Source: Octopus bimaculoides
Lineage: Eukaryota
NCBI RefSeq assembly: GCF_001194135.2
Contig: NC_068990.1
Coordinates: 7,955,997-8,019,996 of the forward strand
Length of the DNA: 64,000 nt
Reading direction: 5' to 3'
The stretch's first letter is position 1, and the number at the start of each line of letters is the position of its first letter. The notes below the pieces were generated by a model. The model did not search any database. It worked only from the letters and a program-made list of their open reading frames with translations, and was not told the origin of the DNA. The translations under genes were made by a program, and so were the position numbers. Of the stretch, positions 1 to 64,000 are shown one piece after another.

Positions 1-540
1 ACATGTGTATGTGACTAATCTACATGTGTATGTGTATGCGTATTTACGTGTACAATTTTTATGCGTGTTTTATGTGTATGCGTGTTTACGTGTAGAATTT
101 TTATAATGATGAATATCTATGGAAAACAATCAACGACATCCGTACAGTTAGATATGTAAGCACATATACACACACATATACACTCTCTCTCTCCGTCTTT
201 CTGAAATTCTCATATATATATATATATTTGAAAAGCATTTATTTAAACGTGTGAGGTTTTTTTCTGAGTGTTATTTCCCATTTAATAATCGTTAAAGAGA
301 ATATATTTTAGTTTCTTGGCGAAAAGTATACTCTGAAGTATTTTGCTGAAACTCTAATGGAAATTCTTTTTATGCATTATTATTTTAGTGGAATCTAATT
401 TAGTTTACAAAACCAAAACAGAAATAATATTAGCGTTAAATCGTTTGGCACTTGCAAAGGCAGCGGAATAAATGCACAAGCATATGTCATTCCCATATAC
501 ATGAAAGAATAATAATGCTCATATATACTTATAGATAAAA

Positions 541-592
<52 letters not shown>
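541..592. repeat. (ATCT)n microsatellite
   Basis: Directly visible tetranucleotide array. Confidence 0.95.
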
Positions 593-1943
593 CAAATAAC
601 ATTTTGGTTTTTACTCTCCGTCCTTCTGCACTGCTTTTTACTATGCACACACAAACAATGCACACGCATCTCTCACTATCTCTTTCTCTCTCTGTATGCT
701 ATGCATATATATANNNNNNNNNNNNNNNNNNNNNNNNNNNNNNNNNNNNNNNNNNNNNNNNNNNNNNNNNNNNNNNNNNNNNNNNNNNNNNNNNNNNNNN
801 NNNNNNNNNNNAAATATATATATGTGTGTGTGTGTCGTATCCTAATAAATGCACATAGTTGCAGCTATTCACACTCCATTACATTAAAATTTAATTCCGG
901 AAAAGCAATTCTGAAACTACTTCAGCAGTTGAAATTTTTCAAAATTTGTGACTTTTATTCTATATTTCACCCGAGTAGTCCTTTTGTGAACTTCCAGCTT
1001 TTCATGTTATTCACATACGTTTTGTTAATCGGATGTTATTTCTAGTTAAAGGAATAACTTATTTTTGTGGTTCCAATCTTTAGTTATTTCTATTTTACTT
1101 TCAAATTACTTTGTGATTTTATTTAGAATATAGTGATCATCAATTATGTCAATATTACACTTCATACGTTATCCCCACAGAGTCTGCTTCCTTCTTTAAT
1201 TGATCATCTGGTGTTGAAATTATCGATACCGCCTATTTTCACTTGCTATATGTACCAACATAGGAGTTTAATTCGTTTTCCTTTGAACTTAAAGGTAAAC
1301 TTGTGGCTTACGTAACGGATTTTCAAATTTCCTCCGCACATATGGATATGACGAAATGTTAGTTGTTGAAATTGTGGTTTTTGTTGGCTGGATATTCTAT
1401 ATTGACAAAACTGAAATTCCTGTATTTCTTTGGCAAAATCATTCCTTACGATGAATGTATGTTTATGTGTTGCAGAACTGGTTGTTGTTGATGTGCACTA
1501 ACGATATTCACAGCTCTTTGCCTATAGGTTGTATACGACTTACAGATTTTAACTATTTTAAATTAGTCATTTTTGTGATGTTGAGTTTTCGCTGCTCATG
1601 TAGAAACTTATAAAGTGTGCGAAAAGGGAATTTCAAGCAGTGTTTACAACCCATGAAAATCATCAACTTACAACGGTGACACAGTAGTAGTGTTATAGTG
1701 AGGTCAGCAAATTATCTTAAAGATAAAAACAAATATTTGAGTAGCTATAAATATCTAAAAATATCTAAAAGACGATTTATTAAAGAGTTGAAATTTTCAA
1801 AATAAGAACAATCGGCACAATCAACTGTAACACTATCCATACTATCATGAATAAAAGGAAATCTCTGCCTTTCAAAACGGAATCGGCATTGCTTAAAAAT
1901 GCAATGCATTTTTTGATGTCAATATGTCGACCAAAACATACAT

Positions 1944-2042
1944 ACATGCATACATACACACACACATACATACATACATACATACATACATACATACATG
2001 TATGTATGTATGTATGTATGTATGTATGTATGCATGTATATA
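1944..2042. repeat. Compound (CATA)n-(TATG)n fold-back microsatellite
   Basis: The array switches to its own reverse complement at tacatgta (~1995-2002). Confidence 0.9.
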
Positions 2043-2785
2043 AGTAGTCACTTATATAATAAATAGCTAATATTTCAGACATCGCATTATACTTAGAGAT
2101 CGAAAGACATCCTTTACTGCTAACGATGTGTACTTTTATGAGTGATATCATGGTTATTGAGCATGTAAGAAGCAAAGTGCTACCTAATTTAGTTGTACGA
2201 GCTTATGGAGCAAAAATGACGCACCCGAGAGAAACCAAAGAAATTATTTCGAAATTGGAGGTATTCAAACATCATTTTTGGCTGTGTCTAGGATGTAGAC
2301 TTCAATAATGTTAATTAAAAAACTTTAGATCGAAACTAATTTGACAGAGACGAACAATTGTTTTAGAAAGATGATTAATTTTGGAAGATCTTATTGTTGC
2401 TCCAAGTGGCAAAGGTACCGGCAACATTGACAGCTGTTTGAGTGAATGAAGTGCCCTCAGTAATAGAAGGGCATCTTTTTCATGCTGCTTTTTAAATCCA
2501 TGTGAAACTGGTATCAGTTGTTTTCAAGAAAGACTAAAAGTAAAACGCAATGCAGAAGCATTTGCTAAGTAGATAAGACCCATAGCACGAATCCAATATT
2601 TCCAGTGGGAACGGAATGTCGTGTGCTTATTGCTTGGACCATCATACTATTTATCACGGTTCGTACTTAAAGGAAAAGACCGGGTAAGCAATGTACGGGA
2701 ACAAATCATCAGCATAAGGCACATCTCCACCACCAAATAATACAAGAACATAATCGCTGTGTTGACATTTGCTCTTGTATGGTAA

Positions 2786-3006
2786 GGCGGCGAGCTGGCA
2801 GAATCGTTAGCACGCCGGGCGAAATGCTTAGCGGTATTTCGTTTGTCTTTGTGTTCTGAATTCAATTTCCACTGAGGTCGACTTAGCATTTCATCCTTTC
2901 GGAGTCGATAAATTACGTACTGGAGTCAATGTAATCGACTTAATATCTTTGTTTCTCCTTGTTTGTCCCCTCTATGTTAAGCCCCTGTGGGCAATAAAGA
3001 AATAAG
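2786..3006 (+). mobile_element. tRNA-head SINE, family A (ggcggcgagctggcagaatcgttagcacgccgggcgaaatgcttagcgg...)
   Basis: Same ~220-bp unit recurs at 4642, 40845, 41085, 43986 and 53915. It has a B-box-like gttcaaattcc and an A-rich 3' end. Confidence 0.85.
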
Positions 3007-3624
3007 ATAGTTGCTTGGATAAAAGGAGAGAACGAGCTACGGTATCAAGCAGATGTTGATCAGTAGTGATGGATAAGGTGATAGAGATGGAAATTGTCAA
3101 AATTGCTTTTAGGTGAAGGGAGTGAAGAAAGTGAAAGATTCTCGTGTTCCAATATGTCAAAAGCAAACCGTAGAATCCGTAGAATCCTATCGAAATCGTT
3201 CAGTTTTTTACATCAAAAATTTACTTTACGACAAATGTTTTACACTGGAAAGATATTTATCATTTGAGCAGCTTGCATTGAAACTAATAATACTGAGTCG
3301 AACTACGTGCAATATTCTTGTTTAATTAAGCTATTATTGCAACTATAGCAGCGTTTTGTGTTATAAATTTATTCTGATATCATTGTAAATCATCTTTGAA
3401 AGGCGTTTCGGTAACATTATCTGAATATTTTACCGTCTTTCGGTTTATGCTAACATTTTTATTAAATCCGCAAAATATGTTGAAATTTGTTTAAGGAATT
3501 TTTTTTTCTCTATTAGTATGATAATATTCAAGAACAATATTCGTATGCCAGTATTGACTATGCAAGCATACAGATATACACACACACACGCACATATATG
3601 TGTGTATGTATATATATTTACATC

Positions 3625-3750
3625 TCTCTCTCTCTCTCTCTCACTCTCTCTCTCACTCTCTCTCTCACTCTCTCTCTCNNNNNNNNNNNNNNNNNNNNNN
3701 NNNNNNNNNNNNNNNNNNNNNNNNNNNNNNNNNNNNNNNNNNNNNNCTCC

Positions 3751-3842
<92 letters not shown>
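3625..3842. repeat. (CT)n and (AT)n microsatellites around a gap
   Basis: Directly visible. Confidence 0.95.
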
Positions 3843-3846
<4 letters not shown>

Positions 3847-4641
3847 GTCTGTGTGTATCTATGTCTATGTGAATGTATTTTGTACAATGAATGTCAACTA
3901 AATTCTAAGACAAATATTTTTAGCTATTTAATTTTCTTTAGTTTTGATACTTGTTCGAATATTATCTCTGTATTATTCAAACAAGAAATGGTGAGCTTAA
4001 TTAAAAAAAGTTTTTACTTTAAATATCATCGTTATTTAAATTCAACTAACGCTTTTATTAAAGTGAGCAAATATGTAAAGATACGAAAGAATTGTTCATT
4101 ATAAAACAATTAGTAGCAAGAGAAGCAATAGAAATATTTATCCCCACTTAAAAGTGGATATTGTATTAGAACAATGAATAATGTGATAGTTACCATGACA
4201 GAACCTCTCGTATGGCCTTTGGATGCGTATAAGCACTGTTGTATACATCACTAGCGGAGGTAAATCACCGCTTTCGCCGCCGCCGAGACAACCAGATCAT
4301 GTGATTTTGGTCTTCCCCATACTTGTCAATGGTAGACACTCGACTGCTGGAGATAGTAGCGATAGCGCACCTAGAGGTACACAAAGAATCACAGGGATTA
4401 AACAGGCGCTGATGTCGCGAAAGTCAGTGAGCTTACCAAAAATAAAATGTTCAACATATTTCTGAGGTTCTTGAACAGAGGAATATTTTTAAAATGTTAA
4501 TTTTTACTTTTAAGATTTCTTACATTCTTATATTATATTATATTATATTATATTATATTAAAGAAGAACGACAGTAATAAATTCTTATAATGTACGATAG
4601 TAACTTAACGGATGTAATCTAGTATATTATTAGGTTACATA

Positions 4642-4856
4642 TTCTTTTCTACTTTAGGCACAAAGTCCGAAATTTTTGGAGAGGGGGGCCAGTCGATTAG
4701 ATCCACCCCAGTACGCAACTGGTACTTAATTTATCGACCTCGAAAGGATGAAAAGCAAAGTCGACCTCGGCGGTATTTGAACTCAGAACGTACAGACAGA
4801 CGAAACGAGGCTAGGCATTTCGCCCGGCGTATTAACGTTTCTGCCAGCTCGCCGCC
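4642..4856 (-). mobile_element. SINE family A
   Basis: Reverse complement of the 2786 unit; ends ...ctgccagctcgccgcc on the + strand. Confidence 0.85.
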
Positions 4857-7800
4857 ATTTAGGTTATATACTATATCACTCACAAATAAATATAAAACAG
4901 GCAAATCTTCACAATACGGAGAAAATGATTAAAAATTGTAAAATAAGCAATGCTCTTTCACTTCTTTCTATTGAACCGTTCCAGTGTAGCATCCAAATGC
5001 ACTTCGAACTTCTAATGCAGGGTTCTAGGGAACCATAATTGTAAAACGTACGTAGGAACTAATAATATAAATTTGTGTTTATCGTAATATATTTTACACA
5101 AACACACACACTCACACACACACTCACACACACACACTCACACACACACACTTACATACTTCTCACACACACACACATATATGTATGTATGAATATATTT
5201 ATATGTATATATTCATGTATATTTGTGCATATATATAGTCATCTGATAAAATCGGCTGAAATGGATGCGTAATGCTGTATATATGTATTCATATAGACAT
5301 ATATACAAACATACATATATACATACATATATACACACAGGCACACTTACATACACACACACACTCACACACGCACACACTATTTACTATACTATTTCTA
5401 ATGCACACAACAGTAATGAAATTAACAAAGAACGACAAGCACCAAATCCAGTCCGAGCAGAACTAAATGAAGATGGTTGTGATTGTTCATAAATTGTCAT
5501 TATAAAGGGGGAAAAAATGGCAGAGACATATTTCATAGAAATTGAAGATGTGCCAAAGTTATCGGACGGAAGAAGTAGATACATAATGAAACAAAAGAAG
5601 AAAAATTCAAAGCAGACAAATATAGAATTAATAGGAGAAATGTATAAAAAAAAAAGATACATAAAGAAACTATGCTATGTAATATGCTCACCAGGCTATA
5701 ATTCTAGAAGATATGGCAAGGTAAATTTTCTTCACCAGGAAAAAAAAATGAGGAACAGAAATTTCCTGCAGAAAACTAACTCTAAAGCATATTAGATAAG
5801 GAGAAATTATATAGAGAAAATATATTATGAATGTAAATATAAAATTTTTAGCGAAAGAAATTGCTATATGAAATATACAGTTTATGTAATGCTATTTAAT
5901 AACATATTACGCTGGTTTTAGGAAAAAGAATGAAAACGAAATCAAAACAACGAAGAATAAATATTTCGAGAAAAAAAATACGGTGAATCGAATGATAAAC
6001 GTATGAAAATAGAGAATTCTTTACAGAAAAAAGACAAATAAGGCAGTTGCAGAAAACTACAGAAAATGTATAAAAAAAAGCAACAGCTTAAACCATTATT
6101 GCTCAAACAAATCAAAAGAAAACGAAGTCACGTGCTAAAATTAATGGATAACTATTATGTGAGACGATACAATGCAGGCTGTAGCAAATATTGTATGAGA
6201 ATATTGCAATGGTTGCAAAGATAAATATTATGGTCAGATTCTATAATAGAATACACAAAATGTATTTTTCCCGATTATGCATTATAAATCTGTACAAGTA
6301 TAGGCAAATGAAATTTAGTTGTGATAACTCCCGAAATAGAATCCTGAAAAATGATAAAAATTACATAACATAAGTGATACCCGAATCTAGTACCCATATA
6401 TAATGCCCACCATTTTAAGTAAATAATGAATAAGGCAACCTCAAATACAAACATTTAATAACCACCCATGAGATGCGACTAATCAAATTTTGAAAAACTC
6501 AAATATCTGCTATCATGGAAATTACGGAGATGCTCAATTCGCTAGAATTAGCCGTCAGATCTTTCTGAATGCACGCCCCACCATGTTAGAAAAAATGTCA
6601 TATCTGACAATGCGCAATACATAAAGAAATATATAAATAAAAATATACTAATGGAAGGACAAACGTTGATGATACTGATTGACTAAACAACAACAACAAC
6701 AACAACAACAGCAATAATCAACGGTGAATATTAAACACGAAAGCATGATGTACCAATGTGCAAAATTCATGTGTAGAAAAGGACAATTGTATATTATAGA
6801 GATCGACATGAAAAAGGATTTTGGAACATATACATACATAATTACTGTTGTTATTATTCATTTTACTAATGACAATAATTAATAATAATATCTTTACAAA
6901 TATTTTCGAATATTTATTCATTTAGTAATTTTATACATTGACACCGTTTTTGAATTTGGCGCTAGCTTTTCAACGGTTACCAGGCACAGCGAAACGAGCA
7001 AAGTTTTTAATACTAGGTATACAGAGAGACCTGCTAATGACAATTAAGGGAGGTAAGCTCTCAAAATTTGAAATCAACTGATCCAGGGATATTTATTTCC
7101 TCATTCTACGGCTTTCTGCCAAGATAGTAGGTTAAATTCTTTGTTCGTAGCTCGATTTCTTTTGTGCTTCTTGCATTTCCGCTAATTGGTGTTTTTTTAC
7201 AGGATTTTCGACTCTGATTTTCATAGCAATGCTGGCATCTAGTATGCCCTGTTATAATTATAAATTTGGATTTGCCATTTATCCGCATCTTGCTTGCTTG
7301 CCAATTATTTGTGGTTATTATTCATTATCCTTATGATAACGATTAAGAATAATATCTGTATAAATATTCTTGGATATTTATTCATTTAGTATATATATAG
7401 ATATATATANNNNNNNNNNNNNNNNNNNNNNNNNNNNNNNNNNNNNNNNNNNNNNNNNNNNNNNNNNNNNNNNNNNNNNNNNNNNNNNNNNNNNNNNNNN
7501 NNNNNNNNNNNNNNNNNNNNNNNNNNNNNNNNNNNNNNNNNNNNNNNNNNNNNNNNNNNNNNNNNNNNNNNNNNNNNNNNNNNNNNNNNNNNNNNNNNNN
7601 NNNNNNNNNNNNNNNNNNNNNNNNNNNNNNNNNNNNNNNNNNNNNNNNNNNNNNNNNNNNNNNNNNNNNNNNNNNNNNNNACATATATGCATGTATGTAT
7701 GTATGTATTTATAGTTGAAATTTACAGAAAAACAAGACGAAGACAGATGTATGAACAACAAACAGGTGTTAGTTTGTATTAGTATGACAAAATAAACAGA

Positions 7801-8691
7801 CAGAATTAAAAAGAAAAACTTGTGGATTTAGCGATCGATCATGGTAGTATATACATAACCACATATATATTCCGAAGGCGAAATGGTCGCAGAGCAACCT
7901 GAAATGAAGTGTTCAAGAACACAACGCAATGCTTTCACACACACACGCACACACACATACGCACGCGCACACACGCACACGTATATATAATCATTTCTAC
8001 TATAGGCACAATTTGCGGGGAGGGGGCCAGTCGATTAGATGGACTCCACTCTACAACTGGTACTTAATTTATATGTATATATATGTATATATATATATAT
8101 ATATNNNNNNNNNNNNNNNNNNNNNNNNNNNNNNNNNNNNNNNNNNNNNNNNNNNNNNNNNNNNNNNNNNNNNNNNNNNNNNNNNNNNNNNNNNNNNNNN
8201 NNNNNNNNNNNNNNNNNNNNNNNNNNNNNNNNNNNNNNNNNNNNNNNNNNNNNNNNNNNNNNNNNNNNNNNNNNNNNNNNNNNNNNNNNNNNNNNNNNNN
8301 NNNNNNNNNNNNNNNNNNNNNNNNNNNNNNNNNNNNNNNNNNNNNNNNNNNNNNNNNNNNNNNNNNNNNNNNNNNNNNNNNNNNNNNNNNNNNNNNNNNN
8401 NNNNNNNNNNNNNNNNNNNNNNNNNNNNNNNNNNNNNNNNNNNNNNNNNNNNNNNNNNNNNNNNNNNNNNNNNNNNNNNNNNNNNNNNNNNNNNNNNNNN
8501 NNNNNNNNNNNNNNNNNNNNNNNNNNNNNNNNNNNNNNNNNNNNNNNNNNNNNNNNNNNNNNNNNNNNNNNNNNNNNNNNNNNNNNNNNNNNNNNNNNNN
8601 NNNNNNNNNNNNNNNNNNNNNNNNNNNNNNNNNNNNNNNNNNNNNNNNNNNNNNNNNNNNNNNNNNNNNNNNNNNNNNNNNNNNNNNATAT

Positions 8692-8845
8692 ATACGACGG
8701 GCTTCTTTTAGTTTCCGTCTACCAAATCCACTCACAAGGCTTTGGTCGGCCCGAGGCAATAGTAGAAGACACTTGCCCTGTGGGACTGAACCCGAAACCA
8801 TGTAGTTCGCAAGCAAGCTACTTAACACACAACCACAGCTGCGCC
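8692..8845 (-). mobile_element. tRNA-head SINE, family B (head plus ...gggcaagtgtcttctactat...ggaaactgaaagaagcccgtcg core)
   Basis: Homologous to 50922-51078, 58432-58600 and 59533-59700. Its 3' side runs into an (AT)n tract and a gap. Confidence 0.8.
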
Positions 8846-8895
<50 letters not shown>

Positions 8896-10024
8896 CGTGT
8901 GTTTGTGTGTGTGTGTGTGTGTGCGCGTGTGCGCGCGCGTACATATGTACACATATGCCTATATACGTATGTATAGTTTCTAATGGCCTGATACCACTGC
9001 GTGCTACCCTGAGCATTTATCTTTTACAGGAGTCCGGAAACTGAGTGTTGAATTCAGTAGAGAGTAGTTTGCATAGGCTTGTCATATACATTTAGAAAAA
9101 ACACATATATGGATATGCACGTGTTGCTCCGGTTATTACGCACTCATTGTTATATATCTATGTACACACTGATACACGCTGACACAGACACACGCGCGCA
9201 AGTATATGTAAGGGAAGCAATCAGAAATGAGTAAACGATTATCTTATAACCATTAACTTAAATCTGTTTCCACTATAACGTGTGATATTATAGCTGAGTG
9301 CCTGAGCAAGAACCTACTGTTTTATCAGAGCTTCAAATATGAAATGCAATTTACTTTGAAAAGCAAACATAGGAAAGCATTGCGAGTATACACACACACA
9401 CACACACGTGTGTATATATATGTACTATGTATGTGTGTGTGTGTATATTTATATGTATGTGTATATGTATGTTTAAATATTTTTTCGATTTATATCGACA
9501 AATAAGACTAGAAGAAAAGATAGACTAACATTCTTTGTACTTTGTACGAGATTCTTTGTGATATTTATTCCACAAGGAGTTACATAGACTCCCTTGTTAC
9601 ATTCATGGTTAGAAATCCATGAAACCAGTTAGTGTATTGATATAAACATTTGATAAACGAGGCAACATTTTCCCATTGGCGATAATATTTAAAGAAATAA
9701 TTATAGCAATGAATTCCTAGGGTGTTCACCTCCAAATTACTATCGATTTACAATTTTCAAGATGCATTTATTTGCATCACAGTTGCTTATCGTCTAATTA
9801 CGTTCCTCAATTAATGAGGGTATGGAAGAATTTACGAAAGGAACAACCTATTTACTCTACGTGGATGACTAAATGCTTTGAGGCATTTCCCAAATTATGA
9901 GGAGCTATAATAGTTCTGAAAGTGATATGCGGTTAGTTTAGAGTTGTGAAATGTTTTAAGACCACCTTTATATACATATGTAACACTTTACGGGAATACA
10001 CGACCACAAATAGTTACATATGTA

Positions 10025-10530
10025 TCCCCTGGAAACAAAGCTCTGCATCTACAACGCGTCGGTCCTCTCTGTTTTTCTCTTCGTGGGCTCTCACGAAGAC
10101 CCTGGCATGAGGATCAACAGCTTCGATAGCAGAGTCCTAAGAACTCATTGAGAACATTAGATGATAACATTACGTTTCCAACGAAGAACTGAGTAGCTAT
10201 ATGAAAGAACTGAATGCACACACGCATCAGTCCGCAGCTTCTCGTCTTGTAGCTACCTACCGTAATCGCTGGTACGGACATGCCCTCCGCCTCCCTCCAG
10301 GTCATTCTACCAAGGCCTTACTCTCATTCGACACAGCAGCGGTGGTCTTGAAGAAGCCCTGAGTCAGTCCCCACTCTAGTTGACTGGACGTGATTAAGGG
10401 TCACCTCCAAATGCTTAACATCATGGAGGATGCAGACAGGCTGACACAGCAGGACCTCCAGCGATAGGGAGTACTGGTGGGCCTGGTTGTCTCCATTTAC
10501 GATGACACTTTTGGGACCACTAACGTGGGA
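10025..10530 (+). mobile_element. RTE-clade LINE 3' fragment (decayed)
   Basis: Frameshifted translation gives LETKLCIYNASVLS..., RINSFDSRVLR..., NRWYGHALRLP, typical of the RTE RT C-terminal region. Confidence 0.75.
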
Positions 10531-10681
10531 TGACCCCAGCCCCATCAATCATGAGCATGAAGCGAACTATTTTTGGGGTACCAAAACCTAAACAAATACT
10601 TGCTTGGGTTTGTTTCACGATTCTTCGAGAGTTAAACGATTTTTCCAATCCACTATACTTAATAGTAATAACAGCAACAGT

Positions 10682-10694
10682 AATGATGATGATG

Positions 10695-10741
<47 letters not shown>
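10682..10741. repeat. (AAT)n array (continues into gap)
   Basis: Directly visible. Confidence 0.95.
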
Positions 10742-11154
10742 NNNNNNNNNNNNNNNNNNNNNNNNNNNNNNNNNNNNNNNNNNNNNNNNNNNNNNNNNNN
10801 NNNNNNNNNNNNNNNNNNNNNNNNNNNNNNNNNNNNNNNNNNNNNNNNNNNNNNNNNNNNNNNNNNNNNNNNNNNNNNNNNNNNNNNNNNNNNNNNNNNN
10901 NNNNNNNNNNNNNNNNNNNNNNNNNNNNNNNNNNNNNNNNNNNNNNNNNNNNNNNNNNNNNNNNNNNNNNNNNNNNNNNNNNNNNNNNNNNNNNNNNNNN
11001 NNNNNNNNNNNNNNNNNNNNNNNNNNNNNNNNNNNNNNNNNNNNNNNNNNNNNNNNNNNNNNNNNNNNNNNNNNNNNNNNNNNNNNNNNNNNNNNNNNNN
11101 NNNNNNNNNNNNNNNNNNNNNNNNNNNNNNNNNNNNNNNNNNNNNNNNNNNNNN

Positions 11155-11409
11155 CAGAAACAATTCCTATCATAGTAGGTGCCTTAGGTATAATAAAAAA
11201 ATATTCAGACAAATACATAACAAAAACACCAGGACTTACAAATATATATAACATACAGAAAATTGCACTACTGGGTACTGCACACATTCTACGCAAAACA
11301 CTTTCAATACAGTAAACATAAGAGCACCACAGCAAACCACAGCACATACCCAAGGCGCACAGAGCTGCGCTCGGTAGTGAAGTGAAAGCACGTTATAAAA
11401 ATAAAACTA

Positions 11410-11412
<3 letters not shown>
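11155..11412 (+). mobile_element. R4/Dong-like (RLE-type) non-LTR retrotransposon 3' end with 3' UTR
   Basis: ETIPIIVGALGIIKKYSDKYITKTPGLTNIYNIQKIALLGTAHILRKTLSIQ* is the C-terminal motif following the restriction-like endonuclease. It is followed directly by (AAT)n. Confidence 0.8.
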
Positions 11413-11469
<57 letters not shown>

Positions 11470-11505
11470 TATAATAATGATAATAATAACAACAACAATA
11501 ACAAT
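11413..11505. repeat. (AAT)n array
   Basis: Directly visible. Confidence 0.95.
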
Positions 11506-11509
11506 AGCA

Positions 11510-13720
11510 GCATCAATGAAGAGGAAACTATAAAATATACGTAAAAACTTTTTTTCACTTAGAAAAACAAAAAATATTAGGAACAAATGAGAGATAAAGA
11601 AAATCCAGCTGTAACAAAAACAGAAATGAAAAAATCATGAGTGAAGTCGTGCTTTATTAGATACTTCAAATACCAGAAACGCTTCCATGAGACTACATTA
11701 TCTGAAACAGATGCCGGAACATTGCACCGTGGAATAAGCTGAGGAGCATAATTCTCGATAGCAACCATTACCAAAAGGAATCAAATGTAATCGAAGAAAA
11801 TATACAAGGGAAGCCTTCAACACAATTAAACGCCACATCAGAGGAATACAATAATAGTACCGTAGTCATGTTCTATGATATACAGCGAGGAATCTATCAG
11901 TGCAATAAAATCTGTTAACAATTACGAAGCTGTTAGTATTGATAAATTCACGATTTCTGACAAAGAGCACAATTGTTATTAAGCTGTGGCAACAGCATCC
12001 GATAAATTGCCGAACGAATCGGAAGGAAAAGACAATATTGATTCCCCCAAACAACCACCTACAGATCTATGAAACAGCATCTATAGATCTATAACGTTTT
12101 GTAAAGAATATAAAACCGTTGTGTATAATACTCGAAAGGCTGAGGATTTGAAATAGGAAGAAAATGGTGCGAGCATCAGCCAGAAAAGGTAATAGAGAAC
12201 AACCAGTATAAGGTTTTATGAGATTTTAATATACAGAATGACTGCGAGATTAATGCCAGACGACCAAATAACTATGGTTTTTGACAAGGGGAAAAGGTGC
12301 ATTATAACATATAGGGTTATATTTGTGGATAGGAATGTAGCAGTCAAAGAGGAGGAGAAAATTTTAAAAAATACTAGGATTTGGTTAGAGAAATACGACA
12401 ACGACGACGACGACGACGACTATGGAGGGTTTCTGCAACAGTAATCGCAGTTCTTATAGGTACCCTTGGTACTGTCACTAACAGACTTAACAGTTCCCTA
12501 ACTGAGATTGGTGCAAGCATCGGTGTTGCATTAATTCAGAAATCTGCGAAACTTGGAGCGAGACTGTAGCACACATTGTAGCAGAATGACCCAAGTTAAC
12601 ACAAGAGGAATATTAAAAAAAAAAAAAAGGCACGACCGGATTGTAAACGTTTTACACTGGAACACTGTGCCAAAAACGATGATTTGAAGCTGGAAACACA
12701 TGGTACAATCACCGAGTCGAAGAAACGTAAGATTTTGTTGAACTTTCCTATTCAAACGGACATGGAGTTAGAAAAGAATAGATCGGACATAACAATTATA
12801 TATGAAGAAAAGCAAAGTTACTTACTGATCAACCTATCATGTCCGTTTGATTCCAGGATCGTAAAGAAAGAGGAAGAAAAAAAAAAAGAAACAACCCCAT
12901 AAAATTTTAAATTGGAAGAATTTGGAACATAAGAACAGTAAAAGTTGTGCCTATAATAATTATTATAATAATTATAATTGGTGCGTTGGGAACAGTAAGC
13001 AAAGATATAGACAAATAGCTGGATGAGATTGAAATAGAATGCCCGATAGAGCTCCTAGAGAAAGTTTGTCTTTTAGGGATAGCAAGGATTATGAAAAGGG
13101 ATCTAAGCACTTGAAATACAGCTGAAAACTTGTGGATACCTAAAGTTAAACGTAGTACCCGCTACCTACATAAATCCTAGCAGGAATAAGACCGAGCCTA
13201 ACCCAAACCAAAATAATAATAAAAGTTAAACAGAAAAGAAATAGACAGAGCAAAATCCCAACAATGGCTGAGAAGCTCAGGACTCGAAGTAGAGACTGAA
13301 CGATTTTAATTGCAGCACAAGACCAAAGCCTTCCCACCAGAAATTACCAAACACACGTAATGAAAACAAAAACAAGTAACTGCTTCTGGCTGTCTAGTTC
13401 TGGCTAAGAAGGAATATATTCACAGATACGATAGAGTTGGGACCTTTATGAACTGGAAGGTGTGCCAACACTATGGAATAACAATTAAAAAAAAAAAGAT
13501 GGTACAGGCACACAACAGAAAAGGTCATAGAAAATGAGGATGTAGCCATACTCTGAGATAAGCCGATACACACAGATAGAGAAATTAAGGTCAAAAGACC
13601 GGATATAGTTGTCAAAGATCATGAAGAAAAAAGGAAATCCCAAAATGGCAGAATTTTTTTAAAAGGGTGCTCATGGGAACTGCTCATATCCTACGTAAAA
13701 TATTGTCATTGTAATCCCCA
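11510..13720 (+). mobile_element. Cluster of decayed R4/Dong-like LINE fragments
   Basis: Remnants include VIAVLIGTLGTV (~12440), KILLNFPIQTD..NRSDI..LLINLSCPFDSRI (12730-12870, RLE region), KVVP(I)nGALGTV..LLGIARIMKR (12940-13100) and LIAAQDQSLPTRNY..RPDIVV (13310-13620). Confidence 0.7.
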
Positions 13721-14483
13721 AAATATTATCATCCGTAAACAGTGTCAAAATACTTTTAAATGTACATAACCGCAAACACCTTTTATTGTCATCTTAACAT
13801 CAGACTGTCATCTTATATTCAAATTACCTTTAAAACAAACTTCTAATTTACTTATATTTTGACAGACATTTTCCAGAGCAATACTCTGTGCAAAACCAAC
13901 TATATGGCACCCTAGTCATAACACTAACTTGAACTTCTAAGTTGTCTCTTGAAGTCTGTGTGTGAGACTTGGAGATAACTTGTTCAAAAACAAAGCAAAA
14001 ACCAAACATATAATAATAATAATAATAATGATAATAATAATAACAACAACAACAACAACAATAATAATAATAATAATAATAATGAGATCCCAGCGACTAA
14101 CAAACATGACGGACGTGTACGAGCGAGCTCCGTACGAAGTTGGATACAATCTGTGATCATCGGCAAACAGGATTTAAGAAACAGCAAAAATATGAAAGGA
14201 AATTGTTTCTTAATGTAAATCATTTCAGGATGACGAAATATTTCTCTCATATATGAAACAGTTGCTGTCAGGCACGTTGTCACATAAAGACAAGTGTGTG
14301 AAAATGTAAACAACACGCAGAGATGCGATTTGCCTATACAAGAATTGAAGCAATACGTTAGAATGCGATGCCGCTACAGAAAAATACTGTGAGTACAAAT
14401 AATAATCGTATATGCAGTCTCATTTCTACACAAATACACATAGATGTAATGTTTATGATACAAACATGCACCCGTACATTTTG

Positions 14484-14685
14484 TACATAAACAAGACAAC
14501 GTTATTGTCGGCACTCTGTCGCTTACGACGTCGAGGGTTCCAGTTGATCCGGTCAATGGAACAGCCTGCTCGTGAAATTAACGTGCAAGTAGCTGAGCAC
14601 TCCACAGGCACGTGTACCCTTAACGTAGTTCTCGGGGATATTCAGCGTGACACAGTGTGACAAGGCTGACCCTTTGAATTACAGG
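14484..14685 (+). mobile_element. Interspersed SINE-like repeat segment
   Basis: GC-richer block (gaaattaacgtgcaagtagctgagcactccacag...) recognised as a recurrent invertebrate SINE-type domain. Family not confirmed. Confidence 0.5.
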
Positions 14686-14689
14686 CAGA

Positions 14690-14887
14690 ACAGAAACAGG
14701 AAGCAAGAGTGAGAGAAAGTTGTGGTAGAAGAGTACAGCAGGGTTCGCCACCATCCCCTGCCGGAGCCTCGTGGAGCTTTAGGTGTTTTCGCCCAATAAA
14801 CACTCACAACGCCCGGTCTGGGAATCGAAACCTCGATCCTATGACCGCGAGTCCGCTGCCCTAACTACTGGGCCGTTGCGCCTCCAC
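14690..14887 (-). mobile_element. tRNA-head SINE, family C (5' part)
   Basis: Reverse complement of the 5' part of the SINE at 34145-34465. Confidence 0.8.
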
Positions 14888-15234
14888 ACAAGAAAACGTA
14901 GAACGTAGTGTTTAAACAAATTAAAAGAGACACATAATAATAACAATAAATATAAAATGTAACACTTCTCATTTTCAATAGAGAAAAAATAAAACAGATA
15001 TGCTCGGAAATAAAACTCCGAAAACAAATAAATTAAAATTATGAGCATGAGGCGCTCAAGATACGAGAACAAAAATAGCGTACTATTAGAGACGGTGGTC
15101 TGCCAAATTAACTCTGTCAGGTAGACCCTTCTCCTTATGTCACTGCCCAAGCGAAAAACCAAACCAAGAGAGAAGGGTGGACAGATGATGTCAGTAGCTA
15201 GAGCAAAAATAGCATCTCATGGCGGTTACAAAAC

Positions 15235-15368
15235 CAGTGATTGTAGGAACACTTGAAATGACCAGTGAAAGAACTGAAAATTATTTGAGAATGAACCATG
15301 GATTACCATTCATACAAGAAGCGTAAAGGATTGTCACACGTATTGAGAAGAGTGTTGTGGCTGTGAAT
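15235..15368 (+). mobile_element. R4/Dong-like LINE extreme 3' fragment
   Basis: VIVGTLEMTSERTENYLRMNHGLPFIQEA*RIV...LRRVLWL* matches the C-terminal motif seen at 11155. Confidence 0.6.
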
Positions 15369-15699
15369 TTACTTTCCTTTTTTTCCCTTTAATTTCTTTG
15401 TTTACTGTTATATTTTACATTCTTTATTTTTTCTCTGTCTTTCCTCCACTTCTTTCTGTCACATGACTTTGTAAATGAACAATCTGGTGTGATTGTTTTA
15501 ATGGCCTACAAATGTATACAGTGCATGTTCTTCCCTAGGTGTCAGGAAGGCACTCGGCAAGAAAAGGAAAGAGAATTGAAAGAAGATGATAATGAAAGTG
15601 ATAATAATAATAATAATAATTAACGGAACCCATAACAATACCAAGCAAAAGAATGGCGGACGGATAAGCATAAATACTAAAAACTAATTGATTTAGGAG

Positions 15700-15755
<56 letters not shown>

Positions 15756-16039
15756 TACTATGCAACACGCTTCCAAAATCATTCAAGAATAAACTCATTC
15801 TGTAAATACCCAACAAAATGAATAAAACCCACATGTGTCATAGCAGGCCGATACCCGAAAGAAGTACACAAAAAGCACACAAGATAAAAACTAATACAAC
15901 CGAAGACTCAAAGAAAATCCCATTGGAAAACGTACTGATACAATACAATATCCCTCACCCCGCCTCCAAACATGCAGCACGCATCAGCACGCCAGCACAA
16001 AGCTGCAGCATATTAAGCAATAGAAACTTGTTTAAAACT

Positions 16040-16620
16040 TTCAGATGTCGAGATATAATAGTCGTGATGAAGATGGTGACTAACGTTATCTTACCTCAGT
16101 TTCCGAAAAACTCTGCTTGTAACAGCGAAAATGAAGCTGAACCATTGAGGGAAGGCCTCTCGCTCGGCAGTGAATCAGTAAAGATACAGACGTGAACCAA
16201 AGAACCCCATCTTGGTGCCATGTATTCGCGATCGTATACTTTCGGTCATTACCCAAGACTTATGACCATAGCTAAAAGTAGGCATGAACAACGAAATGAA
16301 GATAGTAAGTTTGGCTACATCTACCGCCTAATGACCTTCCGATGACCAGATGCTAAGGCTAGCACATCACAGCACCACTTCATACAATTCCTTAATTCAG
16401 CTTCCTGCTTTTCATCACTCGTGAGACCGGCCCTGAGATGCTTGCACCTCTCCACCTGCTTCGGTGTAACTCCACTCACATGTAGAGTGCATTGCATAAG
16501 CCTGTTGAGAGGGCGTGTGTCTCAGTCTTCGTAGTATTGATTTTCATCTGATAGGTTTCCTGCCGAGTGCCGAGTTCGGCAAGAATGAAAATCAGTGCTG
16601 CAAAGACTGAGACTCGTCCT
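16040..16620 (-). mobile_element. RTE-clade LINE RT fragment
   Basis: Minus-strand translation: MKINTTKTE...KQVERCKHL...AKLTIFISLFMPTFSYGHKSWVMTESIRSRI. Confidence 0.75.
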
Positions 16621-17155
16621 CAAGAACGCTTGAGATATGCACTTTATATATGAACAGGGTTTCACTGCAAAATAAATATAGTATGCAAATATATAAATAC
16701 AGTCCTCTCACAACTGTTGTTCTAGGAACTACAGGCGCTCCCCTAATCTAGATCTGTGCACTGTAACTATTTTCGCCAGTCATTGAATTTTCATATTATT
16801 CCTCCTTCAGATGAGTAATCTCTCAGTAGATTAATTGATGTAGCGCTTGAGATTCAGGGGTTAAAATATTGAGAAAGTAATTAGAATTTATAATACTCAA
16901 TATTGGATATGACTAACGTTCGTCCATCCTGAAACTAAAGTAACTCCTATTTTTTATATGGTAAAATCACTTTGCGTTTTCTTTTGAATTCCAATATTGC
17001 TGGGATTAACATTACGTTGCATCGATTTGTCATCCGTATATATATATATACACAAGCACACACACGCACATATATATATATACACACATATATATATATA
17101 TACATATACATATATATAGATATATATCTACATTTACATATATATATTTACATTT

Positions 17156-17208
<53 letters not shown>

Positions 17209-18079
17209 TGTAATTATGTATGTATACGTACCTGCGAAGTACGTCTCATTGACGTGTGTCTCATTGGCAATACACTGCTCTAAAATATGTAGACGTGTGC
17301 CTATATCAGAAATCGATGTCAAAATGTGACTTGCTCTATAGTTCACATTTTTTCTTAGGAACTGTAACATTTTTATCTTCATAGCCTGTCAATGCGTCAT
17401 AATGCAAGCAACAGCCAAGCGCAGAAAATTATTTCACATAAGAACAAAAAATATTTCTAATGTAATACTACGGCTGCATTCAATAATTCAAATGGAAGCT
17501 TTCATTAACTAGAATATTAGTGTTTAAATTTTATCTTTATTTCTATTCACCATTATTTGTTCGGCAAATAGGATGCTCATAATTCCCTTTATCACTGACA
17601 GAAACACATCCATATTCATAATTCTATGCCTGAATATAGCCACCTGAGCGGATTTCTATTTCTGACATCTTTGCATTTGCCAACCATTTCGATGTCATTA
17701 GAATACAATTCACACTGAACACCTTACTACATGCTCATACACATAAACACATGGGTATAATAAATGATTATTGGGAAAACATTCACGCCAACCCTTAACT
17801 CTACACACACTTCCGTAACATTATTAGCAATGATATGGGCGCGAGGCAGCGAGTTGGTAAAAGCGTTAGAACGTAAAGACGTAAATCTGTTGGCCATGTG
17901 CCTAAAATTTGAAGCCAATTATGATATACACATACACAAATGTTTATACGTGCGTTCACACACACAAACAACGCATATGTCTATAATTACATATATCTCT
18001 TCCTCCCCCTCTCTCTATACATATACGTACATACATAAATACACGCGTATAAACACATCTATGTATCAATCAATGTATC

Positions 18080-18081
18080 CA

Positions 18082-18114
<33 letters not shown>

Positions 18115-18214
18115 TTGTCTGTCTGTTTGTCTGTCTGTTTGTCTGTCTGTTTGTCTGTCTGTCTCTGTCTGTCTGTCTATGTATCTATCTATCTGTCTAT
18201 TTATCTTCATATAC

Positions 18215-18290
<76 letters not shown>
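18080..18290. repeat. (CTGT)n/(CTAT)n compound microsatellite
   Basis: Directly visible. Confidence 0.95.
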
Positions 18291-18299
18291 GTGTTTATT

Positions 18300-18772
18300 G
18301 ACTACCTTCAAACGGGTCACAGCATCAATGGACAGTAGTATACCAACTTGCTGAGGCATTTTTGAAAGGCTATCAAGACCAAAGTACAGGAAAGCGAAAG
18401 CGGCCGTGTTTCATCAGCACACAAGTCCTTGGTTTTAATTGCTGCTTTGCATGACTGCAGCTTCGAACTGGTTGATCACCTTCCCTATTCTCATGATTTG
18501 GCCTCCTTTAACTTTCATCTTTTCCCCTATATGACAAAAACACTTGCCTGGGAAGCAGTGTTGTATTGACAATGACGTGATATCTGCTCTTTTTGACTTT
18601 TTTAGACAAACAGGATGAAAGCTTCTTCACTAATGGGATCCAAGCACTGCTACACCAGTAGAAGAAGTGTGTGGACTGCAAGATGGACTATGCTGAAAAC
18701 TAAACTTCATTTGGTTACATTCCCTGAGAATATCTTGATCAGCCTATGAACTTTTCAGCCAACCTCGTATTT
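18300..18772 (+). mobile_element. Mariner-type transposase 3' fragment with right end
   Basis: ELVDHLPYSHDLASFNFHLFP (cf. HPPYSPDLAPSDYHLF) and GIQAL..KKCVDCKMDY. Ends aacttttcagccaacctcgta, which is TIR-like with a terminal TA. Confidence 0.8.
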
Positions 18773-21700
18773 CAATATTTGTCGCTGCAAAATAATGCCA
18801 ATCATGAATTATATAGCTTTCATATTGTTGTGTTAAACGCTATCAGCTAATGCCACCTACATACAACTCTACAGAATAGGAATTTAAATGTTAGATTAAT
18901 TAGCAGTATTGCCAAGGATGCATCATAGAGGCAATATCGTGCGTTGACTACTGACCGACGGACTAATTTTGTAAATATCTCGCTGGGACAATTTCTCAAC
19001 AGAAGAATAAATAAGTGTTAATATTTGAATGGATGCAGCTAATAAGATATCGGAATATTCAATTGCTATACTAATGTACGTGTATGAGTGGGAATATCAC
19101 TGTTTAATGAAGTGTGACTTTACGATGATCTGTTTTCAGCAATTACGATTCAAACAGAGCTTGAATCAAATTCTGTTTGTCCTTAAGCAATCGTAAACAT
19201 TTCGTATAATGAATTATAGATTACATAATATACTTGATTGAGAGAGTAAACTGGAATGCATCCGAGGATTAAAACAAATCAGCACATAATGGGGCTGTAC
19301 AAAGATATGTTTACACTTTTAAATGCCTACAGACGTATCTATACATGCAGGTGTGTAAATGCACGCATTCATACACTCTTCCCACAAGGGAACGTATTGA
19401 AAATAGGGTTGCTGTGAGTGTCGTACGAGATTACTATATGCCGGATAAATGAATAGAATTGTTTCTGGTTGTTGGGTTGTTGAAACACAATAGGAGTGGT
19501 GGAAATTAAGAAAGATAAGTGTGTGGGTGTATCTAGCAAGATAGTTAAGAATACAAGTAGAACAACAGTTGTTATTCTACGCGCTATACAAGATAGTCTC
19601 TAGGAATGTTTTCATTTTTAAATGAAATTGAATTCCTACACGATTACAAAATCTAATCTTTTTATTTTAAGTGCATCTACTTAATAATTAAGTTCTAGAT
19701 CTTTCAAACGTTAATCACTCTCAACTATTTCAAACCAATTTCACAAAAGTACGTAGGTTTCAAACTCGTTAAGAAGGTCTGTATGCTATGAAGCGTGCAG
19801 CAAATCAAAACTTGTATGACAGTACACAAAATACATTATAATGCGTTTCGTTGTTAACAAACTATTGTAAAATATATGAAGATATTTAACAAAACACTCC
19901 TGCTCAAAATGTCAACAGCTCTAAGTGTCAAAAAATGTTTAAAATAAACAATGCGACAGTTTATAATAAGAAAACAGAGAATCTTTGGTAGAGGAGTTCA
20001 TCCACCGACATGAAGTCAGACGGTGGAGAGCAGAATTTTGCCGAAAAAATAATTTCTTCTCTATTTATAACCTGAGGTAGACTTTAAATGTAATCTTCAT
20101 TTGTAATGCAGAACGTTGTTTACTATCTTTTTCCTATAGCTATTTTTAACCACTCAATATCATGTAATGCGAGAAGTGAATGATATGTAGAGAGTCAAAT
20201 TTTGAGAATAAAATTTCGAGATCATGGGGGGTGCGTAAGACAGAGTCATTGTAATAGCGATAGATATCGTTGAGGGATGATGTAGTGCCTTTGGTGATTA
20301 GGCTGAATTATGATATTGTAGAATATTTCAATATCCTTCATTTCAATGCGGTCAAGAAATGTTAGTTTATGCGGTAGCGGCACCACCTGGTAAATATGAG
20401 CAGCATTCAATGTATTGGAATGAGCTGTATAAAAATATTTTCCGCACCTAAAGAGAATCCTAATATTTGTGAGACCGTTTTTAGAGTTTCATATGAGTTC
20501 TCCATGAAATTCACAAAAGATTGTGCAGCTTTTTATTTATACTGGTCTTCAAGACTTTAATCCATGATGAGAGAGTTGCACGAAGTTATCCTTAATATGT
20601 AATGACTGATAATGTTGTGCGCAGTTAAAAGAGAAATTAAAGAGAGAAACGCGTTTGAGACTTGTACTAGACCTGTGTCAGTGTATATACAAACAATATA
20701 CACATGCACAAATATATATATATATATATATATATGTACATAAATAAAAACACATACGCAAAAACGCACACATATGTTTATACGTTACATATATTGATTA
20801 TTATAATATTCAATTCAACTAATTATATAGAGACTAAAACACTGATATCATTCACTACTAATTTATCAGTTTTCTGCAATGAAGTTTACATTAAATAGAA
20901 TCTGACAATATTGGTAATCTCTGTCTCTGCCGACTCACTGACTTCTGAGATATTTCCATCATACTTTTATATTTCTCTGTTTATTTGTATTTGTTTAATT
21001 ATTTCACTGATTTCTAACGTTTTAGCATCATTGTAACTTTATACTAAATCACTTTCTGATATTTACACTTGACATTTAAAACTTGTAACAGCCGTATGTA
21101 TTTCATATTACGTACATTCATAATTTAATAAACTCCTCTTTTCAAATGTCGTTAACATTAATTTGAATGTTCGTTCGTTTCATCCGACCGCAGCAGATAA
21201 GTTCTGCACTACTAACTAGATTAAATACTAACAAATGCAATAATAACTACACTAAAAAGATTATAAAGAGTATTGTGGTAAGATAAAATCCAGAATCGGG
21301 AGCCAACATTGTGCTATGTATCCTGGTGAATGATCTGAATCCGAAACCGCGATATTCTTCCTTTTGCACGTGTGAATTATATTTACTTAATGTTTTTTTC
21401 TTTTTGCCATATTTGCTTTCAGTTGTTATGGCTCTGACATTTTCCTTTGAATTTCCTAGAAGTTTTGATTACTCCACATCATCAAATAATATTCTTTGCG
21501 ATATTTTGATCAAAATTTCCATCTCCCGAGTTCAAATCTTGATGATATAAGTATGCATTCTGTAGTCTAGATTTAAAATCATTTCCGTTCTACTCTACCA
21601 TTTTATTCGATTCAAATGCAATGCCATCATCAGGATATCATTTTCTCTACAATAAAAAGCAATAGCTTCATTTTGTATATTTCAGCAAACCTAGAAATGT

Positions 21701-22279
21701 AGTCATTGTCTCAAATTATTCTTAAATATACTTATAAAACGGGCCAACGAGGCAGGGGCAGGGACAACAAGGAGAGCGTTATGCATTCATCTAATCTAAC
21801 CTGCTTGAAATAGCAGTCAAATATTTTTTGGAAGCATACTATATCTTGCATAAAGAATTTATTCGATGTTATAGTCATAAATATACAGATATTGCGTAAC
21901 TTTAAATAAAGTACCCTCGATAATAGCTCCTCTACTTTCGTAGGAACGCGGTATTTCGTTATGCAATCATAATATACTGTAAAGTATTATTAAACGCTTT
22001 TATAAGTCAGTACTGTGTTCTACTCTTGAGTCGATGTGGAGGTAAAATACAACAACAACAAAAGTACCGAGAACTGAAAACATTCATGCGAACATATGCA
22101 CTGAGACAAACGAATATGTAGAAGCATGTGCACATATTTTTAAATTAGAGAAACTGACAATTGGAATATACTATACAATATGCCAATTACAAATTAATTC
22201 AATTTACTACATGATAAAACGATCAATATCGGTACACAAGTGACTCATTGGATGTCTGCTTCAATAAATGTATGATTGA

Positions 22280-22337
22280 GAAAGAAAGAGAGAGAAAGAG
22301 TGAGATAGAGAGGGAGAGAGAGAGAGATAGAGAGGGA

Positions 22338-22421
<84 letters not shown>
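22280..22421. repeat. (AG)n microsatellite
   Basis: Directly visible. Confidence 0.95.
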
Positions 22422-22423
<2 letters not shown>

Positions 22424-22534
22424 CGTAGTTAACAGCATATTGGTGAAGATACGTACATAATTTATATTGCTAAATAGTGCCAGCTTCATATAAAATATGA
22501 AGGCTGTAAAAATACGTCCACAGACATTTCATTT

Positions 22535-22700
22535 CTTAATTCAGTGATTGGAGTACAGCCATGCAGGGGCAATGCCTTGGAGGCTTCAGTCGAACAGATC
22601 GATGGAAGTACTTATTTTGTTTTAAGTCTGGTACTTATTCTTTAGCCGAATCACTAAGATATGGGACGTAAACGAACCAACACAGTTACTCAAGCAGCGA
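22535..22700 (-). mobile_element. SINE family B 3' tail fragment
   Basis: Reverse-complement similarity to the tails at 58690-58862 and 59770-59945. Confidence 0.6.
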
Positions 22701-22729
22701 TTCCTATACAATATCTATCTATCTATCTG

Positions 22730-22766
<37 letters not shown>

Positions 22767-23048
22767 ATATATATATATATATATATATACACGCATATAT
22801 ATGTGTGNNNNNNNNNNNNNNNNNNNNNNNNNNNNNNNNNNNNNNNNNNNNNNNNNNNNNNNNNNNNNNNNNNNNNNNNNNNNNNNNNNNNNNNNNNNNN
22901 NNNNNNNNNNNNNNNNNNNNNNNNNNNNNNNNNNNNNNNNNNNNNNNNNNNNNNNNNNNNNNNNNNNNNNNNNNNNNNNNNNNNNNNNNNNNNNNNNNNN
23001 NNNNNNNNNNNNNNNNNNNNNNNNNNATATATATATATATATATAAAC

Positions 23049-23522
23049 AGTTTGGTTGCTTGTTTCTCTGGAGATTGTCAAAATGATGTGGACGCCTTTG
23101 ATGAGAACCCAACAAGGTTAGAAAATCGATTAAGTTTGTTCGTCGTTTTTCAGTCTCCGGAGAAATGGCTAAAATTTGCTCTGTTTGTAATTATACCATA
23201 TGTCACGTATATATTATATCATACCTTGATACTGTTTGGATTAAGATCCCCGTTGACAGGCCGCTGGTATTTATAGAGTGTTAAACACTTTTGGTATGCA
23301 AATTAGGAAATCCTTCATAAAGTAACTGCTGCTTTTGTTCAGTATATAACCAGTTTGGTTGCTTGTTTCTCTGGAGATTGTCAAAATGATATGGATACCT
23401 CTGATGTGAACCCATTCAGCTTCGAAAGTCGGTTAAGTTTGTTCATTTTCTTTTTTCAGTCTGCGAAGAAATGGTTACAATTTGCCCTGTTTGTAATTAT
23501 ACCATATGTTACGTATATATAT
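23049..23522. repeat. Diverged tandem duplication of ~175 bp (23049-23218 and 23351-23522)
   Basis: Both copies start cagtttggttgcttgtttctctggagattgtcaaaatgat and end gtaattataccatatgt..acgtatata. Confidence 0.9.
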
Positions 23523-25563
23523 AGATTCTTATTTTAATTTTTCTGACTCTGTATTTGAACTGGTGCACGACACCGTTACATTTTTACAAAAAATTATTTA
23601 TCGGACAATCTCGTAAGTCGAACAGTTCCATCCAGTCCGTTCCAAAAGGGTTACTTGTATTTTTTTAATACATAAGCTTTTGCTTTAATAGTCTTACAGC
23701 AAAATATAACCTCATCAATAATTACGCCTTTAAAATTTAATTTTATACCCGCGACACCACGGACAATTTTCGATGTTTTCTGTAATGTAGATGTCCATCC
23801 GTGAGGGAAGATGATGGGCTGGCTCGCCTATGTAGATTTGGAGATACTTTCAAAATGTGTCGACTGCCATGATGGCGCTAGATCATGCATGCACATTTGC
23901 CAGTATCGTCGAATTTACAACAGGAATATCATACCGATGAGGTAATGAAGAGTTTTTCTTCTTCTAAACCGGAAACATGTCTATGATTAACTATGGCTAG
24001 TTTAGTTCATTATTTTTCTTCTTGTTTTGCCTATGTGAGTTGCGGGTAACTGCTATCTGTTGGAGTTTCAGCCTTTTTAGCTGCTATTTCTGAACTTCGG
24101 TATGTGGTGAAGCAACNNNNNNNNNNNNNNNNNNNNNNNNNNNNNNNNNNNNNNNNNNNNNNNNNNNNNNNNNNNNNNNNNNNNNNNNNNNNNNNNNNNN
24201 NNNNNNNNNNNNNNNNNNNNNNNNNNNNNNNNNNNNNNNNNNNNNNNNNNNNNNNNNNNNNNNNNNNNNNNNNNNNNNNNNNNNNNNNNNNNNNNNNNNN
24301 NNNNNNNNNNNNNNNNNNNNNNNNNNNNNNNNNNNNNNNNNNNNNNNNNNNNNNNNNNNNNNNNNNNNNNNNNNNNNNNNNNNNNNNNNNNNNNNNNNNN
24401 NNNNNNNNNNNNNNNNNNNNNNNNNNNNNNNNNNNNNNNNNNNNNNNNNNNNNNNNNNNNNNNNNNNNNNNNNNNNNNNNNNNNNNNNNNNNNNNNNNNN
24501 NNNNNNNNNNNNNNNNNNNNNNNNNNNNNNNNNNNNNNNNNNNNNNNNNNNNNNNNNNNNNNNNNNNNNNNNNNNNNNNNNNNNNNNNNNNNNNNNNNNN
24601 NNNNNNNNNNNNNNNNNNNNNNNNNNNNNNNNNNNNNNNNNNNNNNNNNNNNNNNNNNNNNNNNNNNNNNNNNNNNNNNNNNNNNNNNNNNNNNNNNNNN
24701 NNNNNNNNNNNNNNNNNNNNNNNNNNNNNNNNNNNNNNNNNNNNNNNNNNNNNNNNNNNNNNNNNNNNNNNNNNNNNNNNNNNNNNNNNNNNNNNNNNNN
24801 NNNNNNNNNNNNNNNNNNNNNNNNNNNNNNNNNNNNNNNNNNNNNNNNNNNNNNNNNNNNTATATATATATATATATATATGGAGAGACATAGGTAGAGA
24901 AGGAGAGAGAGAATAGAGGGACCGAGGGAGAGAGAGCGATAATATTTATTGCGTAACTGTGCATGTGTTTATTAAAAAATGGAAGCCACTTATTTATTTA
25001 TTCATTTATTTTCTTTTTTCGAAGATACTCCAGTTTACATCTAGATTGATCCTACTGCCGTCCCACAGGCTTCATTGCAGTTGTTTTCTGTTTCGAAAGG
25101 AAGACTTTGTTGTGTAAATAATCCTTTGAACGCATTGCCTGTTAATCTAATCTAAGTTTTTAATGTACTGTCGACATCGGGAATGATAGGTTTGCACATC
25201 AGCATTTCCTCGATGCACTTCTGTTTAGTGGACAATGGTCGGGGATTTAACGTTACATAATCGTTGCTGTTGGAAAATGTACTAATGTGTTTGCAGCTAA
25301 GTATATGCAAACTGTTTAGGAGAGGCAAATATAACTAACTTTTACAGTGCTGCAATTGAATATTTTATGACATATGGTGGTGGGAGGTAGATATTGATGG
25401 GAGTGAGAAGTTGTCTACTACATTTATTACTTCATTCATATTACACGTGCGTGTACGTGTGATTGTCTGTGTGTGTGCGTATGAGTGTCTGTGCGAGAGT
25501 GTGTGTGTATGTGAATGTGAATGTGTGTATGTGTGTGTGTGTGTGCGTGTGGGCGTGCGTGCG

Positions 25564-25594
<31 letters not shown>

Positions 25595-28030
25595 TATGTA
25601 CTGACATAAATGCAATTGTAGATTCAAGCACATAATCTTGCGTGCATAAACGGGTATTTTGTATGTAGATACGAAATATCAAATATAGGCGAAATTTTCA
25701 AAACATCCATGAATATAGTGTCTAATAACTTCCGTTAAACAACCAATAAGAACATGTAACCTTTATTATTGAATATACATTTTATTTCCGATACATTATG
25801 CGGCATCAGGTTTTGTATATTGTGTCAATTGGAAGGAATTACATGTACATCAAAATATTTCGGAAATAAAATGTTCAAGACATTGCAGGAACATAACATT
25901 TCAGTATTATTCGATACTTGTTGAGGCTGAAGCCAAACTCAAACGTTTACTCGGAATAAAACTGACTTCCAGAGAGATAATCTCACCTAATTTCAAAGAC
26001 AAGTGTTAGACATTGAGTTAAAAAATGAAATGTATAGAATGCTGAATGTTGACATCCATAATGTGGCTATAATTTTGTGTTGGTCAAACTGGTTATATTC
26101 GGTGCATTGAGTCTGCATCTCACTTAAAATTTAACGGTCACCATAAACAATTCAAGCAGAGTATTGTTGATCAAAATGATAAAGAACTTTTAATCGATAA
26201 CATATACCAATGATCTACACAATGCACTAACATTGTATTATATAGTAGTCAGCAATAACTTGTCAGAAAATACTAGAGAATTAAAATTTCATGCCACTAC
26301 ATATCGAATTAAAAATTCAATATGTTTTATTTCCCATCGTGCCTTTACTCAGGGTAGATTCAATCATTGTCTTCTGTAACATAATAGGGTTTATCCCAAG
26401 TTAAATATAACGCTTCGAAATACAAACAACTTTAACACAATTCCACTAATACCCTTGAACATGTTCCTGTGCAAGATATTTTCAGTGCTGAGGAATGTAA
26501 ATTAGTATAAAAATATTAACCTGTTTCTTGCTCTTAGTTTTTCTTTATCTGAAATCCAGTGTTTTGTTCTTAGTCGAGAATAATAATTAATCATCTATTA
26601 TTTTGATTAAATTGGATTAACAGAAAAATTCTCGAGATGCAGATATTGCAATGCAAATTCAATTGTTATAGAATGGTATACACAATGCTAATGATGATAT
26701 TTTCAAATGCATTAATATTAGAAATTCAACCCTATTCCAAACGATAGTGCAAATTTCAAGATTAAAAACAAAAGGATCAACTTGATACAGCAATCTACTG
26801 GCTAAGAAGGGCATACACTTTCCCTCTGGCTACATTTCTTCTTTAGTTTTTCTCGTCATTATTTTACCAAACGATTTTGTAGCCTCCTTTTAGCTCATAT
26901 TTCAGCCTTTCCACACTTTTTGTTTTTCTATAAATTTTCGTCATACCTGTGTCTCATTGCAACCTATTTATAAATATATATATATATGTATTTTTTTTTT
27001 TTTGCTTTCCTGAACAGAGAAAACAGTCATTTACTTGATTCTTGTAGCGCATTGTAATAGTCTTCTTTGATATTTAGTAGATATTTTGTAGCCTTAGAGT
27101 AGATATTAAACGATTTATAGTTTTCTAATTGCATTACACCACTCCCAAACTGTAATCGTGGTGAATATAATCTTTATCAGATTCTGTGTTATATTCTAAA
27201 GTGGCATCTAACGTCGCTTGCGTTCTCTTTTAAAGGCAATATTTTTGTCATAGAATTAATGTTCTGCTACTTTCCCTGCTACAGTGCGAAAAGATTAATA
27301 ATAAGAAATGTTAAGGTCAACCTAGGAATAAAACGTTTAGTCTCCGTTTAGCGTCAACTGGAGATAATTGCCTGAAGTAGAAAGTAATGATTGAACAAGA
27401 ATCATATTTTAAGGACTGCTCGTTTGCGGTATAATCAATAAAATTACTATTTGGTTTATCGTACGAAATATTTTACGCAATGAATTTACATGCCCGCATC
27501 GTCGATGGCATTTAATTTGCTGGATGTTTCATCAGCATCTCTATGGAAAAATATGATTTACAGTCATAAACAAGAATTACGTAAGATTATACGACTTTGA
27601 CTCTGGGTCTGCTGGACAAGGGGCTACCTTAGGTCAAAAACATTTCCCTGCTAAAGAAAGAAAATTAAATTAAAAATGTTCTCTGTGTGATTTTTATATT
27701 ATTCTTGAATTTATGTCACTAAAAATTTAACGAAACTTCATAAAAAAAAAGAATACTGAATAATATTAAAAAGTGAAATAATAGGAAAACAGAAGATAAA
27801 AATCAATAATGCATTATTACGTAAGTCTATTCAAGCCATCTATTTGAAATTGTATTACCACTGGAGTCTATTGAGAACGTAATGCAAAGCTTCACAAGTA
27901 CTTAAGCAGGAACATTCATACGGAAGTTGTTAATTATGTGCATATAATAAGATTAACTTTCATATAGTTCTGCAAAATAAAGAAATGAATATATAAATCG
28001 ATACAGTCAGACAGAAAAATAGTTAGATAC

Positions 28031-28063
<33 letters not shown>

Positions 28064-28476
28064 NNNNNNNNNNNNNNNNNNNNNNNNNNNNNNNNNNNNN
28101 NNNNNNNNNNNNNNNNNNNNNNNNNNNNNNNNNNNNNNNNNNNNNNNNNNNNNNNNNNNNNNNNNNNNNNNNNNNNNNNNNNNNNNNNNNNNNNNNNNNN
28201 NNNNNNNNNNNNNNNNNNNNNNNNNNNNNNNNNNNNNNNNNNNNNNNNNNNNNNNNNNNNNNNNNNNNNNNNNNNNNNNNNNNNNNNNNNNNNNNNNNNN
28301 NNNNNNNNNNNNNNNNNNNNNNNNNNNNNNNNNNNNNNNNNNNNNNNNNNNNNNNNNNNNNNNNNNNNNNNNNNNNNNNNNNNNNNNNNNNNNNNNNNNN
28401 NNNNNNNNNNNNNNNNNNNNNNNNNNNNNNNNNNNNNNNNNNNNNNNNNNNNNNNNNNNNNNNNNNNNNNNNNNAT

Positions 28477-28525
<49 letters not shown>

Positions 28526-29536
28526 AACACACACACACATATATACAAGTATATATACTTACATGTATACATACATGTATATCTATATATATACACACAC
28601 ACACACACATACATATGCATATCATTACTGTATGTGTGCGTGTGTGTGTAACATACCTGCCTATAAATATGAAGATATTGCAGAAATGGACACTCAGTTT
28701 CTAAAAGCAGATAAGTACCTCGGGCAGAAAGAAAATTATTGAAAATTTCGACTAAAAGGGAATAAATGTTTCTTATATTATGGAATCGAGTGATGTATAA
28801 TGATTGAGACGAATGGAATGTGCTAATATATGTATTCACTCTTAACCTAATCATAGACATCACACCTGCTTCAGCTAGACGGATCGGAGACATGTGAATG
28901 AACAAGACTTATATATTCACCATATTCAGAGAAAATTGGCTACTTTATGTTGAATTCTCTATGAACAGAGTCACTTTGTTGCTATAGAACTACAGAAAAT
29001 TTAATGTGCATCGGGAATCTAACTTACTCGCCAAATATATCAAAGTAATTAATAATAATCAAATACATTGGAGTGAGAAATTTTGAAATTACTTTAATAG
29101 AATACTGACAGCGAAGTAGTTTAGTAGGAGTTGAAACAGCAGATAATACAAAATTTAACTGCAACAGTCTGTTTTTATAGTAAAGCCTAAAAATAAATCT
29201 AGTAGAGGTGTAACGTGTTGGGTATGTATGAAAATTTGTCGAAACTTTAACTACTAAGTATCGAAGAGAGTATTTCTATATCTGTCACTAAATACCTCCT
29301 TCTAAACATACGTACACATACGCACATGCACCCCCACACACCCGCACGCACACACACTCACACACGCATACTCACACGCACTCATGTATATATACATATA
29401 TATATATATAGATGTAGGTATGCACCAGCATGACCGCAGCCACTTGGCTGAAACACATAAATAAATAAATAAATAAATTTGTATGGATATATGCATATAT
29501 TTATATATTATTTATATTATTATATGCATATATATA

Positions 29537-30640
29537 TTAGGCTGTTTCACATGAAATGTCGCATTTTTAATTACTTGTTATTTCAGTCATTTAAAAACTC
29601 AATTATGTACACCTTGCATTTAATCTGAACTCCTTTTATTTCCAAACAATATCCGTATACAAAATTCGTACCGATAGACCTTTTGAAAATTATAACAACC
29701 AAACTATGCTGAGTGATTTTCTCGTATGAGTAGAAACTGGGTCACTCTGCCGCAGAATCTCTACGGAATATCAAGCGGGCCTTTGGTATTGGTTTTGTTG
29801 ACATCGGAACTGTGCAGAGATGGTTCCAAATCTCTCGTTCAAGATAAAATAAACCAAGGTGTAGGCCAAAATCAGTTATTCAGCATGATGGATTAAATGC
29901 TTTGGTTGAACAAACTCCGAGAACAAAGGTTCGAAAATTTTCATTAGAACTCCAAACATCTCGTGCAACTGTTTTTGGACACCTGTGAAAAATTGGAAAA
30001 GTCAAGAAAACAGACAGGTTTGTTCCACATAAACTGAACGAGATTTTAATAAAACAGACACCTCAAAGTGTGCTCCTTATTGCTTTCACGACTGGAAGAA
30101 GACCATTTTTGTATCAACTCATTACTTTTGATGAGAAATCGATACTCTTTGACAACAGCTGGAGAACAGGACAGCAATTACATGCACGAGAGTCGTCTAA
30201 ACACTACCCAAACCCACCATTGAACCCTAAAATGTTAGTGGTAACTGTATGGTAGTCTGCGAAGGGAGTTATTCATTATTCATTTTTGAAACAAGCAAAA
30301 CACGGTAACAGCAACAACGCATTGCCAGAAAATTGATTCTATGCATGGGAATTTGAAAAAAGAAGCAACCCAGACTATGAACGTCCTTACACTCCCCAAG
30401 CTACGGTCCAAACGTTGCAAGCCTGAATTATAAGATTTTGCAACATCCTCCCTATTCCCCTAATATGTCTCCTACTGATCGCTTATTTAAGCGGTTTGAG
30501 CTTTTCATAAGCAATAAGACATTCTTAAATAGAGAAGAGGTAATTGAAGCATTCGGACAGTTTATCACAACAAAACAGGATTTTTTAAAAAAGAAACTTT
30601 AGATAAACGTCATAAATGAACATGAATCATACTTTGATTA
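29537..30640 (+). mobile_element. Decayed mariner element, near full length
   Basis: TA plus ttaggctg TIR-like start; FVPHKLN (WVPHEL), LITFDEK (DEKW), MLVVTVW and HPPYSPNMSPTD motifs, with stops and frameshifts. Confidence 0.85.
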
Positions 30641-33600
30641 AATTAATCAGTTCTCACACACTTCTGAAACATTTTATTGTTTATATATATATATATNNNN
30701 NNNNNNNNNNNNNNNNNNNNNNNNNNNNNNNNNNNNNNNNNNNNACAAAGAGATGCATTAGTATAACGCTCGGGAATTGAAAAAGTTTTTAACGTGTCGA
30801 GCTTACGCTCTCCCACAGAAACGAACACAGTAAGAAACAAGGAGAGAAAAAAAAAGGAGAGAAAAAATGTGTGTAGTGGTCAGCGATCTATCATGGCGAA
30901 TATATATATATGACTCTCTTATTCTTTCATTCTTTCTTTCTTTCTATCAGCCTCTTCACACTTACTTCGTTCTTTCCACTCTTCTTTCGTTCCCCTCTCT
31001 CACATTTCCTGGTTTTCTCTTCATTATCACCTTCTCTCCTCTTTCACTTCACTCTGTCCCTTTTCATTTTCTCTCGTCCCTCCTTAATTCTTCTATACCT
31101 CTGCCTCTACCACTCTCCTCTCTCTCCGCGTTTCCGGTGTTCGGCCAAGTCTAACCTTTGTTTCTTGGTTCGACTACCATGCGTGCAACATCTATATTCC
31201 TCCGCATGCCTGTCATTTCTTATGTCTCAGCCGTAAGGCGTCACTTCCATACGCACCAGCTTAATTTAATTCGTCCTTAGTCGAATGGCACCTGTTATTA
31301 ATGTTCTATTATATGCATTTGTATTTGTGTGCCATTTCTCCCCTTTTTCCGTCCATGTTTTCGTATACATTCGCTGCTTTCTTCCGAGGAATCAAGTGCT
31401 CTTAGTTTAGTTCTTCCTTGCGGCTGGCCAGATTGGAGCAATCTCAAGTATAACCAGCCGAAATTGCAAAGATAATCTGGAACTCGACAGAGGAAAGAAA
31501 ACTCCGAATGACCCGTTCTTGTTTTTTCTTGTCCCTTTTTTGTATCATCTGTCTGGATGGCTTGCGTTCTTGTCCCATTTTTTTTATTCCTTTATATATT
31601 TAAAGCAGTTGTATACTGCCAACTTAATGTGACAGTCCCGGTAAAGGAATCATACTGCTGCTAATTAGCCTTAGGAAGCTGGACCGCTTCCTGTCGGCCT
31701 TGACACATTTCCTGTGTCCCTATGTTTGTGAGGGGGAGACAAGCAAGCACCTCCACCTAGCCAAGCCTGCATTCAGGGACATGTTTCTGAGGACAGGCAT
31801 CTTTTCGGAGAAAGTACTAGGTCCCTATTTTTTCGGGTTTTACGTTATGAGTTCAAATTCCACCAAGGCCATGTTTATTATTCATTCCTTCAGGGTCAAT
31901 AAAATGGAAACCAATTGAAAAATAGGGTCTATGTAAGCCCCTACTCCCGCCCAAATTGCAGGCCTTGCGCCAGTAGTGGAAAGGTGATTTTTACATTAAT
32001 TATCGGTAGCTAAAAGGGAAAACTTTTGAGATTTTTACCAAGAACGCAAAACTAGAAAGAAATACATGGCATTCTCTTTTTTACTTCAACATAATCGCAC
32101 AGACAAAAATCGCACAGACAAAAATCGCACTACACTATGTGAATACATACATTAGTGCTTTTGATCTTGTAAGTAAATGCCTAACTCTCAGTCTCGATAA
32201 GCTTGGCTTTTTAGAAAAAGAAATTAGCCGACTTACATTTACAAATACAGTCTTTAAGCAGAAAAGTAAAACTATGCAAGATGTTTCTCACGTTTAAAAT
32301 GTCAAATTGTTTTCGTTATCTACTTTCCAGCGACGGAGGTTTGTATCTTCAAAGGAAGAATTTAAAGACTTGAAAACAGAAAAAGATCATACATACATAA
32401 CATGTAAATACATATATGTAAGTATACACGTATGCACATATATATCCGTACATGTATATATATGTGTGTGTGCGCGCGTGGACATGTTTCTGTTTGTGTA
32501 TACACATGTATGTATATATATGTACATGTGTGTGGATATGTATATGTGTATACTCACAAACACATATCCACATAAATATATGCTTACATATGCGCGTGTG
32601 ACATTCGTCTTTAAATTGTAGCCCGTTATATCCTAATTTAATAGTGCTCTATTTTGGCTGTATAACCGCAAGAAATTTTTCCTCACTTGTATTGTTGCAG
32701 TATTAAAATATATCACGTTGATATTTATTGCTGCGTTTTAGGGAAGGGTATAAAGGATAAAACTGGTTAATGCTTCTACACTGTCAATGCTATATTTTGT
32801 ATCTTCGATATAAATCATCATTGAAGAGTATCAACCCTTTTAGAAAATAAAAGCCACCCAGGAAGTAAAATATTTCATCGGAATTCCTTTCTTCTTAGTA
32901 AAGTATTTTACTCTATTTACGACGCACATGTGCCAGGTAAAGTTATTGAAGACATAAAATTTCCTCATCCTTGTGTATAGATTATAGCATGTGACGCTAT
33001 ATAAGTTAGCAGGAATTTTTGAAGTTAACAGAGGTACAGAGACAGACAGCATGCACCTATTTCAAACAACACCACCTGCAGTTCACCGCAGTGTTCTTTC
33101 TGTTCATCATTCATGTATACACATCTCAACCAAGTTCTGCTAAAGTTCTGTCCGATAGATTAGATTTGTGCACCAAAACAAAGGCGAAGTTTGAAGTAAA
33201 AGAAAATGCCATACAGGTATTTAAACCAAAACGAACTGTACCTTTTGTTGTAGCGTTATAAAAGATAAATTTAGAGTTAGAGAGACGAGAAAAAAACTGG
33301 AGTTATTCCAAAAGTCAAATATAGTCAATGGGCATCACCAACTGTGTACGTAAAAAAAAAAAAAAAAGAATAATAAAATCAGAGTGTGTGCTGATTTTTT
33401 GACTGGCTGAAACGAATGTCTTCAAGTGTTCAACTATCTGCTTCTGCGGAGGACATATTTGAGAAATTCAACGGAGGCAAGGTATTTTCTAAATTGGATC
33501 TCTCTGACGCGTACCTACAGATTAGTGTAGACGATGCACGTTCTAAATACCTAACAATTGACACATATAAGTTATCATTTGGCTTAAAAGTCGCCTGGCG

Positions 33601-34144
33601 ATTTTTCAACAGATTATCGCTGCAATTTTAGCGGACTGTGAATTCGCAATTCCATATCTGGATGATTTACTCATAAACAGTGAATCCCGAGACCAACAGG
33701 TAGATAACGTAAAATATGTGTTCAAAAAAATTAGGGACTATGAGTGAAGGAAAGTGTGATTTTTTCTTATTGAAAATAAAATATGTAGGAAAAATCATTG
33801 GCAGAAATGAACGTTGACAAGAGCCATCGAAGACAGATGCAATTAAAAATATGCTAAAGGCCGAAAAATATAACGACCTTACAAGCATTTTTGAGACGAA
33901 AATTATATTCCAAATATGCACACCGTATGAGCTCTATTGAATAATCTGCTAAGACAAGATATAAGGTGGACCAGGTCTGAAAATTATCAGGTGTTCAAGG
34001 AAATTAAAAAAAAAAGATTAACATCTGATTTGGTTTCAGCACACTTCGTTTCTGCAGTGGAGATTATTGTAACTTTAGATGCCTCTGAGTATGGGATGGG
34101 AGCAGTAATGCTATATGAATATAAAGATGGTAAAATGAAGGCGG

Positions 34145-34465
34145 GGTGGAGGCGCAATGGTCTAATGGTTAGGGCAGCGGACTCGCGGGCGGAGATTCGC
34201 AGTTTCGATTCCCAGACCGAGCATTGTGTGTGTTTATTGAGCGAAGACACCTAAAGCTCCACGAGGTTCCGGCAGTGGGTGGCGGCGACCCCTGTTGTAC
34301 TCTTTCGCCCCAACTTTCTCTCCACTCTTTCTTCTTGTTTCTTGAGTAACGCTGCGGTGGACTGGCGTCCCGTCAAGCTAGAGGAAAATATTCACCATAG
34401 AAACCGGGAAACCGGGCCCATGAGCCTGGCTAGGCTTGAAAAGGGCGCATAAAAAAAGATAAATA
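34145..34465 (+). mobile_element. tRNA-head SINE family C inserted in Gypsy RNaseH, with 13-bp TSD
   Basis: A-box-like ggcgcaatggtctaatgg, B-box-like gtttcgattcc, A-rich tail. TSD aaaatgaaggcgg (34132-34144) / aaaatgagggcgg (34466-34478). The Gypsy coding sequence resumes after it. Confidence 0.85.
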
Positions 34466-35965
34466 AAAATGAGGGCGGTAGTTCATGCCTCACTTACACT
34501 GATATCAGCAGAAAAAAAAAAACTTACTGCTAAATCGTAAAAGAGGGTTTAGCGATTATTTTTGCCGCAAAAAAGTTTCATAGATTTTTACACGGTAGGA
34601 ATTTTCGACTACAGACTCATCATTGTTCGTTATTATTTATATATGGGTCGAAGAAAGGAATCCCTACCCATACTGCTAATAGGCTGCCACTCTGGTGTAC
34701 TATATTATGGAACTATGATTTTAAGATTGAGTATATACAATCTAAGAAATTAAGTCATGCTGATTGTTTATCAAGACTGATTTCAAAAAGTGCTGAAGCA
34801 TTTGAAGATGACGTGATTGCTGCGTTGCGAACGGAAAATGAAATTAATGATGTTTTGTGTAACATCATACGTGAACTGCCAGTTACGTTACAAGATATAA
34901 AATTAAAATCGGAAAACGATAAATTCATTAAAAAATAAAAGAGCTGCTGCGGACTAAAAGAGATAAAAATATGAGCAACACCAATGCGAACCCATTCTTA
35001 ATGTGTGACAATGTGTTGATGTAAGCACAAAGTGTCGTAGTACCAGCTACACTACAGAAGCGATTGTTATAAGAATTTCACATTGGTTACCCAGGGATTT
35101 CGAGAATGAAATCGTTTAATTGAAAGTTATGTATATTGGCCAACATTGGACCGTGACATTGAAGAACTAGTGAAAGCATGCAGAAGGTGTGCCCAAGCTG
35201 CAAAAGTACCTCCCACTAAATGGCAACCGCTGCCAAAAACAAATATTCCATGGTCCAGACTGCATGTTGATTACGCAGGTCCACTTAAGGGTTTATATTA
35301 ACTTTTTATGGTGGACAGTTTTTCAAAGTGGCCTGAAGTGCATAAGTATAAAATGCCAACATCTGCGGTTACAGTACGTATTTTACACGAATTGTTCGCC
35401 AGATATGGTGTTCCTGATAACATTGTGTCTGATAATGGAACCTAATTTACCTTAGACAAGTTCAGAAAATTTACCGTTACATATACATACCAGGGCCTTG
35501 TAAATGATGGTGAGCAAGATTTTTCAAATATTGGAGAACATAACAAGGTCATTGCTGGGATTTATCCAATGGCTTAAAATTTTTAAAAGTTTTTTCATAA
35601 AATCCTTCCTTCCATCATTTCCAATAAACGAAAAAGCAGGAAAAAAAAACAAAAAAAAACAAGAGAAAAGATTTGTCATAGTTTAAAAGTTCTGAATTAT
35701 CTCCCTTGAAGACTGCCATATACAGGCAGAGAATGAGTTTCTAAAGAGATTAGAATAATTAAATTTCTAAAATCTAGGTAAATAAAGTAAATTAAGTAAG
35801 TAGTATGTAACGAAAATGTTTTAATTAATTATATAAGTAAAATAAAATGAGAGTTATTTTGTTTTTGAGATGTATAAATAAATTAATTGTAAATGTTGTT
35901 GCTATAAGATCATCGAATGTATTGAATAGTAAAGGGATATATAGAAATTGTCCACGAGGAAAAGC

Positions 35966-36128
35966 ATACTTACCTGGCACAGGGGTAAACCGTGATCAGC
36001 AAGGTGGTTCTTCCAGAGTGAGGCCCTTCCATTGCACTCCGGTTGGGTTGACCTTTGCGATCGTCCCTAATGTGGGCGATTCGGGTGCGCTATTTCTAAG
36101 TGTGGGGTCTGCGTTCGCGCTCACCCCG
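35966..36128 (+). ncRNA. U1: U1 spliceosomal snRNA, copy 1 (163 nt)
   Basis: ATACTTACCTGG 5' end; SL2 loop ATTGCACTCC; SL3 with taatgt loop; SL4 ggggtctgcgttcgcgctcacccc. Helix H shows covariation (gcac/gtgc versus vertebrate gcag/ctgc). Confidence 0.93.
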
Positions 36129-36150
36129 TAAATCAAACAAAGAATAGACT
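36129..36150 (+). terminator. Possible snRNA 3' box downstream of U1 (aatcaaacaaagaatagact); repeated at ~37497-37518
   Basis: Position right after U1 and resemblance to the AAA..AGA 3'-box consensus; same in both copies. Inference only. Confidence 0.35.
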
Positions 36151-37333
36151 ATCGCTAATGAATTTTTATGGTAGATAGTTTTTCAAAGTGGCCTGAAGTG
36201 CGTAAGTATAAAAAGCCAACATCTGCGGTTACAGTTCGTATTTTACACGAATTGTTAGCCAGATATGGTGTTCCTGATACCATTGTGTCTGATAATGGAA
36301 CCTAATTTACCTTAGACAAGTTCAGAAAATTTTGTAAAAGTTCGTTGTCGAACACGTGACCACTCCACCGTATCATCCTTGGTCAAATGGACAAGCGGTT
36401 CGCTTTGTTGACAATTCTAAGAGGGCGTTGAAAAAGGCGAACAATGAAGTAATGGACAACCGTGCGTTCAACAATTTCTATGAGTGTACCGAGTAGCACC
36501 TAATACGAATACCCCACCTGGAATGTCCGCCGCAGAAGCATCAGATCCGTTTTAGATAAGATGATACCGAGTGAAAATAGAAAACAGGAGAATAGCAAAA
36601 ACATTCTATCACATCTTTCTTTCGCATGCTCTCGGATGTTATAACCTGCCCGTCGAGGTATGGTATTTTTCAACATAACGGTATATAAATACTTTCTTAA
36701 AACTTTATGCATTGTTCATCTTTCGCATCTTACAACATGCAATTATAACAACAAATTTTTATCGTTACAACTGCTGTCTCGCATATTACATATTATTGTG
36801 TACCTAATCAATCTTACCATTACAATTGGTAACTACACTAATTAAAACCCGACCGTTACATATACATACCAGGGCCTTGTAAATGATGGCGAGCAAGCTT
36901 TTTAAAATATTGGAGAACATGACAAGGTCCTTGCTGGGATTTATCCAGTGGCTGAAAATTTTCAAAAGTTTTTTCTTAAAAACCTTCCTTCCATCATTTC
37001 CAATAAACGAATAAGCAGAAAAAAAAAAACAAGAGAAAAGATTTGTCGTAATTTAAGTTATGAATTATCTCCCTTGAAGACTGCCATATACAAGCAGAGA
37101 ATGAGTTTTTAAAGAGATTAGAATAATTAAATTTCTAAAATCTAGGTAAATAAAGTAAATTAAGTAAGTAGTATGTAACGAAAATGTTATAATTAATTGT
37201 ATAAGTAAAATAAAATGAGAGTTATTTTGTTTTTGAGATGTATAAATAAATTAATTGTAAATGTTGTTGCTATAAGATCATCGAATGTATTGAATAGTAA
37301 AGGGATATATAGAAATTGTCCATGAGAAAAAGC

Positions 37334-37495
37334 ATACTTACCTGGCACAGGGGTAAACCGTGATCAGCAAGGTGGTTCTCCCAGAGTGAGGCCCTTCCAT
37401 TGCACTCGGTTGGGTTGACCTTTGCGATCGCCTCAAATGTGGGCGATTCGGGTGCGCTATTTCTAAGTGTGGGGTCTGCGTTCGCGCTTACCCCG
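37334..37495 (+). ncRNA. U1: U1 spliceosomal snRNA, copy 2 (162 nt)
   Basis: Same as copy 1 apart from a few substitutions and a 1-nt deletion after ATTGCACTC. SL3 still pairs (atcgcct/gggcgat). Confidence 0.92.
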
Positions 37496-38088
37496 AAAAT
37501 CAAACAAAGAATAGACTATCGCTAATGAATTCTCCAATGGTCATACATTGGAGAAGCATTGTATTGTACATGCATAGTTATTTTTCGCTGCTATTTCAAG
37601 CAAGTCATTATCTACGGAATACTATTACGGACATTTTTTCTTGCGGACGAATGTGTATTTCGTATCCTATGTACATGTGCAGATTTTAGGCTGCTGTTTC
37701 TAGCAAGTCGATCCTTTATCTAATGGATTTAAATAAATTATCATATTCATATTTGATATATTTAGGTTCATATTTGATGATACCGAGTGAAAATAGAAAA
37801 CAGGCGAATAGCAAAAATGTTTCAAAATTCTTCAAGTTAGGTGAAGTTAAAAATATGGTAAAGAAAGCTGTGAGGACGGTGTAATTGTTAAACAAAATGG
37901 AAGAATGTTATTCCTGTAAAAAGAGGAACTGTCGAACATAAAAGATAAATTAACCAACTTAAAAACGATTCACAGAAAGAAAAAAAAAAAAAACAATCAC
38001 AAGAAAACAAACCTCCATGGAAGTTTTTGCAAGACACGTTTGAGATACCAACACCCAAACAATGGAGAAGTTAGGGGAGACTAATTCT

Positions 38089-38100
38089 AAAAAGAAGAGA
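38089..38100 (+). other. Polypurine tract of the Gypsy element
   Basis: aaaaagaagaga lies immediately before TGTTG. Confidence 0.6.
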
Positions 38101-38250
38101 TGTTGTGGAAGAATTCCGACTACGCCACAAGTGACTAAAAGTGGATTGGAATATTGCTATAAAATAAAGAACTATCAGCACATCAGAGTAAGCAGTTCAC
38201 AGTAATGAATACGTTCTTTGCCCCTGCTTCGTTAAATTATTTATCCAACA
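38101..38250 (+). repeat. Gypsy 3' LTR (~150 bp)
   Basis: TGTTG...CAACA termini directly after the PPT and downstream of the integrase C-terminus. No second copy seen in the window. Confidence 0.6.
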
Positions 38251-38255
38251 CCATG

Positions 38256-38290
<35 letters not shown>

Positions 38291-38410
38291 TGAATCCAAA
38301 CATGAACGAGCAAGAAAAGACACGGAAAAGCAACAACGCGAGGACGTAGAATAAGTACAGTGTTATTGGACGCTCGTGCAGTTACTGTTTATACCTCGTT
38401 CAGAGATTTA

Positions 38411-38442
<32 letters not shown>

Positions 38443-38509
38443 GTATATGTATATATATAATTTAAGAGATGAGGAATTATGTACATTATTTACATTATTC
38501 ACATTTGAC

Positions 38510-38767
38510 GGCGTAGTGGTTAAGAGCGCGGGCTATTAACTCCAAGATTCCGAGTTCGATTCCAGGCAGTGACCTCAATAGTAGTAGTAATAATAATAAT
38601 TATTATTATTATAATAAGAGCAACATGGAAAAATACATTTGGGATGAGAACCCAGGTTAGAAATTTCCCCAAGACACCTGATGAAGGCTGGAGGGTATTT
38701 CAGCCGAAACGTTGTTCACAACAAACAAGATGAGGACAAATATCCGTCAAATGTAAATATGTAAATA

Positions 38768-38772
<5 letters not shown>
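38510..38772 (+). mobile_element. tRNA-head SINE with internal (AAT)n and a hammerhead-ribozyme-like 3' region
   Basis: A box gcgtagtggtta and B box gagttcgattcc; CTGATGA (38678) - stem ggctg...cagcc - GAAAC (38706). Confidence 0.7.
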
Positions 38773-38821
<49 letters not shown>

Positions 38822-40844
38822 ACATATTGTCCTTTTTGCTATGTATTTCATACTATGTTTTCTACTGATTCTCTTCCTAATTTATGATGACAATGCGGCT
38901 GTTATATCTATCATGGTTAATACCTATGCAATTGTCTTGCCTTATTGATTCTCAGCAAACTATCTGTGTTGTGTATTCACAGATAAGTTGTAGTCGAAAA
39001 AAAAAAACTATGAGTTTCATTTGTGATAATTCCATCATTTGCATATAAGAAATTAAATGTTTCGATATAGAGTTATTATAAATGGTCTGGCGTAATTTTT
39101 AGAGATTTAGCTGCTACGTTTTGCAGGTTAAACGACCTTGTGTCAGCTTCCTATCAAACCATATTGGCTGGTTCTTCCCAGCTCCTTATATCTGAATCTT
39201 TCTATTTCGTATTTTCAGATATGATGAGTGTTTGCCTCTAGACATAATGTTTTGATGTGACATCATTATAGTTAAATTTCACTTGTCTTTTGGCTTACAA
39301 TGCACAAATCTAGTTTCCAATTCAATGTTAAGGCTTCAAAGATAAGATTAAATCAGAAATCCATATTAGTTTTCTTACTTCAATAGGATAAATCAATGAG
39401 ATGTCAAGATCTTTTGACAAAAATTTAGCTTACAATATTGTGTGATCTCCTTATCGATTACGTATAGATTACTATCTTGCCGAACGTCTTAGTTTGATAA
39501 ACTAAGTTCAAGCAGAACAAACCACACTGAAGCTACGTATTTTTCAACACCCCCGATACCTATGTAAAATATTAATACTAGCATTTACAAGTATTTAACT
39601 AACGCTATAATAAAAAAAAAATTCAGACACACAAGTATCTGGAGATTTATCCAGCATAAATTCATGGCAGCATTTCTCGGTTTCTGTAAAGAAAAACAGT
39701 CTCTGTTTCATTGATATATAAATGAGATGTATTTAGAAAAGGCAAGGTATAAACAAGTTTTAGATGTTTGAAGATACAGCATGTATTGACGTCATATAAT
39801 TTAAACTAATAAGATTTTTGTATTCGTCAAGTTGTCGTATTTTTTTTTTATAAAGTAATGCTCCAAGCACTAGATATTTAACTTCCCTGCTATGCCCTTC
39901 ATTAATTTCATTTCTGTTCCAGAAACAGCATGCAAATTCTAATATAGAGGTATGTGGCATAAAAATATCCTTCTTCGTATCCAATAAGAAAGCTAAATAT
40001 CTTCAGTTTACTAATAGCAGTAGGTTATCTGTAAATATCTCTGGAGATGAACTGCCAATTAGCATCGTAAATGACCTACAGCAGATTTACTTGCAGTCAT
40101 GCACGTTAAGCTAAGAGAAAACTGATAACAGAAAAAAAAATTACAATAAAACTGACCCCTACTTACGAGGCGATATGGATTAAAATGAATTCTCCCTCAC
40201 CGTCATTATAATAAAATGAAAAATACTGCACATTCCCTATATTTGTGCCCTTTGTGCAGTGGAAATATGTTGTTTCTTTAGGTTCTAGAAACTATTCAGG
40301 TAACAGTCTACCAGGCGTTAGTTCGTGTCCGACTTAAATGGTAATTTTTTTTCTCTAAAATGAGTTGAGATGGAATATTGAACTATAAGTCTTTTAAATG
40401 ATTACAAGCAGAAGTAAAACGACTTGGCAAGAAGCAATATAGATATAGCTACAGGGGTTAAGCAATTTAGTAGAGTGTTCATCAGAAAGTGTTGCTGCAG
40501 CAGCGAATTTTCCCAAAATACACTTCTATTTATAGTTAAAACGCTACATGACCTATTTTACTTTACTATTAATTTTATAGTGATCAGAATTCCGTTATGA
40601 CGATTTACTTACAGATTCAATGTATATGTTCAATACCAAGCCAAAAGTTAAATCTCGAGTTCAGATTTTATCTGTTCAACATTTATGTAATATATTCTAC
40701 ACCACTACTTTATTTCCACAACGACGCTGTTGATTCAGACTGGTTTCTCATTCGGAGCTGCCTAATCTAGCGCGCATTTTCACCTCTATTTTTCCCTATC
40801 CGACACTCAGTCTATATAGCTGATTAATATTTTATTCATCCTAA

Positions 40845-41277
40845 GGCGGCGAGCTAGCAGAAACGTTAGCACGCCGGGCGAAATGCTTAGCGGCATTTCG
40901 TCTGCCGTTACGTTCTGACTTCAATTTCTACCGCGGTCGACTTTGCCTTTCATCTTTCGGGGTCGATAAACCAAGAACCAGTTACGCACTGGGGTCGATG
41001 TAATCGACTTAATCCCTTTGTCTGTTCTTCTTTGTTCCTTCTGTTTTTAGCCTCTGGTGGGCAATAACGAAATATGAAACGTAAGCACGCCGAGCGAAAT
41101 ACTTAGCTGCATTTCGTCTCTCTTTACGTTCTGAGTTCAAATTCCGCCATGGTAGACTTAGCCTTTCATCCTTTCGAGGTCGATAAATTAAGTACCAGTT
41201 GCGTACTGGGGTCGATCTAATCGACTGGCTCCCCTCTCCCCAAATTTCGATCTTTGTGCCTAGAGTAGAAAAGAATA
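40845..41277 (+). mobile_element. Two tandem SINE family A copies (40845-41072 full length; 41085-41277 5'-truncated)
   Basis: Both align to the 2786 unit. Confidence 0.85.
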
Positions 41278-42039
41278 TTTTATTCATCTTTTTAATCACT
41301 GAAATATAGATCAGACACTCCTATTGCACAGTACTCTGTGATTATATTAAAGTAAACGATTGTATCTTTAATACAAATATTCATGCTAGCGAACTTACAA
41401 TATTTCTAAGCCTCGAAACAGCAAACAACAGAATTGAAATAGTGTCAGGTGTAGTAATTTATACTCTAATAGCAGGCAAAACATACTTCCATTAGCTAGG
41501 TGAACTTAAGGATTGCGTATTAGGAGAATATCTTGCTCGAGGACATCTAAAATACTTTTGGAATGTTTCAAATCAATAACCGTGACCTGGTAATATAATA
41601 TTTTCCATAATAATATTATCTGAGGTGTGTCATAGTTGTAAGTCAATATTTTCGTTCTATTTTATTCAGTTAATCATATTTGAATATTGCGAATATAATT
41701 ACACGTTAACACGCTGAAATGCTGATACGATATTGATAAATTATAGTATGGATAACAATGATAATAATTAACACTCGTACAGCTATTACTGATGATGACG
41801 ACGGTGATGATGATGATGATGATAATGTAAACGTTAGACTATTAATTTTGAGGGGAGTAGTGATGTCGAATACGTTGGCATCATTTCTAGATTGGTACTT
41901 TATTTTATCGACCTCAAAAAGTTAAAAGAGAATGTTGACCTATGTGAGATTTGATTTTAAAATGAAAAGAAAGTGGAGAAATACGGCATTTTGTCCGATA
42001 TTCTACTAGTTCTGTCAAAATACACTAAAATTCAAACAT

Positions 42040-42230
42040 CAGTAATGTAAAATTGTACTCATCCCAATAATAATTGGGACAGAAGAAACAGCTGTAAGAA
42101 TTTCAAAACGAACGGTTGAAAACATAGGATCGAAATGAATTATTGAACTCTACAGGATACTTGTTTGTTTGGAACAGCAGGAACTATAAGAAAAGTGTTA
42201 GAAAGCTAAGTTTGTAAGACGAAAATCAGT
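42040..42230 (+). mobile_element. R4/Dong-like LINE 3' fragment
   Basis: ...PIIIGTEETAVR...TLQDTCLFGTAGTIRKVLES*. Confidence 0.6.
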
Positions 42231-42287
42231 ATGTAACAAACCAAAACCAACAGAACAATAACTAAATACTGAATGAAAGAAAGATAA

Positions 42288-43348
42288 AAACTAGTAAAGA
42301 GCTCGTAGAGCGCAGACCTCCGCCAAGCAGCTCATTGCCACCCATATCCACGCATGCTAAAAATCGCCCACCATTACCCCCATCTCCTCAGCATCACACA
42401 TTCACACAGCTCATGTCACCATTATAACCACCGAAACTATTTTATCCTCCTCCCATACTTATCTCGACCATCGTCATCATAAACACTGTCTCTGCTTTCA
42501 CCACAATCACCGTCAAAACTACAATCACCACAATCAGTTTCTTTACATAATTGAAAATCCATTATCCGATATTCATGGGATCGAGATTGTTGCAGATGTT
42601 TGATTTTTCTCATTTCGGAGTGCTTTATAACAAAAAAAAAAAAAAAATTGCATCTACAAAGCGGAACAGCTTGAGGATAGAAACCAGGTCTAAACACAAT
42701 ACTCTGAATGTAGTTCTATATAAATCTTTAATGATTTTTTATACTTAAGACCATCAGAAATGTTAAGATATCAGCCTCTACCCACGTTGTTATGGTTTGA
42801 TTAGAAGGTTACAGCATAGATTAGATTACTTAAATAAGTTTCGGCCAAAGTTGACTCAGGCCATGTCTAATTTAATAGCACCACCTGGAAGAGATACACA
42901 GTCAGCTCTGGGGAACCATAACCCATTCAAGGAAAGGGTTATTGTTTTCAGAGACATATCTGAGTGTGGGTGGTTATCTAGGGATCGTTTGAATGCCGTG
43001 AAGTCACGCGAGTAAAATTACTAATAGAAAAACGAAAATAAACTTTGGAAATAGCAACGCCACCATAGGTTACGTAGGGACGATGAACACGTTTTCAAGG
43101 GAGATAATCAAAGAATGTAACATTTAATACTTCATGTAAAGTAAATATAACAAATGAAAAATCTTTCAAGAATCCATAATTATTTCCGGATCACTACCGA
43201 AATTTCATCATCTGGTCCTTGCGTTATTAACAACTTTTTCTGCAAATTTCATCAAATACCGTTCACAACGTTTTGAGTTATTTTGCACAGAGACAGACAA
43301 ACCAACGCCGATGAAAACATAACCTCCTTCCTTGGCGGGGGTAATAAT
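42288..43348 (+). mobile_element. Non-autonomous Helentron-like (HINE/DINE-type) element
   Basis: Sub-terminal inverted repeats acctccgccaag (42316-42327) and cttggcgggggt (43331-43342), a 3' stem-loop acctcc...gggggt, and internal microsatellite-like tracts. Confidence 0.45.
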
Positions 43349-43475
43349 ATTACTGATAAAAACAAACAGCAGCAACGATGATTAAAACAACGCTATCATA
43401 AAAATAACCATGATAAAATAACACAACTACTACTAATACTACTACTACTACTGCTGCTACTGCTGCTGCTGCTGC

Positions 43476-43506
<31 letters not shown>

Positions 43507-43985
43507 GATGAGGATATCTTAAACAATAATATTAACAATAAAAAAGTTCCGGCCGGTGCTTAATAGCATCATGGAGAGTTGTAAAGGTGACCTTCTTCAT
43601 GTCTGAAATAAATTATTTAGACTCTGTAAAAACTATATCAATTTTAATACAATGTTATATAGAGACTATTGGCTAAGTCTTTTATGCATTTAATTGCAAT
43701 TATCATGTTAAATATATTTTTGGAGTAAAATACGTGTGAGTTTGATCTGCATGATGAAGAAAGAAACAGATCGTAATAAACTAAAACAACATAAAATAGA
43801 ACGAATCTAGTAAACACAGCTAAGGCCTACATACTGCACGTATGATTCACGCACACAGAAAATTTACTGTTTAAATTGCATGCACACCCAGTATCTCTCA
43901 AACACATGCAGGAAAAGAGAATTCGTAAAAACACCTAACAGAAATGATAGAGAATGGAATGAATTTTTAAACGAAACAATATTGC

Positions 43986-44185
43986 TTTCAAGCTTTGGAA
44001 TAAGGCCAGAAATTTCGTGGGAGGGACAGGTGAACCTCAGTACTCAACTGGGTGGTACTTACTTTATTGACCCTGAAGGATGAAAGGTAAAGTTGACCTC
44101 GGAGGAATTTGAACTCAAGAACTGAAGACGAACTAAATGCCGCTAAGCATTTTACCCGGCGTGCTAAAGATTCTGCTAGCTCACC
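43986..44185 (-). mobile_element. SINE family A (diverged)
   Basis: Reverse-complement similarity to the 2786 unit. Confidence 0.75.
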
Positions 44186-44479
44186 GATTTTAAACGAAGC
44201 AATATTAAAATAACATATTCTGCTTAAAAATAAAATAAAACAGCAAACAAGAAATTTAAAGGTTGAGAGGTTTGCGATCGGTATAGAAAAAGACTGCCAT
44301 TCATCAACTATGCTGTCATTTAATATCCACCCTTAGTACAGAAATAACATTATAAGAAACGCGAATATAATAAAAATTATATAGAAGACTACTTTCTTTT
44401 CTTCTAGGTGGAAACTTAGATTCGGCTTCTCCAGACCTGCAATCTCTCCAACATGCATTAACCGTCTTTTTTCTTCTGC

Positions 44480-44790
44480 TCTTTTCTAGAATAACCGGCC
44501 CAGATCTGAAGAACTAAAACGGAAAGTAAAGCCAAAATCTGCCAAAATAAAGAAATACAAAGAACGGAAGACAAAACGGTATAATTAAAATCCACTTTTT
44601 CAATCAAACTGGAAACATGTATTGGATATTCTAGAAGAAAATGAAAGAAAGAATAACATAAAACCGAATGCAAAAGTGAGAAAGCTATTTGGGGGAGAAT
44701 TTCGTAAGAATATCCAAATAGAGTACCAAATACAAGCCCAATGAATAAAGCAAGTGGAGAATTAAAGTGAAAATGTTGAGACACGCAAAA
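44480..44790 (+). mobile_element. R4/Dong-like LINE fragment, upstream of RT
   Basis: NWKHVLDILEENERKNNIKPNAKVRKLFGGEF..QAQ*IKQVE resembles the pre-RT region of this LINE type. Confidence 0.5.
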
Positions 44791-44843
44791 ATGTCCACCT
44801 CCTTCTCCTTCTATTCCTCCTTCTTATCACTACCACCACCACC

Positions 44844-44877
<34 letters not shown>

Positions 44878-44884
44878 TCCTCAG

Positions 44885-44916
<32 letters not shown>

Positions 44917-45348
44917 CTATTATGGCTATTATATCAAGAAAAATGTCAGCTTTACTTTGTAACGGAAAGTGCCAGCTGCCTCCAGCCAGCAGAAAAATGT
45001 GCCACATGTTTACTGATTATGCTTCAAAAACCCGAAGAGGGCTCTTCTAATTCCAAGCAAAGATGATGTTTGCAGGTGTTCGAATCTATCTGAGCACTCG
45101 TTCCCATCCAGTCGAGCACTGGTACGCCATTTGCATCTACAGAAATACTTCTGTATTAAAACTCCATAACCATCATGTTTACTTGTTTCACCTTTATCTT
45201 GCAGTATGGCTAGTAGTTGCTGGACCACGACCTGACCCACCCTGCTGCAAAATGGGACACTTACCGAGGGCGTCACATTAGAATTAGCTGTTTTATGTGA
45301 AATTTTCATTCATGAGGTCACCACCAATCGATTGGTGTTGTTCTTGTT

Positions 45349-45404
<56 letters not shown>

Positions 45405-46660
45405 TTTCTCTTTATTTGTTGGAACTCCTGGAGTCTTGCATGCATAGGGGCTTATTATCTACAACCTTACGGTACCATGCTATTCGTTCTTTTCAGCTAT
45501 CTAATAGATTCCTGATCATTCTGTTCGTGCCAAGACGGCAAACCTTTTGTAACAGTTCTACTGGGCACTCTATTCCAATTTCCTTCATATTCTTTTTGAT
45601 GCATTCTGAGACTGTCCCCAGGGATCCAACAATAATTGGCATTATCTTCACCATAGCCGAGTTATTTTGTACTTAAGGGGGTTGTATCTCTCTATCCATC
45701 TTTTCGCCTTCCTACTTGACTATTCGTTGACCAAAGGGGCATGCAACTTCAACTATGTAGCATATGTGGCATTCCTTGTCCACCACCACTAGGTTCGTCC
45801 TGTTATACTCTAACACCTGATCTGTTTGGATTGGGAAATCCCAGAGGATTTTTCTAGTCTCCGACTCCGTCACTCTCTGCGGTGTGTACTCATATCACGT
45901 CTTGCCTCTCTCGAGCCCCCACTTTACGCAGTTTCCGAGTTAGCACTTTCACTAACTGGTCCTGTCGTCACAACTTGTAGTAGTTTGGGACAAATCTTGG
46001 GCATTCGTTCGTGATATGAGAAATGGTTTCATCCACTCTGTTGCAGACGCGTCACAGTGGAGACACTTGTTCATTCCTAAGGTTGACCCTCCAGTTCATG
46101 GCGAAAGATTAGTCCTGCGCAGCCAGTATAGTGATCTCGATCTCTTTTATTAGTTTTCTTTTCATTAGCTAATGTCATCTATTTTTTTCAGCAACTTCTG
46201 TTATGGCTGCATGGAATTAATTGTGTAGTACTTTCTTGCATAATTCTTCTTGTCCTTTTTGTACTTTTTCCTTTGTTTCCTTTTATCCTCTGCTCTCAAT
46301 ACTCCCGCATTCCTAATTGTCATTTGCAAGATTTGCTTACTTTGGTTTAGGTATCTTATTAATCTCTTGAGATACGCACGCAGTCTTGTGGATTTATCAG
46401 TCCCATTCCTCCATTTTTCTCTTCATGTGTAGACGATTAGTGGATGATGGGCTCCATGAATCGTTAGGAGATTTCTTGACTTCCTGTCCATCCCCTTTAA
46501 TTCCTCCTCTGTCCACTTCAGCATTCTAACGCCATACCCAACTACTGCGACTGCGCGCGAATTTATTGCCAAAATTATGTTTCTGGCATTTAGCTTTGAA
46601 GTCAATATTTTTCTCACTCACCACAGGCGCTCTCTTTTAATCTTTCCTTTCTCTTTTATG
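45405..46660 (-). mobile_element. R4/Dong-like LINE 3' portion (RT end, zinc finger, RLE), bounded by (AAT)n and (GAT)n
   Basis: ILTSKLNARNIILAINSRAVAVVGYGVRMLKWTEEELKGMDRKSRNLLTIHGAHHP, an RLE region, and terminal PIIVGSLGTV..KVCRLGTNRMIR. Confidence 0.8.
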
Positions 46661-46681
46661 CTTTCCGTCGTGTAGAAAGAA

Positions 46682-46682
46682 A

Positions 46683-46767
<85 letters not shown>

Positions 46768-46768
46768 T
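46682..46768. repeat. (ATT)n array; another at 47110-47165
   Basis: Directly visible. Confidence 0.95.
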
Positions 46769-46789
46769 TGTCAGCAGTGTAATTGGAAA

Positions 46790-47095
46790 ATGCAGGGGAG
46801 TATTTAGTTATCTATCAAGTCTCAACAAAGATCTCAGACAAATGATACATTCCTTAAAACTAGCAAAAGATAATTTTTGCATGACAGCATTCTTGCATGA
46901 TATTCGCAACCGCTTTAAGAAGGCTTAAAGTTTCAATAGAAGTGATCCTAATGCCCCCATCATAAGCTGATAGCACTTTTACATTAACCTCTGTCATTCT
47001 AAACAGTCTTGCCATTTCCAGTTTCAGTTCAAAGTACTTGGTGATCTTTTCGACCCCTTTACTCGCAATATTCATGTAATTTAGTGTGGCTACGT
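46790..47095 (-). mobile_element. R4/Dong-like LINE 3' fragment between two (AAT)n arrays
   Basis: ORF 46860-47075, NIASKGVEKITKYFELKLEMARLFRMTEVNVKV..., matches the EK..KY..L..E..RLW....VKV RLE-terminal motif. Confidence 0.6.
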
Positions 47096-47109
47096 GAATG
47101 ATATACGTC

Positions 47110-47163
<54 letters not shown>

Positions 47164-48199
47164 CGTTGTTGTTATTCTTGTTGTCTTATCAAAGCGTGGT
47201 GTTGGCAGAAACTTTAGATCACGTTTCAATAAAATAAGATTTCAATCTTATTCATTAAACTTTGAAACATTTTCAACAATAGGGTACGAATGCTTACACA
47301 GAAGTTGAAAACTATTGGTTTCAGTTCATTAAAACTAATCAGGATCTGATTCGCGCTGGATTATACAGTGGGTTGGTTGATTACTTGTATAAAAGTCGGA
47401 AAGTTATCTACGTTGTGTTTCAATACCGAGACAGCACTAGAGATACAGTACTAAATTATTAAACCACTGTGTTAGTTGTTTCCATATTTCCCAATATGAA
47501 TCACTGTCCAGAAATTGTCTATAATTTAAGTGCTATTAAACGAACTGAGCATAAAGCTGATCTAGTTATCCGTGTATATCGTTGTATTAAAATTAGTTGT
47601 TTACCGGCATGAAAGCGTGCTATACATTTTAGAACCAACTGCTTCTTATTGAAATTTAAAACCAGGAAATCCATTTGAGCACAAGCTTATTTTTTGGTGG
47701 TGTTGGAGTGAAACAGTAAATGTTTCAACAGTAAATGTTTAAAAGAATACCCTTTCAGCATAAACCTCTGGCTAAATATCATTATCATTTGAAGATTCAA
47801 AACATCGCCTGTGGAAAGTACTAAATATATTATTAAAATATTTGTACGTCAGCAAAATGTAGGATTACGCAAATGCGGTGCGAAAAAATGAGGCACTAGA
47901 AACCATGATAGCAAGCAGGTGGAAGTGCTAACTAGAAATCTGTTTGGTTATTGTTTTACGTTCTGATACCTGGTTAGGGAGTGCATTTACAATCTCGAAG
48001 CGGATGTAGGTATTCTGTATATTTATCACAAGAATAAAGTGCGTATATTCAAGCACGTTCGGCTGAAAAGGCATTCCAGAGAACTTGGGGATTTGATACA
48101 CAATTAGCTTATTCAAATTTCACCTTAGAGGCCTCCAGTATTCGCCAATAACTCTATCCTGAATTTTTTTGTCATAACGATTTCCGTTCAGGAAAGTAG

Positions 48200-49680
48200 A
48201 GAGCATACAATGATCTCATAGCGCCATCAGTAAAATATAGAAATTATTTTTAAAGTCTCAGGCAAATTATATTTGAGTTTTCCCATCCTTTTACGTTCCA
48301 GGTGTTAGAAATTTTCAATATTTTATAGAAATGGAATTTTTACGAAACCATTCAAAAATTGATTGCCTGATGTGTTTCTCTTAGGCAATAATGCGAACGT
48401 ATTGAGTAAAGAATCTGTGTTTCAGTTTCAAATACCTCGAGACTTGTTTACAATATTTACCAGCATATGCACTTAATTTCAACAAATCAATGTATATCAA
48501 CTCCCCTTGAATTATAAATATGCAAAGAAAGAAATTACTCGAAGAAGATGAAGAAAGATTGGAAATGGAGGATGTATAGCTAATTAATAATTTTCTTGTT
48601 TGAAAATGGAAACAGATTTTCATAACGTGGCTTATAATTCAACAATTTGGAGATATAAATGAGATGAACATTTTCTTCAGGTAACCAAGACTTAGAAAGA
48701 AGAAGTGATTGCAATTATAAACTTTATCTGTAACTCGCAACTAAATTGTATTTATGTTGATGCCTCCTGGTGGATTCTGGGCAGTGTCGACTGGAATTTC
48801 TGCCACTCTGTTCTCAAGGATATAGACATCAAATATTTATTTGGACAACTAGTCGTTATAATTGATGCAAGTGTTTGCTACTTGGTCTCTACCTCCAATT
48901 ACGCATTCTCTATGAGAAATCATAATCTTTTCATTATTAACGAAGCTTACATATTTTCAATTCACGTTCGCAGTGGTATGGATACAACAGGTTTTGGAAC
49001 TGCATTTGGAGATATTTACATCATGTTTTATAAGGTCTACCAAAACATACTGCACTACTTGAAATTTATATGAGAAAAACTCTGTCGACTTCTCTAAATA
49101 CATGCGTAAATGCAAGTTAAATCAATGGTAATTATAGTACGTTTGCTTTATTTTGAAGAAGAGATGCTAATGATAAAAGCTACGCTTCTGAATTTGTCGT
49201 CATCAATGCTCCAAATCGGATTGTAATTCAAAAATACTCTTTGCTATAGAACACTGGATAGGTAACAGTGCACTGCGCAATAATACAAGTTTCAAAATTA
49301 TTCTTTCCCACGAGTATACCTCAAATACTGCTTATATGAGATCTTCACATTATCTCAAGGGCCAACACTTCAGAAAAATACAATTTCAAATGAAATTATA
49401 TACTTTAGGATTCTCTTTAAAATTGATTTTTTCCTGTTTAAGGAGTTAAATATTTTGTTGGATTGTGGCTATAAAGAACTGAATTGAAGTCATTATATTG
49501 TCTGTAGCATTGGTGAATTACTTGTGCTTAATTCACCAATACTACATTATTGCCGTCCATATGAGGCAATGCTGAACATTAAAGAAAATAGCTATTTGCT
49601 GTTTCATTTGATGGGCCATATTTCACCCCTGGGATATACAGCAAAAGTATAAATTTTACCGGTTGTCGAAGTACAATCAT
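48200..49680 (+). mobile_element. Highly decayed Helitron (PIF1-like helicase remnant)
   Basis: CIYVDA-PGG via a 1-nt frameshift (48745-48773), AVSTGISATL, LFIINEA, AFGDIYIMF..YQNIL, AMLNIK and DGPYFTPGIY fall in PIF1 motif order. Confidence 0.45.
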
Positions 49681-50887
49681 AAAAATCATTTTAACAAATT
49701 CTATGAGACCGAAATATCTGAGATACATACTAATAATTACTAATATTTCAGTCGATTCAGTTTAGCCGTTCGAAGAAGATATTGGCCATATTGAAAACGG
49801 GGAAAAAAAGTCCAATAAATTGTAACTGATCAGTTTTATATGGACTTCCAATGTGTGTTAAGCCGCAAAAGTCTGTTTGCTGAATAACAAAATAAACAAT
49901 TAAATAAATGAAAAATTGAAAAAGAGACTAAACAAAGCAAGTGACAGTAGATTATTTCAAGTAACTGACGTCCCTTCTATAATTAAGCACGTCATTTTAG
50001 CAATGAAATGGAAATGATAATATTGTAACGAAGCGAGAAACCTTCTCATCACGAGCGCTGTCTGTGTTTTTCTATTTGATTATTGATCTGTTTCTTTTTC
50101 TAGTGTGTGTTGCTCTTTGCCTCTTGCACACAGTTCTTGATGACAGAAAAGAGATTCGCTTTCGAACATTCATAGCGTGCATTGTTAATTGTTGTGAACG
50201 TATTCTCTGAAAAGAGTTGTAACTCATCTTAGAGATTTAAAACCATCAGAAGACTGATATGTTTCATATGGAACAAAAAAGAGGCTCATATTCAAATAGT
50301 TTCTAATATATATATATGTGTANNNNNNNNNNNNNNNNNNNNNNNNNNNNNNNNNNNNNNNNNNNNNNNNNNNNNNNNNNNNNNNNNNNNNNNNNNNNNN
50401 NNNNNNNNNNNNNNNNNNNNNNNNNNNNNNNNNNNNNNNNNNNNNNNNNNNNNNNNNNNNNNNNNNNNNNNNNNNNNNNNNNNNNNNNNNNNNNNNNNNN
50501 NNNNNNNNNNNNNNNNNNNNNNNNNNNNNNNNNNNNNNNNNNNNNNNNNNNNNNNNNNNNNNNNNNNNNNNNNNNNNNNNNNNNNNNNNNNNNNNNNNNN
50601 NNNNNNNNNNNNNNNNNNNNNNNNNNNNNNNNNNNNNNNNNNNNNNNNNNNNNNNNNNNNNNNNNNNNNNNNNNNNNNNNNNNNNNNNNNNNNNNNNNNN
50701 NNNNNNNNNNNNNNNNNNNNNNNNNNNNNNNNNNNNNNNNNNNNNNNNNNNNNNNNNNNNNNNNNNNNNNNNNNNNNNNNNNNNNNNNNNNNNNNNNNNN
50801 NNNNNNNNNNNNNNNNNNNNNNNNNNNNNNNNNNNNNNNNNNNNNNNNNNNNNNNNNNNNNNNNNNNNNNNNNNNNNNNNNNNNNNN

Positions 50888-50919
<32 letters not shown>

Positions 50920-50921
50920 CA

Positions 50922-51078
50922 AGCAACGGGATTCTTTCAGTTTCCGTCTATCAAATCCACTCAAACTTTGGTCGGCCCGAGGCGATAGTAGACGTCACTT
51001 GCTCAAAGTGGAGCGCACTGGGACTGAATCTCTAACCATGTGGTTGTAAAGCAAACATCTTATCACACAAACACGCCC
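50922..51078 (-). mobile_element. SINE family B
   Basis: Homologous to 8692-8845. Confidence 0.8.
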
Positions 51079-51569
51079 AAAGGGAGTCAAATATAGATCG
51101 TATGTCTATCAAATGTTGGTAATGTCGATATATTCTCTTCAATCACTAAAACAAGAAACAAGGCTTCCTGGATTCCTTGCCTTCCGTTACACAATAAGCG
51201 CTTAGGCGTACATACTTATTGAAAAGTACGACTCGTAGTAAAACATCCACGGAAATAAATTAAGTATTCATCGCATTGAAATATTCTTAGTGTGAAAAAG
51301 TAATTGTTGTACGGATATAATTCAGAAATAATTCTACAGGCTGATTCATTGAATCACTGGCGCACGTAAATCATACGGACACATAGCACAAGTATAATAA
51401 CGCAAGTATGCGCATGCACGTACGCACGAACACACGTACACACACAGACACACATGCATATACATACATATATATACATACATATACAAATACATATATC
51501 TATATATATATGCCTACACTTGCGTGTGTATGTGTGTGTGTGTGGACACACATAGTTACATATGTTGTG

Positions 51570-51616
<47 letters not shown>

Positions 51617-52115
51617 ATACACATTTATATACTATATATGTATATACACAACATGTTTGTGTATGTGTGTGAGTGTGTGTGTTTGTGTGTGTATGCATGC
51701 ATACATGTGCGTATTTATTATGTAAGTATGTATGTATGTATGCGTGAGTGCGTGTGTGCATGTGTGCACGTGTGAGTGCGTCTCAGTGTATGTATGTTTA
51801 TGTGTGTTTTTGTACACATGTACATATAAACAAAAGCTATATATATATATATACACGAGAGCACTACATGAACACCTACATCACTGCAAATAGAAGTCAA
51901 AAATATTTCTTGCCACAGAATAGTCACAAATCTACTACAGGCATGGTAGGAATATATTCCAGTTAACATTAAAAATAGTTTACCTCTGCTAAGTCAGCAC
52001 AGGTAATACTGGTCAACTTGTTACCAGTTCCGAAATTAGACTTGAGATTATTCAGTGGCACAGAATTATTTTTTACTTCTATTTTTAGCAATGTATGTGC
52101 TCATGTAGTGCCCTC

Positions 52116-52209
<94 letters not shown>

Positions 52210-52827
52210 ACATATCTTATATTGTATTAATTTGCTTGTACGGCTGATTATTCGCTTGCCACACGTGATGGTATTTTAATAATACCATCCCTCCTTATAT
52301 ATATTTATAAATAATTTTAACTATTTAGTTACTCATTCAATTTTAGTTAATCATTCAGGTATGTATAGATACCTGTACATGTCTTTATGCATGTATGTGC
52401 GCGCGCCTGCGTGTGTACGATATGATATATTAAAAGTGCAGAGATCATTTTAATATATCACATCGTATATTTCATATAACCTCATTCATCTCAGTTGCTC
52501 ACATACCTACTGCTTGTCACTTTCAGTTTTCCCTTTGCTGATTGTAGCTTCCATTATATTATGTGTACACAGACACTTCCCCTCTTAACACAAACAAACC
52601 TATTAATGCCAGAAAAATTTATTGCCATAAAACTACTTCTGAATACACTGGCTGTTGCCAAAATTTTATTATCGGCATTTCTGTCCAATATACTCCACAG
52701 AATTAATACTCCCTGATAACAATACGTTGATATATGGATATTCTGACACTAACTCATCCGCTATGATCAAATTGAAGGATATCGAAATTCGGACGCTTCC
52801 GTTGTAACTTCACATTACCACCTAGAT

Positions 52828-53119
52828 TAGGGGCTCTCAACCACATTTTATCTATGGACTCCTTTGATTGCTATTTCATTATGGCGGATTCCCATAGCTT
52901 TTCGGTGCTTAAAAGGTAGTTTCATAGAAACTTGTTTCAAAATTCCTATCTAATTTTTCACTTGTGTAGGTTGAACTTAGTAAAATGTTAGAGAAAGAAA
53001 CCTAGTTGTAGGTTTTGAAATAATATCGTGGATCCCCAATTAACTATTTTGTTGAGTGGATCCCCAGAAATCTTATATGGACTCTCAGGTGCCACATGCA
53101 CCTCGATTGAGAACCACTG
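52828..53119. mobile_element. hAT-like MITE
   Basis: Imperfect TIRs taggggctctcaacc / gattgagaaccactg, about 290 bp. TSD not convincing. Confidence 0.45.
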
Positions 53120-53914
53120 ACAAACTAAGCGTATATTTAATGTGGAATTTAGAAGACATTGTGATATTGCCTCAGCCTAATCTATGGAATTATTATAATA
53201 GCTCATCAGCATCCAAGAAAAAAATTATCATACTTAATAAAATTGTTTCCTACGCACGTAAAATATGCATACCTATATGCATGTATTCATACTTCAAGTA
53301 TTAATGGAGTCATTCGGCTTTCTTTTCTCATGAAACTCTAGAAAAAGAAATACAGATGTGTATTCGTAGCTTCAGCTTCGGCAAAGAAATCGATATTAAT
53401 AAATTTCAGGAAGAAAATAGTCAGAATAAAATAGTAGCAAACGCATATGTATTTTTGTTCTAATCAGATATTACTTTCGTCAGATTTAGCCAATTTCTTA
53501 CCACTTTCAAACAATCAGTTGGAAATATTGCATAGCTGAACTTTTGTTCGCGATAGAATTTTCAAAGTAGAGAAATCATAATAATCTATAATATGCAGAA
53601 AGACGAATATAGGCGATCAAATGCATCGGAAAAACAAAAACCTAATTAAGAGAAAAGAATTAATATTTATGGGAAGTTTGATATTTAATGTTTGGAGTAA
53701 TTGGCGCTATAGGGAAAAAACTCACCTAAAATGAATAATGCAATAATACCAAGAAATTTACACTTTATATACATATAATTTCAGCTCAAGAAATATCATA
53801 TATCTAAATGTAATATATATTGTTTTTTTTTTGTCAAGAAAAAACAGAAGTGCTCATAATCGTTTGCGCAGCTTCCTGGACTGGTGGGAAGAAGTAGTAT
53901 ATTCCCAAATTAAA

Positions 53915-54107
53915 AGCCGGGCGAAATGCTTAGCGGTATTTCATCTGTCTACGTTCTGAGTTCAAATTCCACCGCGGTCGACTTTGCCTTTCATCCTTCC
54001 GGGTTCGATAAATTAAGTACCAGTTGCGTACTGGAATCGATCTAATCGACTGCCGACTGCCCCACTTCCCTCAAAAATTCGGGGCCTTGCGCCTAGGGTA
54101 GAAAAGC
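53915..54107 (+). mobile_element. SINE family A (5'-truncated)
   Basis: Aligns to the 2786 and 41085 units. Confidence 0.85.
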
Positions 54108-54338
54108 ATTCCCAAGTCAAGGCTCCAGCTCAAATGCCCACCACATCATGGACTCTGCTTCTTGCATCCAATGTAACTGGTTTTGGTGTGAAACTACTCA
54201 ATAAACAGAGTCTGCCGCAAATGAAGGCAACCATGCCAGTATTAACTCAGTTTGCAGGAATCAGACCAAGTAGCACAAAGCAATTAATTCGACATCCTAA
54301 TGAATCTGCTAATCCATCTACACACACACACATATACG

Positions 54339-54382
<44 letters not shown>

Positions 54383-54528
54383 CATGCACGCACACACATA
54401 CATGCACGCATCCCACACACAAACACACAAACACATACACACACGTACGCACACACACACACATGTACGCGCTCACACGCAAGCACGCACACACACTCGC
54501 CATACACACACACACACACGCACAGTGG

Positions 54529-54812
54529 TTAAATAGATGACAAGGAACAAGAAATTATGTAACGAACTTCATTAGCTCACGGCTTTTTCGGCTATATGAT
54601 GCAGTGCATTCATAGTTGAATGCTTGTGTATCACCTTATGGCTTCTATGGAACTGAAAAAAATTAAGAACTAGACTTCATTTTGGAAGCTCCCGACGAAT
54701 CTATATGGTGATACACAAGCACTGAACTATGAATGCATTGCATCTTATAGCGGAAATGCTGTAGGCTAATGAAGTTCGTTACATAATTTCTTTTTCCCTT
54801 GTTATCTGTTTA
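54529..54812. repeat. Long inverted repeat / fold-back element (~110-bp arms, ~63-bp spacer)
   Basis: Perfect 28-bp pairing of 54549-54576 with 54765-54792 and 15-bp pairing of 54621-54635 with 54707-54721, inside longer imperfect arms. Confidence 0.9.
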
Positions 54813-57800
54813 ATATTTTATTACGTCTTGTACATGGCTAATGCTTTGCTACGAACAATACGTATAGTGAGTTCTAATACCAGGTACCACTGTCTCCAAT
54901 CTAAATACGTGTGTGTGCATGTATGTATGTGTGTGTATCCATATATCCATCACTGTTTCTCTATTTGGTTCTCTTTTAAAATCTCTTGTACCCTTCTGCA
55001 CGCGTAACAGGCGCGCATTCACAAGTTTGTTAACAGCTAGTCCGAATTGCTTCCACGGTTGATTGCGCAAAATATTCAGCATTTATACAAAGATGTCAGA
55101 AATTTATATATAATGCTGGTGGATATTGTAATATGCATATTCATATTTTTATGACTTCTCAGTAATTACACAATGTATATTTTATACACACAAAAACATG
55201 AAACAGATGGGCTGTAATAAACTAAAATGTAAGAAAGTCTTAACCATGGGAAGAAATGATAGGAATATAAACATACTTCTTGGATGTTTTTAATGTAAGA
55301 AAGTTTCTTGCATAGTTAGTAGGCGATTTCTTTCTCTAATTCTGCTTAAACGTTTATATATGCAAATTAAGATATCCAATCTAGAACCCCCCCCCCCCTG
55401 ATATATTTCAAGTCTTGTACAGAAGGGACAGTCATGTTTATGGGTCAGAAGCCTGATTTTTAGCCACGGCACATTCCCGTGGATAAATGTCTTCTACTGT
55501 ATCATCTGGTCGACCAATGACTTGAGAGTGAATTTCGTAAACCTATATAAAAGTCAATCGTAATCATATTTGCGTTTATCTCCTTCCAACTTTTGACAAC
55601 CGCTGTTGGTTTGTGTCTGTCCCCGTAACTTACTAGTTCGACAAAAAGAACCAGGAGAATATATGCCAAACTTAAATCGATGCTTCATCACAGCTTCAGT
55701 GCCGTAATTGAAAGAGGTAAAACATAAAAAAAAGAACACAAGTAGATGGTAAAATATTCTCTGCGGTATAATATTCTCTTCTACCAGTTAGGGAAGAATA
55801 TTGGACGCCTATCATCTGACGAACAGCAAACAAAGTGCAAAATATTCTTCGGACGCTCCCTATTCTTTTTTAAGCACATTGCAATAATAGAAACTATGTA
55901 CTTACATTCTTATAATTTCCTGTTAAAATTATTTTAGAAATATAAATTTATGTATCAGTTCTTCTGCTTTACTCGCTTGAGCACAATTCATACATAAATA
56001 CATACATACATACATACATATATATACACACACGCACTTACATCGCCAACTGGTAACTTTTATCCGTCTTCTAAGGGTAAATACCCAAACTTTTTCTGCT
56101 ATTTTCCCAGCTACACTGTGTTCGAAATTTTCTTTCCTCTCTGTAAAATACCAACACATGTAGAGCTTCAAACATTTGTTTGTAATACGTTCTCATGCAT
56201 ATAATTACGTATGTGTGTGTGCATGTGTGTATGTGTCTATATATATATGCATACATATTTATACACATCCCCCACACACAAACACAGGTATATACAGTAC
56301 GCGTATATACAGTACGCGTGCACACAACTCACATACACTTTTCTATATCTCTCTGTGTGTATGTGGGTGTGTGTGCATGTTTATGCACGTACATGAATAT
56401 ATCAACAGCATTGTTTTACTAGATCTCCCTTTGAAAAGATTTTCTGAGTAAGTCTAAGATCTGAAGTATCAATAAATTTATAACCTGTTACTGGTACAGT
56501 CAAGGTTCAAAGACCTAACTCTCACTTAAGTTAGCTAGCCTAGTGAATATGCAGTTGACGGCATCAAATATCTTTAGTCATAAGATCAAGGTTGCTCAAG
56601 TAGAGCTCTTATCAAAAATGTTCATGCCGTAATCGTATTCTATGTTTATCAGGTATTACATTAAATAATATCAACGTATTGACGCGAGACTGCGATTTGC
56701 CAATGATTTGGTTTATATACAGTTGTCTAGAATAACATTATGACCAGTGTAATAAAACGCAACGTTAATTAACTTCATGAAAATGTAATCCAAATTCAAT
56801 GAAATTCTGTCTTAGTATTTTGTAGGCTCTTCTTAATTTAAAATATAAACTATCACCTAATTAAACTTGAGTTTGATCAAATTTGCAATGACAGTCGTAA
56901 TTTTTTAAACCAATCTTTTTGCAGTGCTGCTTTTAGCTCTGTAATTGTAAAAATCCGCTCGAAACCTTCACTGGAGATGTTCCAATCAATGTTCTACAGG
57001 ATTGAAATCAGAGATTTTAACCACTCCAGAATCTGTCAATTTTTTAACAATAAACCCTTAAAAATTGGGTTTTTTTTTTTACAATACGTTGGTTCATTTA
57101 TATGATTTAAAACAAGACTGAAATCTATTTCTGTTGTTCTAACTGCCCTCAATTCTATAAATACAGAATCTTAACGTTTAACAGTTCCTTGCAAATGAAT
57201 CGGCTCCCATGTCTCATTTTTGTTAGCTCATACATATGCCTGCTTGAATAGGAAGATCCGCAGTATTTGGTTTCGCCAAATCATATTATTGATGACCAAA
57301 CGTCATGTTCCTTTCACACAAATCTGTCTTGTCCAGATAAAACTTCTTTTTGGGCTTTGTCGTTTCAAATTTATTATTACCAACTCAAAGCAGAATATAT
57401 AAATCGATATTGCAAATTGATATAACATCGTTACATAGCAGAGGTGTGGAATGTTAATCTATAAAAAGTATTTTATTCATTCATGATGTAAACAGATTCT
57501 ATTAACAGCATACTAATTGAAAGCACAATATTGCTTCGAATTTTGGCTCTATAATTGTAAAAACCTGCTCAAAACCTTCACTGGATATGTTCTAATCAAT
57601 GTTCTACAGGATTGAAATCGGAGATTTTAACCACTCCAGTATCTAGACTCGGTGAATAAAATCTTTCCTGCAACTCCTAGTTCATTTCCAGTTCTATGAA
57701 TATTCTTCAGTAAATCAACATATCCACAGAATTTGCAACGCTTTAAGCATTCCAGTCAACGTTTAATAATTTCCCACCTAGCTGTAGTCTTTAAACTTCC

Positions 57801-58431
57801 ATAATCTTTTTGCAGATTTCCGGATCATTATCTCACTTGGAAATGTGTTTCTTTATTCTAGCTCTTGATTATGTTATTCAATATTTGATGATTAAAAAAA
57901 AGAAAAAAAAAATTAGATATTTGTTTGAGCTTTTCCTCGTTTGAACTTTCCATATTGATAATAGTCGATGACTTGCTTGCGTGTAAATCATCGATATCTC
58001 TTTTCATTAGTCTTCATTGTTGCGTGTAATAAAATTAAAATTACAATTAAAGTTACAATTACTCAAAATTCATATATCTAAGTATAAAGAATAGAAAACG
58101 TATTAGTAAACATTTAAACAAATAAAACTAAAACCTGACAAAAAACTAATATATTTTCGTGAGTCCCTGTAGGCAAACGAATTAACAGCGTTGTGAAAAA
58201 ATATGAAAGACAGCATTTCCTTACCTTGAAGTTCTAACTTAATTCGATGTGCTATATCAATGTAATGGCAACCCACTTCAGTGAATTTGTTCCTCACTGT
58301 CCCTTACTATCAAATCTTCAATAACTATATCGAAGTTGGCTTAAATATTTTATGTAACTAACCTAATTTGATTTCAGTGATTAAACACCAACGTTTGTGT
58401 CACCACTTAAACAACATCTGTAATGTATTTT

Positions 58432-58599
58432 CGTCGTGGTTGTGTGGTAAGAAGCTTCTTGCCCCACCTCATGGTTCCGGGTTCAGTCTCACTGCAGCGT
58501 GACATCTTGGGCATGTGTTCTCTACTATAGAGTCGGGGTGACCAAAGCCTTGTGCGTGGTTTTGGAAGACGGAAACTGAAACAAACCCGTCGCACACCC

Positions 58600-58657
<58 letters not shown>

Positions 58658-58862
58658 ATGTATGTATATTTTTATGAGAATGTTTCCTCCACCACCGCTT
58701 GATAACCAGTGTTGATGTGTCTATATCCCTGTAACTTAACAGTTCGGCAAAATTAACCGATAAAATAAGCATAGGCTTACAAACAAATAAGTCCTGCGGT
58801 CAATTTGTTCGACTAAAATCTTTCAAACCAGTACCCCAACATGGCCGCAGTTAAATGACAAT
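58432..58862 (+). mobile_element. SINE family B, full length with internal (AT)n/(GT)n tract
   Basis: Head and core, then microsatellite, then tail (ccaccgcttgataacc...catggccgcagttaaatgac). Same layout at 59533-59945. Confidence 0.8.
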
Positions 58863-59532
58863 TAAAAAATAAACTGAACTTTAAAGCAATAATAGATAAG
58901 ATTTACAATTCGTTAAATGGAACGAATTTTCGTACATGGTAATTAGACAGCATTAATGAAGTCGTCAATATCACAGCATACAATATTTTTCCTCTATATA
59001 AAAGGTATATTATTTTATGTTTGGATATAACAGAATGAGGTTGTTGCCATGAAATGTCCCGGGTCATCACAATTTATGTGGAAACTAAATTTGTTGCTTT
59101 CTTCCAAGGTGAAATTAAACCAGGGATAAAACTTGACACGCAATGTTTCCTTCCATCAATTAAATCATTTCATTGATGCTCAGGAATAATGTTAATGTTA
59201 TCGAGGTATGACATATTGGTATTTTCATTAGAAATTAATTAAAAATTTATATTTCGAAAACATGCCTTAATAGTTATTGGTTATTGCTCCTTTCTTATTT
59301 ATAATATTTATTTTTTGTTCAGTTTTGCCAAAATTCGAAGTAATATTATGTCATTAATTAGTACGGAGTTAATAGTATCTATCTACTTCATGAATGAACA
59401 ACATATTTTTATATAGATTAACATTTCATCATATCTTCTGCTTTGTAATGATGTTATATCGATTCACAATAACAATTTATATATTCTGCTTCAGGTCGGT
59501 GATGATAAATATGAAACGACAAACTGTTCTTA

Positions 59533-59945
59533 GGCGTGCCTGAGTGGTTAAGAAGCTTGCTTCCCAACCATGTGGTCTTTGGCTCAGCCATACTGTGTGG
59601 CTCCTTGAGCAAGTAAGCAAGTATCTTCTACTATGATCTCCGGGCAACCAAAACCTTGTGAAGTGATTTGGCAGACGGAAACTGAAAGGCCGTCATATAT
59701 ATATATTTGTGTGTGTGTGTGTGGGTGCGTGTCCATGCGCCTGCGAGTCTTTGCGTTTGTCCCTTATTACCGCTTGACAACCGGTGCTGGTTTTTTTAAG
59801 CCTCCGTAACTTAGTGGTTCAAGAAATGGGACCGAGAGATTCAGTACTAAGCAAAAGAAAAAAATAGTCTTTGGGGAGGTTTTCTTCCACTAAAGCTTCA
59901 AGGCGGTGCACCGGGATGGTTGCAGTCCAATGACTGACATTAAAA
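59533..59945 (+). mobile_element. SINE family B, full length with internal microsatellite
   Basis: Same layout as 58432-58862. Confidence 0.75.
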
Positions 59946-60658
59946 CTAACGGTACACACACGCGCACACACACACACACACACACATACACACATACACA
60001 CACNNNNNNNNNNNNNNNNNNNNNNNNNNNNNNNNNNNNNNNNNNNNNNNNNNNNNNNNNNNNNNNNNNNNNNNNNNNNNNNNNNNNNNNNNNNNNNNNN
60101 NNNNNNNNNNNNNNNNNNNNNNNNNNNNNNNNNNNNNNNNNNNNNNNNNNNNNNNNNNNNNNNNNNNNNNNNNNNNNNNNNNNNNNNNNNNNNNNNNNNN
60201 NNNNNNNNNNNNNNNNNNNNNNNNNNNNNNNNNNNNNNNNNNNNNNNNNNNNNNNNNNNNNNNNNNNNNNNNNNNNNNNNNNNNNNNNNNNNNNNNNNNN
60301 NNNNNNNNNNNNNNNNNNNNNNNNNNNNNNNNNNNNNNNNNNNNNNNNNNNNNNNNNNNNNNNNNNNNNNNNNNNNNNNNNNNNNNNNNNNNNNNNNNNN
60401 NNNNNNNNNNNNNNNNNNNNNNNNNNNNNNNNNNNNNNNNNNNNNNNNNNNNNNNNNNNNNNNNNNNNNNNNNNNNNNNNNNNNNNNNNNNNNNNNNNNN
60501 NNNNNNNNNNNNNNNNNNNNNNNNNNNNNNNNNNNNNNNNNNNNNNNNNNNNNNNNNNNNNNNNNNNNNNNNNNNNNNNNNNNNNNNNNNNNNNNNNNNN
60601 NNNNNNNNNNNNNNNNNNNNNNNNNNNNNNNNNNNNNNNNNNNNNNNNNNNNNNNNNN

Positions 60659-61790
60659 TGAATCTAACCTATATGAACTTTCGCTCCAAAATATTTGGAC
60701 CTCCATTCCACCAGTATAGAAGAGAAAACTGGAAAAGGTACCTAGAAGATTGTCTTATCATCTGGAATGAAACCTATGATAAACTAGATTTCAAATCCAC
60801 ACTGAACAATGTAAGCTCCAATATGCAATTTACAATAGAATATAGCAAGGGACAGCTCCCATTTCTGGACATTTTGATTATTAAAAAATCCAACAACCAA
60901 ATTACAACTGACATCTACTACAAACCAATAGACTCAAAACAGTATCTCCTTTTCAGTTCATGCCATCCTAAACACACCAAAATAAATATCACATTCTGGA
61001 TAAAAGGATCTGCACAATTGTATCTGACACAACCACTCGGAAACCTCGCCTACAAGACCTCAAAATAAGACTCATTGAACGTCAATATCCACCCGCACTT
61101 ATAGACCATGGAATTGAAAGTGCCAAGAAATTGGACACAAAACAATAAGGACAGCAAAACAAAACATCACACCTCACTTTAAATCACTCCCATACATATC
61201 AACCCAGAACCTCAGAAACAATGGAGCATAAAATTATACAAAATCTCCCTCTGCTCATTCAGGACCCGAAAATGAACAATATCCTAAAGACACATAAACT
61301 CCTCAAATGCAAAAGACAGCACAAATCACTCAAGTGACTCCTAACAAATGCAAAACTATACTCAATACATACGATACTAACAAAAATTCAGCCGACTTAA
61401 TTGTGGTACATGCCTATATCAGGCTGGGAATTCATAACCCAACAAGGAGAAACATTCTCAATTAAGACCAACTTCACATGTGCTTCCCAGAACCTTATCT
61501 ATGTCCTAAACTGCTCAGGTTGTGTCCACAATAATGTGGGCCAAACGACCCTTACTTTGAGTCACGCTGCATAAAGAACAGATTCATTTTCCTCAATACA
61601 AGCATATAGCCCTGAGCGAACATATCCACAGATGCGCAAGAAATAAAACACCGAATTTCCACATCTTTCCATTATACGAATGCAAAGATTCAATTCTCCT
61701 TACACGAACGCCTAAACAAGGAAAGCCTGTTCATACAAAAGTACAGACCATACCTTAATATACAAAACTTGAGTCCTTCAAAAATTGTGC
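60659..61790 (+). mobile_element. Penelope-like element fragment (RT C-terminus plus GIY-YIG endonuclease), decayed
   Basis: WKRYLEDCLIIW..QFTIE..LPFLDILI..TTDIYYKP..QYLLFSSCHPKHTK; then FTCASQNLIYVLNCSGC..VGQT..HIALSEHIHRC. Confidence 0.88.
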
Positions 61791-62394
61791 TGAGGAGTTA
61801 GTTGTCCCCATTGCCACCTGTTACCTCCTTTGGTCCACTCTGTAGATTCATTCTTATTTTTGAAGCATCCAAACTGGCGAGACCCCTTTGTCACAAGAAT
61901 TGATTACTTCACAATATCCCTTGAAAAACTAATTTAAATAGCGAAAACCGGTTGGATATCACAATATCTATAAAATATGTATATATTTTTTAAAAAAGTT
62001 CTTTATAAAAATATATTAAACTATGTGAAACGAAGGCATTTCTCTTCCACTTTTTATATGTTTTCCATATATTTTCATGTTATAGTTTTCCCACGTGCTG
62101 TAAACGGAATCTCCAATATTTTTGCACCTTTGTTATATATTTTTATATTACTATATCTNNNNNNNNNNNNNNNNNNNNNNNNNNNNNNNNNNNNNNNNNN
62201 NNNNNNNNNNNNNNNNNNNNNNNNNNNNNNNNNNNNNNNNNNNNNNNNNNNNNNNNNNNNNNNNNNNNNNNNNNNNNNNNNNNNNNNNNNNNNNNNNNNN
62301 NNNNNNNNNNNNNNNNNNNNNNNNNNNNNNNNNNNNNNNNNNNNNNNNATATATATATACACACATATAAATTTAATGAATGGAGTAAAACGCA

Positions 62395-62440
<46 letters not shown>

Positions 62441-63876
62441 CATACATACATGCTTGCATACATGAATACATACATGGATACAGCCACTGCCCCCCTTTCG
62501 GTTTCCTCGGTATGACTAATGGACATGATTAAATCCTAACAAGAATATTGACATCCTCCACATAATCTGCACTAAGTTGTTCAATTCCAGCATTGATTAA
62601 CCCATAACAATATATTTTCTATAAAAATATGCTCACAAACTCAAATATTTATCGAACCTAACAAAGGTTTTTATAGCTGCACCAAATCAAATTTAGAGAA
62701 ATTCAGTGGAATGTTTTCAGACGGAATGATATTTTAATCGCCAAATCGATGTTATGTGAGATATAGAAAGTGAGAGCATAATAAATAGATAAAGAGATAT
62801 AGAGATAGGGAGAGGAGAATGAGAAAGAGATTCTTCATTTAGATGCTAATGTATTGCTCTTGAAAAATTCAGTGGTTCTTATAAAGGGCACTAATTACAA
62901 GTTATTCAATCCCAGCATTAATTAACTCATTAAAATCTGAAGTTTTAAATTCTAGTTAGTCATAAATGCGCGTCAAATCTGTTGATTGTTTGTTATTTAT
63001 ATAATGAAATTCATCGGTACTTCGTTAGTACAGTTAATTGCATAGAATGAGTAGAAATCATCTAAAGAAAAGTTTTCTTTTAACGCATTGGATTAACGAT
63101 TGTCGGCTCTAAGATCTCGGATCATCTTAAAGAGATACTCAGTATAGATGCACGCAAGATGACACAAATACTGCGACATGGTTTCTGCCACATGGTCTAG
63201 AAACAGAACCTTTTAGCTAAAACTAATGCCCTTGGAAACAACATAAAAATTATAGTATAGGAAAGGTAATATAGGAAGGTTATTGAGGGTTTACGTAATT
63301 TAAACAGCGTAAGGCAACTTTATCGGGATTACTGAAAACAGTTTAGTAATGTTTCAATTAGTATCGTCCCTTTTTCTTCAGCAACGTTGTGGAAAACGTT
63401 TTCTTAATTTAGTAGGTGAATAGAAGCAACCGAATCCTTATGCTGTTTACAAATTAACAACACGATTTAGATTTAATATTAAATTTTCTCAATGACCCAG
63501 TCTTTTTCAGCGGCTATTTGGTTATTAATTGAGGCCCATGATCAGAAGATGATGAGCAACCGACCAAGTGACCCTCTTTAGATACATGTTTGTAGAATCC
63601 ATTGAAAAGTAGTTTCTTTCCTTCTGTGTTGAATGAATTATGGGAAAAAAGTTGCGCCTTCTTTCTTTGACCTGTGTGGTTCAAGCAAATAGTCGTACAG
63701 TCTCTGTTTCTTTTTTTTATCAAAGTGTCTAGATTGCGAGTGTCGAGCTAACCATTGCGAAGGTATCTGCTTCTGCCTAGTCACAGCATTGGTGATACTT
63801 TGTGAACTAGGGTGATAGTGTGCTTTAACAAAAATTACTTTTCTGAAATTCTTCTCTTTTAGCTTAGCTAAAAAAA

Positions 63877-64000
63877 GAGTTCACTTGGTTAGACAACGTT
63901 TGATATCTTAAGCGAGTTCACTTGGTGAGACAACGTTTGATATCTTAAGCGAGTTCACTTGGTTAGACAACGTTTGATATCTTAAGCGAGTTCACTTGGT
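63877..64000. repeat. 37-bp minisatellite, at least 3.3 copies, running off the window end
   Basis: Unit gagttcacttggttagacaacgtttgatatcttaagc, with one substitution in copy 2 and no spacers. Confidence 0.95.

What the first reader, a model, noticed from the sequence alone, without database searches (positions are those of the whole stretch)
33135..38250. A Gypsy retrotransposon relic carrying two complete U1 snRNA gene cassettes inside its integrase
Seen: integrase coding sequence stops at 35472, resumes at 36163, stops at 36601 and resumes at 37776, then runs to the IN C-terminus, PPT and 3' LTR. Both interruptions contain a full-length U1 with about 490 bp of identical-type upstream flank and a 3'-box-like downstream flank. 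Established: retroposed U1 pseudogenes and U1-derived SINEs (SINEU) lack upstream promoter flank, and Dada transposons insert into snRNA genes, which is the opposite topology. Inference: a whole U1 transcription unit has moved at the DNA level into an LTR element. This could be a route for U1 gene dispersal or amplification, or cargo capture by this Gypsy family.
Basis: partly seen in the sequence, partly recalled or inferred. Interest (0 to 1): 0.8.

Follow-up and report, generated by a model that had tools for sequence, protein, structure and literature searches.

The report
U1 gene copies pasted into dead Gypsy
Two full-length copies of a U1 spliceosomal RNA gene, promoter flank included, sit inside the integrase of a long-dead octopus Gypsy retrotransposon; the long duplications of integrase sequence around each one point to a single local DNA repair or replication accident rather than to a retrotransposon carrying cargo.

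Summary
Rfam finds two complete U1 genes at 35966-36129 and 37334-37496. They lie in a 5'-truncated Ty3/Gypsy relic (RT, RNase H, integrase, PPT, 3' LTR), and all four junction coordinates are correct.

Each insert is flanked by a direct duplication of the integrase target: 170 bp (35303-35472 = 36163-36332) and 42 bp (36560-36601 = 37776-37817). Three paralogous copies of the same Gypsy family in Octopus bimaculoides and O. sinensis carry both segments once and have no U1, so these are true insertions.

Cassette 1 (692 bp) is a sub-interval of cassette 2 (1174 bp). Cassette-to-cassette divergence (4.0%) equals that of the 170-bp target duplicate (4.1%). Both target copies share a premature stop codon. 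I therefore read this as one DNA-level templated insertion plus a local copy, made by template switching or break repair in an already dead element. Gypsy cargo capture and two independent transpositions fit less well.

Both U1 copies have since mutated at sites that are invariant in outgroup U1s, at the same rate as their flanks, so they are probably pseudogenes. No donor locus, orthologue or read data could be reached. Interest is modest.

The parts
33128..35472 (+). Ty3/Gypsy relic, 5'-truncated: RT, RNase H, integrase zinc finger and the first part of the rve core. It has many stops and frameshifts and no 5' LTR, gag or protease.
   Evidence: Pfam RVT_1, RT_RNaseH_2, RT_RNaseH, Integrase_H2C2 and rve. 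Colinear blastn to the O. bimaculoides copy L003 8694-10327 and the O. sinensis copies L004 and L008. The 5' boundary comes from the alignment.
34147..34458 (+). SINE-like insertion in the RNase H region, with an A-rich tail and a diverged target duplication of about 20 bp. It is not part of the U1 event.
   Evidence: Absent from L003 (window 34144 aligns to L003 9733, and 34529 to 9766). A second copy lies at 14692-14887 on the minus strand, 85% identical. Sequence read.
35303..35472 (+). Target duplicate B1: 170 bp of the integrase core, left of cassette 1.
   Evidence: 95.9% identical to 36163-36332. Single copy in L003, L004 and L008. Carries the shared TAA stop.
35473..36164 (+). U1 cassette 1 (692 bp): 493 bp of upstream flank, U1, and 35 bp of downstream flank.
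   Evidence: Aligns to 36852-37531 with 27 substitutions in 680 sites and 3 indels.
35938..35944 (+). TATA-like box TATATAG at -28 of U1 copy 1. The same box lies at 37306-37312 for copy 2.
   Evidence: Sequence, and comparison with the U1 upstream regions of L001 and L002. Its promoter role is inferred.
35966..36129 (+). U1 snRNA copy 1, full length.
   Evidence: Rfam 126.2 bits. Private derived changes C47T, C99T, A103T and A164T.
36134..36148 (+). 3' box CAAACAAAGAATAGA at +5 to +19. The same box lies at 37501-37515 for copy 2.
   Evidence: Conserved in position and sequence downstream of the U1 genes of L001 and L002.
36163..36332 (+). Target duplicate B2, where the integrase restarts 170 bp back.
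36333..36559 (+). Integrase segment C, the continuation of the rve core.
   Evidence: Colinear with L003 10328-10568.
36560..36601 (+). Target duplicate D1 (42 bp), left of cassette 2.
   Evidence: 97.6% identical to 37776-37817. Single copy in L003, L004 and L008.
36602..37775 (+). U1 cassette 2 (1174 bp): unique flank X 36602-36851, core 36852-37531, unique flank Y 37532-37775.
   Evidence: X and Y have no match elsewhere in the window or in the Gypsy paralogs.
37334..37496 (+). U1 snRNA copy 2, full length.
   Evidence: Rfam 121.4 bits. Private derived changes delC74, C101T and C157T.
37776..37817 (+). Target duplicate D2, where the integrase restarts 42 bp back.
37818..38100 (+). Integrase C-terminal remnant and the polypurine tract (about 38089-38100).
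   Evidence: Colinear with L003 10607-10990. PPT read.
38101..38258 (+). 3' LTR remnant. It starts TGTTGTGG, has a 53-bp internal deletion and runs into an (AT)n microsatellite.
   Evidence: Aligns to both LTRs of L003 (7076-7287 and 11007-11218).

Best explanation
A segment of a U1 snRNA gene locus was copied at the DNA level into the integrase region of an already inactivated, 5'-truncated Ty3/Gypsy relic. The segment carried about 730 bp of upstream flank, U1, the 3' box and about 280 bp downstream. The copying was done by a break-repair or replication template-switching process, not by a transposase, an integrase or reverse transcription. The polymerase or broken end left the integrase, copied U1-locus DNA, and re-entered the integrase upstream of where it had left. 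This produces the direct target duplications of 42 bp around cassette 2 and 170 bp around cassette 1. The two cassettes are not independent arrivals. Either both were made in one multi-switch event of the FoSTeS/MMBIR type, or cassette 1 was copied in cis from cassette 2 shortly afterwards. An equivalent route is a tandem duplication of B-C-D-X-core followed by loss of C-D-X. Since then both U1 copies and all duplicated flanks have drifted neutrally, so the U1 copies are most likely DNA-mediated ('class I'-type) pseudogenes. Shown directly: the anatomy, the empty sites, the equal divergence of the duplicates, the shared stop codon, and decay in both U1 copies. Inferred: the repair or replication mechanism and the single-event timing.
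For: Empty sites: B and D are single copy and uninterrupted in the paralogous copies L003 (O. bimaculoides), L004 and L008 (O. sinensis). Cassette 1 is exactly the central 692 bp of cassette 2, and the two lie about 0.7 kb apart in the same orientation. Equal age: B/B' 7/170 = 4.1%, core/core' 27/680 = 4.0%, D/D' 1/42 = 2.4%, with Fisher p = 1.0 for each against the core. Both B copies share the TAA where L003 and L004 have CAA/CAG, so the integrase already carried an inactivating stop when B was duplicated. The junctions have 0-2 nt of microhomology, no terminal inverted repeats and no A-tail, and the target duplications of 42 and 170 bp are far longer than those a transposase makes. The upstream flank and the 3' box are both present, so a processed U1 RNA cannot be the source. 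U1 decay: 4 private changes in copy 1 and 3 in copy 2, five of them at positions invariant in L001, L002 and the sister copy. The U1 substitution rate of 3.7% is the same as the upstream flank's 4.4% (p = 0.82). No U1 was found in about 88 kb around five other octopus copies of this Gypsy lineage, L003, L004 and L007-L009.
Against: No donor U1 locus from this genome could be retrieved. It is therefore unproven that X, the upstream flank and Y are the normal U1 gene flanks, and microhomology at junctions J3 and J4 cannot be scored. Microhomology at J1 is 0 nt and at J2 only 2 nt, which fits NHEJ capture at staggered breaks as well as MMBIR. The substitution density is uneven: 4/221 in the proximal 221 bp of promoter against 17/261 in the distal part (p = 0.013). 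This could mean later gene conversion or constraint, and it blurs the dating. The window comes from a gap-rich scaffold and no reads were available to confirm the junctions. Only three paralogs informative for both sites were seen, all chosen because they have annotated ORFs.
Confidence: 0.6

Rival explanations
1. There were two independent DNA-level insertions from distant U1 donor loci into the same integrase, about 1.1 kb apart. The same repair mechanism or a local fragile site would account for both. Cassette 1 would then be a shorter capture, not a copy of cassette 2.
For: Each cassette has its own pair of junctions and its own target duplication. If U1 genes are homogenised by concerted evolution, two donors would look identical at capture, so the 4.0% cassette divergence remains compatible.
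Against: Two random hits within 1.1 kb of a multi-gigabase genome, in the same orientation, are very unlikely without targeting. The cassette divergence equals the B/B' divergence, which is what a common origin at the moment B was duplicated predicts. Cassette 1 lies entirely inside the extent of cassette 2.
Confidence: 0.13
2. Cargo capture during Gypsy reverse transcription. Reverse transcriptase switched between Gypsy RNA and a co-packaged read-through transcript of a U1 locus, as in retroviral transduction. This created a chimeric element that then integrated here. Backward re-entry after each switch produced the duplications.
For: Forced copy-choice recombination does produce insertions bracketed by duplications. 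The inserts are in the sense orientation of pol. A PPT and a 3' LTR follow the integrase.
Against: It needs a long read-through transcript that includes at least 730 bp of non-transcribed U1 promoter flank. None of the five other octopus copies of this lineage examined has U1. Both B copies carry a premature stop. The element lacks a 5' LTR, gag and protease. There is no evidence of amplification.
Confidence: 0.07
3. The U1 cassette is itself a mobile DNA unit of an undescribed kind. It might be eccDNA monomers from a tandem U1 array that reintegrate, or an element that makes long and variable target duplications. On this reading it inserted twice.
For: There are long target duplications at both inserts. 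The 1174-bp size is in the range of the tandem snRNA gene units known in other invertebrates (my own knowledge, not tested here). Both inserts carry an intact transcription unit.
Against: The two inserts have different termini, 36602/37775 against 35473/36164, so there are no defined element ends. There are no terminal repeats and no coding capacity. No other copy occurs in the 64-kb window or in about 88 kb of other octopus DNA. X and Y show no circular-permutation overlap.
Confidence: 0.07
4. Assembly artefact: chimeric joins or gap-filling errors in a gap-rich short-read scaffold placed U1-locus sequence inside a Gypsy copy.
For: The window has 12 N gaps. U1 genes and Gypsy copies are both repeats.
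Against: There is no N within 32000-39000. The junctions share at most 2 nt, so a k-mer graph misjoin is not expected. The duplicated segments differ by about 4%, which is not what duplicated gap edges or alleles would give. The structure is internally coherent: the integrase is colinear across both inserts.
Confidence: 0.05

Closest known systems
DNA-mediated ('class I') U1 pseudogenes and variant U1 genes of human. Source: Denison & Weiner 1982, Mol Cell Biol 2:815, whose title is cited in the reference list read; the description of the classes is from my own knowledge.
   Same: Full-length U1 copies that keep homology to gene flanks on both sides. They arose by DNA duplication rather than retroposition and then drift.
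   Different: The human examples are segmental duplicates near or derived from the U1 cluster. Here a segment of about 1.2 kb was copied into a retrotransposon relic with long target duplications and then doubled locally.
Templated insertions and duplication-insertion rearrangements from replication template switching (FoSTeS, Lee et al. 2007; MMBIR, Hastings et al. 2009; my own knowledge).
   Same: Inserted sequence copied from another template. Re-entry upstream of the exit point gives direct duplications. Several switches cluster within a few kb. Microhomology at the joins is short or absent.
   Different: Those were defined mostly in human disease loci and cancer. Here the mechanism is inferred from an event about 4% diverged, and the donor has not been seen.
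Retroposed U1 pseudogenes (classes II and III) and U1-derived SINEs (SINEU).
   Same: They contain U1-derived sequence outside a U1 locus.
   Different: Those lack the upstream promoter flank, are often 3'-truncated or A-tailed, and have short target duplications. Here 482-493 bp of upstream flank and the 3' box are present and there is no A-tail.
Dada DNA transposons (Kojima & Jurka 2013, PMC3706591).
   Same: An association between a transposable element and U1 genes.
   Different: Dada inserts at one specific site inside U1 with 6-7 bp target duplications. Here U1 is uninterrupted and it is the inserted sequence.
Retroviral or LTR-element transduction of host sequence.
   Same: Host sequence lies inside pol, in the sense orientation, flanked by duplications.
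   Different: No evidence of propagation. The promoter flank is included. The host element was already inactivated and is 5'-truncated.

Membership tests
Ty3/Gypsy LTR retrotransposon (the host element) | pol domain order RT, then RNase H, then integrase (H2C2 zinc finger plus rve core) | tested here: met
   Pfam hits in that order along 33395-36340. Best protein relatives are the 'K02A2.6-like' proteins of Octopus and Argonauta.
Ty3/Gypsy LTR retrotransposon (the host element) | A pair of LTRs with a PBS and a PPT | tested here: inconclusive
   The window has only the PPT and the 3' LTR (38089-38258). The paralog L003 has both LTRs (212 bp, 85% identical) and a TGG... PBS. The 5' LTR, gag and protease are missing here.
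Ty3/Gypsy LTR retrotransposon (the host element) | Intact coding capacity, meaning an active element | tested here: not met
   Many stops and frameshifts, a SINE insertion, and a premature TAA shared by both B copies.
U1 spliceosomal snRNA gene | Full-length U1 with the 5' splice-site recognition sequence and four stem-loops | tested here: met
   Rfam RF00003 model positions 1-166, at 126 and 121 bits. AUACUUACCUG is intact. An independent U1 (L001) has the same score and the same non-canonical pairs.
U1 spliceosomal snRNA gene | snRNA-type promoter (PSE) and 3' box | tested here: inconclusive
   The 3' box is conserved at +5 to +19 against L001 and L002, and there is a TATA-like box at -28. 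No PSE consensus for cephalopods was available.
U1 spliceosomal snRNA gene | Purifying selection or function | tested here: not met
   Seven differences, split 4 to 3 between the copies. Five lie at sites invariant in the outgroups. The rate equals that of the flanks. Expression was not testable.
Retroposed U1 pseudogene / SINEU | No upstream gene flank, an A-rich 3' end, and short target duplications | tested here: not met
   482-493 bp of shared upstream flank, no A-tail, and target duplications of 42 and 170 bp.
Dada transposon association | Element inserted at a fixed site inside U1 with a 6-7 bp target duplication | tested here: not met
   Both U1 copies are uninterrupted. The defining features come from PMC3706591.
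DNA-mediated (class I-type) U1 pseudogene | Flanking homology to a U1 gene locus on both sides of the coding region | tested here: inconclusive
   Met between the two cassettes. No independent U1 locus of this genome could be obtained.
Template-switch (FoSTeS/MMBIR-type) rearrangement | Templated insert plus a duplication at re-entry, with clustered switches | tested here: met
   The order is A-B-[core]-B-C-D-[X-core-Y]-D-E. A template for cassette 1 is present 0.7 kb away.
Template-switch (FoSTeS/MMBIR-type) rearrangement | Microhomology at breakpoints | tested here: inconclusive
   J1 has 0 nt and J2 has 2 nt (TT). J3 and J4 cannot be scored without the donor.

The most novel reading that the evidence does not exclude
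Octopus U1 transcription units are mobile as DNA cassettes. Possible routes are reintegrating circles from a U1 array, or capture and spread by this Gypsy lineage. They would seed new U1 loci, with long target duplications as the footprint, and this site would be one of many.
Probability: 0.07. Interest if true: 0.7.

Novelty: new member of a known kind. Interest (0 to 1): 0.27.

Why it matters
It is a clean, datable footprint showing how a small RNA gene can be copied, promoter and all, to a new site without any transposition machinery. It is also a caution: a host gene inside a retrotransposon need not be cargo. If genome-wide searches showed many such cassettes, it would bear on how snRNA gene families disperse in cephalopods. 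As a single, decaying locus it mainly matters for annotation: two probable U1 pseudogenes, one nested repeat structure, and a SINE and a Gypsy family for octopus repeat libraries.

Tried and rejected
1. I tried to reach other U1 loci by searching the ORF that spans the U1 promoter and U1. Only U1 genes of other organisms came back (L001, L002), and none had this flank.
2. Exact scans of the metagenome collection for a promoter 30-mer and a U1 32-mer gave 0 hits.
3. I looked for an annotated orthologue of the relic with integrase and RT/RNase H queries. Only paralogs came back, at 69% amino-acid identity or less. The ENA contigs (ERZ21867824; L005, L006) belong to a more distant organism, at 65% nucleotide identity.
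4. I searched for host-gene exons in the window in order to fetch a syntenic locus. No convincing exon ORFs turned up, and the four ORFs I tested with Pfam, all of which lie outside the finding, gave no hit.
5. Helitron, terminal-inverted-repeat transposon and LINE-mediated insertion are rejected. There are no terminal repeats, no CTRR or hairpin end and no A-tail, the two inserts have different termini, and the target duplications are too long.
6. I looked for other small RNA genes such as 5S, tRNA or other snRNAs in flanks X and Y. None was found at E <= 1.
7. The bacterial promoter and terminator scanner was not used, because it does not apply to a eukaryote.
8. Papers on U1 in cephalopods or on snRNA genes captured by LTR elements: none found.
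9. I did not build a repaired or consensus sequence of the element. Only unrepaired fragments were translated.

Full report
WHAT IS THERE. Rfam's U1 model (RF00003) matches end to end twice on the plus strand, at 35966-36129 (126.2 bits) and 37334-37496 (121.4 bits). The gathering score is 69.5. Nothing else in 33000-38400 matches any Rfam family, even at E <= 1. The surrounding sequence is a decayed Ty3/Gypsy-type element. Unrepaired reading-frame fragments hit RVT_1 (weakly), RT_RNaseH_2/RT_RNaseH, Integrase_H2C2 and rve, in that order. The closest proteins are the 'K02A2.6-like' predictions of Octopus bimaculoides (69% identity), Argonauta hians and O. sinensis, so the window is octopod DNA.

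I fetched paralogous copies of the same family: L003 (O. bimaculoides CM046618.1), and L004 and L008 (O. sinensis). They align colinearly with the window from about 33128-33140 to about 38283. L003 has a pair of 212-bp LTRs, 85% identical, that start TGTTGTGG, with a TGG... primer-binding site after the 5' LTR. Both of its LTRs align to window 38101 to about 38258, which is preceded by the polypurine tract AAAAAGAAGAGA. The window element is 5'-truncated, with no 5' LTR, gag or protease. It also carries a SINE-like insertion at about 34147-34458 that L003 lacks.

The four break coordinates are exact, but the integrase does not simply resume after each insert. After cassette 1 (35473-36164) the integrase restarts 170 bp back: 36163-36332 repeats 35303-35472 at 95.9% identity. 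After cassette 2 (36602-37775) it restarts 42 bp back: 37776-37817 repeats 36560-36601 at 97.6%. Writing the integrase as A-B-C-D-E, the locus reads A-B-[core]-B-C-D-[X-core-Y]-D-E.

In L003, L004 and L008 the segments B and D occur once and are uninterrupted. These are empty sites. They show that the U1 segments are insertions and that the duplications were created along with them. Cassette 1 (692 bp) corresponds exactly to the central part of cassette 2. Cassette 2 has a further 250 bp (X) on the left and 244 bp (Y) on the right, and neither matches anything else in the window or in the Gypsy paralogs.

WHAT THE CASSETTES CONTAIN. The shared core has 493 bp (copy 1) or 482 bp (copy 2) upstream of U1, the U1 gene, and 35 bp downstream. 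The downstream flank holds CAAACAAAGAATAGA at +5 to +19. The same type of motif sits at the same distance after two unrelated U1 genes that I recovered from other organisms (L001, L002). This fits the snRNA 3' box. A TATA-like TATATAG lies at -28. The U1 of L001 gets the same Rfam score and shows the same non-canonical pairs and the same unusual Sm-site region, so the window U1s descend from a normal U1 for this lineage. Promoter flank plus 3' box, with no A-tail, excludes a processed-RNA origin.

ONE EVENT OR TWO, AND IN WHAT KIND OF ELEMENT. Substitution divergence is as follows.
- B/B': 7/170, or 4.1%.
- Core against core: 27/680, or 4.0%, plus three indels.
- D/D': 1/42, or 2.4%.
- None differs from the core (Fisher p = 1.0 for each).

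The B duplication was necessarily born when cassette 1 was made. The equal divergence therefore means the two cassettes shared a common ancestor at that same moment. Cassette 1 was copied from cassette 2, or from the same donor in the same event. Cassette 1 also lies wholly within the extent of cassette 2, in the same orientation and 0.7 kb away. Two independent arrivals are therefore much the less likely reading.

Both B copies carry the same in-frame TAA (GGAACCTAATTT) where L003 has CAA and L004 has CAG. The integrase already carried an inactivating mutation when the rearrangement happened. With the 5' truncation, and with no U1 in about 88 kb around five other octopus copies of this Gypsy lineage, L003, L004 and L007-L009, I see no support for cargo capture by an active Gypsy.

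MECHANISM (INFERRED). The junctions show 0 nt (J1, 35472|35473) and 2 nt (J2, 36164|36165, TT) of microhomology. J3 and J4 cannot be scored without the donor. There are no terminal inverted repeats and no Helitron-like ends. The two inserts have different termini. Target duplications of 42 and 170 bp are far beyond those made by a transposase or an integrase (Dada makes 6-7 bp).

An insert bracketed by a long direct duplication of the target is the expected footprint of template switching with backward re-entry, as in FoSTeS/MMBIR (my own knowledge). It is also the expected footprint of a DNA fragment captured at a staggered double-strand break that is then filled in. The simplest history has four switches between the integrase and a U1 locus in one event. 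An equally workable history has two steps: insertion of X-core-Y with the D duplication, then a local copy of the core with the B duplication. That second step could equally be a tandem duplication of B-C-D-X-core followed by loss of C-D-X. I put 0.6 on this family of explanations.

ARE THE U1 COPIES FUNCTIONAL? Probably not. The copies differ at seven positions. Polarised with L001 and L002, copy 1 has four private changes (C47T, C99T, A103T, A164T) and copy 2 has three (delC74, C101T, C157T). Five of the seven sites are invariant in both outgroups and in the sister copy. The U1 substitution rate (6/163, 3.7%, plus one indel) is the same as that of the upstream flank (21/482, 4.4%; p = 0.82). 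Both copies are therefore drifting.

One oddity remains. The proximal 221 bp of promoter has only 4 differences, against 17 in the distal 261 bp (p = 0.013). The proximal part is 22% G+C, so low mutability is a sufficient explanation, but later gene conversion or constraint is not excluded.

ARTEFACT? The window has 12 N gaps, so it comes from a gap-rich scaffold, but there is none in 32000-39000. The joins share at most 2 nt, so a k-mer graph would not create them. The duplicates differ by about 4%, which is not what duplicated gap edges or alleles would give. I give an artefact about 0.05. Only reads can settle it.

COMPARISON WITH KNOWN CASES. The closest known things are the DNA-mediated ('class I') U1 pseudogenes and variant U1 genes of human, and templated duplication-insertion rearrangements. 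For the former, the Denison & Weiner 1982 title appears in the reference list read, and the class definitions are from my own knowledge. This locus is not a retroposed U1 pseudogene or a SINEU, because the flank is present and there is no A-tail. It is not a Dada association, because U1 is uninterrupted. No paper in the held library links U1 genes with cephalopods or with capture by LTR elements.

LIMITS. I could not reach any other U1 locus of this genome, any orthologous locus, or any reads. Three points remain open:
- the identity of the donor;
- the genome-wide copy number of the cassette;
- the choice between the single-event and two-step versions.

VERDICT. This is a new example of a known kind of event. 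Interest is about 0.27.

Noticed in passing
window 34147-34458 (+); second copy 14692-14887 (-): A SINE-like element with a tRNA-like head (GGTGGAGGCGCAATGGTCTAATGGTTAGGG...), an A-rich tail and a diverged target duplication of about 20 bp sits in the RNase H region of the Gypsy relic. It is absent from the paralog L003. ARAGORN and Rfam do not call it a tRNA.
   Followed up: partly
window 40821-41278, also 2783-3007, 4639-4882, 44034-44186, 53916-54109, 7987-8072: Another short interspersed repeat family, about 150-240 bp and 77-88% identical between copies. Two adjacent copies lie at 40860-41009 and 41076-41226. It was not classified.
   Followed up: no
window 714-811, 3679-3746, 7410-7680, 8105-8687, 10742-11154, 22808-23026, 24117-24860, 28064-28474, 30697-30744, 50323-50887, 60004-60658, 62159-62348: Twelve runs of N, mostly next to AT, AC or CT microsatellites. 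The window comes from a gap-rich scaffold, which matters for how far any structural call here can be trusted.
   Followed up: partly
window 35745-35965 vs 37113-37333: The proximal 221 bp upstream of the two U1 copies differ at only 4 sites, against 17 of 261 in the distal flank (p = 0.013). Low G+C (22%), gene conversion and promoter constraint are all possible causes.
   Followed up: partly
L008 6472-6714 (O. sinensis CM016866.1): In this paralogous Gypsy copy the 3' part of the integrase matches the window in inverted orientation, so that copy carries a local inversion.
   Followed up: no
L001 269-432 (ENA ERZ23499376 metagenome scaffold_67836): A metagenome contig carries a U1 gene 92% identical to the window copies, with the same unusual Sm-site region (AUUUCUAAG). 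It is presumably host or prey DNA from a related mollusc in that sample.
   Followed up: no
L004 5284-8172 (O. sinensis CM016874.1): A complex of long, nearly identical (99.7%) direct and inverted repeats with a period of about 600 bp lies just upstream of that Gypsy copy. It is unrelated to the finding.
   Followed up: no

Follow-up and report, generated by a model that had tools for sequence, protein, structure and literature searches.

The locus lies within a 64,000-nucleotide stretch of Octopus bimaculoides DNA (contig NC_068990.1, positions 7,955,997 to 8,019,996), here called the window and numbered from its first letter. Its backbone is the pol remnant of a Ty3/Gypsy retrotransposon, which is interrupted by two insertions, namely two U1 cassettes with flanking duplications. 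The main parts are as follows:

33142 to 38062, plus strand: Ty3/Gypsy pol remnant (reverse transcriptase, RNase H, integrase), degenerate and 5'-truncated, one broken gene
35303 to 35472, plus strand: arm A, 170 bp from the integrase core that match arm A' at 163/170 positions
35473 to 36164, plus strand: U1 cassette 1 (692 bp), in which the U1 gene is preceded by 493 bp of flank and followed by 35 bp
36163 to 36332, plus strand: arm A', second copy of arm A, which begins with the TT that also forms the last two bases of cassette 1
36333 to 36601, plus strand: integrase continuation G2, in which the comparator residues run on directly from those of the arm
36602 to 37775, plus strand: U1 cassette 2 (1174 bp), bounded by 42-bp repeats, in the integrase C-terminus
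37818 to 38062, plus strand: integrase C-terminal continuation G3, collinear in tblastx with the related element L008 (E=8.8e-7)

In tblastn searches with five comparator polyproteins of 1422-1445 aa, residues ~446-1240 were aligned over positions 33142-36572 of the window, while their N-terminal ~450 residues have no counterpart in the remnant. Pfam matches were obtained for RVT_1 (33440-33741), RNase H (33979-34716) and Integrase_H2C2 (35116-35199), and a match to rve lies inside both arms. This domain order (RVT_1, RT_RNaseH, Integrase_H2C2, rve) is that of Ty3/Gypsy pol and is collinear with the comparators. Depending on the comparator used, the remnant has accumulated 14-31 in-frame stops and 2-5 frame changes. 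No LTR pair or other flanking long direct repeats were found around it, and the Gypsy copy is a truncated remnant that has neither the LTRs nor the gag and protease parts of a complete element.

The closest Gypsy relatives found are 63-73% identical to the remnant over the alignable stretches, with a few short HSPs that are higher, and the relatives L001, L002 and L007-L009 all come from one ENA assembly (ERZ21867824). G2 is collinear in L001, L007, L008 and L009. The 3' continuation is collinear with L008 over positions 37851-38056 and gives weaker collinear matches with L001, and it is because of these two matches that we assign G3 to the Gypsy element; the distant full-length Pol comparators gave no consistent match to it. 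In the five intact Pol comparators, as well as in the related elements L008 and L009, the arm is present as a single copy that is directly followed by G2.

A search of the whole 64 kb with Rfam covariance models, for which the gathering score of RF00003 is 69.5 bits, returned only two U1 matches:

35966 to 36129, plus strand: U1 snRNA gene copy 1 (164 nt), RF00003, 126.2 bits, model positions 1-166
37334 to 37496, plus strand: U1 snRNA gene copy 2, RF00003, 121.4 bits, full-length (model positions 1-166)

In each copy 41 of the 46 base pairs of the model are formed. The two copies differ by 6 substitutions and 1 indel, all of which are either unpaired or keep a wobble pair, but it should be noted that this benign placement is not significant (P ~0.05-0.1 for six substitutions, 0.07-0.14 for five). 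The 5' end of U1, which pairs with 5' splice sites, is invariant in both copies and in three outgroup U1s, and the region from -110 to -17 upstream is identical between the copies. The divergence of the coding part (6/163) equals that of the non-coding part (p=1.0). Within the upstream flank, the proximal 279 bp differ by 2.5% and the distal part by 6.4%, which is a hint only (uncorrected p=0.04). The 35-bp downstream flank in cassette 1 carries a 3'-box-like motif. Judged from these gene predictions, both U1 genes are probably still usable. No other RNA family, tRNA or Pfam match was found in the cassettes, and comparison of cassette 1 with the Pol comparators revealed no Gypsy Pol similarity.

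The two arms match the same comparator residues (e.g. aa 1076-1132 of P0052) and are identical at 163 of 170 positions, with 7 mismatches and 0 gaps; the chance expectation for such a repeat is ~1e-72 when corrected for all position pairs in the window. The sequence inserted between them aligns to a segment within cassette 2, from which it would have been copied:

36852 to 37531, plus strand: donor segment within cassette 2 (680 bp), equal to cassette 1

Of the 680 aligned positions, 654 are identical and 26 carry substitutions, and 4 indels account for a further 12 bases; only small indels of 1-8 bp have arisen between the cassette copies since the duplication. The order of segments across the locus is thus A-C-A-B-C, with A the arm and C the copied segment. 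An initial annotation of this DNA had already described the 170-bp repeat with its 7 mismatches, the 2-bp overlap at the right junction and a stop codon shared by the arms, all of which we confirmed: the overlap is the TT at 36163-36164, and translation gives one in-frame stop per arm, at the same codon in both. It had also equated the insert with positions 36852-37531, which is correct, while its size of 690 bp has to be replaced by 692 bp.

Cassette 2 has its own flanking duplication, which was absent from the initial annotation and consists of the following copies:

36560 to 36601, plus strand: 42-bp repeat copy 1, at the end of G2, coding for the integrase C-terminus, identical to copy 2 at 41/42 positions
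37776 to 37817, plus strand: 42-bp repeat copy 2

The chance expectation for this repeat is ~4e-13. Copy 1 lies within sequence that is aligned to L007, L008 and L009, and at cassette 2 the window exceeds L008 by exactly 1216 bp, which corresponds to 1174 + 42 bp. Cassette 2 has no Pol similarity and no terminal repeats. We conclude that it is an earlier insertion into the integrase, flanked by a 42-bp target duplication.

The age of the later duplication relative to the Gypsy element can be judged from the same data. The arms differ by 4.1% and the cassettes by 3.8%, which is not a difference (Fisher p=0.83); the divergence per lineage is ~2%. A divergence of ~4% between the duplicates falls far short of explaining the number of defects in the pol remnant, and the duplication therefore occurred long after the Gypsy element had died; as the arms also have a stop in common, it took place in a long-dead genomic copy. 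This agrees with the order of events proposed in the initial annotation, which had moreover set in advance similar divergences of arms and cassettes as the mark of a single event. The equal divergences could, however, also reflect gene conversion between the copies.

Several mobile-element readings were considered for the cassettes and rejected. A transposon insertion with a target-site duplication does not fit duplications of 170 and 42 bp, the lack of a TIR, LTR or A-tail and the lack of further copies in the window, and the earlier view that 170 bp do not represent such a duplication is borne out. A retroposed snRNA pseudogene or SINEU was dismissed since 493 bp of upstream flank were co-duplicated at 96% identity. 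Likewise, the ends of the cassettes do not fit those of a Helitron (5'-TC ... CTRR-3', subterminal hairpin, AT target) on either strand, and both cassettes are flanked by duplications. No A-rich or LINE-type tail was detected on the cassettes, at either end and on either strand, and no further cassette copy is present in the 64-kb window. An RNA intermediate or a transposon is unlikely because the 493-bp flank is not transcribed and because there is neither a tail, nor a terminal repeat, nor another copy.

The right junction (C|A) has the 2-bp TT overlap and leads back to a point 1369 bp upstream, and the left junction (A|C, 35472|35473), as read directly from the sequence, is blunt with 0 bp of microhomology and skips 519 bp. 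The following feature begins where the donor segment ends on the right:

37530 to 37555, no strand: perfect inverted repeat with a 10-bp stem and a 6-nt loop

Position 37531, where the donor segment ends, is the foot of this hairpin, and the TT microhomology corresponds to the first two bases of its stem. The hairpin folds as DNA with -10.8 kcal/mol (z=-2.69; 4 of 200 shuffled sequences fold as well), and it is one of only 2 perfect non-microsatellite hairpins of at least 10 bp in the window. The folds at the other three breakpoints of cassette 1 and at both junctions of cassette 2 are unremarkable (z -0.35 to +1.1). The probability that a hairpin coincides by chance with any of the 4 breakpoints is ~0.001-0.014, a value to be read with the caveat that the coincidence was noticed post hoc, once six breakpoint regions had been folded.

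The explanation we favour, to which we give about an even chance, is a local duplication at the DNA level by a replication-type template switch, and neither transposition nor retroposition. The source would be the older cassette 2, of which a 692-bp piece with the whole U1 transcription unit would have been copied ~1.4 kb upstream into the integrase core of the same long-dead Gypsy remnant, together with a second 170-bp copy of integrase sequence. A nascent strand that moved rightward through the U1 gene may have halted at the foot of the hairpin, whereupon its TT end would have re-paired at the start of the arm; if synthesis restarted there, both the 170-bp repeat and junction C|A would result. 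A further switch during this one episode of low processivity would account for the blunt junction A|C. Cassette 2 itself may have arrived earlier through an event of similar signature, an insertion with a 42-bp target duplication. The junctions of MMBIR have been described with 2-5 bp of microhomology in discontinuous rearrangements (PMC2621351). In the present case C|A shares 2 bp (TT) and A|C 0 bp, and the discontinuous copy gain near structure-forming sequence that marks MMBIR/FoSTeS is apparent from the A-C-A-B-C order and the 10-bp hairpin at the donor breakpoint. The blunt A|C junction is atypical of a microhomology-primed switch and better suited to end-joining. Both the replication origin and the single-event history are what we infer.

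The end sequence would be the same if the locus had arisen in two steps, a history that the initial annotation had not considered. Here, a 1369-bp tandem duplication of arm, G2, the left part of cassette 2 and the U1 segment, with C|A at the hairpin, would have been followed by an unrelated 519-bp deletion, by which the left copy lost G2 together with the cassette's left part and acquired the blunt A|C. Tandem duplication is the commonest structural change, other local tandem-like duplications are present in the window, where X-Y-X duplications also occur elsewhere, for example at 56931-57644, and a blunt A|C suits a deletion by end-joining; furthermore, the hairpin and the TT microhomology account for C|A equally well, and this course yields the exact observed sequence and equal divergences. 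However, it needs two independent events, it requires a large deletion where the copies have otherwise come to differ only by indels of 1-8 bp, and it leaves unexplained why cassette 2, whose content lacks a second copy in the vicinity, is also flanked by a duplication. We consider this history possible but rather doubtful. The initial annotation had offered a template switch or a circular intermediate: the hairpin at the donor end fits the replication part of that proposal, while the blunt left junction and the equivalence of the two-step history detract from it. Capture of free DNA, in which a U1 segment was ligated into a long-staggered break or a circle of arm and U1 recombined within the arm, is in our view unlikely. 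Blunt and 2-bp junctions are compatible with end joining, and two U1 insertions with target duplications of 42 and 170 bp would fit one recurrent process, but to assume breaks staggered by 42-170 nt is ad hoc, a circle would itself have to contain the same two novel junctions, the position of the donor end at the foot of the hairpin is left unexplained, and other cassette copies were found neither in the window nor in a homologue search.

That haplotypes or paralogous copies were wrongly joined during assembly appears very unlikely. The window is draft sequence containing 12 N-runs, and a copy difference of ~4% is in the range of haplotypes or paralogues; yet the locus is inside a 19.6-kb gap-free stretch (one N-run ends at 30744 and the next starts at 50323), there are enough differences between the copies for separate assembly, the novel junctions share 0 and 2 bp and so offer nothing for an overlap or k-mer assembler to join on, and haplotypic duplication would give tandem copies of whole segments, unlike A-C-A-B-C. 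Least probable of all, and indeed hardly credible, is an RNA-mediated origin, either by retroposition of a U1 transcript or by template jumps on an RNA of a U1-carrying Gypsy element. Reverse transcriptases are known to jump between templates, which creates direct repeats. U1-derived retropseudogenes and U1-headed SINEs exist (PMC4494074). Against this stand the upstream flank and missing tail of the cassette, a Gypsy remnant without detectable LTRs and without its 5' third, and pol defects that far exceed the 4% divergence of the duplicates, one of them common to both arms.

Further loci of this kind were sought in sequence collections. When the translated ORF that spans U1 served as query in a homologue search, six ORFs were obtained, all matching only its U1-coding part, and the U1 genes of other organisms (L003, L004 and L005) share 86-92% identity that is confined to the RNA and does not extend into the flanks. 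Exact-pattern scans of metagenome and prokaryote genome collections returned nothing or one unrelated U1 (L006, 80-82%), a homologue search with the G2 peptide gave no candidate, and no record was found for two window ORFs that were looked up. In the collections searched, no sister locus or intermediate allele was found. The relatives in ERZ21867824 suffice to demonstrate the single-copy state of the arm and the 1216-bp block that is extra in the window, but they give no dates.

The locus resembles FoSTeS/MMBIR (Hastings, Ira & Lupski 2009, PMC2621351) in that a segment is copied, an intervening piece is skipped and backward re-entry duplicates the flank, with 2-bp microhomology at one junction and a breakpoint at structure-forming sequence. 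It differs in its scale (<1.5 kb, compared to kb to Mb), in its one blunt junction, and in being an old, fixed, ~4%-diverged event in non-coding DNA for which replication is a proposed cause. A simple tandem duplication with a secondary deletion has an identical end product, with C|A as the duplication junction, but takes two events and does not account for the 42-bp duplication of cassette 2. As with retroposed U1 pseudogenes and SINEU (PMC4494074), extra U1 copies are found at new sites with flanking direct repeats; those elements have no upstream promoter flank, A-rich or LINE-derived tails and short target duplications, whereas at this locus the promoter flank was duplicated along with the gene, a tail is missing and the repeats measure 42 and 170 bp. 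Dada DNA transposons, which target U1, U6 and tRNA genes, also associate a mobile element with U1 genes, but they insert into the small-RNA gene (PMC3706591), whereas here intact U1 units lie inside a dead retrotransposon, with no transposase or terminal repeats in the cassettes and with uninterrupted U1 genes. Multicopy and variant U1 families such as human vU1 (PMC3561869) likewise consist of slightly divergent paralogues with their own promoters that arose by DNA-level duplication; in contrast, the present predicted genes number only two and are embedded in a transposon remnant.

It is conceivable, although improbable, that complete U1 units in this genome disperse in the form of DNA cassettes through a single recurrent process which produces target duplications of 42-170 bp. 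Such a process may be repeated template switching caused by stalled replication at highly transcribed snRNA genes and their 3' hairpins, or re-integration of U1 circles. If so, the two nested events would both be instances of a general route by which snRNA genes disperse, and other U1 loci with similarly long flanking duplications would point to a route specific to these genes. On present evidence, the locus is an ordinary local rearrangement and a clear example of the growth of a small-RNA gene family. It represents a base-resolved case in which a small-RNA gene and its whole promoter were doubled without transposon machinery, with a breakpoint at the base of a hairpin, a detail of the sort that ties fixed structural variants to replication errors, and in which a dead retrotransposon has twice provided host RNA genes with a neutral site to land in.

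The sequence around the two U1 cassettes is a decayed Ty3/Gypsy pol, with Pfam domains in the order RVT_1, RT_RNaseH, Integrase_H2C2 and rve. An exhaustive protein search supplied full-length comparators of 1422-1445 residues, whose residues ~446-1240 corresponded to window positions 33142-36572 (tblastn); their first ~450 residues had no counterpart in the remnant. Depending on the comparator, in-frame stops in the remnant number 14-31 and frame changes 2-5, and no LTR pair was detectable around it. Elsewhere in the window, by-eye examination of ORF translations pointed to a mariner/Tc1-like transposase C-terminus remnant at ~30070-30600 (+), and a 131-aa ORF at 60673-61068 (+), immediately preceded by an N-run, resembles by eye part of a retroelement reverse-transcriptase region.

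As the initial annotation had claimed, 170 bp of the integrase core are present at both 35303-35472 (arm A) and 36163-36332 (arm A'), on either side of a 692-bp insert, U1 cassette 1 (35473-36164). The arms are collinear and in direct orientation, with 163 of 170 bases alike and no gaps; the chance expectation for such a pair in the whole window is ~1e-72 (base-match probability 0.273). The entire insert aligns with a 680-bp donor segment (36852-37531) within U1 cassette 2 (36602-37775); the alignment shows 26 substitutions, and four indel events account for a further 12 bases. At the right junction, insert-donor homology reaches 36164 and arm homology starts at 36163, so that TT is common to both, which bears out the 2-bp overlap proposed initially. 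The left junction (35472|35473) shares zero bases with either parental sequence. The gap-free assembly stretch around the region measures 19.6 kb; the window as a whole is draft sequence with 12 N-runs, most of which adjoin the very plentiful microsatellites ((AT)n, (AC)n, (TC)n, (AAT)n and (ATCT)n).

Both arms match the same residues in every comparator (e.g. aa 1076-1132 of the Pol protein P0052), and the comparator order is the zinc-binding part, the arm residues and then the integrase continuation G2 (36333-36601; aa 1138-1201). In L008 and L009, two related Gypsy elements of an ENA assembly with 63-70% nucleotide identity, there is one arm copy only, joined directly to G2. The extra arm and the cassette therefore constitute a derived 860-bp insertion in the integrase core. 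Cassette 2 is bracketed by a repeat pair of its own:

36560-36601 and 37776-37817: 42-bp direct repeats of integrase C-terminal sequence, 41/42 bases alike, bracketing the 1174-bp U1 cassette 2

The chance expectation for this pair is ~4e-13, and its outer flanks do not match each other. The first copy falls inside integrase-coding sequence aligned to L008, L009 and a further related element, L007. Collinearity with L008 resumes past the second copy, at 37851-38056 (tblastx E=8.8e-7), and the L008 offset shifts across the cassette by exactly 1216 bp, that is, the 1174-bp cassette plus one 42-bp repeat. The related element L001 also has collinear matches past cassette 2, albeit weaker ones, and the distant full-length comparators did not detect this C-terminal part. 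The 42-bp repeats and the L008 collinearity thus indicate that the dead integrase took up a U1-bearing segment twice, and each insertion left a long target duplication, of 42 bp first and 170 bp later.

Rfam matches exceed threshold at only two places in the 64 kb, one in each cassette (gathering score for U1, 69.5 bits):

35966-36129, + strand: U1 spliceosomal RNA copy 1, full-length, 126.2 bits
37334-37496, + strand: U1 spliceosomal RNA copy 2, full-length, 121.4 bits

Scanning 35200-38300 at permissive settings, and searching for tRNAs, revealed nothing beyond these genes. In cassette 1 the U1 gene has 493 bp of flank on its upstream side and 35 bp on its downstream side. The 35-bp flank includes an A-rich motif, CAAA..AAAG..AGA, which we take to be a 3'-box-like element; it also occurs 3' of U1 in two of three contigs from other organisms (L003 and L004), and is badly preserved after the U1 of the third (L005). 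L005, a TARA Oceans metagenome contig, itself carries two U1 genes ~0.7 kb apart (L005:2315-2479 and L005:3031-3274), the second with extra internal sequence (244 nt versus the 166-position model); U1 has been duplicated locally in this unrelated marine eukaryote as well.

Between the window copies there are six substitutions and a 1-nt deletion, every one at an unpaired model position or changing G-C to G-U, and 41/46 model pairs form in both copies. This benign placement is not significant (neutrality P ~0.05-0.1 for six substitutions, 0.07-0.14 for five), and the substitution rate of the gene (6/163) equals the non-coding rate (p=1.0). Relative to the three outgroup U1s (L003 at 92%, L004 and L005), derived changes are shared out about evenly between the copies. 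Their unusual Sm-site region is also found in L003 and is therefore a lineage trait rather than decay. Positions -110 to -17, which span a TATA-like block near -30, do not differ between copies. Divergence is 2.5% in the proximal 279 bp upstream (35687-35965) versus 6.4% in the distal 214 bp (35473-35686; uncorrected p=0.04), a contrast that could stem from constraint on the promoter or from patchy gene conversion. Judged by sequence, both copies look usable.

Arms and cassettes have diverged to a similar extent (7/170, 4.1%, versus 26/680, 3.8%; Fisher p=0.83), which is what the initial annotation expected of a single event, and what is predicted for one event or two near each other in time. 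Its placement of the event after the death of the Gypsy element is also supported: a single in-frame stop occupies the same codon in both arms, and the pol defects far exceed the yield of ~2% per-lineage divergence, so that the duplication arose in an element already long dead. On direct reading, 4/7 arm differences are non-synonymous.

DNA folding of 80-122-nt windows at six junction sites gave a sole outlier, the right end of the donor:

37530-37555: perfect hairpin, 10-bp stem and 6-nt loop, -10.8 kcal/mol, z=-2.69, 4/200 shuffles as good

The hairpin is positioned 34 nt 3' of the end of U1 copy 2. The donor segment stops at 37531, two bases inside the stem, and these are the TT common to the arm. 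In the whole window there is just one other perfect hairpin of this size outside microsatellites, and the probability of finding at least one of four breakpoints no more than 2 nt from a hairpin foot by chance is ~0.001, or 0.014 when microsatellite palindromes are counted. The hairpin is good support for polymerase stalling there and re-priming elsewhere, but not decisive, because the test was post hoc.

A single complex event, a template switch of the FoSTeS/MMBIR family, has in our view about an even chance of being correct. In these models, complex duplications are discontinuous, have 2-5 bp of microhomology at their junctions and arise through several switches in one event (PMC2621351). 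A polymerase stalled at the hairpin would re-prime elsewhere; a backward switch of 1369 bp (ancestral coordinates) from 37531 to the arm start would yield the 170-bp repeat and the junction between U1 segment and arm, and a second switch within the same episode would create the blunt arm-to-U1 junction, with 519 bp skipped. A plain tandem duplication and a later deletion making that blunt junction would leave the same final sequence. This two-step history is possible, if rather doubtful; no sister locus or allele was found in the sequence collections searched, so the events cannot be ordered independently.

Of the mechanisms proposed initially, template switching thus stays the favoured reading, and the circular intermediate fares poorly, since capture of a fragment or circle appears unlikely. 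An assembly artefact is very improbable: the novel junctions have 0 and 2 bases in common, which leaves an assembler nothing to join on, and the order arm, U1 segment, arm, skipped piece, U1 segment is unlike a haplotype duplication. An RNA-mediated origin is more improbable still. Transposition and retroposition are rejected, as the cassettes are without terminal repeats, tail or coding capacity, the non-transcribed promoter flank was co-duplicated and the window holds no further cassette copies. A recurrent U1-associated insertion process leaving long target duplications also seems improbable.

Other local repeats occur in the window. At 56931-57034 and 57541-57644, 104-bp direct repeats (91%) surround 506 bp (57035-57540), and 57356-57547 matches 59327-59523, 1.8 kb further downstream, in inverted orientation at 81%; the 56931-57644 arrangement is possibly another local templated insertion with flanking duplication. 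Local direct duplications are present at 23040-23214/23343-23520 (178 bp, 86.5%, 128-bp spacer 23215-23342, adjoining an assembly gap) and 6846-6938/7310-7402 (93 bp, 82%, 371-bp spacer 6939-7309). A dispersed, SINE-like short repeat family, often adjoined by microsatellites, is found at 2783-2952, 40842-41227, 44034-44186 (inverted) and 53944-54052.

None of the transposon families tested fits the cassette structure. U1 retropseudogenes and U1-headed SINEs (PMC4494074) are different from it, as are Helitrons and the Dada transposons, which insert into U1 genes (PMC3706591). The structure appears to work like a small replication-based complex duplication, one further case of the already known growth of the multicopy U1 family through DNA-level duplication (compare PMC3561869).

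Follow-up and report, generated by a model that had tools for sequence, protein, structure and literature searches.

In a stretch of Octopus bimaculoides DNA of 64 kb, which we call the window, two full-length U1 snRNA genes are found inside a retrotransposon to which they do not belong. Each gene is carried by a longer cassette of U1-locus DNA, both cassettes lie on the forward strand in the integrase region of a decayed Ty3/Gypsy-type element, and each is bracketed by a direct duplication of the host sequence, ~170 bp in the case of cassette 1 and 42 bp in the case of cassette 2 (Table 1). The initial annotation had singled out cassette 2 and its 42-bp repeats; its coordinates are real but cover half of a two-part structure, of which cassette 1 with its own duplication is the other half.

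The host element and its two U1 genes

The host is identified by Pfam matches to RVT_1, RT_RNaseH_2, Integrase_H2C2 and rve, which follow the order RT, RNase H, integrase, and its nearest protein relatives are octopus integrases of the 'K02A2.6-like' type, the best of them, from O. bimaculoides, at 69% identity. Many stops and frameshifts interrupt its reading frame. No 5' LTR was detected for this copy, the only LTR-like homologue being the 3' one at 38064-38283, and the copy is accordingly degraded or truncated. As comparators we used two related Gypsy copies, L001 (O. bimaculoides CM046618.1, 31347049-31359537) and L002 (O. sinensis CM016866.1), whose DNA identity to the copy in the window is 74-86%. 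L001 itself contains a 212-bp direct repeat (3076-3287 and 7007-7218, 85% identical) that resembles a short LTR remnant.

Table 1. Features of the U1-bearing Gypsy copy, in window coordinates
Feature	Position	Strand	Remarks
Host decayed Ty3/Gypsy-type LTR retrotransposon, left part (RT, RNase H, integrase zinc finger and core)	33140-35302	+	76-86% DNA identity to L001/L002; Pfam
A, host integrase segment, first copy of the ~170-bp duplication	35303-35472	+	163/170 identical to 36163-36332
B, U1 cassette 1	35473-36164 (692 bp)	+	Internal subset of cassette 2; 96.0% identical to 36852-37531
U1 snRNA gene copy 1	35966-36129	+	Rfam RF00003, 126.2 bits, full length 1-166
A', second copy of the ~170-bp host duplication	36163-36332	+	Carries the same TAA stop as A
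C, host integrase segment between the cassettes	36333-36601 (last 42 bp = t)	+	36333-36559 collinear with L001 6328-6566
t, first copy of the 42-bp host (target) duplication	36560-36601	+	Encodes part of ...DKMIPSENRKQENSK, integrase C-terminal linker
U1 cassette 2	36602-37775 (1174 bp)	+	D + B' + E; absent from L001/L002; matched in the window only by B
D, found in cassette 2 only	36602-36851 (250 bp)	+	Without counterpart in cassette 1
B', cassette 2 equivalent of B	36852-37531	+	96.0% identical to cassette 1
U1 snRNA gene copy 2	37334-37496	+	Rfam RF00003, 121.4 bits, full length 1-166
E, found in cassette 2 only	37532-37775 (244 bp)	+	Without counterpart in cassette 1
t', second copy of the 42-bp host duplication	37776-37817	+	41/42 identical to t
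Host Gypsy right part, integrase C-terminus (NVSKFFKLGEV...) and 3' LTR-like remnant	37818-38283	+	L001 6609-7235; L001 repeat 3071-3280

Both U1 genes exceed the gathering score of the RF00003 covariance model (69.5 bits), both have an intact 5' end, ACUUACCUG, and the Sm-site region reads AUUUCUAAG. For copy 2, the sequence read directly gives a TATATAG motif ~28 to 22 nt upstream of the gene and, beyond its end, a 3'-box-like CAAACAAAGAATAGA at 37501-37515. Diagnostic for one copy or the other are U1 positions 46, 97-101 and 155 as numbered in cassette 2 (window 37380/36012, 37431-37435/36064-36068 and 37489/36122). The genes differ from each other at 6 of 163 positions, no fewer than the upstream flank (21/482; p = 0.82), and since the genes are as diverged as the DNA in front of them there is no sign of purifying selection. 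Both full-length copies retain, besides the proximal promoter, a 3'-box-like element. They are most likely pseudogenes, or else neutral variants of the gene. Literature searches returned no usable account of octopus U1 genes or of U1 pseudogene classes.

Several other repeats populate the window. A tRNA-derived SINE at ~34137-34455 interrupts this Gypsy copy in its RNase H region (head ...GGTCTAATGGTTAGGGC...GTTTCGATTCCC..., with A-box and B-box); it is absent from L001 and L002 and has a related copy on the minus strand at 14692-14887. A family of short interspersed repeats with a tRNA-like B-box (...GAGTTCAAATTCC...GGGGTCGAT...) occurs at 2783-2952, 31835-31949, 40842-41233 (two copies 216 bp apart) and 53944-54052, with 62-89% identity between copies. 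Another interspersed repeat, of ~180 bp, is found at 8688-8852, 50888-51069, 58438-58634 and 59540-59706 of the window, where it often adjoins N gaps and TA or CA microsatellites, and also at L001 986-1189 and L002 12007-12152. Finally, a 131-aa ORF on the forward strand beside an N gap (60673-61068; ...FLDILIIKKSNNQITTDIYYKPIDSKQYLLFSSCHPKH...) looks retroelement-like by eye and has no Pfam match.

Cassettes, junctions and empty sites

The 42-mer around cassette 2, GATGATACCGAGTGAAAATAGAAAACAGG(A/C)GAATAGCAAAAA, which begins with GATGAT, occurs exactly twice across the window; the one mismatch between the copies is A at 36589 and C at 37805, and 100 shuffles gave no match at all. Similarity breaks off abruptly at both edges, which puts the length of the duplication at 42 bp. 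Much of what the initial annotation said of this insert is borne out: two 42-mers with a single mismatch do bracket 1174 bp of non-Gypsy DNA, and the ~730 bp of upstream flank and ~280 bp of downstream flank that it assigned to U1 measure 732 bp and 279 bp. Its description of the 42-mers as a target duplication also holds, with L001 and L002 each having a single homologue that adjoins the right flank. The possibility it had raised against itself, that Gypsy family members already contain both 42-mers or the inserted flank, is not what we find; L001 and L002 have the one 42-mer and no similarity to the insert.

Equally, the earlier remark that the insert lacks the hallmarks of a transposable element agrees with all three of our tests, for terminal inverted repeats, poly-A and Helitron ends. 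The termini of cassette 2 read CATTCT...CATATTT; direct reading of the sequence finds no poly-A at either end, the score for terminal inverted repeats is 12 as against a shuffle mean of 13.1, and the Helitron signature (5'-TC...CTRR-3' with a 3' hairpin) is not present at these termini. The ends thus do not match those of a DNA transposon or Helitron, the other outcome that had been named as fatal to an insertion of this kind. We rejected a DNA transposon or Helitron on the shuffle-level inverted repeats and on the duplications, which at 42 and ~170 bp are not of fixed length. We likewise rejected a LINE-mediated retrocopy, be it a class 1 TSIP or an snRNA retropseudogene: there is no A-tail, the insert starts 732 bp upstream of U1, and the duplication begins with GATGAT and not at a TTTT/A target.

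What of a mobile unit of a kind not yet described, one with U1 as its cargo and with long target duplications that vary in size? Two related U1-bearing insertions, each with its target duplication, are what such a unit would leave, but the two inserts have different ends, cassette 1 being an internal subset of cassette 2, and terminal repeats are absent. The unit would also be without apparent coding capacity (no long ORF, no related protein), and no further copy occurs in the window or in the two loci retrieved for comparison. We know of no transposase or integrase that gives duplications like those of 42 and ~170 bp, and we find this explanation scarcely credible.

Two smaller features of the cassette 2 sequence may be mentioned here. 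The 12-mer TTCATATTTGAT is present twice, 21 bp apart, at 37746-37757 inside E and at 37767-37778 across the junction of E and t'. Its recurrence hints that the donor continued with GAT, equal to 3 bp of microhomology at the right junction; in that case the donor would run on with GAT after ...TTCATATTT. We also considered short stretches in which the 42-mer is complementary to U1 (ACCGAGTGAAA against TTGCACTCGGT) or the target to the region upstream of U1, and set them aside as being at chance level for a region of 1.3 kb.

Cassette 1 runs from 493 bp upstream of U1 (482 nt on its equivalent in cassette 2) to 35 bp downstream, just past the 3'-box-like motif. Its junctions are readable, since we have the template (B') as well as the target: microhomology is 0 bp at the left junction and 2 bp (TT) at the right, and there is no filler DNA at either. 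B' remains in place, ~520 bp from the cassette 1 insertion point and at 96% identity, and it follows from this retention that the cassette 1 event was a copy-and-paste event, needing synthesis. Altogether, four novel junctions fall within 2.3 kb, and they share one template, one orientation and one age. The differences between B and B' are unevenly spread, with 14 mismatches in the 200 bp of 36852-37051 and 13 in the 480 bp of 37052-37531; a post-hoc split between the first 187 bp and the rest gives p ~0.05. Such unevenness could come from error-prone synthesis near the left junction of cassette 1, or from constraint on the proximal promoter and the gene.

The same junctions bear on the suspicion that the locus is an assembly artefact of a short-read draft, made from a chimeric contig or from haplotypes set one after the other. 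The window is indeed draft sequence, with 12 N gaps and abundant repeats. Nevertheless, we regard an artefact as most improbable: no N run falls within 30745-50322, junctions that share only 0-2 bp leave an assembler no repeat through which to join sequences wrongly, a divergence of 4% separates the duplicated parts, and a simple tandem duplication would have a different layout.

The state of the site before insertion can be seen in the related copies, neither of which has a U1 gene or any similarity to the cassettes. The A/A' segment is present once in L001 and once in L002, and when 35472 of the window is joined to 36333, and 36601 to 37818, the result aligns contiguously with L001 6055-6850 over both joins. 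In the multiple alignment, L001 and L002 each contain one homologue of the 42-mer followed by ...TTCAAAATTCTTCAAGTTAGGT..., which corresponds to the right flank in the window. Additionally, the joined translation, ...IRSVLDKMIPSENRKQENSK|NVSKFFKLGEV..., is gap-free against intact integrases (...IRSVFDKLLPKQTKQ...KFNPGEKV...). L002 has an inverted segment at 6414-6714, in which 6472-6714 corresponds, in reverse complement, to window 36544-36601 plus 37818-37982; the inversion breakpoint lies ~20 bp upstream of the 42-mer homologue, and the insertion site itself is uninterrupted.

Order of events and the insertion mechanism

Divergence between the duplicated parts provides a relative clock. The host duplication A/A' differs at 7 of 170 positions (4.1%), the cassettes B/B' at 27 of 680 (4.0%, plus three indels) and the 42-mers t/t' at 1 of 42 (2.4%), and these values do not differ significantly (Fisher p = 1.0). 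Because the host duplication and the cassettes are equally diverged, B and B' had not yet diverged from each other when the duplication of A took place. A single event would have produced both cassettes, or cassette 1 would have been copied from cassette 2, and between one complex event and two steps the data do not decide; it is unlikely that members of a diverged gene family were captured independently. The reverse order is excluded, since cassette 2 has 250 bp and 244 bp that cassette 1 lacks and therefore cannot derive from it. The initial annotation's term for cassette 2, the primary insertion, is compatible with this asymmetry, although 'primary' may equally mean 'simultaneous'.

The host was by then no longer a working element. 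A TAA nonsense codon stands at 35443-35445 in A and at 36303-36305 in A', where L001 and L002 both have CAA, and the A-rich target duplication of the RNase H-region SINE (~17-22 bp) is far more diverged than the U1 duplications, in a comparison that low complexity makes imprecise. From the nonsense codon common to A and A', together with the more diverged SINE duplication, it follows that the U1 events hit a long-resident, already defective Gypsy copy, and a DNA-level event is therefore favoured over one that took place during reverse transcription.

Retroelements do recombine with cellular RNAs, LINE-1/snRNA chimeras being an example. A Gypsy reverse transcriptase could have jumped to a co-packaged read-through RNA spanning a U1 locus and then back by 42 nt (and by 170 nt), in which case the chimera was born at retrotransposition. 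Jump-back duplications would be expected from such copy choice, and both cassettes have the Gypsy sense orientation. Against it, the host segment that was duplicated already had its nonsense codon, and the SINE that this copy also contains seems to predate the U1 events, as befits a long-standing genomic resident. A cassette that starts 732 bp upstream of U1 was not copied from the snRNA and would call for a long sense read-through transcript; a second chimeric copy, moreover, is absent from the window, L001 and L002. We consider an origin during retrotransposition very unlikely.

How, then, did U1 DNA come to lie twice in the same dead element? The explanation that we favour, with a probability that we would put at about one half, is synthesis-dependent template switching of the FoSTeS/MMBIR type in a Gypsy copy that was already dead, which amounts to a 'cycle of templated insertion' in the germline. 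It is from the architecture of the locus, the empty sites, the cassette 1 junctions, the equal divergence and the lack of transposon hallmarks that we infer polymerase switching. A nascent strand copying the integrase region of the defective resident Gypsy would leave the host template after ...GAATAGCAAAAA (36601), would then copy 1174 bp from a locus with a U1 snRNA gene (732 bp upstream, the gene and 279 bp downstream), and would re-enter the host 42 bp behind its point of departure, such that these 42 bp would be copied again and come to bracket the insert. Cassette 1 would have arisen together with cassette 2 in one multi-switch event, or afterwards, through a pair of local switches with cassette 2, 0.5-1.4 kb away, as the template; its return point would lie ~170 bp back, and the jumps would measure ~520 bp forward and then ~1.37 kb back. 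A tandem duplication of A-C-D-B followed by deletion of C-D would give the layout of cassette 1 with the same two junctions, and we count that route as a variant of the local switching model and not as a separate rival.

Staggered double-strand breaks provide another way to obtain a direct host duplication with sharp edges. Nicks 42 bp apart on opposite strands would leave long 5' overhangs to be filled in, a free U1 fragment, linear or eccDNA, would be ligated by end joining, and a second break, ~170 bp wide, would have taken up a shorter fragment. Fill-in of long 5' overhangs could indeed yield the 42-bp and 170-bp duplications, the 0-2 bp of microhomology at cassette 1 would be equally compatible with end joining, transposon hallmarks would not be expected, and insertions that patch double-strand breaks are documented in the form of class 2 TSIPs (PMC5110952). 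Those documented cases, however, are without target duplications and show a microdeletion instead (PMC5110952). Two independent long-overhang breaks within 1.1 kb would also be required, with the same template, the same orientation and, given the equal divergence, the same time; the segment taken up, which kept its place 520 bp away, would in addition have to be available as a free copy.

Taken together, we judge break repair with fragment capture to be rather unlikely. The staggered break or eccDNA integration that the initial annotation had proposed is not specifically supported; that proposal had not weighed the divergence of the cassette 1 duplication (4.1%) against that of the cassettes (4.0%). 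The same signature appears twice within 1.3 kb, with duplications of 42 and ~170 bp, one orientation and one template, and serial template switching therefore fits better than two independent staggered breaks. Additionally, since the related Gypsy copies are single for A and for the 42-mer and the joined flanks are gap-free, the host DNA appears to have been re-copied, not cut.

Known systems and what the locus means

Tumours and human genomic disorders provide well-documented templated insertions in which host DNA was re-replicated; germline cases outside mammals, with junctions at base level and an empty site, are to our knowledge less commonly described. Cycles of templated insertions and local n-jumps have been set out for cancer genomes (Li et al. 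2020, PMC7025897), and FoSTeS/MMBIR template switching has been offered as an explanation for rearrangements of this kind (Hastings et al. 2009, PMC2621351). The octopus locus resembles these cycles (PMC7025897, PMC2621351) in that a presumably distant template was copied, a host segment was re-replicated and flanks the insert, the switches are clustered, the junctions have little or no homology and, in the case of cassette 1, the template was retained. The described cycles are somatic, in cancer, or pathogenic in humans and usually involve kilobases to megabases, whereas here we have a fixed germline fossil in a cephalopod, with re-replicated segments of 42 and ~170 bp and an snRNA gene as the template.

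U1 genes have their own history of dispersal. Denison and Weiner reportedly described, in the early 1980s, a class I of human U1 pseudogenes that is DNA-mediated. Like those pseudogenes, the octopus cassettes carry long 5' and 3' flanking DNA and so spread as DNA and not via the snRNA. Class I pseudogenes are generally seen as duplications of a locus or array, whereas the unit here, of 1.17 kb, lies in unrelated sequence with a defined target duplication and an empty site.

TSIPs provide a further likeness, being short sequences with a distant template that are found at an unrelated site and transmitted in the germline (PMC5110952). Class 1 TSIPs, which are LINE-1 mediated, combine a target duplication with poly-A and a TTTT/A target, and class 2 TSIPs have end-joining scars and no target duplications (PMC5110952); cassette 2, with a long duplication and no poly-A, fits neither class. 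Retropseudogenes of snRNAs and LINE-snRNA chimeras are likewise dispersed snRNA-derived copies with flanking target duplications, but they are RNA-mediated and start at or within the transcribed snRNA, in contrast to cassette 2 with its 732 bp of untranscribed upstream flank, its 3' flank and its missing A-tail.

The template was presumably a bona fide genomic U1 locus. Our searches for this donor covered several kinds of data. BLAST of the cassette against the whole window and the two retrieved octopus loci gave cassette 1 as the sole match; exact-product look-ups of spurious ORFs across the left junction and U1 found nothing on record; 11 ORF translations taken from the cassette and its two junctions, searched as one concatenated sequence, had no match among 5.8 billion proteins; and the first 39 nt of this U1 had 0 matches in metagenome contigs.

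What the locus offers is an internally dated pair of events in which an snRNA gene and its promoter were dispersed as DNA, without reverse transcription and without a transposon. As a single locus it is an ordinary fossil with no evident function, and it becomes important only if the pattern recurs genome-wide for U1 or other snRNA loci. We can imagine, as something of a long shot, that U1 loci in octopus are recurrently dispersed by DNA-level copy-and-paste that leaves long target duplications of variable length; the route might lead through template switching at snRNA loci, which are highly transcribed and prone to breaks, or through extrachromosomal DNA that derives from U1 and reintegrates. 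Cytogenetic studies report that snRNA gene clusters move in many animals. If it proved true, recurrent copy-and-paste of U1 would be a sequence-level mechanism for that movement, and this locus would be its first resolved footprint.
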